DNA of 64,000 nt, from the NCBI GenBank assembly GCA_964187785.1, contig OZ076409.1, positions 51,400,001-51,464,000 on the forward strand. The letters are read 5' to 3'. Below the pieces are notes generated by a model. It worked only from the letters and a program-made list of their open reading frames with translations, ran no database searches and had not been told where the DNA came from. Each line of letters starts with the position of its first letter. The stretch's first letter is position 1. Positions 1 to 64,000 of this stretch are shown here, piece after piece. The position numbers were made by a program, and so were the translations under genes. Source of the DNA: Amphiscolops sp. MND2022 (lineage: Eukaryota).

Positions 1-1488
1 ACGACGATTTCATGCAAGGGCGACCTACTGCCTTAGTCACCTCTGAGTCGCGGGCAAAACTACAGCTGTCCATCATAGAAGACTTCCTACAGACCCAAGG
101 CGACTTCTCGCTGCTGAAGAGTCTGTGGTCGAGAATCAGTGCCCACACCGACTACCAGGCTAACTTGTGCGATTTCGATTGGTCAGAAGAGCGTATTACG
201 GTGGGTTCTTTTCTGTAAGTTGACCAATCGCTTTTGCGTTATCGACCAAGTTACTAAATGTACTTGTCCATTTCAGGCCATCTTCCAACACTTCTTTAAC
301 TGCGCTATGAACCACTTGGCAGAACAGATTACGGCTGAGCAGTGCTTTGCCATAGAGTTCGAGGACAGGGGCCCTAACCGGTACATGACAGCACGATACT
401 GGGAGGGCCAAAATCTTCACCGGGTCCTCATCTGCAGGAGCCAACTACCAGCTACTGACCTGACCGGGGAACTGGGATCATTGTCCCGACTGTTGTCTGT
501 CGTTTCCACCAAGGCTGACATAGTGGCGTGCTCCGGAAGCTCTGTCGATCTTCTTCGCACAATTGATTATTCTCCCCTCTTCTCCCGCGCTGTGCAGAGT
601 TGTTTCCGGTTTGACCAATTGGATCTACCCAAGATGATGCATAAGACCAGTTACAGTGTCTTTGGCCACATAGATTTTTTCTCAGTCCTACGTGGTCTGG
701 TTATCTCTCTTGGTGGAGCGCATTCCGAAGACTGGTACCAACGCAGTCCAGAGCTAGCCCAGGTAAATAACGTTCACCTTCCTAGTGTTGTAATCGTGAT
801 CAATCAGGTGTTAACTGGGGGGGGGGAGGAGCGAATTCCCCTAGTTGTTCGAGTTTAAGTTGTGATTTCCTTCCCAGGCCATATCCAGCTGCAAATTGGA
901 GCTCTCCACTTTACCGACCCTTTGCCAGGAACTGATCGAGGAGTGGAAGCCGATAACAAGCTACTTGACGACGCACGTGCCAAAGCAACAAGGTCAAGGA
1001 GTCCGTACTCGGGTAAGTAACCAGATCCTTACAGCCTTTAAATATATGCTGATTAGGAGTTGCTTGAGGTATATAGAAGGATGAGTCCCCATTTCCGTTC
1101 AGTGTCTATTGTACTAATACAGGGCCTTATTACAGGTGCAAAGTTTTGAGTGGGGGCTAATTTGTGACGAATTTATTCTTGTCAAGCTGGAACTCTTCTG
1201 CCGGATCGTCAGTGACTGTTAGTGTACCTTTATTATCTTTAGACAGGTTTTCTACTCTAAACTGCATCAATTCCTTTCCTTAGATAACACTAGCTTCATT
1301 GTCAACACTCATCATAGACGAGACGCCTCATTCTTCCTCTGTGGGGAGGTTTCCAAATTCGTCTACCAGCTGTGCTTCAGATGTTTCACTAGCGACTCGG
1401 TTCCTTTGCCAAGTGCCTGGTTTCTCCTCCTGGGATTCCAAGTGGGTGACGGAACCCTCATGACTGCTGGAGAATTCCTTGTCCGGCT
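1..1488 (+). repeat. Partial direct duplicate of 4749-6236 (3' part of the antisense zinc-finger gene), open at the window edge
   Basis: Near-identical at offset 4748. Visible differences are IIED vs IIGD and splice donor GTGGGT vs GTAGGT. Identity stops at gtccggct (1488/6236), truncating the last exon. Confidence 0.97.
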
Positions 1489-1521
1489 TTTTGACGGGGC
1501 ATAGCACCTTTCGTGATCAAA

Positions 1522-1818
1522 TTATTTTGTGTCTAACTTGGGAGTCACATCTTGCCCCGGCTGCCTGGTGCTTGGTCCTGCGACCATTTCTTCCTCCATA
1601 CTGCTAGTCGTCATGACACGTCCGGCAATTAGAATGGGGCTGGACACTACCTGCTTCTCCACCCTTCTGATCATTTCGTCCGTGTCCGTCGACCAGTCTG
1701 AGTCCAAATCAACTGAGGTTTCCTCATCGCTGCTTATGTAAATGACTGAATCGCCTGATGAGTCTGAGTCCAGTTCAGCCATCTCGAAGAGCTTTCCAGA
1801 TTTTGCGTATTTATCCAT
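1522..1818 (-). CDS. Small acidic protein (~98 aa from MDKYAKS) with SIM-like motif VIYISSDEE; probable accessory ORF of the retroelement
   Basis: ORF track 1522..1866 with first ATG at 1818. D/E/S-rich. TATAAA on the minus strand near 1890. Same strand as gag-pol. Confidence 0.5.
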   Translation of the reverse strand: MDKYAKSGKLFEMAELDSDSSGDSVIYISSDEETSVDLDSDWSTDTDEMIRRVEKQVVSSPILIAGRVMTTSSMEEEMVAGPSTRQPGQDVTPKLDTK

Positions 1819-1879
1819 GATGAATTTTTTAGCTATTTTGAAGTTTCTGAAGGCAACTAGCTGCAAGTGAGATTCAAAG

Positions 1880-2726
1880 TTGAATGAATTTATAAAACTC
1901 TCCTCAGGCCGACTCGGGCCGTTTTCCCGGGGTTTCGTTTCAGCGGCAAAATCTTTGGTTATTCGGTCTGATCCATCGTAAACTTTCCTGAATGGAGTTT
2001 CTCAGCGGCGGTTCGCCCTTTGAATATCGGAACGCTGCCCCCCGAGCCCACCCTCTCAAGTAGGTAATAAGAGAGGTGTTAAGTTGACAACAACAAATAA
2101 TACCGCTTTCAAGTGGGTAATCAATATCGAGCTTGATAGTAATTAACGGCATGCGTCAGGCGAAGTCTACCAAATGGCATCAGCCAATCAAATTTGAGCT
2201 TCGATAAATTTGAAAAACGAATAATAAAGATGGCGAAAAATAATAATTTGAATAACTAAAATGACGAAAATGATAAATCAAAATAATTTAAAATGGCGGA
2301 AATAGCAATTTGAGTAACTATAATAACGGAAGTCCCAATTAGGATAACAAACGAAATGGAACAAGATGATAAACTGAAATAGGCTAAACGGCCGTAATCG
2401 GCCAATAATTCCATAAGTTGTAAATAATGAAGTAATCTTTGTACATTTCGCTGGCAGACTCCATGTACAGAATAAATATGTAAATAATCCCGTAATATTA
2501 GTCTGGTAATTCCTTCAGCCACGAACTCCAACTTTCTCTCTTTTAATTGTTACATTATTTGATTCACCTACTATTTACTCCTTACTCTTTCCATTATTCT
2601 CCTTTGTCTACGACCCTAGTTTTGCATTTATTGGGCTCACTCGTAATTCCATTGCCAGCATCACCTCCACGCAGGTCCCCGATTTCTTCTTCTTCTTTTG
2701 TCCGAATCCAGCTGTTCAATCCAATC
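1880..2726. promoter_or_regulatory. Putative divergent promoter between the acidic ORF and the antisense gene
   Basis: AT-rich intergenic stretch with GCCAATCA (2183-2190), YY1-like AAGATGGCG (2227-2235) and AAAATGGCGG (2290-2299), and a TATA-like element near 1890. Confidence 0.3.
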
Positions 2727-5700
2727 ATGTCGGACCGACAAGGACTTTCCCCGGAAGAGCAAAGACTTCAGTGCCAAGAGATCGCTAACACAGGTTGGTT
2801 TGAGTAATCATATTTTGAACTAATTAACGTGATCAAGGTTAACTTTGTTCATAAACTGCTTCCTGTTTCCATCAAAAGACACGTGATAACACGTCTATTT
2901 AAAATTTCAAACACTTCCGGAAGATTTCTAAAGCGGTCAAAATGGACTTTTTCCAAGGAAGCACACCGCCAAATTTCATTTCTTTCTGTTTAGTTGGCCA
3001 GAATGAAGATGAGCCACAAACTTCTTCCAACACTGTTCCGGATCTCTCTGTTGCACTAATTCAAGAGGTTAGCCCGCCTTCTAATGCTGATCCAGTTCGG
3101 CCCCCTGTTCCTTCTCCTCCACCTTTTCCGCCACTGGTTCCTACAACTTCCCGGAATCAAACTGGGGAAATGACTCCCCTTTATAGTCCCGACAGTAACA
3201 CAGATGTTACTTCTTATGCCGATGAGATGGTCCAACGGCTAGAGGATGCACATGCTAGGCGCATAGCTGAAGCAGACGTCACGATCGATACAGCTCTCAA
3301 TACGGCCCTCAACTCGCAAGTTCCGGAGAGTAATTTGAATCCCCTCCTCCCAAGGTCAAGTACTCCAACTCTTGATGCTGAAACAGCTGGGCTGTCCGCC
3401 AACCTGTCGCAACTCGAGACTGCTCTTGGCGTTGTCATCGGTACACAGTCTGACTTGCCGATTCTCGTTCCAGTTCCTTTACAAACAGAATTGCGGGAGC
3501 GAAGTGATGGGGATAACGCGTCCTCCACTTGTGACTTTCCTGGGCTGCCCAAAGATAATCCAAAGGTCCACTTCTTGACCGATGACCCTACTGAGAGTGA
3601 GAAGACTGGTGACGACACAAGTCATGTAGAAGAACCAGCCCTCTACAGCTCTGTCCCTTTTGGATCTGAATCCGGAACTGAAGCCGGGGATGAGTCAGGA
3701 CCAGGACATGACACTGTGGGACCTGGTATGCCTTCCAGCTCTCGGGGACCTGATGACCACCTTCCAGAACTAACCGGTCGAAGCCGAGCCATCTTGAAGA
3801 CATACTTTGCTGACACCAAGCCATTTAACCTACCGCTAGGACACCCCACTGTGGCTTTTACTGAGGCCCAGATGTATCATTTGCTACGAGTCCTGAGTGA
3901 TGAAACTCTTCGAATGTCCTACTCTACCATGGAGAAGATGGTCGTCGATGCCGTCAGAGGTAAACCTACTGTTGCACCCTCTAAGACGTCCCACTTCCTC
4001 ATCAGGAACAGAGCACAGACTCCAGGCAGATGGGATCAGAACGACCAGAGCTCTTCAGAAGCTGAGTACGACTCGAGCGCGGACTCCAGGGCCTTAACTC
4101 CTACCAGTGCAGGAGATACAGGAGATTCTTCCTTCGAAGGGGAATCGGACAGTGCCACTGAAATGGCTTTGATTTCAGCTACCTTGGGAGGCGAATCCCA
4201 ACTTGTTCGATCTTCTCAAGAAAAGGACAGATTTGCTGCCACATGTACCACAGGTGGTGATGAGACCACAGGCCCCAGTAGTCAGGAAACTACACTTCTA
4301 GAGCTCCAACAGCAAGCCCGAGGGACAAAGGCGAAAGGTTCTTCTGGGCGCAAACTCTCCACTAAACCAAGAAAACTTGCCAGTCGAGGGGTCCCAATGC
4401 GGGAAGAATTTTTCGCCAAGATCGGGTGGACCCGATCTTTCATCTCTGGACCCGCTGATCCGGTACACAATCCACATATGGTCTGGTGCCATATGTGCAA
4501 AAAGAACTTTTCAATTCGGTCCAAGGGCGCTTTCGAAATTTTACGCCACCATCGTACAGAGAGACACCTGCGACGAGACCAACGTTGGAGGTACGAACAC
4601 CTCAAGAGTGTGGACCCATCCAGTGGGAAGATACGGCATCGGGTCCGAGGTCGGAATGGGAAAGTACTGACCGCAATCGAGCTGGCCAAAGAATTGCCGA
4701 AGTTCATTCACACTGAACTTGTAGACGTAGGAGAGAGATTTCCCTTCTACGACGATTTCATGCAAGGGCGACCTACTGCCTTAGTCACCTCTGAGTCGCG
4801 GGCAAAACTACAGCTGTCCATCATAGGAGACTTCCTACAGACCCAAGGCGACTTCTCGCTGCTGAAGAGTCTGTGGTCGAGAATCAGTGCCCACACCGAC
4901 TACCAGGCTAACTTGTGCGATTTCGATTGGTCAGAAGAGCGTATTACGGTAGGTTCTTTTCTGTAAGTTGACCAATCGCTTTTGCGTTATCGACCAAGTT
5001 ACTAAATGTACTTGTCCATTTCAGGCCATCTTCCAACACTTCTTTAACTGCGCTATGAACCACTTGGCAGAACAGATTACGGCTGAGCAGTGCTTTGCCA
5101 TAGAGTTCGAGGACAGGGGCCCTAACCGGTACATGACAGCACGATACTGGGAGGGCCAAAATCTTCACCGGGTCCTCATCTGCAGGAGCCAACTACCAGC
5201 TACTGACCTGACCGGGGAACTGGGATCATTGTCCCGACTGTTGTCTGTCGTTTCCACCAAGGCTGACATAGTGGCGTGCTCCGGAAGCTCTGTCGATCTT
5301 CTTCGCACAATTGATTATTCTCCCCTCTTCTCCCGCGCTGTGCAGAGTTGTTTCCGGTTTGACCAATTGGATCTACCCAAGATGATGCATAAGACCAGTT
5401 ACAGTGTCTTTGGCCACATAGATTTTTTCTCAGTCCTACGTGGTCTGGTTATCTCTCTTGGTGGAGCGCATTCCGAAGACTGGTACCAACGCAGTCCAGA
5501 GCTAGCCCAGGTAAATAACGTTCACCTTCCTAGTGTTGTAATCGTGATCAATCAGGTGTTAACTGGGGGGGGGGAGGAGCGAATTCCCCTAGTTGTTCGA
5601 GTTTAAGTTGTGATTTCCTTCCCAGGCCATATCCAGCTGCAAATTGGAGCTCTCCACTTTACCGACCCTTTGCCAGGAACTGATCGAGGAGTGGAAGCCG

Positions 5701-7194
5701 ATAACAAGCTACTTGACGACGCACGTGCCAAAGCAACAAGGTCAAGGAGTCCGTACTCGGGTAAGTAACCAGATCCTTACAGCCTTTAAATATATGCTGA
5801 TTAGGAGTTGCTTGAGGTATATAGAAGGATGAGTCCCCATTTCCGTTCAGTGTCTATTGTACTAATACAGGGCCTTATTACAGGTGCAAAGTTTTGAGTG
5901 GGGGCTAATTTGTGACGAATTTATTCTTGTCAAGCTGGAACTCTTCTGCCGGATCGTCAGTGACTGTTAGTGTACCTTTATTATCTTTAGACAGGTTTTC
6001 TACTCTAAACTGCATCAATTCCTTTCCTTAGATAACACTAGCTTCATTGTCAACACTCATCATAGACGAGACGCCTCATTCTTCCTCTGTGGGGAGGTTT
6101 CCAAATTCGTCTACCAGCTGTGCTTCAGATGTTTCACTAGCGACTCGGTTCCTTTGCCAAGTGCCTGGTTTCTCCTCCTGGGATTCCAAGTGGGTGACGG
6201 AACCCTCATGACTGCTGGAGAATTCCTTGTCCGGCTCAATATGACTAACAAGGTTGCCTCTGCTTGCAAGCGAAAAGCCGAAGGGGTCCATTCTGGAAAA
6301 CGGTCGGATCGGGCCCTGGTCCAAAAAACAGCCGAGACCATCAAGACTGAGTTCGTCCAGGATGCCATGGCTTATTTAAAGTACCTAATTAGTGAAGTAC
6401 TGCGACAAGCTGGGCTCAGTTCCAATATCATCAAGGGGCTGGCTGCATTCGACCCTCACATTATGGTCAAACGTCCCACGGAAGTGGCGCTCCGGCATTT
6501 CGACATCCTTTTTAGTACTTTTCAGCGCCGTTCTTGGATCAGTGCCTCAGTCGAAGCAGCTTGCAGGGATCAATATGTTGAACTAATTGACTACCTCCGC
6601 GCTAAGTACTCTGGTGGGCTCGAAGTTACTGAAGAGGCTAAGGACCTCATAGATTTCCTGATGAACCTTGATTTCCTGCAAACACGAGAGCATCTCCTCC
6701 ACTTATTCAAGTTGTGCTGCCTTTGCATCACTACAGTGGGTCCTGAATTTCCAGTTGTAAAGGTGGGCAGAGTTGATACTTCCGGACAACGGGGCCGCTT
6801 CATTGATGTCGTTCTCCCCATCCAGAGCTATTTGATCGGGGTTCCTGGCTCTGTAGCGAGGTGTGCGAGTGAGTCTAACCTCACCAATTTCTCCCTTCTT
6901 TCTGCCTCTTTTGGGTCATCTGCTTTTTCGCCTACTTATGACCCTTGGGAGACGGTTGATGTCTTTGGGCGGACGAAGATATACAAGTCGCTTCTATCCT
7001 CTTATCGTTCTGCAGTCTCAGAGCCTTCAGTTGGGTCCGCTCAAGTGGAAGCCAATGATACGTCATCGGTCCTGGATGATGCGGCATTGAAGGTACCCAG
7101 TAGCAGTAAACGTAAACGGACTGAGAAGAGAGCTGCTCGATCCCGTTCCTCATCCGTCCTCAGCGAGTCTATGTCCAGTTCTTCTAATGTTTAA
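2727..7194 (+). CDS. Six-exon ~1295-aa gene: disordered N-terminus, C2H2/BED-type zinc finger, degenerate hAT-transposase-like body. Exons 2727-2793, 2994-4948, 5025-5510, 5626-5760, 5884-5965, 6032-7194
   Basis: Five GT..AG introns (phases 1,0,0,0,1) join the ORF-track fragments into one stop-free 3888-nt frame. Motifs: WCHMCKKNFSIRSKGAFEILRHHRTERH, FAIEFED..MTARYW, GLAAFDP, LLHLFKLCCL and NLS-like KRKRTEKR. Confidence 0.82.
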
Positions 7195-7424
7195 GTGTAC
7201 ATATGTATTTATGTACAATTTGAAACTGTATTCTTTGTTGATTTTCTGAGTCTGTATTTGTTTGTTATGATTTCATTTCTGCGCCCCTATATTATTCATT
7301 TGTTAAGGGGTCTGCTTTGTGTCCCATCATTTATTCAAAAAATTTGCTTCCAAGGGACAAAAAAAAACGTTAAAGAAAAGAAAATAGGTTCGGGGCTTAT
7401 TTCCTGACCTAAATTCAGTCTTTC

Positions 7425-10400
7425 TTAGTATCTGAAGTCTTCTGAGTAGTTCGGATTAGGGTTTGGCCTGAGATTATATTTCCCTCCTCTAGGGCTCAGA
7501 CTTTCATTTCTAGCGTCGTTTTCGGATATTTCGGGCACGATAATATCATCCCCCCTTTTTGGAGAGTTTTGTGCATCGTTTTCGTTCATTGAATTTCTTT
7601 CTGAAAAAGTTTCATCATTTTCCGGTGCATCTGCCGTATTCGGCAAAGAATTTTCTTGGTTTTTCGGGAAAACGGCCGGATTCGGCCAGTCAGATTTGTT
7701 ATTTTCTGTCACTGCAGTAGGTTCTTTTCTTTCAGTGACGTCATCATTTAATCGTTCATCTTGGCTGTGCGACGCACGATCGGTAAGATTTGATTCGTCA
7801 CTCGTGATTACGTAATCCACTTCATTGTCGCTTGCGTGACTTGCGTTCGCTTCTGCCGTACTCGGCTGTTGGTCATTCGTCAAGTTAGTCGGAATAGGCT
7901 CGCTGCCTCGTGTATCTAGCTGTTCGCCAAAGTTTGTTTCCCACGTTATTACATACAAGTCGTCTTGCGGAATTATTATTTCGTCATCCGGCTGTAGACG
8001 CTGTTCTCGGAAATTGTCCTCAAGTGGCTGATTTGGAACAAACTTTTTGAGACGAATTCGATGCAAGATCTGCGTTTTATTTGTATTAAGTCTGCGGACA
8101 ATGTAATTCTCATTAGGTAAGGTTTTCTGGACTATAAATGGTCCAACCCAACGATAATCCCTGAATGGAATTTTTGATCCTTGATGATCCGCTTTCGGCT
8201 GTAATACAAAACAGTAATCGCCCTCTTTGAGTGGGGCGGCTTTTGCTTTTCGGTCGTAATACTCCTTATATTTGATATATGACTGCATGATGTTCTGCTT
8301 TGTTTTGTCAATAAGGAGTTTGGTCCGGTTCTGGATTTCTTCGGCAAATTCAGTAGTCGGATGGATTGGGTCATTTGGATTCATTCCAAGTTTGTGATCC
8401 AATATGTTGTATGGGATTCTCCCATGGAACACTCTTGTGGGTTCGCATCCGATACTGGTATGATAACTAGTGTTATGATTGAGAACTGCTAGAGGCAAAT
8501 ATTTGTGCCATTGTCGGCGATATTCCCCACATGCCATTTTCAGGTTCGTTTTCAATGAGGCATGCGTTCGCTCTAATTTCCCGATAGTTTGCGGGTGTTT
8601 CGTCGTTGCGCATTTTAGGGTAATGCCTAAAATCTGTGTAATTTCCGCAATGATCGTGGAGGTAAAGGCAGTTCCTTTGTCCGTAATGAGCGTCGTCGGT
8701 AGGTAAGAATGTTTGGTCATGATATCAATGATTGCCTTAGCTACATTGATCGCTGATGCGTCCGTGAGAGGATAAGCAAACAAGTATCGAGAGAAGACAT
8801 CAATTGCAGTTAAAACATTTTCGTATCCTCCACTTGGGGGAAGATTCGGCAATAAGTCGATTTGCATGGCGTCTTCGGGTCCAAGGTCCCATTCCGGCAA
8901 GTTAAGTAGTTCAGGCGTGATTGTTGCGTTTGGGACTCGTTTGTCCTTTGCACATTGTTCACACCCTTCTACCCACTTTTTGACATGTTTTGCCATGTTA
9001 GGGTAATAGTACTTTTGTCTGATTTCCTGCAACATTTTTGAAATCCCGGGATGTTTATGCGCTGTCCCATGAAGGGAGTGGAGCACTTCCCGAAGTAGGT
9101 GTTGCGGGAGCAAAATTTGATGGTATTTAACATTCCCCGTTTCATCAAAATATTGCCTTGTCAGGCTTTCGTCCTTGAGTACGATTCGCTCCAAATTATT
9201 TGCATAGTGTCTATATCGAGCATCTTGTTGCAGTATGTTTTCTGAATAATCTTCATGAAGGAGTTTCGCCTTCAATTGTTGTAATACTGTATCTTTGGAT
9301 TGCTCAATGATGATCTGGTTCATTTTCCTCAATCGGACTTGTACATCGGGGTGTTGCTTGACCAGATTTGTTGACAAAGTTTGTATAGTAACGGTGGGCT
9401 CATCAATTGCTGGGTTCTTCCTGATTGCTTCTTTCCTTGCCCAAGCCTGTTCCTCTGTCTCATCGTTGTCATTGGTGTAGAAGATTTGTTCTTCTTGCGA
9501 CACCCCTGCGGATTGGACATTGATTTCAATTGGTAAAGTTTGTACATCCTCACGGATTTTCATGACTAATTTATCCTTCGGGTCTGCCTCCAATCGGGAC
9601 AAATAGTCAGCTGCTGTATTCTGTGCCCCCGGGATGTGTGCTATGACAAAATTGAACTGAATCACATAATCACATGCATTCCACAGGGCTGGGGGTATTA
9701 TTTTCGTTTGGAAAAATCTCGTGACGGCTTTGTTGTCCGTAAGGATGATGACTGGTTTCGGCGCACCCCAGAATATATGTCCGAATTCTTTGAATGCGAA
9801 ATAAATTGCAAGGAATTCTTTTGCATAAATTGACATCTTTATCTGGGCTGGGGTGAAAATTTTTGATCCGTATGCGACTGGTGCATACGATTTCCTGAGT
9901 GACGTGAATTTCTGGTTCGGGTCATCTTCGATTAAGACCGCGTATCCGGCTGCACCAAAACTTGCATCAGTCATTAGTGCTATTTGTTTGTTCGGAATGG
10001 GTTGTTGTAATGCCAAGTCGCAACATTTGTCAAGTGCTTTGTTGATTTCCTCGAATTGTTGGACCAATTCTTTCGATACCAGGACCTTTTCGTCACTCTT
10101 TAGCATCTTGTAGAATGGGGCAAGGCGTTCTGAAAGTCTTGGGACATAATTTCTGTAGTAATTCAAGAATCCCAAGTAGCGCTGCAAAGCCTTTTTCGAC
10201 TTTGGGAACTTGGTCTTTTCCAGAAAGTTTTGCACGTTTTGTTTCTGGGGTTTGACGCCTTGCGGGGTAATAGTCCGTCCGAGAAAATCAATTTCTTTGG
10301 CACCAAAGTGACATTTATGCATTGTCAATTTAAGGCCTGCTTCCTGAATGCATTTGAATGTAGCCCTCAGGTTAGCTATGAGGTGGTCAGCATCATTTGC

Positions 10401-12638
10401 TGCGATGCCTATATCGTCCACGTACTGGGCACACTGATCCGCTCTGATGACTTTGTCCAGGTATTCTCTCATAAAACTCGAGAATGCGGATAGTGACCGG
10501 CTAAGGCCTTGTGCCAGACGTCTGTAGGCGAATGTGCGACTGGCAAAATTGAAAGCCAACATTTCAATTGAACGTTGGTCGGCCATTGGTAGACAATGGT
10601 ATGCCTGCGAACAGTCTTATTTACAGAAGAGTTTTTTGCCTGCCAAGTGTTGGGCAGCATCAACCAAGGTGCTAACTGGGTGATTATTGTTTATATAATC
10701 ATCCGAGATGAGGTTGTTGATTTTTCTCAGGTCAACCAAAAGTCGTAGCTTTCCATTTGGTTTCTTTTGGGCGAATATTGGGCTGGCATACTTGGAGAAC
10801 GGTAAAGTGGTGATGATGCCATATTTGTGTAACATGGCTAATTCAACTAGGATGTCCTCCTTCAAATTGATAGGAGCTGGAAGACTTTGACTATAGGCTG
10901 GGGAATCGTCCTTAGGTGTCAGTTTCACCTTGAAGTCCTCGTTCATGCCTATATCGAATCGGTGTCGTGCAAAGATGTCGTGAAATTCCACTAACAATTC
11001 CTCTATTTTCTCCTTCTCTTCAGGAGTAAGGGTGGAATCTTTCCAGTCAAAGTTTTCTAAGAATTTTGCACGTGATTCTTCGTCTTTTGTGGGGTCAAGA
11101 GTCTCTAGGTCTTGTAAGGCCTGTAATTCTTGAAGGATTCGTTTTTGTATGGGTGTGTGTTCCTCAGGATTTCCAGGGTTTTCTGGAGTTGGGAACCAGT
11201 AATTTTCAGTGTTTTGTGGATTTCTGTTTGTCTTGATCAGGCTACTGACGTAATGGGCTGCTTGTTCTTGGTCGTTTTGCAACAAATGCCAGGTTGATGC
11301 CGGGTCTACCGGTTTGACGTATTTCATTTGCTCTGGCGTCATGACAGAGAAATTGGCAATATGGAGTCCCTTTTTGAGTTTATAGGGGTGGTCTGTGAAA
11401 TTATTCACAGGTATCGATATGTTGCCATCATTCAGAGTGACCAAAGCTGGGCAAAAGGTGATGTCGCCTTCTTCATGTAGAAGGTCGCTCGGTTGTAAAA
11501 TCCCAGTTACAGCGTTTTCAGGATACAGTAGGGAATTGGTCCTGATTAGGACTCTGTCATTCGGCGGAATGGTTATTTCGGTAGGGTTGAGAATTGGTTC
11601 TAGCACGTTTGAGTATTTATGGTCAGCTGTTTTTAGCTGCATTGAAAAGAACGGGAAGTTCAGGATTCCTTGTCTCATGTCCAGAACTGTATGATTTCTC
11701 TGCAGGAACATTAGTCCAATGATCGGTCCTGTTAAATGTTCCATGACTATAAAAATCTCATGAAACTCAATGTCACCAACTTCAAATTTGAGCTCTATGG
11801 TACTCTTAGGAGTTTCCAGTTGCCCATTAGCGACCATTATTTGGAAATTCGGAGGCGGGCCTTCTCGGATAACAGATTGTGGAGATAAAAGTCGGATTTT
11901 CCGGAGGTCCATTTCAGGAATTGCACTGGACAGCGCTCCAGTGTCGATGAGTCCGTCAATGGTCAATTCCCCAAAGTCCATTGGGAAATATAGCATGCGT
12001 TTCTTGCATTTCAAGTTTATGTTGGTTGACAGGGGTATACAGTCTGGTTCACCTTCTCTGGTAATGAGGATGTTTTGGAACTGACTTTCGTCAAGTAGTG
12101 ACTGTGGTATTGTTTCTTCTGGTTTGTCTGAGGTCTCGGTCCCTAAGGGGTTTGGGAACACCGGATGGCTTGTACCATCGTTCATCTGCCATGTTTCAAT
12201 CAATGCTCTGGTTTTCTTGTTGTGGGTGATTGGTGGGTTGTCATGGATTGATCTATTATAGAGTTCGATATCATCGATAACGTATTGGAATTGTAACAAA
12301 TCCTGGTTGTAAAGTTCGGTATCCCAATAGGGATCTCGTCCATAGTCAGGATCGATGTAGGTAGGGTTGTAGTTGTCTATCAAGGGAATGGGCCTGAATC
12401 GGCTATTGAAAGCGGATGTGTAATCAGGGTCCCATACAGGAATTGGTTTTTGGAACAAATGGGTATTATTGTAAGTAATAATGGTAGCTTTTTCCATTTG
12501 TTGCTGCCAGACAACAGAAGGATAGCCCATCAATTGTTGATTGTATTGGTGAAAAATTTGCGTTGGAGGGTCCGATCTGATGTATTGTCGGACAGATATT
12601 AGTTGGTTGTATTGGAGTCGTGGCGAAGTTAGTTTTTT
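7425..12638 (-). pseudogene. pol: Ty3/Gypsy pol (protease, dUTPase-like insert, RT, RNase H, integrase) with one in-frame premature stop at 10617-10619
   Basis: LIDTGA (PR), LRLLVDLRKIN and YVDD (RT), TDAS (RH), H..H..CEQC plus D-D-E and GPF (IN). ORFs 10617..12533 and 7425..10586 share a frame across FCK*DCSQAYH. Domain order PR-RT-RH-IN. Confidence 0.95.
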
Positions 12639-14350
12639 GACTCATCATTGGAAGATGAGGTTTGTGAGTTGGAAGATGTTGATTTGTTTTGTGGTTTCTG
12701 CGCCTTTGGATTGGGTTTACCGTCATTGGCATCATCTGGTCTGGTGCGTTTGGGTTTGAGATGTGCACCAGCTCCTTGCCAACATCTTTCTTCCGGGTGG
12801 TTCTTTTTACCACAAGTGCCACACTCCGGGTACGTCTTTTTCTGAGTCTGTTTGCCTTGTTGGGCATCTTTTTCTTTTTTCTTCTTCAATTTCTCGCAAT
12901 CTTTGACCATGTGGCCCTTTTCTTTGCAATAATTGCACGTTATATCACTCATCGGTACGTTGGAAGGAACAGTTTTTGTCTTGCCAATCGAAGATGTCAT
13001 TGATGCTATGGGCAGGTCGTCAGACTCTTCAAGTGCATTCAGTTCCAGTTCTCGCTCTAGATGAGCGACAATTTCATCGTAAGAGCCATTCTCTAGTCTA
13101 GCCATGTTGACTGATCTTTTGAGCTTTGGTGGCAGTTTTGCATATAGGAGACTGTCAATCATTTTTTGGGCATTGTCTCCGAAGGCTTTTTCTGCTCCTT
13201 GGTTAAGCTCTTCAAGAAAGTCTGGCAATTTGGTCGTGTTAGGGTCAAAGACTAGGCGATGCCATTTGTGTTTTGCCGTTGCCTGAGATTCAGGTTTGAC
13301 GTACTTTCGTCTGAAAATGACAAGTACGTCCTCAAGAGTTTGTCTATTGGCGTTGCTGATGTTTCTGAATGTTTGGAGTGCATTCTTTCGCAGCAAGGAA
13401 TGGAAGTCATTGATTTTCATTTGTTCGGTCATCTCAGGCTGCATCTTGATCATCGTATGGAATAAATCCTCAAACAGCTCGAACTTCTCACTTTTGCCGT
13501 CGAATGTCATTGTGTTGGAGTTGACTGGGCGGATAGTGAGTTGTTGGGCCGTTGGACGGTTCTGCATACTAGTCAAAACATCTGCTAGCCTGTTGATGGG
13601 GTCTTGTTCTGATGCCAGAGCGGGTCGTTCTTGTGCTGGGATCGTCGTGTCGAGCAGCGGAAGGTCATCACAGGATCTGTTGAGATGACTAGTGGATGGC
13701 ATTCGTCCTGTGAGAAACTCAGGAACTTCAATTGGAGATTCGTTTTCTCCTGTCACCATGTCGTAAGCACAAGTATCTGAGGTTGTGAATCCGTCTCTCT
13801 CACGATTACCTAGTGTCTTACTCTTCAAATTGTTTCTAGAGTCTGAATTACGCAGAACTTCAGAATATCCTTCCGGTCTCTCAGACGGAACGTTCCATCT
13901 CTCTCTGGTCATATGTCCGGACTCGGCCATAAGGGCATTTTGAATCTGAGGAAGAACTTGATTACTAATTGCTTCACTTATAGCTCTTTGAATCTGCACA
14001 CTGACGCTGTTCATCATCTCATCCATCTCCCGAGATATACGGGAATTCAACTCACTCGACAATCTGTTGATCTCGGCGTTAGAACTACCTCTAGCTGAGT
14101 TCTGGCCTAGTTCGGCATGTGGACTAGGTCCATCGTTCTCAGAGTTAGATAACCTATTTCCACCCTCATTTCCAAATTCGTCGCTAAACGGACTACCAGG
14201 TCTTCTGGCCTGGTTGCTATTTAGGCTCTCACTTCTTTCATTTCTATTATAATGGTTTCCTCCAAGCATTATGTCTAAATTCTCAATATCTGACAACATT
14301 TCTGCCTCTCTTGATTTTCTCGCTTTCTTTTGTTTCCTTGTGGTAGGCAT
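12629..14350 (-). CDS. gag: Ty3/Gypsy gag, 573 aa
   Basis: Intact ORF upstream of pol. Two CCHC knuckles, CNYCKEKGHMVKDC and CGTCGKKNHPEERC. Capsid-like region from TFDGKSEKFELFEDLF. Confidence 0.93.
   Translation of the reverse strand: MPTTRKQKKARKSREAEMLSDIENLDIMLGGNHYNRNERSESLNSNQARRPGSPFSDEFGNEGGNRLSNSENDGPSPHAELGQNSARGSSNAEINRLSSELNSRISREMDEMMNSVSVQIQRAISEAISNQVLPQIQNALMAESGHMTRERWNVPSERPEGYSEVLRNSDSRNNLKSKTLGNRERDGFTTSDTCAYDMVTGENESPIEVPEFLTGRMPSTSHLNRSCDDLPLLDTTIPAQERPALASEQDPINRLADVLTSMQNRPTAQQLTIRPVNSNTMTFDGKSEKFELFEDLFHTMIKMQPEMTEQMKINDFHSLLRKNALQTFRNISNANRQTLEDVLVIFRRKYVKPESQATAKHKWHRLVFDPNTTKLPDFLEELNQGAEKAFGDNAQKMIDSLLYAKLPPKLKRSVNMARLENGSYDEIVAHLERELELNALEESDDLPIASMTSSIGKTKTVPSNVPMSDITCNYCKEKGHMVKDCEKLKKKKEKDAQQGKQTQKKTYPECGTCGKKNHPEERCWQGAGAHLKPKRTRPDDANDGKPNPKAQKPQNKSTSSNSQTSSSNDESKN
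12632..12638 (-). promoter_or_regulatory. -1 programmed ribosomal frameshift slippery heptamer A AAA AAC
   Basis: Minus strand reads TCA AAA AAC TAA at the gag end. The -1 frame is open from here (KLTSPRLQYNQL...) straight into pol ORF 10617..12533 and is closed by TGA TGA just upstream. Confidence 0.85.
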
Positions 14351-14792
14351 TGAAACTAAACCGGGTTGAACAATTCAATTATTAAAACCGGAAAACTGAC
14401 AAACGTCGTTGTAAAATCAATCTTTATCAAAGCAAGGTTATGAAAAAAGTGTCTCCCTTTGCAGGAAAGTGACTATATATACTCCTGAAAGATGACACTT
14501 GCATTCCACGGATTCTTTGATCAAGATAATATCATGTGGTTATGTCCTCAACAGGTCATGTGACAAATACCATTACTGCATCGGGTATTAATACTTCAAA
14601 GCAACTATTTTAGGGTGATGTCCCGATTGGGAAAATTCCTAACATTTTACAATCACAACTATTCATTCATCAAAGGCGGCGTCAAAATATTTACTAGCGC
14701 ATCAAATGAAATTTCCGTCTATCAAAGGAACTCGTACTCATCATGAATATAAATAACATTGCATACATTCCTTTCTGGCACGTGCCACCACG

Positions 14793-15602
14793 TGATCTAA
14801 ATTAGCTTTGCAGCAGTGTGAAGCACCTCATGTTATTAGGCCCAATACGGCCAATTGACATGTTAATGGTTATATGCGTTGATTAACCGATTAGCCCCAA
14901 ATACATGTACTGCATCACTTTTCAAAGGAACGTAACAATTCCAATGGCCGGGAATAGCCGGCTAATTAATGGGCAAGTACTAATGAAATATGGCCTTAAG
15001 GGCATAGCAAAAGGTTGGGTATTAAAATGAAGCATCAGTTAAGAACAAAGATCCGGCTATTATGAAAACACAAACTCAACAAACATGATTTGTTACATGT
15101 CAAATTATCACCTTATTTCAATCTTGAACTAATGGGACGGAACCGGCCATTTGACCAGTGTACCAAAAGAGAATATTAAAAGCGCGGCAACTGGCCTTAC
15201 TCGGCCATTAATTAAATAGCATCAACAAACGAGATTGCATACTGCGATATGATTGGTTAAGGTAACGTGCTCAAGTGACGCTGCCGGTACATTGCCGTAC
15301 GTCACTTGAACTCGTTTCCTATACTGCCTTACAGTCGCTTGTTTCATTGTATTTTCTATCACTTTAAATTAGCGCCTTACAACTCCATCAACTCGATTGA
15401 AATTTCCAATTGTTAGATTTAACAGACTAATTGTATATAAAATGAGTGTCATCACTGATCATAATGCACAAAATAACAAAATGGCGTGAAAGTTTGATAT
15501 CAATTGTAAGTTCTTAATAAATAGGTAAGGTTCCGGGTACATATTCTTGACCAACTGCCGAAGTAGTTACCGTCGTGCCGTCACAGGCGGCAGCCTGCGA
15601 CA
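14793..15602 (-). repeat. Candidate 5' LTR (TGTCGCA...GATCA) followed by a possible tRNA-Leu-type PBS TGGTGGCA (14783-14790)
   Basis: TG..CA ends with a 2-nt gap to TGGTGGCA. A related terminus, cggcagcttgcgaca, recurs at 15966-15980. No second LTR is available for confirmation. Confidence 0.35.
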
Positions 15603-16372
15603 CCAACCTATGTTGGTTTTTCAGTACCATGTAACTTTTTTCATCTTTTTAACCAAAATCTCCTTTAATTTTTAAACAGGAACCAAGGGAATAGATGAAG
15701 GGTCATATCTTTGGGTACTTACGTCAATTCGCCAGTTTTTTGGAACCAAACTTTTTTGGGAAAGCAAAATATCCTGTGTCTTCTCTATACTGAAGGGTGC
15801 CCTGTATAATTTTTCTGTTGTAACAGTATTCGAAAAACATCACAGTACCGCTGCGCCTTTTGTTAATACATTGTAATTTGTGGAGTTTAAGTAAATGGGT
15901 TATGTATCCGGCAGCGCTTTTTGTGACGTCAACTAATTAAGATATATAATTCACGTCATGGCAAACGGCAGCTTGCGACAAGGCCGTTGTGATTTTCACA
16001 GAACAAAAAATGAACTACAAAATTTAAATTGATAATCAAGTTAACAACTACATGAAAACAAAAGCTGAACTTAATTTTGAAAGTATCATGCTTCTAACCC
16101 CTGTGAAAATGAACCAGAACAGATTTTTTATAAAGAAAATTTTACCTTTTGGAACAACATTTCCACCAATGATTCAATCATAGATCGTGGCAAAAAATTG
16201 CAGGCTCTTTTTTTGAAATGTTCTCCTCAGTTTTTTATTTTGTAACAGCAAACAAAACGGAAAAATGTGTCTTTTTTGGAGAAAGAGTATATAGTCTAAT
16301 TCAAAATGAAGCTCATTCTCCACGTCTCCTGTGTCGGCTTGCAATCTGCATTTAAAATGGAAGGATCTATAA

Positions 16373-16980
16373 TCATAATGAATTAATTTCAGTGTAACGT
16401 AATAAAGCATGGTAAGGATTATACCCAAAAGCCAAATAGTCAAATCGGTATGCAAAAATGAATGCTAATATTTTCTGTAGATCCAATGTCCTCAATGTTT
16501 TGACGTCATAACTGGACTTGTTCCTCACAAGGCTCTCATTGGTCTTCACATCTTCAACCTTGAATGGAACTTTTTCATGCATGTTTGTTAGATCATTTAT
16601 TATGTAATCCATATCTTGATTCATCGTTTCAGTTCTTCCTAAATAGGAAATGTTGAGAAAGCAAGGATCACAAATTGAAAGCTGTTTTGTAAAATGGACA
16701 TTACGAGTATCTCCTTCAACCAATATGTCGAAATAATGGTTCAGAGTCATGTTTGGGCCTTCTAGCCACCCTTTGCGTAATACTTTGTCGAAGAATCCAG
16801 AGAGGGCTCTGTCAAAGGGATCCCTAGTGAACATATAACTGAACTTTTGTTTATTCTTTTTTCGACCTCCATAAACTCGTGGGTTTGCCTTTGGCACAGC
16901 TTTGTCGAAAACAACGTGAATTTTTTCAACTGGTCCATCGTGAAACAAGTTCCACAGTATTCCTCCTCGGGTGCTCGTTC
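16373..16980 (-). CDS. Terminal exon of a carbohydrate sulfotransferase (Sulfotransfer_2, CHST8-14/HNK-1ST-like), paralogue A
   Basis: FTRDPFDRALSGFFDK (3'-PB motif), HF..Q..CDPC...YLGRTETM..D and YRFDYLAFGY. Acceptor ttttacag at 16981, phase 1. Confidence 0.88.
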
Positions 16981-18708
16981 CTGTAAAAAGTAGTTCGCTT
17001 ATTTTTAAGAAGTGAAAGTAATGAAAAATACCACGAACTTGAAATTAATCAGAAATGTTCATTGAAGGATTTATCTTGATAATTGAAGGTTAAATTAAAT
17101 TGTTAAATTTCGCGATATCAGCAGAAAAAAATAAATCGTTCCAAGCATCGATACACTGGTATCAAAAATTGAAAAAAAAAACTAAAAAGCTAACTTCAAC
17201 TCCGAACTGAAAAGTCCCATGAAATTTCACGAGAATTTTGACCTTTATTATGCAATATTTTGTCAGAGAAAACTGCTAGTGTCAATTGTGTAGCCTTGCC
17301 ATTGCTCTAAAACTTTTATTTAAAAAAATTTTCAAAATGGTTTTCTAGCCGAAAACAATTTAAATTTCGGAGTAAAATTTAGACGTTCGCGTATTTTGCG
17401 GAGTAATTTTGAAGGAGAATGTTTTCAAAAGGAAGGAGTTTCAAAATCGAAATATTAAAAAAGAGTCGAAGCTACAAAATTTGTCGTTACGACAAGTGGT
17501 TTGCGAAATGTTGAATGTCAAACGTCGAGAGATGCCAAAATTACAGAGTATACTACGTGATAGAACTTTACTTCTTCTCCTTTGTTTATTTTCGGCACTT
17601 TTTAGTGAAAGTTGGAAGCCTCTTACAGTGGCAAGTTTTTTTTTCTTCAGTCGCCCAGCAACGTCCTTGTTTGTAAATACTGTAAAGTTCACCAAAAAGC
17701 GCCTGTTGGAAGAAGCGATAGTCTAGTGGTTACAAAGTGTCGGTTTATCGCTTGGAGGCGGCGGGATTGATACAAATTATGAATGTGGGATTTTTGAGCG
17801 ACATTCTCATTTTTACCTAACGAATTTTTTGAGCTGATATGATTAATGTAAGATACGCCCTCCTTTTTTATCGGTGTAAATGTTTTCGGCTTCGAAAAAG
17901 TTTTTTTGCGAGTTCAAGCTCCTTTTTCGGCACAATGTGACTTTTGGAAACAATAAAATGTTTTTCCAAAAAGCTGTTTTTTTAATTTCTCAAAAATATT
18001 TGTTTTTTTTTGCTTCCTGTTGAGCAAAAAGCGGTTTTCGAGTCTTAAGGATATCCCTTCGGGCGTGTTTCGGCACTAAAAGCTGACAAAAAAGTTTCAC
18101 AAAAGTGTCCCTTTGCAATTTTTGCAAACCCTTCCTCTTTTTGAACTTCGGGCGCCGACTTGCGACTTGGGCCGTTCCCAGGACGTTGAAACAAAGACGG
18201 AGAGCATTGATGTGCGACTTTGTTAGTATACTAGCTCAAGAAACTGTTCGGAACATTCGGACACTTTCAAACGTTAATTGTTTAAAAAAGAGAAAGTGTA
18301 CCCTAGTCGAGATTGCTTGAAGTTTTTACATGCTGCATGCAAACATGCAGGCTAATTTTTTATAAAACATGGAAAATTCCGGGACCGTGCATGGAAACAT
18401 TTTGTAGGATTACAATGCAGCCTTCACTATTTGAATTAAAACTGAAAACAATTTTACTTCTTCGCCGCAGCGATCACTTTGTTTTCACGCGTAAGTTTCT
18501 CATGTAAGTACCTTATATAATCACCGTTAGCCAGATAGCACGCTGAATATGACGCTACTTTGAAACTTATAATGTGACTGAAATTTGTTTGCATTGAAAG
18601 CGCGGTAAAACTGATTAAGGTCTCAGCTGCTTTCAGAATTAGAACCGCGTCTTTATGAAACCTGCAAAACGTCGCGGCGCAGAATTGCCGCCAAATTTAG
18701 GATGCAGT

Positions 18709-21700
18709 TGTAACGTCCAGCAAAAGACGTCACAAAAATTCGATGAAATGTGCGATAGCAAAATTTCTAAATCAAGATGGCCGACCTGACAGGTACTTGA
18801 AATTGAAAAGGATGATGGATAATAGTGCAAAGACACCCCCCACCCAGCCCGAGAGAGAACACACCGCCATAGAAGTATCCCCAAATTGCCGTGTTGTGCC
18901 ATCTCCCTCTGAAGACGTCCCAGCTGTCAGCAGAACCCGAAGAATGGCTCAAGAGATGAAGAAACTCAGAAGTTTGCATATTTTGCATGTGCCACCTAGT
19001 AGGTCCAAGACCAAGGCTCGCTGACACTGACGCCTGATGTTTCGTCAGCCTGTTGTACCATATTTGTGATTTTTGTAGATGTTTGGCGATGTTTTACCCC
19101 TTATTTCACCCAGTTTAGACGTTATTCACTAATTAAATGTACTTTGGCTAAACCCCTGTTTTTGACCTCGGAGGTATGTAGGAACACGCAGGAGCATTAA
19201 GAATTGTTTTTACAGGCTTGTGGGACGTGTCCGGACTTTGAGAGCGCCGGCACGTTGCCTCGGAGCTCTAATAGAGGAGACTCCTTAGACAATTGGAAAA
19301 GTCCCTTTTAGGAGACCATTTTGGGATTAAGAACTAATGCCTACGGCTGTAGTAACACAACGGTCTCCTGTCTAAGCACCCTAGGCATTGTCCCACTTCT
19401 ATGATGTACTCTGCTAGGTGGCTGACGCTACATCTAGAATAGTTTTTATGGCGCCCCCTTTTTCCATCTTTTCGTCATAATAGGAGTTTTTCCTGCTTTC
19501 CGGCCCTGTTACGTACGGATCTAGGAAAATTTGTTGGAGAGTCCTAGATTGTTTTTATTGCCTTAGTCAAGCCTGGTAGGTTTTCTACGAACTGAATTCC
19601 TGCGTATCCTGCGTATTTCCGGGGTCTGAGATGAAAAATAACCGTTTAATTACAAAGTACCATTTCGACACCGTTTCTCTGTACCGAGATTAACCATCCG
19701 GCCTAATCGGATTTTGTTTTAAAGGGTTTTGTAGCCTCATTTCAGCTTAGTTGTAATGTACGGGAACTGCAGGGACGTGGTGTGAGCGCCTCCACTAGCT
19801 GTGACGACGGAGCGACGTCCTTCACGTCAACACCCCCTTAACCCCCTGGTGAACAACTGCAAGTCGACTGGGTTACAACCTCCCTCTTTGTTTTTGTGGC
19901 TTTAAAAGCCTATTCCCAGGCGTACCCTTAATAGTAAGAACTGCGAAAAATACCCACTGGGTATTCCGATCGTTTTCTGAAAAAACATAGCGAGTTATCT
20001 GTAACACCTGATATAGCTCGATTCTTGATACAGTTACTTTCAAAAGTCAAAATTTTTCAGAAGAAGGTACGGCCAGTGGGAATACAATAAAAACGTTCTA
20101 TCAGACCTGCCAGGTCAGAAACAGAAAAATTTGCTGGGCTAAATTGCTGAAACGTTGAAAAATTTAGCAATTTTTGTTTAAAATACATCAATTTTTCCTA
20201 AAAGACCAAAATTGGTGAGGGCGAAGCCTTGGGCGTGTGTTCCCAAGCTTTAAGACCGGCCCAAAAACAATGTACCTGAGCTTGGTAGTACAAAACACTA
20301 CTGCCAAGACGTTTTTCATACCCTTCCCCAATATAAATTGATAGTTTAACCCTTGACTTTCTTTTGTTATACATAGACCTGAGTAGAGGACCCCATAGAC
20401 CTGAGAGTTATAACCGTCAAAATTATAAATTGAAACAACCCCAGCCCCCTGAACAAAGTTGTTACACCTTGACATGTCACTGTTAGAATTATCCCGAACA
20501 TCTGGGAACCGAGAAATAAAAAGTTCTTAGGGAAAATACGTGTTTTTCATAATTGTTCCCAGAGCGTAAAAAGTGTAACTTGAAAAATTTTTGAGAGACC
20601 TTATTTGGAACCTGCCAGGTTTTGCTTGCCTATTTTCTGTTAGTATAGAGTATGAAATTGGAAACGCAGAAAACCGCGAGTGATTCCAACCAGTGGTTGC
20701 CGAGAAATAGCCAGAAACGCGCAATTTCAATGACAATATCGGGACATTGGAGTAGTGTTCCTGAGACAGGTCGAAATCTCTCCTGGTAGGAGTAGCCAAA
20801 AACGAATTACACCATCGTGTAGACCGCAAAAAGTTACGTTAGTGGTGTACTTTTCGTAGCGCTACCACTACTAGTGATTGAGAAATCTTAGCCGCAGTTT
20901 TGCTCAAAATTTGTACGAAATTGTCAAAAAAATCAAGTTTTATTTGAGCATATTGCTATACCTTGGATGTACCCCAGCACTAAGATTCTTGCTTTTTTGT
21001 ACGTACGGCACTAGATCCTGACAATTTGTGCATTTTGAGCAGCTTGCTACTGTCCAATTTGGAGAAATTGACAATTTTGTGAATTTTGACCCCAAAAAAT
21101 GACACATAGGGTACGTCATTGTTTTGTCAACTCGGATTGCAGAATATTAACCTGGGCACCCCGCTAATTTGTTTTTCTGTTACATGGGTATAATTCACGC
21201 TCGCATACAAGATTTCAGGTGGCTGGGACGCCTAGAAGGCGAGTTTGACCAACTTTTGTGAATTTCACGACATAGTCAAATTTTCTGTGAACATTGTTAA
21301 ATGACCGTAACACCCACAGAGTCAACTTCTACTCAATCGGCAGTAATGTTCCAACGATTTGGCCACAGCAGTTTACAGTGTTACATTTTCAGGTCGCTAC
21401 TAGCTCTAGAAGTGATTTTCACCTTTCCCAGGCGTGCATATTGGCGAAAAAATTGTCGATTTTGAGAAATTTTGCGAAAAATTGTACAGTTCTTGGAAGT
21501 GTAGTTGTAAGTGAGGGCTCCAACGACCCTAGTCCTACACCAGGCACCTATAACACGTCCTATTAAAGCACTTTGAATAGAGCTAGATCAACCCTAAGAT
21601 CTTGGGTTCGTCGAAAAACTGTCTACGAGACGTAGTAGCGAAAAACACAAAAACCTTGTTTCTCCCTTCAACAGCTATCAAAGTCATTTGAGTGCAATCT

Positions 21701-24700
21701 ATTCATTGAGATTATGCACACTCAGTGCCCTACGGGCCCTACGGGTGCTGGAGCGCGTTGATAGGCACTTTTAGAAGTTTACACTTTGTACGCAGTGAGT
21801 CTCAAAACAGAACAACAAAGGCTATAATGACTACCACAGTTGAAAAAGAACGCTTTGTCTGATCGTGCTACGATCGTAAGGCAAGAAAGCACTTCAAACT
21901 CAGTGTGTCGCGTCCTACTCACCCCCAAGGTCTACCCCTAGTACCTAATCACATTTTTGTTTTTACTTGTGCTCTCCAGAAACACGCTCGATTCATGCCT
22001 AAGGTGAACCTCGGTACTCGGTACCATAGTTGCGTGAACCATATCGATGTGAAAACACAGGACAAGAGATTGGCCCGGGTAGTACCAGTACTCTCCCGAG
22101 AGGAATCAACACCAAGCATGATAAAACACCTGGAGCTTCGAAGCTCTGAGAACTCCTTGGCCAGCGGCTGTGCTTTTAAAACTCCAATGATTGCTCTGGA
22201 ACGCATTTTTATTGCCAAAGACTGTTTTCATTGTATTATTGATCTACCATACCTGATTTTTAACTTCCGTTGGTCCTAGTCTATCATCGCTACCGACAAA
22301 ATCATCCTCTTGAGAAGCAGTTCATTTCCATATTTTACATATACATTGGTGCCTATACTACCTACACAATACCTTTATCTGAGCGTACACTGCCAACTCC
22401 ATAGATTGAATGGGTCCTCACTGTTGGTGCTATTTTTGATTTATGGGATCTTTTTCTCCATTGGTGCTATTTTTTGTGCAGTTTCTGTTGGCCATGAACT
22501 ATGACACTTTTGCAAGACCACAGCCATTACTTTTACTCTTCGCTTTTCAAGTGCTATCGTGCATTTTGTACAACCTAACCTATCAGGTAGGACCGAGGTT
22601 GATGCCAATCTTGTTGTGATGTGTGCTTTTTATACAGATGCAGTAAAATTAAGTGCTAGAAATTATGGGTGCGAAATTAAAAGTCTGAAAACGTTTTGAA
22701 AATAATGCTGTGTGTCTAAAGTTGCTAATGCTATTCCAGTGCTACAACCCATTGTTGGTGAGGAATCTGAGGAAGCCTGCTAGGCTAGCTGCAAAAACTC
22801 ATCTTTTTGGGCAATGACTTTTTGGGCAATGACATTCTGGGCAACGACTTCCATATAGATTCCTGAAGATGTTGCAACAGTATCACTGGATGATGGCAAC
22901 CAAGACGTGAACATCCACTCTCGTTTGTCTAGGACGACAAACTACGGCCCGAGGAGGATGTAACGTCCAGCAAAAGACGTCACAAAAATTCGATGAAATG
23001 TGCGATAGCAAAATTTCTACATCAATATGGCCGACCTGACAGGTACTTGAAAATGAAAAGGATGATGGATAATAGTGCAAAGACACCCCCACCCAGCCCG
23101 AGAGAGAACACACCGCCATAGAAGTATCCCCAATTTGCCGTGTTGTGCCATCTCCCTCTGAAGACGTCCCAGCTGTCAGCAGAACCCGAAGAATGGCTCA
23201 AGAGATGAAGAAACTCAGAAGTTTGCATATTTTGCATGTGCCACCTAGTAGGTCCAAGACCAAGGCTCGCTGACACTGACGCCTGATGTTTCGTCAGCCT
23301 GTTGTACCATATTTGTGATTTTTGTAGATGTTTGGCGATGTTTTACCCCTTATTTCACCCAGTTTAGACGTTATTCACTAATTAAATGTACTTTGGCTAA
23401 ACCCCTGTTTTTGACCTCGGAGGTATGTAGGAACACGCAGGAGCATTAAGAATTGTTTTTACAGGCTTGTGGGACGTGTCCGGACTTTGAGAGCGCCGGC
23501 ACGTTGCCTCGGAGCTCTAATAGAGGAGACTCCTTAGACAATTGGAAAAGTCCCTTTTAGGAGACCATTTTGGGATTAAGAACTAATGCCTACGGCTGTA
23601 GTAACACAACGGTCTCCTGTCTAAGCACCCTAGGCATTGTCCCACTTCTATGATGTACTCTGCTAGGTGGCTGACGCTACATCTAGAATAGTTTTTATGG
23701 CGCCCCCTTTTTCCATCTTTTCGTCATAATAGGAGTTTTTCCTGCTTTCCGGCCCTGTTACGTACGGATCTAGGAAAATTTGTTGGAGAGTCCTAGATTG
23801 TTTTTATTGCCTTAGTCAAGCCTGGTAGGTTTTCTACGAACTGAATTCCTGCGTATCCTGCGTATTTCCGGGGTCTGAGATGAAAAATAACCGTTTAATT
23901 ACAAAGTACCATTTCGACACCGTTTCTCTGTACCGAGATTAACCATCCGGCCTAATCGGATTTTGTTTTAAAGGGTTTTGTAGCCTCATTTCAGCTTAGT
24001 TGTAATGTACGGGAACTGCAGGGACGTGGTGTGAGCGCCTCCACTAGCTGTGACGACGGAGCGACGTCCTTCACGTCAACACCCCCTTAACCCCCTGGTG
24101 AACAACTGCAAGTCGACTGGGTTACAACCTCCCTCTTTGTTTTTGTGGCTTTAAAAGCCTATTCCCAGGCGTACCCTCAATAGTAAGAACTGCGAAAAAT
24201 ACCCACTGGGTATTCCGATCGTTTTCTGAAAAAACATAGCGAGTTATCTGTAACACCTGATATAGCTCGATTCTTGATACAGTTACTTTCAAAAGTCAAA
24301 ATTTTTCAGAAGAAGGTACGGCCAGTGGGAATACAATAAAAACGTTCTATCAGACCTGCCAGGTCAGAAACAGAAAAATTTGCTGGGCTAAATTGCTGAA
24401 ACGTTGAAAAATTTAGCAATTTTTGTTTAAAATACATCAATTTTTCCTAAAAGACCAAAATTGGTGAGGGCGAAGCCTTGGGCGTGTGTTCCCAAGCTTT
24501 AAGACCGGCCCAAAAACAATGTACCTGAGCTTGGTAGTACAAAACACTACTGCCAAGACGTTTTTCATACCCTTCCCCAATATAAATTGATAGTTTAACC
24601 CTTGACTTTCTTTTGTTATACATAGACCTGAGTAGAGGACCCCATAGACCTGAGAGTTATAACCGTCAAAAGTATAAATTGAAACAATCCCAGCCCCCTG

Positions 24701-27700
24701 AACAAAGTTGTTACACCTTGACATGTCACTGTTAGAATTATCCCGAACATCTGGGAACCGAGAAATAAAAAGTTCTTAGGGAAAATACGTGTTTTTCATA
24801 ATTGTTCCCAGAGCGTAAAAAGTGTAACTTGAAAAATTTTTGAGAGACCTTATTTGGAACCTGCCAGGTTTTGCTTGCCTATTTTCTGTTAGTATAGAGT
24901 ATGAAATTGCAAACGCAGAAAACCGCGAGTTATTCCAACCAGTGGTTGCCGAGAAATAGCCAGAAACGCGCAATTTCAATGACAATATCGGGACATTGGA
25001 GTAGTGTTCCTGAGACAGGTCGAAATCTGTCCTGGTAGGAGTAGCCAAAAACGAATTACACCATCGTGTAGACCGCAAAAAGTTACGTTAGTGGTGTACT
25101 TTTCGTAGTGCTACAACTACTAGTGATTGAGAAATCTTAGCCGCAGTTTTGCTCAAAATTTGTACGAAATTGTCAAAAAAATCAAGTTTTATTTGAGCAT
25201 ATTGCTATACCTTGGATGTACCCCAGCACTAAAATTCTTGCTTTTTTGTACGTACGGCACTAGATCCTGACAATTTGTGCATTTTGAGCAGCTTGCTACT
25301 GTCCAATTTGGAGAAATTGACAATTTTGTGAATTTTGACCCCAAAAAATGACACATAGGGTACGTCATTGTTTTGTCAACTCGGATTGCAGAATATTAAC
25401 CTGGGCACCCCGCTAATTTGTTTTTCTGTTACATGGGTATAATTCACGCTCGCATACAAGATTTCAGGTGGCTGGGACGCCTAGAAGGCGAGTTTGACCA
25501 ACTTTTGTGAATTTCACGACATAGTCAAATTTTCTGTGAACATTGTTAAATGACCGTAACACCCACAGAGTCAACTTCTACTCAATCGGCAGTAATGTTC
25601 CAACGATTTGGCCACAGCAGTTTACAGTGTTACATTTTCAGGTCGCTACTAGCTCTAGAAGTGATTTTCACCTTTCCCAGGCGTGCATATTGGCGAAAAA
25701 ATTGTCGATTTTGAGAAATTTTGCGAAAAATTGTACAGTTCTTGGAAGTGTAGTTGTAAGTGAGGGCTCCAACGACCCTAGTCCTACACCAGGCACCTAT
25801 AACACGTCCTATTAAAGCACTTTGAATAGAGCTAGATCAACCCTAAGATCTTGGGTTCGTCGAAAAACTGTCTACGAGACGTAGTAGCGAAAAACACAAA
25901 AACCTTGTTTCTCCCTTCAACAGCTATCAAAGTCATTTGAGTGCAATCTATTCATTGAGATTATGCACACTCAGTGCCCTACGGGCCCTACGGGTGCTGG
26001 AGCGCGTTGATAGGCACTTTTAGAAGTTTACACTTTGTACGCAGTGAGTCTCAAAACAGAACAACAAAGGCTATAATGACTACCACAGTTGAAAAAGAAC
26101 GCTTTTTCTGATCGTGCTACGATCGTAAGGCAAGAAAGCACTTCAAACTCAGTGTGTCGCGTCCTACTCACCCCCAAGGTCTACCCCTAGTACCTAATCA
26201 CATTTTTGTTTTTACTTGTGCTCTCCAGAAACACGCTCGATTCATGCCTAAGGTGAACCTCGGTACTCGGTACCATAGTTGCGTGAACCATATCGATGTG
26301 AAAACACAGGACAAGAGATTGGCCCGGGTAGTACCAGTACTCTCCCGAGAGGAATCAACACCAAGCATGATAAAACACCTGGAGCTTCGAAGCTCTGAGA
26401 ACTCCTTGGCCAGCGGCTGTGCTTTTAAAACTCCAATGATTGCTCTGGAACGCATTTTTATTGCCAAAGACTGTTTTCATTGTATTATTGATTTACCATA
26501 CCTGATTTTTAACTTCCGTTGGTCCTAGTCTATCATCGCTACCGACAAAATCATCCTCTTGAGAAGCAGTTCATTTCCATATTTTACATATACATTGGTG
26601 CCTATACTACCTACACAATACCTTTATCTGAGCGTACACTGCCAACTCCATAGATTGAATGGGTCCTCACTTTTGGTGCTATTTTTGATTTATGGGATCT
26701 TTTTCTCCATTGGTGCTATTTTTTGTGCAGTTTCTGTTGGCCATGAACTACGACACTTTTGCAAGACCACAGCCATTCCTTTTACTCTTCGCTTTTCAAG
26801 TGCTATCGTGCATTTTGTACAACCTAACCTATCAGGTAGGACCGAGGTTGATGCCAATCTTGTTGTGATGTGTGCTTTTTGTACAGATGCAGTAAAATTA
26901 AGTGCTAGAAATTATGGGTGCGAAATTAAAAGTCTGAAAACATTTTGAAAATAATGCTGTGTGTCTAAAGTTGCTAATGCTATTCCAGTGCTACAACCCA
27001 TTGTTGGTGAGGAATCTGAGGAAGCCTGCTAGGCTAGCTGCAAAAACTCATCTTTTTGGGCAATGACTTTCTGGGCAATGACATTCTGGGCAACGACTTC
27101 CATATAGATTCCTGAAGATGTTGCAACAGTATCACTGGATGATGGCAACCAAGACGTGAACATCCACTCTCGTTTGTCTAGGACGACAAACTACGGCCCG
27201 AGGAGGATGTAACGTCCAGCAAAAGACGTCACAAAAATTCGATGAAATGTGCGATAGCAAAATTTCTACATCAATATGGCCGACCTGACAGGTACTTGAA
27301 AATGAAAAGGATGATGGATAATAGTGCAAAGACACCCCCACCCAGCCCGAGAGAGAACACACCGCCATAGAAGTATCCCCAATTTGCCGTGTTGTGCCAT
27401 CTCCCTCTGAAGACGTCCCAGCTGTCAGCAGAACCCGAAGAATGGCTCAAGAGATGAAGAAACTCAGAAGTTTGCATATTTTGCATGTGCCACCTAGTAG
27501 GTCCAAGACCAAGGCTCGCTGACACTGACGCCTGTTGTTTCGTCAGCCTGTTGTACCATATTTGTGATTTTTGTAGATGTTTGGCGATGTTTTACCCCTT
27601 ATTTCACCCAGTTTAGACGTTATTCACTAATTAAATGTACTTTGGCTAAACCCCTGTTTTTGACCTCGGAGGTATGTAGGAACACGCAGGAGCATTAAGA

Positions 27701-29094
27701 ATTGTTTTTACAGGCTTGTGGGACGTGTCCGGACTTTGAGAGCGCCGGCACGTTGCCTCGGAGCTCTAATAGAGGAGACTCCTTAGACAATTGGAAAAGT
27801 CCTTTTTAGGAGACCATTTTGGGATTAAGAACTAATGCCTACGGCTGTAGTAACACAACGGTCTCCTGTCTAAGCACCCTAGGCATTGTCCCACTTCTAT
27901 GATGTATTCTGCTAGGTGGCTGACGTTACATCTAGAATAGTTTTTATGGCGCCCCTTTTTTCCATCTTTTCGTCATAATAGGAGTTTTTCCTGCTTTCCG
28001 GCCCTGTTACGTACGGATCTAGGAAAAATTGTTGGAGAGTCCTAGTTTGTTTTTATTGCCTTAGTCAAGCCTGGTAGGTTTTTCTACGAACTGAATTCCT
28101 GCGTTTCCTGCGCATTTCCGGGGTCTGAGATGAAAAATAACCGTTTAATTACAAAGTACCGTTTTGACACCGTTTCTTTGTACCGAGATTAACCATCCGG
28201 CCTAACCGGATTTTGTTTTAAAGGGTTTTGTAGCCTCATTTCAGCTTAGTTGTAATGTACGGGAACTGCAGGGACGTGGTGTGAGCGCCTCCACTAGCTG
28301 TGACGACGGAGCGACGTCCTTCACGTCAACACCCCCTTAACCCCCTGGTGAACAACTGCAAGTCGACTGGGTTACAACCTCCCTTTTTGTTTGTGTGGCT
28401 TTAAAAGCCTATTCCCAGGCGTACACTCAATAGTAAGAACTGCGAAAAATACCCACTGGGTTTTCCGATCGTTTTCTGAAAAAAACATAGCGAGTTATCT
28501 ATAACACATGATATAGCTCGATTCTTGATACAGTTACTTTCAAAAGTCAAAATTTTTCAGAAGAGGGTACGGCCAGTGGGAATACGATAAAAACGTCCTA
28601 TCAGACCTGCCAGGTCAGGAACAGAAAAAATTGCTGGGCTAAATTGCTGAAACATTGAGAAATTTAGCGATTTTTGTTTAAAAAACATCAATTTTTCCTA
28701 AAAGACCAAAATTGGTGAGGGCGAAGCCTTGGGCGTGTGTTCCCAAGCTTTTAGACCGGCCCAAAAACGTTGTACCCGAGCTTGGTAGTACAAAACACTA
28801 CTGCCAAGACGTTTTTTATACCCTTCCCCAATATAAATTGATAGTTTAACCCTTGTTTTTCTTTTGTTATACATAGACCTGAGTAGAGGACCCCATAGAC
28901 CTGAGAGTTATAACCATCAAAATTATAAATTGAAACAACCCCAGCCCCCTGAACAAAGTTATTACACCTTGACATGTCACTGTTAGAACTATCCCGAAGA
29001 TCTGGGAACCGAGAAATAAAAAGTTCTTAGGGAAAATACGTGTTTTTCATAATTGTTCCCAGGGTGTAAAAGGTGCTAGGTGGCTGACGTTACA
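18709..29094 (+). mobile_element. Tandem array of a non-coding LTR retroelement (LARD/TRIM-like): LTR-int-LTR-int-LTR-partial int-LTR tip, period ~4249 bp
   Basis: LTRs at 18709-19432, 22959-23681 and 27208-27930 with TGTAACGTC...GACG(C/T)TACA ends. Purine run GAGGAGGA precedes LTR2 and LTR3. TGGCGCCC lies 16 nt after each LTR. AGT is duplicated at the outer flanks. No gag/pol ORF. Confidence 0.85.
22807..22850 (+). repeat. Three ~15-bp tandem repeats (tgggcaatgac) upstream of the PPT; also at ~27055-27100
   Basis: tttttgggcaatgac tttttgggcaatgac attctgggcaacgac. Confidence 0.8.
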
Positions 29095-30079
29095 AGTTTA
29101 TATGCAGCTTGATAAAATTAAATCGAATCAGTGAAGATTTAATGCATGGACATTTCTTTGAAAATTTCATAAAATCATGGAAAATTAGCTGGGTAACCTA
29201 CACAAACATGTAAAAAGTTCAAGCAGTTCCAACCAGGGTAAGAAAACTCATCACAGAAAGGTCTCCGATGATCTGATAGGGAGTTCTTGCATAATAGCAT
29301 GTAAGGTTGCACAATGGTCATTTAAAGAGCGTGTTCCCACGGCCTTCTCCTTGACAAGTCATATTTTGGAAAAATCGTCCATTATCAATATATACAGAAA
29401 TTTACATCATGTATTCTTCATTGGGAGAGAGCGTTTTTAGAGTACAATTTGGAAAAATCCACAAGTTCAGAAGCGATTGGCATGTCCTAATAAATGTGGG
29501 TAATTACGTTAAACACCAGATTTTCAACATTTTCGCATTGTATTTGTTATATCAAACAGCGGTTCTAAAATAGTTCAATTTCAAGCAATACAAAGTGTTG
29601 ACAGCGACGAGAAGTACGTGGGAAAGAAGGACGTTAATCAATCCTGAAGGCGACCGAAAATCATAAAATAACCTGCCCATACCAAAATGTGAACAATAAC
29701 GAAGTAATTTTTAGTGAAAAATTCCTATACAAATCGAATATGTAAATAACAAACAAAAGATGGAAATATTAACCCAAAGAACCGGCGTAACACAATTACT
29801 CGGTATGGAATGGATGATAATTTTCAAAAAACCGTCGAAAGATTAAAGCTGGCCAAGAACAGCCAATCAGAATCAGATATAGAGTTAAATATAATTCCCT
29901 ACTTGTTTGAAAATATCAGAACAATAAAACACATTGGAACGAATAAACAACTCCAATTGGATCAAAATCCGGTAAAACAGAAAGCAAGATCAAAACCACC
30001 ACACCTACTACAGGAAGAGGTGTGAAGACAAACTGAAAAGCTAATCGAACAATATTTGAATAGAAACTCGATTACTGTA

Positions 30080-30835
30080 CAGTAGCGTTCTAAAATATCG
30101 CAACTCCAATGCTTAAAATTGGAAACTTCAAGTCCAAATTTCTTGAAAACTGTCACAAATACGAAAAAGTGTCAGCTAGGAAAGTTTCTTAGATATTTAT
30201 CTAGTTTACAAAAATGTTTGTTTGAAATTTCTGCGACAAAAATTACAAAAGTTAGAAATTGGAAATTTTGACAAAATTTAAACAAATTTGTACTTTTTCT
30301 GGATTTTGACAAAGTTGAAAATAAATTTTTGAAAAATTTTCAGTCACTCATTTGCCCCCAAATCTCCTGAGGATGCTGATATAATTTGATCGGAAAACTT
30401 TTTCGATTTCAAATAAAAATCATCAATTTTCTAAATACAATTCTTATAGCCTATCTTAATACATGTACTTCAGTGCTCATAGACACAAAGTATAGTGTAT
30501 TTTTCTGATTCGAAAAAAATTCTCGATCAAAACAATTCGGTAGGTTCGGGAGATTATAGGAAGTTTCCCAATGAAAAAAATCCAAAAAAATTTATTCTAA
30601 GTTACTCAATTTTCGAAAAAACTCAAATTTCAATTAAAATTTAGTAAAATTTGCAATTTCTAACTTTTTTGGTAACGGTCGTAGAAATTTCAAACAAACA
30701 TTTTCGTAAACTAGATAAAATTCTAAGAAACTTTCCTAGTTGGCAAAATTTTTTCTTCGTGACTGTTTATGAGATATTTGGTTCTGAATTTTGCCATTTT
30801 ATGCTATGAGGTTGCGATATTTTAGAACGCTACTT
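30080..30835. mobile_element. Tc1/mariner-type MITE, ~756 bp, long imperfect TIRs
   Basis: ta|cagtagcgttctaaaatatcgcaac ... gttgcgatattttagaacgctactt|ta. Inverted similarity continues ~200 bp inward. Confidence 0.8.
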
Positions 30836-31295
30836 TAAAGCGGGCTGTGTAGAAGATATCACAGTAAGAGCACGTGCAAGCAACCAAGGAGTCAAAAAGG
30901 GATCATTCCTTGTACTAGCCAAATGAGAAAATGCCGGGTACAGAGCGAATAATAGAAAGTCAAAACTTTTCATGACCCGAACAAAACGAGAATAGACGTT
31001 GGAACAAAACGATGGAACACGAAAAAGACGAGAATAGAACACATCCGAACAACGAAAATGTTGCAGAAAAAAAAACAGAACAGAAACCAAGGGAATCGCA
31101 AAGGACCTGAAATTAAATCCATTTTTGTGGCCCTACAAAATATAATATGGAATTTGTTTTGTTGAACCCTCGGGAAAGACTGACAGATTCCAAAAAAGTC
31201 TGAGAAAAGACAAGCTTGGGAACGGAAAAGGGCCAAACAAGAGCCTTCAACAAAATCAAACAAATGGTAACGAGAAAACCCTGTCTAGAACGGTA

Positions 31296-31512
31296 CCCAT
31301 GTTGAGCACTCGCGAATTTGTACAAGCCCAAAAATGCAATACTTTGTTTCCCAGAAACTCCGGAAAAAATTTCCTGGAAAATCGTTGAAAATCTGTAGAG
31401 ATCCTTGCAGATCTGCAGTTGTCCTTACGTAGCAGTGGCACGATCTTTGCAGATCCCCAAGGAAAATTGGCTCACAGATCTGTATAGATTCTCAAGGAAC
31501 GCTCAACATGGG
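31296..31512. mobile_element. 217-bp MITE with CCCATGTTGAGC TIRs and TA target duplication
   Basis: ta|cccatgttgagc ... gctcaacatggg|ta. Confidence 0.85.
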
Positions 31513-33096
31513 TACGCTAGCAGAACAAAGACAACATAGTAACTTCAAATGCCAATAAAAACAGACAATGTATTACACTTTAGCATAAACAAGACAACAA
31601 GCACTAGAAATCGAATGCATTTGAAAGCAGATGTTCAAATGATACCGCAAAAAAGTGGTTAGTCAGTGAGTTGGAATTACTAGCCGTTGTATGGAGATTG
31701 GAAAAAATCCCACTTATTTTACCTCTACGGAATGAAAATATACATTACGGCTAAATACGAGAAAGTATGTTTTAACTCAATAATGAAACAAGACGAACTC
31801 CACGCGAAATACGAAATACAATTCGCCGACCAGTCGAGACTGCAGGAAAAGTGAAACCGAAGCAAATATCATTCCTTCATAATAAAGCACTGAGAGAAAT
31901 GTAGACCAAACACTATCGAATAAAGCATTCCGGGCAAGTTGGCTCGAACAAAATTCCAGTCAACGGAACAGAAACATCTAGGCGGTCAAAACTTAGGAAC
32001 GTAGAGTCAAGTCGACAGTGAAATCGGTCTATTTTTGAAAGAGTAAAACTGGAAATTTGGAGGAACTTTTGGAGGAACTCAAATTTTCTCGAAAAATTAA
32101 GGACGACAATGAATCAAGGAACAGAAGTCCGCAGACGCGCTATCTAGGCAAGGCATAGTAAGGCGCTGGTACAATCCGCAGGCACACTGGACTATATTCG
32201 CACCTTCTCGATTGAGAAAAAGGAGTTGATATGTTGCAGAAATCATCCACAAACTATTATAGCGTGAAATATCACTCAGGGCGGTTACCGACTATCAGAC
32301 GAAGAAAAAGCTGAATTGCGGAAGAAAATCGTGAATCCCGAGCCGGTCGAAGGGGAAAATATAATTTGGGGATGCGAGAGTCCATTCGCCAATCGTTGGT
32401 CGCCAGCAAAAAGGGAAGAATACAAACCTTATTCGAAGAGCTGTCCATACAGTGGGGTCTGGTCTCTGTATATGACCAGATCGTATTTGCCTTTTACCCC
32501 AAAAAACTATTTTTAGACATCCTGCTTTACGGTCAAGCCAAAGAATGCACAACATGACCAGCATCAAGTACAGAAAACTTGTAAACGAAAACATAAAAAC
32601 TCAACCGAACCCGGACATGAAACACACTAGCTTTTGCCGGAAAACTTCTTGGAAAAAAAGTCAACGAGGAAGTCCGAAAATTTGTCGCACAAGACCGGTT
32701 TAGCATTGGTCCGACTGTGAAATTTTGTAAAACGTCGTAAATCATAGAAGTAACAAACTGTCAACGAGCAACTTCAACTTTTCCGGAAAACTCGAACGAA
32801 AAAGGTCAAACAAAGTGGTTGTTTGTTTCGAACAGAAGTCTGCAAATGTCAAAATATGGAAATTGAACATTGCCCACCCAGAATGGACAACAGAAATTTA
32901 ATTGTAGAAAAAGCAATACAAATATTGACACATTTATTTGTTACCAAATTTGGAACATAAATGACGTAATCAAAAGAGTAAACCGAGCGCTCCGCGTATT
33001 GCAGTTTTCACAAACCATCTTTCTGGGCCGTGATTCGGGAGGTGAGATAAGCAATCAAATGGAAATGGAAGTACATGGCTGGAAGGAGTAGGTCCC

Positions 33097-33698
33097 AACA
33101 AGACGGGAACGTCTAAAGTCGGCGCTATATCTAAGGCTCAAAAAGCTCAGTTTTCTAAATATGTATTCATGAAAAGCTTTGAAAACACTTTCGAGACACC
33201 CAAAGTGTGCCTTTCATGCTCGATATGACTGGAAAATCACTTTTCTTGACTGGAAACAAAAAAATTTTTGATTTTTTTTTTGAAAAAAAGTTTTGAAAAA
33301 AACTTTGAAAACGTCGCATAGTGCCGAAAAATGAAAAGGGGGGACCCTTTGGGATTCATTAACATATTTTCTGTTGCAAAATATCAAAAAATCCGAAGGG
33401 GGGACTCTTTTGAAAAATTGAAAATTTTCGAAAAAAAAAATTCGCACTGTGCCGAAAAAAAATTGAAAGGGGGGACCCTTTGGAGTCTTCCGGTTTTGTA
33501 GGTTACGTAAAAAAGGTAAAAAACGAAAGGGGGACCCTTTGCAGTAAGTTTGCATTGGTGGAACTTGGCCTGAGTGAACTTATCAGTTTCTGTAAAAAGT
33601 GGTACATACGCGATGAGCTCTGTGGTCTGACGAAAAAAAAAACTAGCCACTGTAATAGTCGGGCTTTTTTCCTTAAAGGAAAATGCGCCGACTAAAAA
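33097..33698 (+). mobile_element. Non-autonomous Helentron/DINE-1-like repeat
   Basis: 5' aacaagac..aagtcggcgctatatctaaggctcaaaa, internal aagggggacccttt repeats, 3' hairpin tagtcgggc..ttcc ttaa agga..gcgccgacta followed by an A-run. Several relatives in the window. Confidence 0.55.
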
Positions 33699-34295
33699 CC
33701 AGCGAAGAATAGAAATAAATTTAGAAACTTGTTGAGTTTTTTTAGATAAAACACTACCAAAAATCATTCGGAGCGAAATTTCAATAGAGTATACAAATCG
33801 CATTTAGTGGAATCAGAAATGCCATGAAAACGGACGCGAGAAAAATTATAAACCGATGATTCATTTCTGGTCCATTTTTTCTGACTGGAAAAAACTGAAT
33901 ACAAACGGCAGCAGCAGTAAGCGTTGATATAACACCAAAAAATCGGCACTCTCTGCGGGGATCAGACAGCAAACACAGCAGATTGGACGAGATACTCCTA
34001 GCCATCCTAAAACTTAAGATCGTACAGAAACGCTTGAAACGCTTGAAAAGGCACGCTTGAAACGTAGACTGAGGATGAAAACGAAAGAAAAATGCCGGCG
34101 AAGACCGGAGACTGTACATAAGATACATGTACATGAGATGGAAAATAGGTATCTCTCCGGACGGATACGGAAAATTTGGCGACCCAACAAGGCCATCACG
34201 CCGGAAAATCGTCGGTCCAATGATTAAGCCCCGAAGAGAGAAAGGGAAAAATCGTACGGTCTACTCTGATGACCCTACCGGTCTATCTAAAGAAC

Positions 34296-37200
34296 AAGTT
34301 ATTGTTGATAAACAAAGTCAAAACAAGTGTTACATGTATTTGCCAGTTACATACTAGTTTTGTTAAAAAACGGTTGTCCGAACAGAAATTCATTTTAGTA
34401 TCTCTTATTTTCTTAACCTTTGGTCTCAGAATAGAATAGAACAATAGATCAATTTTAAAAGGAATTTGTTTTGAATTATTTTCATCGGGTGTAGTTTTGC
34501 GCTTTGAAAGACAGCCACAATTGCTAGTTAAAATTGCAAGCAACATTTGAAACGTTCTGATCAAAACGTTCTGATTTCATTTTTCAAAACTGTCACTACT
34601 CTCAATACTTTGCCCTACAAATATTCGCAGTATTTTTGACCAAAAACAAATGGTTGTACTTCGAAGCATTTTTCGATGATCAATTTTAAGACATAATGCG
34701 ATTTAAGTGATGCGATGTAAGTGATAGGATCTTAAGTGCGTCTTTTTGATTCCTTTCAGCGAGAAAAGAGTTCTTTTTGCGTGTAACTTTCCTGAAAAAT
34801 ATTTAGCGGCACCATGTATTGTGAATAGGTTTGCTTTAAAAACTTGCGTATATTGCTTGGAGCTTTTCAAAAACACTAGAGAGATGCAATGATCAAATAT
34901 AGAGAGTTATGAAATATGTAATCTAAAATCAACAAATCATCAAAATCAACAATCAAAAGGTAAACAACTTTCAGTGAAAGAGTGCCGAAGATTCCAGTTC
35001 ATAAGATGCAGCCAATGATTGTAATCTCAGGAATACAAAGTGTGCAGCCTTCCTTCTTGCTGGTGATTTATACGGACCTATGTATCGGTGGCTTGATTTG
35101 TTTAAGTGCAGAGTTCTATTGAATTTTGATCTCAGCGTGAAAAAGAATTCAATATACAATCAAACCAAGTAAACTATTTGAAGAAGAGTACCTATGGGAT
35201 TGCTGTGCCCTGAGTTGAATTACCCTGGTTGAAACTGCTTGAACTTTTTGCATGTACTTTGCATGCCAGCAACTTTTATTACGATTTTCCAGAACTCCTA
35301 CGAAAACTTTCATGCAAAAACATTTCCCTGTTGTATTTAGCTTTTATCAAGCTGCTTCAAAGATTCATCAAAGTTTTGGCGGCACTTTTAAGCCCTGAAG
35401 TTTTGCAATTTTCATTAAGCTTAAGCAGTTGCTATCATCTTAAAAGCATATAAATTGCTATCAGTTTTACCGCAAATTTAATTCAAAATAACTTCAGCCG
35501 CGTTGTAAAATGCAAAATAGCGCCATGTTTAGCGTGCTCTTTGTGAAGCGATGATTACATCAGATGAGTAGTTGAGAAAACAAAGTGATCGTACATTTTG
35601 TACTAAACAAATACAAGGTGATCGTATCGATAAAGATGTGGAATTTATTTTCAAATTTAATTGCAGTAGTGGAAAAGGCAGTGTAGTTGTACACGACTTA
35701 CCGCCCGCAGTTCACTGAATTTTCTAGGTTTTATAAAAGATTACCCTGCATGCAGGCCTGCAGCATGCAAAAAGATCCTGCAGGTTCAACTAGGGAATGT
35801 AGGTTCACTAGTCGAGATTGTTCGAACTTTTCACATGCTGCATGGAAACATGCAAGCTAATTTTTTTTCAAAACAGGGAAAATTCCAAGAATTTGTCAGG
35901 AAAAACTTGTAGAATTACAAGGCAGCCTCCTATATTTGAATTAAAACTGAAAACACATCCACTTCTTCATCGCCGCGATCACTTTGTTTCCACGCGTAAA
36001 TTTCTCAAGTAAAAACCTGATGTAATCACCGTTAGTCAAAGAGCACACTGAATATAACGCTACTTTGAAACTTATAATAAGACTCAAGTTTAGTTGCATT
36101 GAAAGCTCGGTAAAATTGATGAAAGTCTCAGCAGTTTTCAAGGTTAGAACGGCGTCTTATTGAAACCTGCAAAACTTTGTGTCTCGGAAATGCCGCCACT
36201 TTTAGGATGCATCTTACAGGCTGTCACAGCCCAACAGGTGTGTGGGAATCGGCGAGCAACATTGAGAAGGTAAACAGAACCTGACAACCACTCAATTTTA
36301 GAAACTATTAATGTGACAACTTCGTTTGTTTTCATTCATTTCGTTGATGTCATGTTAATACAATGTTCATGGTCATTTTGTTGTTAAAGATGTAGTTTCC
36401 TCTTTTATGTGATACATTGGAACCTAGATTGCATTATAATTTGCAGTTTTGGATTTCATAATTATTTTGATGAATCACGTGTTCTAGGAATGAGGAATTA
36501 TGGAAAGCATCTCGTTTGATGCTATTCTGTAATTACACGTGCTAGCAATTGTGCAGTAATATACGTATTGAGATAGTAGAACTATACGTTGACATGCGTT
36601 TCGAGTGGAAGTGTTTACTAGTCATTATACGTCTTTTCCGCACAAGTATTTGTATGCGGCAACCTACGTTTTGATACATAACGAATATGGGTCATTATAC
36701 ACTTTTAGCTGTGCTTGTGTCAAGTTACCATTTAATGATGAACGATAGCAAGAATTCCATTCCTATCATATTTTGCACTCCTTTTCTAGGGTTTCGTAGG
36801 CTTAGACGTTACGCCTTTTGACCCTCATTCCCTAGGAATTCTGAACTATAAATAGATTGACGTCAAAGTGATGTGATTTTCTTTATAACAGTTTGAATAA
36901 TGACACTCATAAAAAATATGATCATGTTTTTTTATTTCAAAAGACAGTTTAGTTTTTACCGCTTTTTGCATAAAGTTACTGTTGATAAACAAACTCAAAA
37001 CAAGTGTTACATGTATTTGCCAGTTACATACTAGTTTTGTTAAAAAACGGTTGTCCGAACAGAAATTCATTTCAGTATCTCTTATTTTCTTAACCTTTGG
37101 TCTCAGAATAGAATAGAACAATAGATCAATTTTAAAAGGAATTTGTTTTGAATTATTTTCATCGGGTGTAGTTTTGCGCTTTGAAAGACAGCCACAATTG

Positions 37201-39630
37201 CTAGTTAAAATTGCAAGCAACATTTGAAACGTTCTGATCAAAACGTTCTGATTTCATTTTTCAAAACTGTCACTACTCTCAATACTTTGCCCTACAAATA
37301 TTCGCAGTATTTTTGACCAAAAACAAATGGTTGTACTTCGAAGCATTTTTCGATGATCAATTTTAAGACATAATGCGATTTAAGTGATGCGATGTAAGTG
37401 ATAGGATCTTAAGTGCGTCTTTTTGATTCCTTTCAGCGAGAAAAGAGTTCTTTTTGCGTGTAACTTTCCTGAAAAATATTTAGCGGCACCATGTATTGTG
37501 AATAGGTTTGCTTTAAAAACTTGCGTATATTGCTTGGAGCTTTTCAAAAACACTAGAGAGATGCAATGATCAAATATAGAGAGTTATGAAATATGTAATC
37601 TAAAATCAACAAATCATCAAAATCAACAATCAAAAGGTAAACAACTTTCAGTGAAAGAGTGCCGAAGATTCCAGTTCATAAGATGCAGCCAATGATTGTA
37701 ATCTCAGGAATACAAAGTGTGCAGCCTTCCTTCTTGCTGGTGATTTATACGGACCTATGTATCGGTGGCTTGATTTGTTTAAGTGCAGAGTTCTATTGAA
37801 TTTTGATCTCAGCGTGAAAAAGAATTCAATATACAATCAAACCAAGTAAACTATTTGAAGAAGAGTACCTATGGGATTGCTGTGCCCTGAGTTGAATTAC
37901 CCTGGTTGAAACTGCTTGAACTTTTTGCATGTACTTTGCATGCCAGCAACTTTTATTACGATTTTCCAGAACTCCTACGAAAACTTTCATGCAAAAATGT
38001 TTCCCTGTTGTATTTAGCTTTTATCAAGCTGCTTCAAAGATTCATCAAAGTTTCGACGGCACTTTTAAGCCCTGAAGTTTTGCAATTTTCATTAAGCTTA
38101 AGCAGTTGCTGTCATCTTAAAAGCGTATAAATTGCTATCAGTTTTACCGCAAATTTAATTCAAAATAACTTCAGCCGCGTTGTAAAATGCAAAATAGCGC
38201 CATGTTTAGCGTGCTCTTTGTGAAGCGATGATTACATCAGATGAGTAGTTGAGAAAACAAAGTGTATATACAAGGTGATCGTATCGATAAAGATGTGGAA
38301 TTTATTTTCAAATTTAATTGCAGTAGTGGAAAAGGTAGTGTAGTTGTACACGACTTACCGCCCGCAGTTCACTGAATTTTCTAGGTTTTATAAAAGATTA
38401 CCCTGCATGCAGGCCTGCAGCATGCAAAAAGATCCTGCAGGTTCAACTAGGGAATGTAGGTTCACTAGTCGAGATTGTTCGAACTTTTCACATGCTGCAT
38501 GGAAACATGCAAGCTAATTTTTTTTCAAAACAGGGAAAATTCCAAGAATTTGTCAGGAAAAACTTGTAGAATTACAAGGCAGCCTCCTATATTTGAATTA
38601 AAACTGAAAACACATCCACTTCTTCATCGCCGCGATCACTTTGTTTCCACGCGTAAATTTCTCAAGTAAAAACCTGATGTAATCACCGTTAGTCAAAGAG
38701 CACACTGAATATAACGCTACTTTGAAACTTATAATAAGACTCAAGTTTAGTTGCATTGAAAGCTCGGTAAAATTGATGAAAGTCTCAGCAGTTTTCAAGG
38801 TTAGAACGGCGTCTTATTGAAACCTACAAAACTTTGTGTCTCGGAAATGCCGCCAATTTTAGGATGCATCTTACAGGCTGTCACAGCCCAACAGGTGTGT
38901 GGGAATCGGCGAGCAACATTGAGAAGGTGAACAGAACCTGACAACAACTCAATTTTAGAAACTATTAATGTGACAACTTCGTTTGTTTTCATTCATTTCG
39001 TTGATGTCATGTTAATACAATGTTCATGATCATTTTGTTGTTAAAGATGTAGTTTCCTCTTTTATGTGATACATGGGAACCTAGATTGCATTATGATTTG
39101 CAGTTTTGGATTTCATAATTGTTTTGATGAATCACGTGTTCTAGGAATGAGGAATTATGGAAAGCATCTCGTTTGATGCTATTCTGTGATTACACGTGCT
39201 AGCAATTGTGCAGTAATATACGTATTGAGATAGTAGAACTATACGTTGACATGCGTTTCGAGTGGAAGTGTTTACTAGTCATTATACGTCTTTTCCGCAC
39301 AAGTATTTGTATGTGGCAACCTACGTTTTGATACATAACGAATATGGGTCATTATACACTTTTAGCTGTGCTTGTGTCAAGTTACCATTTAATGATGAAC
39401 GATAGCAAGAGTTCCATTCCTATCATATTTTGCACTCCTTTTCTAGGGTTTCGTAGGCTTAGACGTTACGCCTTTTGACCCTCATTCCCTAGGAATTCTG
39501 AACTATGAATAGATTGACGTCAAAGTGATGTGATTTTCTTTATAACAGTTTGAATAATGACACTCATAAAAAATATGATCATGTTTTTTTATTTCAAAAG
39601 ACAGTTTAGTTTTTACCGCTTTTTGCATAA
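34296..39630 (+). repeat. Tandem duplication: 34296-36973 and 36973-39630
   Basis: ORF pairs offset by 2677 then 2657 bp (20-bp deletion near 38260 in copy 2). Few substitutions. Confidence 0.95.
35223..36210. mobile_element. Adjacent copies of the CCCTGG-terminus MITE family (35223-35795, then partial 35806-36210); duplicated at ~37900-38870
   Basis: ccctggttgaaactgcttgaac ... gttcaactaggg. Clear similarity to 18301-18708. Confidence 0.7.
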
Positions 39631-39720
39631 CTTGAATCAACCTTCATACAATTCCGTCAACTTTTCCCTTAAAAGTCAACATTTTCCCTTTCTCAAAACC
39701 TCATTTCCTCTTGAGCAAGG

Positions 39721-40740
39721 ATGGGAAATAAGAGAAATAGACGGTCTAGAAGTCTAGAGACGCCGATCCCAGAGAGGGAGACAAACAATGCTCAGGTTGG
39801 AACACCTAATCCAGGTAATGAGACTTTAACTAATTTTAATGTTGATGTTCAAGAAGGTTTAGGTGATGGCAACTCAGAGAATCAACTAACTGAGCCTAGT
39901 CTCATCAGTAGCGAAATACAAGTTTGGACACAAAAGTTTGAACAAAAATGAATTACGATACATATGCCGAAAACTACTAGCAAGATGTTGCTAGTTCGAT
40001 TAACAACCAATAAAACGCGTTGTCATTGCAGATACGCGTTGCGAGTTTTGCTCGTTACACAGTGTGATTTGGCCTTACGCGTAGTGATCATAATACAGTA
40101 AATGACTACTTTCCACACTTCACAATTACGTACTTTGACTGATTTCCACTTCACAAATGAATAGAAGCATCGTTTGGAGTTATTTTTACTCACGGTGTGT
40201 ACCAAAAAGTGACAGGTTTCCACTCCTCTCTAAATACGTACGCTCAATGATCACATATCGCAAATTCTGATTACACTGTTCATCATAATCCGTGATGAAC
40301 TTGATGCACTCTTTGACTAGAATACAGTTCACTCTCGTTTCACGGAAAATACACTTTACACTTGACGAAAAATTCCACCTTTGCGGCATATGTATCGTAA
40401 TGAGCAACGACGGAATGGCGAAAATAAGAGAAGAGATGGATAACAAATTAGAAAATTTTCTGAAGGCGTCTTAAGACGAAAACGCATCAACAGTCAAAAG
40501 CCCTAGGTCTGAAACAATAGAAACTCAAAATTCACAACCTTCGGGATCCAAGACAGATAGGTCTGTAGGGGTTCGCGCATCGAATACTGAAAAGTCGGAT
40601 TCAGAAGACGAGGATTATCTTCTCAGACCGTCTGACATGAAAGATTTGAGACATCCTGCCAAACCTCTGTATTGAAGTGAGTTGGGTGTAGACGCAACAG
40701 TAGATTCAAATGAGGACTCAGAGGAGGAAGATTATCCCAA
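39721..40740 (+). pseudogene. Truncated gag N-terminus of a second Gypsy family, split by a MITE
   Basis: MGNKRNRRSRSLETP...VWTQKFEQK resumes after the insertion as SNDGMAKIREEMDNKLE (compare ISREMDEMM in the main gag). Ends at another MITE. Confidence 0.55.
39952..40401. mobile_element. 450-bp MITE with perfect 18-bp TIRs
   Basis: attacgatacatatgccg ... cggcatatgtatcgtaat, with GA on both flanks. Confidence 0.85.
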
Positions 40741-41425
40741 GTCGAACCTGCCGGAAAATTTTCCATGTTGCATCCATACATGCATTCTAAATTTTTGATA
40801 AACATAGAAAATACTGAAAGCACGCATGGAGAAAGTTTGTAGGATTACAATACAGCTTCCACTATTTCATTTAAAACTGAAAACAAATCAACTTCTTCAA
40901 CGCCGCGATCATTTTGTTTTCACGCGTAAGTTTCTCAAAGTAAGTACTTCGTGTAATCACCGTTAGTCAAGTAGCACGCTGAATATGACGCAACTTTGAA
41001 ACTTATAATGTGACTGAATTCTATTTGCATTGAAATTGCGGTAAAATTTATTGAGGTCACAGCTGCTTTCAAAATTAGAATCGCTTCTTGATGGATCCTT
41101 CAAAACTTCGTTTCTTAGAATTGCCGCCAAATTTAGGATGCATCTTTTAGGCAGCTTGACAAAATTTAAGTGAATCAGTGAAACTTTAATGCATGGAAGT
41201 CTCCTTGAGAATTCTATAAAATCATGAAAAATAGCTTGGTAACCTACAAAAACTTGTAAAAAGTTCAAGCAGTTTCAACGAGGGATCACATAGGCAGCTT
41301 GATAAAATTAAATCGAATCAGTGAAGTTTTGATGCATGGACTTTTAGAATTTTATAAAATCATGGAAGATTAGCTTGATAACCTACAAAAACATGTAAAA
41401 AGTTCAAGCAGTTCCAACCAGGGGA
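40740..41425. mobile_element. Further partial copies of the CCCTGG-terminus MITE
   Basis: Two ends, aagcagtttcaacgaggg (~41284) and aagcagttccaaccaggg (~41423). Internal similarity to 18330-18708 and 29100-29238. Confidence 0.75.
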
Positions 41426-42049
41426 TCGAAAATTGTGAAAATTATCTAGGATCGAATTAAGACTTGATTTTATCTAGGATCGAAAGAAGGGAAAATTTCA
41501 TTCATATTATACCATTGCTATAGTGCCCTCTAAAATTCGATTCTAAATAATTCGACCCTGGAAACTTCAGTTGCAATTTTTGATTCTAAATAATTCGACT
41601 CTGGTGAGGCAAGTCATACCTATCACCTAAAGTAACTTTATTCAATTAGAAAAAAAAGCAAACCTGTTTTCGCAATTCGGCAATCGAATGCGTTGTATTC
41701 GTTCAGTTTCGTTATTTGAACACCTTTTTGTTCTTCGCCGAGGTAGGGATATCAAAAATATTTCCAATCAGCCTGAGTAAAGAGTTTTTTGCACAAACGA
41801 TTCATTCGTATGAATAGCTTGTCTTATAAGCATCGAGTATTATAAGCTTTCTGCTAATTTATGGTGATTGCGAGCTTTTTAGGCCCCTATAGTCAATGAA
41901 AGTTCAATGAATGAGTCTTTTGATTCAATATGACCTGATAAGCGATTCTACTAGCACCTCAATTAATTGCTGCTGTTGCAAACCATTCCCCCATTTTGGT
42001 TCCCACTTGTGAATATCAGGAAATACTAAAAATAAAATTATAACTTTTA

Positions 42050-42691
42050 CACTTTGCAATTCATTTTCAGCCAATTGGTTTTTGATACTCCTACTTTCTC
42101 CAACATTGGCTATCTCTATAAGTGCATTTTTGTACTCAGCTGAGGTACAAAATTCTTTCAGCTTGCTCGTCCGTGATGTTGCTCGTTGCTCTGTTGTCAT
42201 TGGCTGCTCGCGGTCAATGTCATAATCCTTGTGAAGTGGAAACTGTTTTTGGATCTTTTTAGGAACACGGGATAGCAATTCGGTTGGAATTTTACCTGAA
42301 AAGATTTTTGGAAAGTAATTTTCCGATGAAATCTACAGAAGTGCCAATCCTTTCAAATTTAGTAAAGAGTTGTTTTTGAGACTTGAGTTTTTTAAAGTTT
42401 ATATTAATTATTCTTTTATACTGCACATTATATATACTTAGCTAGCTTAACTACTATACGGTACTTACTGATTACATTGGCGTTTCCAGCGTAACTTCCA
42501 GCTGGTTCTTTTCGTTCCATATTTTGACTTGTTTCTGGTCCAGGTACAACCACAGCAAATTTTGGTAGCCTATTTTTTGGCTCCACGTTTTGATAGAAAG
42601 GCACCAGTTCCCCATAAATAAGCAAAAGTGTTATCAGAAATGGGGAAAATAAGGCGAAAGATACTTTCAAGCAAATATTTATTGCCTTCAT
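42050..42691 (-). CDS. Probable 5' exons of a Golgi type II membrane protein, likely sulfotransferase paralogue A: exon 42469-42691 (signal anchor) and exon starting at 42295 (stem; 3' end uncertain)
   Basis: MKAINICLKVSFALFSPFLITLLLIY hydrophobic anchor. GTAAGT donor at 42468 (phase 1) matches ttttcag acceptor at 42296 (phase 1). RTSKLKEFC resembles the CHST stem R..L..C motif. Confidence 0.55.
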
Positions 42692-45394
42692 CAGCAGTTC
42701 TGCTTCTTTTCTCTTGGCTGTTTTTAATGGCGAAAATGTCTGAAATCAAATCCAAGTGAAAGCTATATGCACCATCGCAAGTAGTATGCGATTCTAACAA
42801 CAGCTAAGTACCGGTATGTTTTTTGTAGTTTTTTCTATGTGAACTGTATGTTTTTCGATGCCGCTGATCTGAAATCATTTTTGATTGTAAAAGAAGTATG
42901 CTCTAGCTCCCATGTTAAAACAGTTAGCTTTTATTTATTATATATAATGATATACATTTATTATATTACCATTACAGTTGTCGCGTTAAACCACTTGTTG
43001 ATACCTGAATGCATTTTAATTTGGCAACCAACAAAAAAATGGTAAGTATTTGATGCCACGAAGCATTATGGTTCGAAGCCATTTTGCGGCAGCAGACGAT
43101 GCACCTACAGACACTAAGTTTTTATTTATGGAGCTGTCAATTTGGTACATCAGCAACCCTATTGGGAAAAGGTTTTTTGGTAATTAACTTGTTAACAGTT
43201 GGAAAGTCTGTGAAATCTTCATCAAAATTTTACACGATAATGAAGACTTCAATTATTAGCAATTCCACGGAAATAATATAATTCGTATTAGGTGGCCGCT
43301 ATTAACGCTAATTGACCAGGGATGCTTTTGCAAATTTAATTGGAAATTTTGAATGCTTAATATCTCCAAAACTACGCATACCGGAGAAATGAATTATATC
43401 GCCTTGGAAATAACTGTAGTTTTCTTCGCACTGGATAACGAAAAGAGTAGTCCCTTAGCGTTTTCGCTCGAACTATTTTACATTCCAATGTTGTCGGTAG
43501 ATATTTGTTTGGGGCTTCAGATCGAAGTTGTCTTTATAACTCCATCAAAATTTCTCCGAAATACAATTCAAAGACCGATGAAACTCCATTTTCTCTCAAT
43601 CTATATGTTATGGATTCCATTTTGTGCTTTAAAAAATTGCTCTCATGATTCTTTTTTGTACGGTTTCGATTTTGCGCAAGTTTGTTTTCGCAGTTTGGGG
43701 TGATCCTTGTTGTCTCTTTTCCAAATTGCAGAAGAAATTGAGCAAGTCAGTACTGGTCAGCATATAATCCAAAATATTTTGATATCATAATTGTTGTAGT
43801 TACAATTCAGCATTCGATACCGCTAACCAAATCAACCGAGGTTTAATTGAGGTCTTTCCAATATAAAATTTTACCCCACTAAAGCGCTATTTGCCACTTT
43901 CCGGGCTGTAGTTTCAATCAACAGATATCCTTCGAATTGTTAGACGGACATGTTGTGTTGTCTTCAACAGTCGTCCATGTTTCTGTCGGTGCTGTAATGC
44001 CCGGTTTCTGATCGAGCACTTAGATCTTAATTTCATCAAAATGGAAGCTTACACATCTCACATTCGGACCTAGAATGAAAACTAAGTTTTACTTTTCTGC
44101 CAGTGTTTGTTTCTTACAAGTATATTTGAAAATTGAACGTTTTCATTTCAAGAGTTTCCTAGGAAGGATTGCGAGCAATCTGAACAACATGTTACTTGCG
44201 CTGAAGGTAACAAATATCAATAATTTTTAGTCAGCACTTCATGAAGTGAAACGCGACTATACTAGTCGCTTTTTCAATCCACACGAACAGACCAAAAAAT
44301 TTCTCAAAAAGTTCTACATTACTTTAGGGTGTCAAATTGGACCGTTTGCCTCAAGGAACTTAACCAAAAAGGTTGTTCCTTTTTTCAGCGCAAGATACAA
44401 TACCGGACGAGACAAAAAGGTCTCTCTTTTTAGTTTTTTTCGGCATTGTGACACTTTTTTCAAAAACCTTTTTCTCACCAAAGAGACCCCCCAATGGTAC
44501 AGCAAAACCAAATGCTTAACATTTGAAATCTTTTCATTACGGGGCCAAAGTGGGAAATGTTCAATTTTTCAAGCATCAAGAAAAGTGGTAGTTTAACGCA
44601 GATTCTTGAACTTTGAACTTCAAAGGAATTGTTTATGCCGCCTATAAAAGTCAAGAATTGAGAAAACAATAGTGCGCATGTATTTCCACTTGTTTCAAGA
44701 ATCGAGAAAAAAACATTCGAGAATCTAGACACTAATTTTAATACATGGAGACAATGTATTAACATTAGTTTGTCGATTCTCGAAATTTTGTCGATTCTTG
44801 AAAATTTTGTCGATTCTTGAAAATTTTATTGTTTCTTGGAAATTGTCTGAACTCTAAGAAAATTTTCCCGAATTCTTGTTCAAATGTTACAATAGTGAAT
44901 TTTATTGATCAGTTGATATTTATTTATCCATCAAGTCAACGGAAGTCAATCAATGTTAAAATTTCAATAAAGGTTTACAAAGATTGCTCAGGTTAAATTG
45001 TTCTGAACCAGCTAGATTCTAAGGTGCTAAACTATTTTATTTGAGAATTTTACTAGATTTTTTGAATGAATAATTTAATTTATTGCAGCAAAGATTTTTT
45101 TCTCAACCAAGAGTACTTCCATCTTAGCTCTTTACTTCGTTACTTGTCAAAAGCTACTTGTCAAAAATTCTAAACAAAAAGCAAAATTGAATTGACATCG
45201 AGACTTTCAAAGAATTAATAAATAATTCAAAGTTTGCTGTTTTTGAGCCTCAGATATGGCGCTGACTTAATGCCGTTCCCGACTTGTTGCAACTATCTTC
45301 TACCATTATATCAGTTGAACAATAACAGAAACTCGAATGTTTAGCTCCGGTTGATGGAAGTATTTCAATATGTTCCTATTTTTTGAAGGTGTTA

Positions 45395-46548
45395 TTTTTA
45401 GTCGGCGCCTTTTCCCTTAGGGAAAAAAGCCCGACTATTACAGTGAGTAGTTTTTTTTCAGTTGACAATCTCACTGTGAGTGGTCCACTTTCTACAATTT
45501 GTTCATTTGTTCAACTTCGACCATTTTTCTTAACCCGGAGAGCGTAGGTTCTATTCTCGCACTAAACCATAAATTTTTTTATGCTTCCAAAAGTACAAAT
45601 GAGAGCAAAGGGTCCTTCTTTGGGTTTTTTCGGCACTATGCGACTTTTTTCGAGAACTTTCGATTTTAATCAAAGGGTACCACTTGAATTTTTTTGAAGT
45701 TTTAGGTTTGTAAAAAACGTTTATTGAGCCTAAATGACCTCTTCTTGGGTTTTTCGGCATTGTGCGACTTTCTTAATTAAATGCTTTTTTTGAAAAAAAA
45801 ATTTCCAAATTTTTCCAATAGTTGTTCCTTGAATATTTTTGAGCCTTAGATATGGCGCCGACTTGGGACCTTCGAGTCTTGTTTCCTCTATTCTACCACG
45901 ATTCAATTCTATACTGAATAAAGATGTTTATTATAGTTTGGGAATAACTTGAGTGAGTCTAAAGTCGGCTCTATATCTAAGGCTCAAAAAGCGCAAAGGT
46001 TTTGAAATTGTAGAAGGGGGAACCGTTTGGGTTTTTTGAAAATCCAGATTGTTCCAATACACCAAAAAAGTGAGGAAAGGACCCTTTGGAAACAAAAATA
46101 GCGAGAAAAAAAACGAAAAATGACACTTTTAATACAGTCTCATAGTGCCAGAAAGTTAGAAAGGGAGACCATTCGGGCTTTTTGAAACTTCAGTTTGGTG
46201 CATAGTAAAAAATACTTGAAGGGGACCCTTTGCGGACAAACAAATTCCGTTGCATAAGTGAAGGGGGACCTTTAAGTGCATTACAAAACATTTCGAAAAA
46301 TGTCTCATAGTGCCGGAAAAAATCTAAATGAAAAACACCAAGATAGCCAAAAGGGGATCCCTTGTATGTTTTCGAGGATCTGGACGTCGGTTCTTTGTTT
46401 TGAATGAGTTTATGACGTTTCTTGTAAATATTGAACGTCCGTCGTTCAAGTTGTTGTTGTTGAACAAATGAACAAAAAAGTGGACCTTACGTGTCGATAA
46501 AAACTACCCACTGTAAGAATCGAGCACTTCAAAAGCGCCAACTAAAAA
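45395..46548. mobile_element. Two divergently oriented Helentron/DINE-like copies (45395-45883 minus, ~45955-46548 plus)
   Basis: Same termini as 33097-33698: gtcggcgccttttccc ttagggaaaaaagcccgact hairpin and gagccttagatatggcgccgactt. Confidence 0.55.
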
Positions 46549-47879
46549 TATGTCCATCGTGAAAGAAAAATTTTCTGGAAACATTTCTCAAACTGGATAT
46601 TTGAAAAATTGTTACGATGTTTTTGGATATTTTCCTTTGGATATTAACCTTTAGATGTCCTATGGTAAATAAAGTAACCTTTGGTGTCCTTTGGATAAAA
46701 CTAATGCAGAGTGCATTTGAAAAACTATTCGGGTTTTTTTCAGAAACGACAGGTTTATTCGTAGGCTCTTGACTGTTTTTGCATACAAAGTGCCGAAACA
46801 AATTTAATTGTGGGAACCTTTAGTCTCGCCCGGTTTTGTATGTAACGTCAGAAAAAGAAAAAATAAAGGGGTCACTTTGCACTTACTTAAATGCATTGCC
46901 GATGTATGAGATGAGGTTCCGATGATATTTGTGTAGTTGAACAAACTGAACAAAAATTTCGTCGCGTCGGGTCTGTCGTACAGAAAAAAAACGTATGACT
47001 GTAATAGTCGGGCTCTTTTATTAACATAAATGCCCACTGAAAAAAGACCCATATGGTGAACGATGTGATCTCTAATCTAATGGTCAATACTCTTACAAGT
47101 GTTTGGTAGTTTATCTAATTAAATAGGTATTTCACTAATAAAAAGGCAATGTTGCTAGATGTCACTCAAACAACATTGATAATCAAAATTGTTTTTTTTT
47201 CGTTTGTCTTTTGTTGAACACTGCCACTCTCGTCTTTCGATACTTGGTGGTCCCTTCTTCTGATACATGATAACATAAAAACTCATTAGCTCAGATTCCT
47301 TTTTTATATAGTTGTCTTCGGCTGATGAATTCTCACACACATCAGGTTCTTCTCTTCCACAAATCACCACCGGATTATCAAAGTAGTTCGGTGCTTTCAG
47401 TTCTTATTTTTTTGGTCTGTCGGGTGTCGAGCTTGCTTGGTCACTTTCTTCGGACTTTGTCTCATTTTTCGGTTTTGTTTCTCTTTTCTCCCATGACACT
47501 GTTGTTTGTATATGTGTCGTTTTGTTCTTTCATCGCCATTATTTCTCATCTCCGTCCGTTTTTGCTTTTTGCTTTGGTCCAGATATTTTGGCTGGTTTTT
47601 CACTTCTGACCTGATTGGCTGCATTTTTGTCTTGGCACTTTATTGTCATCACTGTTTGTTGGCGTTATACTTTCTTTATTTTTCAGCGTTGCTTTTGTCA
47701 CATCGTGATTGCTGTATTTCGTGGGCGTAGCTCCTTTGATTTCGCTCAGCGTTCTGTATCAGCCGACTCATCTGCACTTTTCCTCTTTTCCTCTTGTATA
47801 GGCGATCCAATTTAGTAGCCCGTGTTCTTTATCGTACAAAGATCAGCCAATCCTGATCTTATTTCCAGCTCAAAGTCAA

Positions 47880-48126
47880 GGTCGTTATCTGAAACATTGT
47901 AGTGATTCCGTGGTCTAATAGGTGATAATGTCGTTTAAAGTAGTTAGTTTTCGATTGGTTTGTAGTTCTGCTGAAGAAATTTGATTTGTTTTATGGTGCC
48001 TTGAAGGCACCATAAAATAAATCAAATTTCTCCAGCAGAACTACAAACCAATCGAAAACTAACTAATTTAAACGACATTATCACTTATTAGACCACGGAA
48101 TCACTACAATGTTTCAGATAACGACC
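47880..48126. repeat. Near-perfect palindrome, 123-bp arms, 1-nt loop at 48003
   Basis: ggtcgttatctgaaac...atggtgcctt G aaggcaccat...gtttcagataacgacc, with a few mismatches. Confidence 0.95.
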
Positions 48127-48136
48127 ATAAAAGAAG

Positions 48137-48243
48137 GTTCTAGAAAAGAATGCGACAGGCCTGTCACAACCGCTGTACGCATTGAGAAAGTTTCTCAATG
48201 CGTACAGCTGTTGTGACAGGCCTGTCGTATTCTTTTCTAGAAC
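48137..48243. repeat. Near-perfect palindrome, 53-bp arms, 1-nt loop at 48190
   Basis: gttctagaaaagaat...cattgagaaa G tttctcaatg...attcttttctagaac. Confidence 0.95.
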
Positions 48244-48348
48244 TTTTTTTACTTACTAGACCCTTAGTCTTTCATTTCTCGTCTTTTTTAATTGCTCGAC
48301 TTTCCCATTACCCATTATAATGGACATTATACAAGTTTTATGAAAAGT

Positions 48349-50370
48349 TCACTTCAACATTTTAATATTCTTTACTAGTGAAGACTGTACCTGGATCCTT
48401 CTACGAGTGTCCCCGATGTAAAGTGTTTTTTGCTTTATTTGACTTTGATTTATTCTGCATGCTCGGCATCTTTGGGCAAGTAACGTTACGTCTCCATGTA
48501 CTTTAGGCCACCATGCATCGCTAATCTGACTTAACAATTGGTTCTCCCCCGTGTGTCCCCAATGTAAAATGTTTTCAATTGGCCCTTGTGAAATTTTTGG
48601 CATTACATCCGATCATCCAAAAATAACAGAAAATCTTCTCATCCGGAGATATTGAAGTGAATCTCTCTCTCCAATTGCTAACAAGGGCCCCTACATGCTT
48701 TTTTTTTGACTTTTTCGCTAATTTGAAAAATCATCGTCCAGATAAATTGTGGCGAGAAAGTTTTATCCAACCTGATACGCTAGTTCTACCTTGAGTTTAA
48801 TTTTACCTGACAAAGGCGGATTTTAAGTACCTGAGAATTTCCTTGTTGAATTTGTTTGACGCCGTTTCACTGTGAGCTGTATTCTTGCGGTGATCTGCTT
48901 GTTGAGGCAAAAGTGCGCTTTTGCTGCCTTTGTCGTTCCTATTTAGTTTGATCCAACACCGTTCTCAGTTTGGTCCATTAAATTCAGCTGCTAAACGTTA
49001 TTCACGTAGTTTACTTGCTTCACTGTGAACCACGTATTCCATAATTCCGTTACATTTATACTTTTTTATTTTGTCCGTCTATTCGTGATAGATAGCCTGA
49101 CAAGTAGTACGCTATACCAATCATTCGTCCGAGGCGTGGGAATTTTCGGAAATCATAGTTTACTGGTCTGTCAAACCAAGGGGTTCTAACCAAAGACCTG
49201 TCTTCCCAAGAGTTGATTTAATTAAAACTGTTGGCGGAACTTTGTGATCAGACACTATCCGAAATTCAATCCCATATGAATAGTTTCTAAAATGTTCGAG
49301 TGCGCATACGACCGCAAGTGAATCCACTTCATTAACCGAGTACTTACTCTCCAACGATGTAGGGAACAATGACGCAAAATGTATCGTCTCCATCCTGTTT
49401 TGTGTTGTTGTTGCAATGCCGCCCCTAGTCCTGACTTACTTGCAGCGCATATATTCCGTATGGGACAACTTTGTTCGATTTGTCCTACTTCTGTGACTTT
49501 TTTACTCGTACGTTAACCGTTTCGAATGCCTCGTTGCGTTAGTCTGCCACTTTCATGGTTAATCTTTTTTAAACAAAGAGAAATATATGTGGCAATTGGG
49601 TAAGGATCTGTTCATTTCGTTTACAGCCCCAAAAACGATCTTTCTTCTTTTAAACTCTTTGGTGTTAATTTTTTCATGTTACAGCTTTGGTTCTGATGGG
49701 CTTTTTTCCGGTTTGGGATAAATTGTACCCCAGGCATTCAGTTTTTTTCGCAAACTCACATTTTCCCTATTCCAGCCTATTGTTTGCATTATTCAACCTT
49801 TCCAGCACCTATTTCGCAGCTTTGAAAATTTTTCATCCTTCTGTCAGATTGACAGCAGTTTTTTTTAATCCTTCTGTCACAGTAAGTATATCGTCCAGAA
49901 AGACATTTGGTGGGTTGCACTGTTTGCTAGCTCTTGATTGATGACCTTTTTGGACTTCGGTGGTCATTGTGGTTAAACCATGAAACCCCGTTATGAATCT
50001 ATACGTTCCAGTGGTTTTTCCACCCACTATTCCAATAATTCAATGTTTAGCTGTAATTTTATCCATTGGTACTTAACCGCATGCGTAATGCATATCTAAT
50101 GATGTGTACAGTTCCGGGCCTTCCTCTTTATTATCTAATTGTTCCTCTACCATATCAACCAAATGGTTTAAACTTGTCACTCGGTGTTTATCCTTAACTA
50201 TTTTGTTATTTAATGCACACGCTCCACTTCATTTGGTTTGGTTATTTATCTTGGTGTACCTTTTTAGTTATTTTGTAAACGCCGCGATTACCTTCTTTCT
50301 GATTGGGCTGTACGAATTTGTAGTTGATAGCGTTGAGGCAATCCCGTCTGATATCTTTTATCATATGTCA
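48349..50370 (-). pseudogene. Degenerate Gypsy pol (RT, RNase H, integrase zinc finger)
   Basis: GTYRFITGFHGLT..VFLDDIL (RT), FAS..ESKYSVNE..LAVVCALEHFRNY..SDH (RH) and LHWGHTG..WWP..CRAC (IN). Confidence 0.8.
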
Positions 50371-53300
50371 TTTTGAACAGTAACAAAAAGGCGAATATTT
50401 AACTCCAGTTGATGAAAGTACTTCGGTTTTTTCCCAAATTCTATGCAAAAGCAAAATCACTCAGGGAATTGTATTTTGCTCTGTTTAAAAATGATTCAAT
50501 TGTGTACTGACTAAAGTGGTTATTTGACAGAATTCAATGGCCAAAAAGTAGCAGCGAATGTTATTGTGGAGAAATTTTATCTGCTTATACCCCCGTCACA
50601 AAAAAAACCTAACCTGAAAAAGTTTGAACTTTATTGTTCAAATGTTTGATCGTTCTGTGGAATAAACAACCACAGAGGTTGAAGACTGAAGAAATACCTA
50701 CTTACCCAACGTTTTTTACGGATGTTCGCTTCACTAAAGAACTATGAACCAAAAAGGTGAAAAGCAACGGGTTCTCACTTAGCCAACTTTAAAAATGAGA
50801 GAACGGCAAAGTCGGCGCTCCGCCTAGGGCTCCTCAAATAGCTGAAGTTTTTCAAGGCGTCAAAGATTCTCTTTTGAATAAAATATGAAGTTCACAGTAC
50901 CGAAATAAAAACAAAAGGGATCAGTTTTTGCAAACACGGTCATAATTGCTGTTCTTCCCACCAAAAATATATCAAATACTTTAGATATAAGTATCAAAAT
51001 TCAGACATAGTGCGCTGGATAAACAACGAATGATATACCGTGTTTTTTTCTGGAGGTGACATGATTTGAAAATCCGCTTCCTACCGAGTACAACAGAATT
51101 AACGTCGGATATAACGTAGAAATTTCGGATATAGCGCAATATTTTGTTCATATCGAAAACTGCAACCATTATAATTCATAGTTCGGTTCCCTGGGTCAAA
51201 TGGTAAAACGAAACCAAAAACCACGTAGCATAGTTTGGTTCGAAAACGTTTAATAGATGGAATGAACCTAAAGATGTCAAAAGATTTTTCAGAGCATACA
51301 AGCAAGCATATGTTGTTAAAAAGTTGGCCTTTTTTAAGACAGTATCATCTTCGAGTTTTTTGAATAACTACTGTTGGGTCTTGGGCAAATCTTCATTTCT
51401 AGCTGTTCGATAATTTCTCGAAAAAATCGCATTTGGTGGAGAAAACAACAACAAACAGCAACACCGAGCACTCACACGTTTGTGTCTTTATGTAAAACTC
51501 TTAGGAACCTTACTTTCCTATGGGGTGATGTTATCTTAGAAGGACGGCAAAACTTAGTGCTTATTGAGAGTTACCGAAGCGGGATAGGCAATTTTTTCTT
51601 TCTATTGTTTTTTATAGTTCTTGAGGGCTCAGATATTTTGCTAGATATATGAAACAAAGTGTGAACTTCTATTGCTAACTTCTTGAGACATTCGGACCAA
51701 GTTGAACTAGTTTAGCTAATTTTTGCAGAATGAGGATATCAAATCAAAAAATGATTGCAGATATGAAAGCTTGGCGTTCAATAGCATTCTGTTTCCAGTT
51801 TTTACCACTCTTCACCCGATTCACTACTGATAAAGTTACTCCAACCTGAACTATTTGACTGGAGACAAGACGTTATGAAGTCAACTGAGCAAAAGATCAA
51901 TGAAAGTTTTTAACAAATGCTGTTGTGATTTCATAATATAATTAATTCAAGCACTGCTGGTATATATTTGGAAACGATAATATGCTAAATGTGATAAGTC
52001 TTAAATTCGGTAAGCACGTGATAGAAATTTGGCGAACGCGCTGAACCTTGCGCCAAATAGACCAAAGAAAGTGACGGATACTTAAATAGTAATTGCAACA
52101 ATGCGTCCATGTTTCATGGCTTTCCAGATGAGTGCTCTGGGAAGTTTTTGACTTTAGATATTTGCGGCCACGTTTTTTAGACAGGCCGGAACAACAGATT
52201 GCGAGAAAGTTTTTGACTGTTTTTAGCGAGTCATTCTTGGCATGACTCTGCCGTTCAGCTTGAAAACGCTGTTTGTCCCATAGCAACGTGCAAAAGTTTG
52301 TCGTAGATGACAAAATGAAGCTTTAAAAAAGGATAAAATGTCTTGGAAAATTATGAAAACGTCACATTTCTTTGATATGTGCGAAATTTTGATCTGAACT
52401 CGACGCTCATTCGTGAAGGAACCCCCGAAACTACAAGAACACTGGAAAAAACTCATGATGTGCTTCAAGATCCTTCTTTCTAAAGTTCAAATTTATTCTT
52501 TTATCTGTTTCGACACTTCAGTCGATATTTTATGAATGAAGTTGTGCAAGAAATTTTTCCCAAATAAATCAAGACTGGTTTTAGTAAGTACGTTTTGAAA
52601 AACGGACTATTGCTCAGTTACTAAATTGTTCTATATTCTTTCACTGTGAAGTGAAATCCACTCTTGTTGCTCAATTTGTTAATTTTATTTAATTTCTTTC
52701 AACTTTTGTGTACGTCGTTTGTAAAGCTAGACAAGACCAGAAGGTCTTCACATTGTGTTTTTTCTAACTTGATTTTTTAAGTGCAATTTTCAGAGAATTT
52801 TTCATTTCACTTAAGGTCCTCGTTCGGACAATTTTCGGCGCTACAAGATGATTTAGATTTTTCTTTAAAACAACCCTTCAGGACAACAGACATAGATTTC
52901 AGATTCTTAGCTTTCATCTACATCTAGTTTACAAATACGTTCATTTGAGAATAATGCGATGAAAATTTTAAAAGTTACAATAGGCCATTTTTAGCCAAAT
53001 TTTGTTCAACATTGACGTTTTTCTCACTTTTGCTCAAAATTTTGGAGAAAAATCGACACCTTGAACTTTCAGTAAAATCTTCCAGAAACAAACTGTAAAA
53101 TTAGACTTTTTCGAAATTACATGTATTAAGATAACATTTTGTAATTCAACTACTTTAAAAAAGCTCATAATAACTCACAACTCTATCAAAATTATGTTTA
53201 AATAATAAATGCGTGAGTGTGTCAAAAACTTTAAAAATCTACAAAAAATGTTGTTTTGAAAATAGCTCGACCAATGAAATGGGCGCGTGAGACGTTACTG

Positions 53301-54579
53301 TACTTTTTAGTTAATACTGTAGAATGAGTAAACTTGTGCTTCAGTTTGTACGTCCACTTGTGCAACAAAATAACTGGCTGAAACAACGCGGTAGCAGAAC
53401 AGGTAATTTCAAAATTAATCCTGTTGCATGAATCCTGTTAAATTTTGCAATAGCTGCAGCGTCTCAAGAGATCTCAGCGTATTGTCGACAGAAAACTGCA
53501 ACAACAGAAATTTCAAAAAACATCGAAACCTCAAAGCGAAAAATTATATCAAGCATTTGAATGAATCCTAATTTTTTTGTAATCGAGGAAGTTATGTCAA
53601 AATTGCCCTTTGTATAATCAAAAATGTTTCTCTTTAATTCGATCACAGGCGTCTCTCTCTCTCATCTCTTTTGGCATGGGGTAATATTCAGAAAACTGGC
53701 CCCATGAGTACTTGCTATCAACAGCTATGATTTTGCCAAATGATGCTTATTTGGGCCTTGATGTTGAACAAGTTTTTTAAAAGATGTTTATAACTCAACA
53801 AACGTTCCAGTTATTGCTGTCATTTCGAATATTCAAAGTATAGTTTTTAGCTGGAGCTTTTTTTGAAAAAAAAACGGATATTACAGTGGCCAGTTTCATT
53901 TCTCCACCATCGCGCTGAACTCTCCACTTTTTGAACACAGTAGTTATCGTGCAAAAGAGTTAGCGCGCCTGGCTGAAGAGCTGGACTTCGTTGGTCTGAA
54001 TTCAGGGTTTTATTAAGTGTTTACGTTGGCGAAGGAAGACGAGGCCGAAAGATCCTCCGTTCAAGGCTTTTTCGGCAGTGCGAATTTTCTGGGAAGAATA
54101 ATTCGCCCCAGTTCCAAATAGCACCAGTGAGGAGCAAGTATTATTCAAGGTTAAAGGGTCCCTTTTTGGGTTTTCGGCACTGTGCCCTTTCTATCGTTTT
54201 TCATTTTTTCTAGGTTTTTCGGTTTTTGATGCATAAAGTTGGGTTAAATGATTTAGAATCTCAAAGATACTTTTTGGATAAGTTATTCGCTGGGCGATTT
54301 TCCAATAACCATTACTGATCAAAATTATAATTCTTTTTAATCCTGAAGAGGGGTGTCAATAGCTCAAAGAATACCAGGCAGCAGCACATTGTAAATAGAC
54401 TTGTGGAATCTCTTGGTTGATTAGCTACTGCGTTTCAACTCTCGTCTGTTTTTGCGGCCTCGATCAATGCCAAAATGATTTTCATGTTGAAATTGGAAGA
54501 ACGCACCTGAATGAAGGTGTATCTGTCTAAAAACCAAAAGTCATAATGGCAGCCGAAATGTGTGCGAAAATTTGAGACA

Positions 54580-57500
54580 TGTATAAAATTTGTATTTCTG
54601 GAAACTATATGCTGTGAGAAACAGGTCAGACTACCAATCGTCATCAAAACTGCTATAGACAGAGAGTTGTTTGTTACGATTGCAAACAACCTCTATTTAG
54701 AATTCTGACTCATTTATGTTGATGTATTGTAGATCATTGACGACAGAAACTACGCAACATACAGTTGAATTAAAGATCTACATACAGCATTGTTCAACCA
54801 GAGATTAGCAATCTTAACATGGCGCAGTAAGCAAGCTCAACATTGTTTTTACAGTGCATAAAACCTCTTGTTACTGACAATTTAACTACCGATGACCGCC
54901 ACAAAAAATATTCGACTACCCTACTTGGAAAACACCAACCAGCTATCATGGGATACAAAGAAAACCAGATATCAGACAGGATTTTATCTGGGGCGCTGGA
55001 CCGTCAGCAATCTAAACAAACACAAAAGGAGAATTCAACACGGACCCAGACACTTTCAAAACAGACAAACTGATACAGATATTTCGGGAACAATATATGC
55101 TCAAAAGAAATACTTACCACAGCTGTGGAAATTTCTTCTGGGCAAAACGAGAAGACGACGAGACACCCGAAGAACATCGGAAAAAATTAGTAACCTTAGT
55201 AAAAAACTGTGACTTTGAAGACATAAAACAAGAAGACCTACTGATATCGAAATTCTTTACAAGCATCACCGACAAGAAACTCCGGTAGAAACTAATCCGT
55301 GAGAAAACCCTAAATTTGAGAGCAACCGTAGAACTCATCACCCAAAACAGCTACGACCGACGACACAAACAATCCACCATACCAACGGCCTGCCTTCGCA
55401 AAAGACAAAGAGATAAAACAAGAACCAATCCTTAAGATCCAAACAAGACAACAGCGAGAACAACGCAAAACATCAAAGAAAAACGACTGAAGATTCGGCG
55501 GACAACAGAATTGAACACCCTAACACGATTCTATGGCAAAAAATGGTAAACTGCAACAACTGCTGGAAAAAAACAACGCACGGGTGTGCCACTGAAAACC
55601 CAACATCAACAGAAGAAGAGTAAACTACCTGAATGACATGACCTCGGAGGAATATAAAGACGAAAGCGAACCCGAAGAAACCTGCCGAATATCACAAATG
55701 AGAAAAAGACTATCAGAGAACAACAATCTATACGGCATTGAAATGAAAACAAACGGGGAAAAACCATTAACACCGGCTGTTCGGTCACCATCATACCAAA
55801 CAACCCAGCATTATACACGACGAAAAATATTCAACCGCTGAAGGAGAGATGGCAAGATGTGAACAAAAACGAAATCAAACTTCCGGTGAAAATATGGGTA
55901 GATGTAGAATAAACTTTTGCTACTAATTACAAAACGAGATGATGTAACTAACGCCTCTCCTGGGAGTAACCTGATTGAAACAACTGCCTATCACTGTCAA
56001 CAAAATTTCTTTGGACAAAGAAACAATCCACATAAAATTCAGAAAACTATTCGAAAGAAACCACACCTTTAACAACGCTGAAGTGAAAATCCAAACGAAA
56101 CCGAGATGATACCCAACACAACAAAAAGCACGACCAATACCATATCATTTACAAGACAAAATGATTCGTAAAAAACGAATTGGACCGACTTATAACATCC
56201 GGACACCTAGAACAATTGGAAACGATCGAAGAAGATTGTTTCGTATCCCCCCTAGTAAAAACCGGTAAAAAGGACAAATCGGTCGAACTTGCAGTAGATG
56301 CTCGAATACTGAACGTTAGCTGCTTAGAAAAAGACCACACATGCCCAATATGAACGAACTACTAAACCAAATTTCATCCAAATAGTCAAAAAACGATTCA
56401 GACCCGATCGGGGTATCGATGATTGGTCTAGGCTATCATATGGTCTGATGAAATTAGCACCGGAAACAGGCAAACACTGCAACTTTGCAATTACAGGAGA
56501 GAAAACAACATACAACTGCTTCCTAAAGAAGTTTTACATACCAGCAGACAAATCAATAATATTTCTAGAAAAATAACCGACACTCGGTCACCAAACCCCA
56601 TTATGAATAGACGACATAATGTTTGTAACACGCGAAGCAAAGGAACAACACACAAAAGTACTAGAATCAGTCCTAAGAATGCTGGAAAAGGAAGGCTACA
56701 GAGCCAGTGAAAAGAAATCAAAATTCCACCAGAAAAAGATAGTATGGTTAGGACACATGAACCCAGAAGACGGAATTAGATCGAATGAAGTAAAGACGGA
56801 AGCAATTAAAACATAAATCCAACAAAGGACTCTATAACACTGAAATCTTTCCTCGGAGCAATACAAAACTTTGCAAGACACATACCAAACCTATCCGAAA
56901 AGACGGGCAACATGAGACAATTACTGAAGAACGGAGCGACGTAGGCGTGGATGGAAAACAAAACACAGTTTCCAGCAACCTTTAAAAAAGAACTCACGAC
57001 ATATCCGCGTCTAGCACACTACAATTGCAACAACGAAAAAATCGTCAGAACAGATCCCTGCAAAACCGACCTCGAAAAAACATCATGGCAGAAACAGGAC
57101 AGCGGCGATTGAAACCCATTGCTTCTGCCTTCCACTTCGTGAACGATTCGAAAAGAAGTACTCCGTCGGTGAATAGGAATTATTAGTCGTAGTTTGGCGC
57201 CTGGAACGTTTCAGATTTAACCAATACGGCAAACAAGTCCAACTATTCTCTTGCCATCAGGCTAGAACCACAACTGAAAAAAAAACACAAAGAAAGAGTA
57301 TAGCACCCGTCTATCAGGATGGATGGAGAGACTAAATCATTTCGACGTAACACTGAAACACACAGCCGGCAAAGAAATCAAATTCACCAAATTTAATAGT
57401 CGTAATCCAACAGAAAAAGGGAACCGGAAGAAATCTTCGCTGAAGAAATCGTCATCAACGCCATCGCGCATTTCGCAATGGTAAACGGCCGTATTAAACG

Positions 57501-59822
57501 TGTCTTTAACCAATCAGAATGCGAGAAAGTAGACAAGACGGCAAACATGCAAGATACGCACGCGCATTTCGATACACACTACTACAAAACAAAAAATTAC
57601 CATTCTCATTCGCACTCGACCGCTAATCACACTAACTTTGATATTACACGAAACGCCGCATTGTTCGTTCTGAAAGCAAATTGATCGATTACAACATTAA
57701 CAACCGAGAAAATCCGGACAGATACACTCGTGAATCTACTTTGAGATATCACAGGGCGCACATGATGGAACAATGAACATGATAAACAGACGAGCCTATT
57801 ACCGGGAAACCAGAGATCTCCTGGAGAAAAGAATCGAATTAACAAGGGCGGGACGCATGCGCCTTCAAAGGCATCAAAAACTGGACGGCCAGAGAAGTCT
57901 CTCCAGAAGACCCGGCGATGCCGATTGGAAATAAATGAAAATATCGTTGCTCGTAGTGGGATTTCGTCGCCGAATTCTTTGAAGTGGTGTGTGTGCACCT
58001 ACAACCGAAACAAATCCGGAAACAATAATCGTTCAGAAATCAATATCGGATACCGCGTCTACAATTTCATCGTCGCCCGAAAATCCCATCATCACGCAAG
58101 ATCCGTTGCCTACCCAGCTATTCCCGTGCAGGAAGACCGCGACGGACCAATTGAAAAAATTGCTGCCCACTATATACGGATAAGCCGGGTGATAGAAAAG
58201 CAAGCAACCCGAAACCGACAGCAAGAGGACAACATCCGATCTGCAGAGCTAGACTTCATGCTCGATCTGGAAACCCTGATAAAAAAAACGGCTGCGGATC
58301 CAGACTTGATCGAAGTACAATGCTACTCAGAACACAACAAAAGGCAACAGATCTCAACAGACTACAAACAAGTGGGAATAGGTTGACACACCGCTGAGGC
58401 CATTACAATGGTCGACGATCGAATTGTCCTCAAAAGACTCCTTTTTACTGCATTAAATGCCCTACATTTCAGTCACTCCGAATTCAACAAGATGTGCAGC
58501 GCTGCGGCAACCTTTTGGTGGCCGAACTTACGGTCGGATGTAGAGAAAAAGGCAAAAACCTACTCTGCTTGCCTAAAAGCTGATAAGATTTTAAAACCAC
58601 AAAATCCTAGTCCCGCGAGATCAAAAATTGAACCGCCCAAAAAACCCCGAGATGAAGTCCAAATCGAATAGACAGGAAATTTAAACAATAAATACCTAAA
58701 ATCCTCCCCTTTAATATTAGTTGCTATGAATAAAAACAGTCGATGGGAGGTGGCAAATATCTGCAAGAGCTCCAACAAATGACTTTCACGCAAAACAAAA
58801 AACCGACCAGTACGGTGAGTAATGGGGAAAATACAAGCTACCCATTTATAATCTTTCAAAAAGGATAAAAAAGAGCTCGCTCGGTTGCAAATTCAATAAT
58901 AAACTGCAAATTGCTGTATCTGGACCTAAACACACGGTCACTACAGACAAAAACAATTATACATAGAAAACTGATATCTAACCCAATACCCTTCCAGAGC
59001 ACAGTCACCTCAACCAAGCGAATCAACACAAGGATGGTGACGACAGCTGACGAACCGTCAATATCCAAGACGGTTGAACTGACGACAACGTGCGAGTAGA
59101 GGAAAAAAGATCCCCCGCGTCCACATAACGCAGAGAACAGTGCGTACTGGCTCAAAAGGGAAGAACAGCCGAGACACGAAAAGGGACAATTTATAATTCC
59201 GATGATTCGGTAGGAAAGCCATTGGACCTCTGTTTGAGCATGGTGTTTCCGAGAACGACGTTTTCCAGTGCACATCACAAGCGAGGGAAAACTACTCCAT
59301 ACAAATACCGAGGACGAACTGCAGCTACTGCCAATAGAAACAGCCATAACTACGGTGATAAATATAAATATAGGAAAAAACATTCACTGAACCACACCAA
59401 ACGGTGAGAAAATCGAAAAAACTACCTTTTGCTAAACAAACCGAAAAATTAGGCGGTGTACCGTACCATACTGATAACAAAAAAAAGAAAATGTATAATT
59501 ATTGTGTTTTTCTGGGAAAGTCAGATTAACCAGCCGCAGACAAACAACAATGAAATCCAACGAACTATAATATACCTACAATACTGAAGAAATACCAAAC
59601 TAACCGTGAAATACGGCATTACAATACCAATCTTCATCAAAACTGCTATAGACCTATAAAGAGAGTTGTTTAGAGTGATTGCAAAGAAACTCTAAGTAGA
59701 ATTCTGACCTATTTATGTTAATGTATTTCGATTGGTCATTGATGATAGAAACTACATAACATACAGTTGAAATAAAGATCGACATGCAACATTGTTTTAA
59801 CCAAATAATAGCAATCCTAACA
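54580..59822 (+). mobile_element. Old full-length degenerate Gypsy element with diverged LTRs (54580-54819, 59492-59822)
   Basis: LTRs share ccaatc.tcatcaaaactgctatagac...gcaatc.taaca. PBS TGGCGCAGT (tRNA-Ser-like) at 54820. A-rich purine tract before 59492. gag (FFWAKREDDETPEEH), RT and IN (LHFSHSE..FWWPN..SAC) fragments. No TSD recognisable. Confidence 0.85.
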
Positions 59823-59831
59823 TATGCATTG

Positions 59832-60268
59832 TTTTTACTCAGCGCTTCATGAAGTGAAACGCGACTATTATAGTGACTCTTTTTTCAATCCACACGAATT
59901 GACCGAAATAGCTACTAAAAGTTCTACAAAGTTTATGGTCCCAAATTGAATCATTTGGCCTAGCGAACTGAACCAAAAAGGTTTTACCGCGTAACATAAA
60001 AAACCGGTAGAGACTAAATGGTCCCTTTCAGTTTTTTTCCGCATCGTGTGACTTTGTTTCGAAAATTTTTTTCACTAGATGACCCCCTTTAATTTTTTGA
60101 TGTTTTGCAACAATGGATTTTAAAAATTGCGAAACTTCGGTCGTTTGGTTTTTCGTGAGTTTGATAATTTTTTGGGGTTTGATACTTTGAGTTTTTTGAC
60201 ACTTTCATGTCCTTTTGCTGTTTTTGAGCCTTAGATATGGCGCCAGCTTATGCTGTTCACGGCTTGTT
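59832..60268 (-). mobile_element. Helentron/DINE-like repeat copy; related to 44225-44500
   Basis: agcgcttcatgaagtgaaacgcgact hairpin end and gagccttagatatggcgccagct..cttgtt end. Confidence 0.5.
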
Positions 60269-60762
60269 CTGACCTTTGGTCACTTTCCAACTACTACATT
60301 GTTAGTTCTCTATCTCGCAACTAAATCTCCAAGCTTGTTTCAAATGTCGAATTTTCTGAAATCCAAATGAAAATGTGTATCTTGATTATGAAAGCGTGGA
60401 ATTGTTCATGAAATCTATTGATAAAACTAGCTTCACCGAGACAAATTATTTTCTCTTTTTGTTGACTGATTGTAGAAATTACTCGGCTGTTGCACAATTT
60501 ATTTAGTTTTGATCAGCGATGTTTGTGAACTCAATCTATCAAAAGTTTTCTTCAGCTGCGTTTTTGAGGAAGTTGATTTCCCCAATTCCCCTGGTGTGCA
60601 CGCCAAAAAACACTTCTGCTTTCAGAAGTCGTCAAGGTCCCAGTCTGAAGACTTCTTGCCGTTGCTCTATTTTGTTTTGCATTTTCTGTGCAAGAAGTGT
60701 TAATTTTTTCTCATTGACCATACCACTACGCTAGGGATGAAAGACTTGCTTAAGGCCCAACA

Positions 60763-60830
60763 ATGGTGAGTTTGAGAGAGATTCGAAACTGAAACTGCAT
60801 TACAGGCCGAATGCTCTAACCACTACACAA
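60763..60830 (-). pseudogene. tRNA-derived remnant or SINE head
   Basis: Minus strand tgtagtggttagagcattcggcctGTAatgc..gtttcgaatc: A box, B box and anticodon-like loop, but the stems are broken. Confidence 0.35.
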
Positions 60831-61512
60831 AAGTATTGACTAGTTTGCGACGAAAGTCATTGTTTTTGGATAATGTAAATCATGGAAACCAAGTGATATT
60901 CAGAAATAACTGCTTACAACATTAAAGGCACCGGCAGAGAAACATGTTTCAGTTCTTAACAATTTAATTTAGTTTAAAACCATTTTCATTTTTAAGATCT
61001 GAACCGGTCCATTGAAGACGTCCATGAAACCCCCGTCAAAATGACAAGACTCTGATTAAGTAAAGTTGCTCTTTAAAAAGAATAATGGAATAAAAAATAT
61101 GGTACCAAAGCTTGCTATGGGGAAATAGTATTCGGAAGGGCGCCGACCTGGAACAGCATAACTGCTTATTCGGCGTCAAGCCGTCGAATTAGAGAATCAA
61201 CTTTCTTCTTTCGCCTTCTTATTCTTTTTATTATTATTCTTATTCTTCTTTTTGGATGATAACTGAATGCATAATTTATAGCTGGCACTTGTTTTACGCT
61301 ATTTATTTCACATCTAATTTGCTCTATGTAGTTGTGATGCACTCGGATTGTGATCAAAGATTTTTCGAATGAACAAAAAAATTGAAATTGAAATAATTTA
61401 AAGATTTTTTCTTGATTAGTCTGACTCAATAATTGGGAAATTTAGGGTTAATTAACTAAGGAGATTAACAAATTAACAACAAACGTATTTATTACTATTT
61501 ACGAAACATAGA

Positions 61513-62147
61513 TTAAAACTCAATTTCTGATTGTTCATCCATGTATCCGTTGACGTCTAAAAACGCTTTTATGGTTGCGTAGGGATTATACCCAAACGCC
61601 ATGAAGTCCCAACGGTATGAAGTTAAAAAGCTCAATAGGTTTGTCAAATTCATGGATCTGAGAATTTGCGAGTTTCCTTCTTCTTGTAGCGGCATTTTTT
61701 GTCTTAAACCTCCTTTAGCACCCGCTGTAAAATTCACTTTTAAATGCATTTTTGTTTCGACATTGATGATGTAATCCATATCGTCTTCCATAGTTTCAGC
61801 TCTACCCACAAAAGAAATATTGAGCGCACAAGGGTCGCAAATAGTCACTTGTAGATCGAAGTGGCTGTCTTTTGGCCCGTCTTGGACTAAAAAGTCCAGA
61901 TATTCATTGAAGGTCATATTGCTATTCTTGAGCCAACCGTTTTTCAGACCATTGCGATAACCAGAGATAGCGCGGTCGAAAGGATCTCGCACAAACATGT
62001 ATCTGAACTCTTTGGGTTTCGACCGCCTTCCCGAACCACCCGCAGGCCATTGTTTGGAAACCTTTTCCCCTGTAGCTGAGACATCAACTTGAGAATTGTT
62101 CGGATACCGAAAAAGGTTCCACAAGATAGAATGTCGTGCCCATATTC
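61513..62147 (-). CDS. Terminal exon of carbohydrate sulfotransferase paralogue B
   Basis: MFVRDPFDRAISGY, HFDLQVTICDPC..ISFVGRAETMEDD and YRWDFMAFGYNPY. Acceptor ttgatag at 62148, phase 1, the same position as in paralogue A. Confidence 0.88.
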
Positions 62148-64000
62148 CTATCAACAAATTCAAAACAGACTTTTTGTTGAAGACTCAAAACGTGAATCTA
62201 TAGGTTATGACGGTTAAGCTGCATTCCAAAGAAGTGTGAAAGAATTCACAATCTTTGAGACAGAATTTAAAAGTATAAAGATGAAAATGCTCGGCAGCTT
62301 ACAAAGAACATAGATATTTGTTAGGTGCCAGAAAACACAAATCAATGGATTTTTAATAGGCTTCATCTCCAATTTATTTTTTTACTTTTGACACTGAATG
62401 TATTCGAACAAGCCAAGAAAGGCCCAAATGACTGACCCGCTTAAGACTCAAATAATGACAAAACTTCTGGAAACGATCATTGTGTAATTCCTGCCATATA
62501 CTTAGATATGGCAAACATTGATAGTTCAGGTGTTTTCTTTTGAAAAATTATTCCAAACACTTGGGTGAAAATTGTTGATTTTTCGATCTTGAATCTTGAC
62601 CAAAAACATTTTGAGAAGAAATTTGCTATATCAATACTGGTCTCGAAACTCGATAGAAGGATCCGTATAATCTTGACAAGATTCTTCAAAATTAAATACT
62701 TTTACTTTTTGCTATTTCCGAAAACTCATAGGTACCTACATTTCAGGTGAACTTCTGCATGGAGAGACAAGACATTACTGCTGGTACGTGAAGAAAATTT
62801 AGATATCGAGGGTGGAGGTAGTTTCGCAAGAAAATTACAATTTCAGAAAGATTTTTGTTTCTTAGAGATTTATTAATCGAAAAACAACTACAACCTGGCT
62901 AAAATTGCGATCAACAAATCAGCCACTTTTAAAATCTCAATTTCTAACTCCGCAAGCTAAATCTCTAACTATTTCACGGTTACCAGAATCAGCCTCAGAT
63001 TCTAATGTTCGCTATCGAGGAGCACGAGTGTAATTTCGAACAAGCATCCTTCCTGCCTTCTGGAGACTCAATTTGGGGTTCTAGTTCTATAGCTCGCTCC
63101 TGGTTACGTGCCATTTCGGATTGTACCGGAGACGGAATTGGAATCCACATCAATACTATTGTATGTGGATTTCCATTCCTCTTCTGGTCCAATCGGATAT
63201 GGCTCGTACGTGTCCTCAAGATTGTGGTCCTTAACTTCCGTCATATTTGAAATTTACATTACTGAAAAATGTAACTCATTCACTCATGTACCAAAAATTG
63301 CCTAATGGACGACATTAAGTCTCGCTCGGGACATTGAGATTGTGACTTGTTTCGAATCATCAAAGGTTCCTTATTACTGGGGATTAGGGCCCTAGGGGTA
63401 ACGATTTCCGACTCACATGATTTCGGTATGGTTTAGTTTCTTGAAGCGGTTTCTTCAGAAAGGTTACTGATACAGTTTTATGCTCGGTAGAAATCGACTA
63501 CCTTCGTTGCTGAAATCCACTTAAGATATTACAACCCAAGGTCAATTGCCTCCTTTCTACTGGGCTTGTTGGCCGGTGCAGGTACCTCAAATAAGCCATG
63601 CGATTCTAGCATGAATGTAACTTGCATGTGTTTTACTTAGGGCTGCTAGATGGAAATCTTTGACAAGTTTTAGGGTTGTGGGGTCGACTGGTGAAGATTT
63701 GCGTATTGTTCACAATTTACCTATGGTTTTTCAATCGAAAATCAGGATGTTTTAGCCGAAAGCTAAAACCATCTCTTTTTGTTCTGGGTTTTTTTTTCAA
63801 AAAGTGGGAGTAAAATGTTGCCTCAGAGACACTTCAAGAGGTTTGACTTAAAATTTGAAATGCGTCGGAGGAAGTTGAAGCTTTGAACTTAAGCAAAGTT
63901 TTCGAACTCCCGCTCTTCAATCTTACCAATTTTGATGTTTAGCTCAAAGGTTCAGCTTCTTTGCCTATGGATTGTTGTTTTCCGACCCCACATTGTACAA

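Follow-up and report, generated by a model that had tools for sequence, protein, structure and literature searches.

Antisense accessory open reading frames (aORFs) have been described in plant Ty3/Gypsy retrotransposons, such as Retand (TRP28, PF04195), maize Grande (gene23) and rice RIRE2, and represent the closest precedent for the gene analyzed here. In the cited sections of these studies, such aORFs lie antisense between pol and the 3' LTR in nearly all copies, have their own promoter, and encode predicted nuclear DNA-binding regulators whose function is given as unknown (PMC11963269; PMC7264820). Reviews, in the parts cited, describe the antisense accessory genes of LTR elements as unknown in origin and function, and as resembling no other transposable element (PMC7264820). 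VANC, encoded by VANDAL transposons, is reported in the cited portion of the source as an accessory protein recognizing short non-coding motifs of cognate elements (PMC13317346).

The window, i.e. the whole stretch of 64,000 nucleotides analyzed (contig OZ076409.1 of Amphiscolops sp. MND2022), hosts a copy of a 16-kb Ty3/Gypsy element, identified by LTRs, gag, the order PR-RT-RH-IN in pol, and a short target site duplication (TSD). The gene under study, hereafter the cargo, had been placed inside a retrotransposon from the letters alone, and this was borne out: it lies antisense in the interval between integrase and 3' LTR. The LTRs of this copy measure 1845 bp and differ by a single mismatch, the partner LTR being located 3.6–5.5 kb upstream of the window. 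TSDs of 5 bp were found in 17/18 and 12/13 elements, and the TIRs and 8-bp TSD of a hAT transposon were not found in the elements. In most relatives pol is a 1,738-aa open frame. Positions 1-1488 of the window are a second copy of 4749-6236, derived from a 4,748-bp tandem duplication found in this copy and in 0/9 others. The second accessory ORF is a 321-aa frame in locus L061, and is found in clade B too. The region which separates it from the cargo is inferred to be the promoter of both; AAAATGGCG-like motifs are present there in 2–5 copies in 22/22 clade A loci.

Table 1. Features of the cargo gene and its carrier element, in window coordinates
Feature	Position	Strand	Remarks
Tail of duplicated unit	1..1488	+	Second, incomplete cargo copy
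Second accessory ORF	1522..1818	-	Head to head with cargo, on gag-pol strand; ends early here
Common upstream region of cargo and second accessory ORF	2160..2400		CCAAT box, repeated AAAATGGCG-like motifs
Cargo exon 1 (inferred)	2727..2793	+	ATG, phase-1 donor; frame continues into exon 2
Intron 1 / 5' control region	2794..2993	+	Unusually conserved; contains in-frame ATG 2942
10-bp palindrome CTTCCGGAAG	2914..2923		Candidate operator or host-factor site
Cargo exon 2	2994..4948	+	~470 aa acidic Ser/Thr/Pro-rich region, then finger, then ~120-aa domain
Cargo exon 3	5025..5510	+	Predicted RNase H-like core
Cargo exon 4	5626..5760	+	45 aa; splice sites conserved; start of the predicted helical insertion-like region
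Cargo exon 5	5884..5965	+	27 aa
Cargo exon 6	6032..7194	+	Predicted helical region; FDP and L..LFKL.CL present, ERxFS missing; NLS-like basic tail (7108)
pol (PR, RT, RNase H, integrase)	7425..12641	-	Stop at 10617-10619 interrupts this copy
gag	12629..14350	-	Start codon within LTR
5' LTR (TG...CA)	13759..15602	-	5-bp TSD

The cargo gene is genuine, and larger than first called, as it spans positions 2727-7194, is made by six exons and encodes about 1,295 aa. The sequence-only reading had set its limits at 4470..6760, an interval which falls inside the gene but leaves out exon 1, the greater part of exon 2 and the last portion of exon 6; the two small exons 4 and 5, inside that interval, had gone unmentioned. 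The motifs quoted at that time are all found on the + strand in the order given (finger C-x2-C-x16-H-x5-H at 4487, ACSG at 5274, AFDP at 6445, LHLFK at 6697), and are spread over separate ORFs, i.e. exons. FAIEFED is found at 5094, but the gap to YMTARYW measures five residues, not two. The acidic, Pro/Ser-rich disordered part, estimated at ~480 aa, measures 486 aa (D+E 14%, S 12%, T 10%, P 9.5%) if counted from Met 2942, an in-frame alternative ATG located within intron 1, and the NLS-like KRKRTEKR is present at the C-terminus.

The C2H2/BED-like finger of exon 2 (4487-4565) is followed by the conserved ~120-aa domain. The finger is intact in 46/49 loci, the set being made by loci featuring all five conserved exon blocks. 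Intron 2 retains its GT/AG, and intron 3 its GT, in 28/28 loci, those which passed a full-match filter out of 40. Finger and splice-site retention show that the cargo reading frame is not due to chance. For exon 1, donor and acceptor are kept across the 21 clade A and C copies that were aligned. Exons 3 and 4 are fused in clade B, with no intron between, and exon 5 is joined to exon 4 sequence in P0002, and to exon 6 in L222 and L225. Frames of 847 aa were considered as intronless copies and rejected as such, as they read through a 75-nt intron which lacks stops and retains GT/AG; no intronless cargo copy was found among 150 scored exon-3 matches.

In this copy the site of the first catalytic Asp of hAT transposases (Asp1) is occupied by Glu (5109-5111), that of the second (Asp2) by Ser, and CxxH is missing. 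Asp was found at the Asp1 site in 0/49 loci, and at the Asp2 site in 0/49. The motif E[RS]x[FW]S occurs in 0/150 relatives, versus 29/33 host hAT ORFs. Catalytic Asp, CxxH and ERxFS are thus left in no subfamily, in a hAT register set by motif alignment and not by residue-level superposition; in this register, the absence of the would-be DDE residues and ERxFS, claimed earlier for this copy, holds. TIRs are absent too.

The cargo gene is a fixed part of its clade. It is present in 30/30 elements selected by their integrase, and integrase adjoins cargo in 36/37 clade A loci, 6/6 clade B elements and 15/15 further loci. No complete locus sampled had cargo outside the element. Cargo subfamilies have introns in common at identities down to about 20%. 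Cargos are under strong purifying selection: dN/dS measures 0.037–0.056 in 4/14 pairs, the others being saturated, and in exon 6 of six close copies dN is 0–0.006 versus a dS of 0.017–0.115, values as tight as those of pol. Antisense orientation, location between pol and 3' LTR, presence in most copies and pol-like conservation are features which the cargo has in common with the antisense aORF class. Identities of cargo and integrase agree at deep splits; integrases 99% identical to each other accompany cargos which are 53–100% identical. Exon 6 is matched by 1,078 clusters at 50% identity (E<=0.001), many of which are fragments; the members examined in two cluster entries all lack a name.

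The cargo probably stems from a hAT-type transposase. Foldseek rank, ESM Atlas neighbours and colinear motifs are three weak indications of hAT, none of which passes its own threshold. The exon 3 model displays the RNase H order H-E-E-E-H-E-H (pLDDT 63–80 over residues 11–90, mean 57.6). When compared by Foldseek with 350,542 chains, it retrieved Hermes at ranks 1–4, 7 and 9; the similarity to Hermes foreseen earlier is thus found in rank, but the best E value, 0.061, is not significant. Hermes also gives the longest VIA alignment (113 aligned, Z 5.8, rmsd 4.0), at a level with integrases and sugar kinases (Z at most 6.0), and the top classes in both VIA and Foldseek are all RNase H-like. The exon 6 model is all-helical and weak (pTM 0.42), and has no fold match in PDB, VIA-wide and viral libraries. 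In the Atlas, 23/30 exon 6 neighbours fall in the set carrying PF05699, and the finger region leads to clusters of the KIAA0543/GTF2IRD2/ZBED5 type, both below the marks set by the tool (140 shared features, recognition 1985; 0.86). The finger matches host hAT fingers weakly, the best hit, out of 852 ORFs along with their reversed sequences, being a CGGBP-like hAT finger of the host (E 0.006). In a low-threshold alignment finger, helical domain, strands, long helical insertion, FDP and final helix are colinear with host CGGBP-like hATs.

Profile searches did not reveal the fold similarity on which the hAT assignment had been staked, whereas hAT-versus-hAT controls pass easily. Pfam found no hAT family for any cargo, whether in the ORFs of the window, in 150 relatives or in another 14 proteins. 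The finger is not matched by zf-BED, PF05699 is matched by 0/150 relatives at E<=0.05 and is matched by host hATs, and PDB sequence profiles A1–A5 found nothing. In comparisons of cargo HMMs with host hAT ORFs, hhalign and block-shuffle colinearity, the finger alone scores: whole cargos reach a probability of at most 2% in hhalign, versus 98–100% between hAT groups, and a colinearity Z of at most 3.6, the level of the MULE control, versus 14–16 for hAT-hAT pairs. Searches for a donor gave no match with DUF4371; Tip-type and Spin-doc-finger hATs were found, none a close donor. IMG/VR searched with host hAT returned nothing, and in JGI metagenomes 1/168 stretches passed the finger profile, a chance match in a bacterial gene. 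Because Foldseek matches are non-significant, and Pfam and host-hAT profile comparisons fail, hAT ancestry is likely rather than demonstrated: what stands of the earlier assignment is a finger with a predicted RNase H-like core after it.

A derivation of the core from a host protein, or from a DDE enzyme of another kind such as MULE, P, Kolobok or integrase, with the hAT-like motifs read in by eye, is the less likely ancestry. Every sequence-level test for hAT fails, and the top VIA matches are generic RNase H-like folds; but hAT was ranked first independently by three methods, if below thresholds, domain order is colinear with the CGGBP-like hATs, and the reference set of host hATs, with one Tip-type reference, nearly lacks the subgroup suggested by the Atlas. 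This alternative concerns ancestry, and is compatible with any of the functions proposed.

Intron 1 is 76–80% identical within clade A (9 loci) and 64–67% between clades A and C (3 loci), versus 21–61% for other introns. The palindrome CTTCCGGAAG is invariant in 21/21 aligned rows, which had been collected by CTTCCGGAAG itself; independent counts found it in 13/13 full-length clade A elements, once per unit, in 5/6 clade C loci and in 0/6 clade B elements. A different palindrome, TGACGCGTC, occurs in 7/7 D/F and 3/6 B. The palindrome type tracks the deep cargo split, a pattern confounded with element phylogeny. The intron 1 palindrome is a candidate operator, but could equally be a host-factor site; both types resemble ETS- and CRE-type host sites. 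Fingers derived from hATs often prefer CGG/CGC (PMC8097297). Of 14 ends read at identical cargos, 7 have one LTR type and 7 another, which argues against a strict LTR-specific operator. A structured, riboswitch-like intron 1 was hinted at by a consensus fold and discarded, as single-sequence folding gave z values close to 0, for either strand, in the majority of the 21 rows; no Rfam match was found for intron 1.

Fixed position, exon pattern, purifying selection, finger, motif loss and modular swapping of the cargo are established features. The reading that we prefer, at slightly less than even confidence, is that of a conserved antisense accessory gene of a Gypsy clade, likely hAT-derived and deprived of catalytic residues, the product of which is a predicted nuclear DNA-binding regulator of its own element. 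A hAT-like gene would have landed antisense in the pol-3' LTR interval of the ancestor of the clade, where its introns may persist because genomic RNA is the other strand. It would be transcribed from the promoter common to the second accessory ORF. Finger and transposase scaffold would bind short element sites, the intron 1 palindrome being the first candidate, and the acidic disordered arm would recruit host transcription or chromatin factors, sustaining or timing element expression. Gene and site would be inherited as one cassette, and this would account for its being swapped between backbones but never lost. A bolder version, which we regard as doubtful, is that a Gypsy clade has made a hAT enzyme its sequence-specific activator or anti-silencing factor, the enzyme and its operator forming a swappable specificity cassette to which the clade would owe its thousands of copies in a genome of animal type.

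It is unlikely that the protein acts instead as a chromatin or integration cofactor, which binds cDNA ends or host chromatin and aids nuclear import, or steers integrase to regions rather than sequences. Transposase scaffold, NLS-like tail and a selection equal to that on pol would suit such a role, and nuclear import and accessory roles have been proposed for plant antisense ORFs in the cited section of a review (PMC7264820). However, cargos swap freely among 99%-identical integrases, so that no tight partner co-evolution is apparent, and the one feature common to 29 insertion sites, of which 15 belong to a single cargo subfamily and 14 to others, is a weak symmetric C/G preference at TSD ends. 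A common motif hinted at by two sites vanished with 29, which argues against sequence-specific targeting, a role entertained for the cargo in the sequence-only reading. The other two roles offered there, a transcriptional regulator and an anti-silencing factor, stay as candidates. Marginally less probable still is a negative regulator or copy-number/exclusion factor (a self-repressor, or a competitor of host or rival-element binding), or a role in RNA export, packaging or intron 1 splicing. The candidate site within the gene's own 5' region, swappable and diversified alleles on one backbone and the alternative start within intron 1 are consistent with these functions; but a pure repressor is harder to retain in every copy, and a conserved RNA structure in intron 1 is unsupported. 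An active nuclease or transposase with a non-standard acidic triad, or a nested DNA transposon, is highly improbable: an acidic residue follows the Asp1 site in 43/49 loci, and Glu occupies the Asp1 site in clade A and the Asp2 site in clade B, but strand 1 of clade C reads A/T and A/N, no position is acidic in all clades, neither an intact DDE nor flanking TIRs were found, TSDs are of 5 bp, and cargos keep to the element in the complete loci sampled.

The literature searched held no description of one transposon class domesticating another, a case which the cargo would represent if hAT-derived; should the hAT label fail, the cargo would still be a strongly selected and unannotated protein family. 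As a candidate origin can be traced, and a DNA-binding module, a candidate site and natural variants by the hundreds are at hand, origin and function are directly testable. Plant aORFs are, in the cited sections, specific to flowering plants and of unknown origin (PMC11963269; PMC7264820). In contrast to them the cargo is multi-exon, measures about 1,300 aa, features a finger, a predicted RNase H-like core and a head-to-head partner ORF, and is not matched by PF04195. The likeness to VANC is one of description, homology not being claimed: both are element-encoded accessory proteins, but the cargo has a candidate motif only, and VANC belongs to plant MULE DNA transposons and is not reported as transposase-derived in the portion cited (PMC13317346). 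With hAT transposases (Hermes, host CGGBP/hAT-19-like, KIAA0543/GTF2IRD2-like) the cargo has in common the finger, the xDP motif, a folded part of similar length and, as predicted, a helical domain, strands of RNase H-like type and a long helical region; it differs in lacking DDE, CxxH, ERxFS, TIRs and 8-bp TSD, in sequence similarity below detection, and in being mobile solely as retroelement cargo. Host-domesticated hAT proteins (CGGBP1, ZBED family, DAYSLEEPER) are hAT-derived DNA-binding proteins, often with introns (PMC8097297), which the cargo would resemble; it would differ from these as domesticated by a mobile element, present in thousands of copies and many diverged subfamilies, and with the whole scaffold kept.

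The cargo, a six-exon gene set antisense between the integrase and the 3' LTR of a Ty3/Gypsy element, is a real gene. All motifs quoted in the sequence-only reading were found in the window, in separate frames. From the comparison of 40 loci, 28 of which have full-length exon matches, we infer its splicing: the GT/AG of intron 2 and the GT of intron 3 fall at identical places in 28/28, in diverged intron sequence. The product would measure about 1,295 aa; an alternative in-frame ATG lies at 2942. Three exon junctions are confirmed by natural intron-less variants, as exons 3/4 form a single frame in clade B, exons 4/5 in P0002, exons 5/6 in loci L222 and L225.

Cargo gene and carrier element in the window
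Feature	Position	Strand	Basis or remark
Ty3/Gypsy element harbouring the cargo		-	gag, pol and LTRs
LTR	13759-15602		partner LTR upstream of window; pair 1845 bp, one mismatch
gag	12629-14350	-	frame
pol (protease, RT, RNase H, integrase)	7425-12641	-	Pfam
Cargo exons 1-6	2727-2793, 2994-4948, 5025-5510, 5626-5760, 5884-5965, 6032-7194	+	inferred from locus comparison

The element measures 16.0–16.3 kb in nine other copies (chosen by cargo) of the 1.07 Gb genome. Termini are TG...CA, and 5-bp duplications mark 17 of the 18 elements showing both ends, and 12/13 in a second set. The window copy features an internal tandem duplication of 4,748 bp, and its pol is broken by a stop at 10617-10619; in most relatives the pol frame runs for 1,738 aa. 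The start of gag and about 200 codons reside inside the LTR in all 19 elements compared (13759-14350 in the window), hence the gag frame runs through the primer-binding site; the gag start is repeated in the 3' LTR. No polypurine tract was found in the 60 nt before the 3' LTR of these 19 elements (longest purine run, 4–11 nt); the same flank is pyrimidine-rich, with a splice-acceptor-like end in clade A. One clade B element carries a clade A element nested in its cargo gene (L061:1640 and L062:7900).

A sulfotransferase (PF03567) exon (16373-17044, minus strand) lies 0.8 kb from the LTR; 61736-61842 holds a related stretch. Three tandem copies of a unit of about 4,249 bp lie at 18700-28800, and two of a unit of about 2,660 bp at 34296-38900. 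Within 47880-48250 there are two almost perfect hairpins with 1-nt loops, one with arms of 123 nt and the other of 60 nt. Elsewhere in the genome, loci L249-L253 (G000:C6, C7, C13) carry a multi-copy frame that exceeds 1,000 aa and combines a SET-like N-terminus, repeats and several zinc fingers with a helical C-terminal part; it may be another mobile element.

The cargo is a fixed gene of the Gypsy clade. Integrase adjoins it, convergently, in 36/37 clade A loci (the lone exception is truncated), in 6/6 clade B elements and in 15/15 other loci. Clade B, at 21% identity, has the layout and intron positions of clade A, to which the window copy belongs; further cargo clades are also present. First-look searches gave 7,517 exon 6, 6,386 exon 3 and 13,826 integrase candidates, which are not copy numbers. 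In the reverse direction, cargo was present in all 30 loci picked by integrase, the best 30 of 150 scored matches and close relatives only; their integrases are 99% identical, and identity to the window cargo is 98–100% in 6 and 53–59% in 24. The identities of cargo and integrase match at deep splits but not at shallow ones, which argues for an old capture and later reassortment. Among 13 clade A elements, LTR, gag, RT, IN, cargo and a second accessory ORF are modules reassorted among young copies. Of 14 pairs, 4 have a measurable dS and give a cargo dN/dS of 0.037–0.056, and the remaining 10 are saturated (pN 0.12–0.27); in six close copies, folded cargo exons are constrained to the same degree as pol. 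The exon 6 profile matched 1,078 clusters at E<=0.001 and 173 at 1e-30. One of these, P0252, finds at best <=29% identity in the present genome, and the cargo family therefore occurs in at least one other genome.

The cargo core is very probably RNase H-like. The AlphaFold2 model of exon 3, built from 26 cargo sequences, has the order helix, three strands, helix, strand, helix (mean pLDDT 57.6; 63–80 over residues 11–90, under 50 over 100–148). Hermes ranked 1–4, 7 and 9 in Foldseek (best E 0.061); in VIA it gave Z 5.8 and rmsd 4.0 over 113 residues, the longest alignment among the top rows, tied with integrases, and in the wide search ranked 13th amid generic RNase H-like folds. In Atlas, 23/30 exon 6 neighbours fell in the PF05699-bearing set (47% of the best cluster's members), and the zinc-finger region was placed close to KIAA0543/GTF2IRD2/ZBED5 clusters; neither result reached the tool's own marks. 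With hhalign at low threshold, finger, strand 1, FDP and final helix align in the same order with host CGGBP-like hATs, FTINVDE (host hAT) being paired with FAIEFED (cargo), and FDP with FDP. Intact-looking CGGBP/hAT-19-like, Ac-like and DUF659-type hAT transposases abound in the genome (L163, L188, L190, L191, L193, L255, L265, L270).

The Foldseek, VIA, Atlas and hhalign-path results lean to the hAT transposase proposed from sequence, but others speak against it. Neither Pfam (150 cargo relatives) nor PDB sequence-profile searches gave matches. Against a hAT reference set nearly devoid of the Atlas-indicated subgroup (one Tip-type element), hhalign probability was at most 2% (98–100% among control hAT groups) and colinearity Z at most 3.6, equal to the MULE control (hAT-hAT 14–16). 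The exon 6 model is uninformative on ancestry. On balance, hAT ancestry is likely.

Catalytic death is borne out in the register used, which comes from the low-threshold hhalign/motif alignment. In 49 loci, the first Asp site reads E24, V9, M4, I4, A4, L3, T1, the second S24, E18, T4, also Q, H, V, followed by an invariant Gly; CxxH is absent, and E[RS]x[FW]S is missing from 150/150 cargo relatives vs present in 29/33 host hAT ORFs. Since hAT chemistry requires DDE and CxxH, and the family is defined by its 8-bp TSDs (PMC4763223), the cargo is no working hAT transposase and should not be classed with them; it looks like a derivative.

A nuclear DNA-binding regulator is predicted from the zinc finger, the basic tail and an acidic disordered arm of 486 aa. 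Integration targeting, also proposed earlier, found no support in a sequence-specific form at 29 insertion sites. Intron 1 is 76–80% identical within clade A and 64–67% between A and C, other introns 21–61%; RNA structure as the cause was not supported by the folding analyses. Intron 1 hosts the palindrome CTTCCGGAAG in 13/13 full-length A elements and 5/6 C loci, and TGACGCGTC in 7/7 D/F loci and 3/6 B elements, a clade pattern confounded with descent. Both also resemble ETS- and CRE-type host sites. One identical cargo is paired with two LTR types, each in 7 of 14 cases; this speaks for a site that moves together with the cargo rather than an LTR-specific one. CGG or CGC is often preferred by hAT-derived fingers (PMC8097297). 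CCAAT boxes and clade-typical repeats separate the cargo from the second accessory ORF. The latter (1522-1818, minus strand; L061:3502-4467, minus strand) is acidic, with CxxC near its end and no Pfam family above cut-off, lies head to head with the cargo in every clade looked at, and follows LTR type, not cargo. A self-directed transcription/chromatin regulator is a tentative prediction, given slightly less than even weight.

In the openly accessible papers that were searched, none was found to describe a hAT-derived gene that has become fixed in a clade of LTR elements; PMC6451197, in the passages covered, gives repeat content only. Bdelloid LTR elements take up other ORFs, and the word transposase occurs nowhere in that text (PMC5408684, term search). 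The likeness of the cargo product to VANC is one of functional analogy (PMC13317346).
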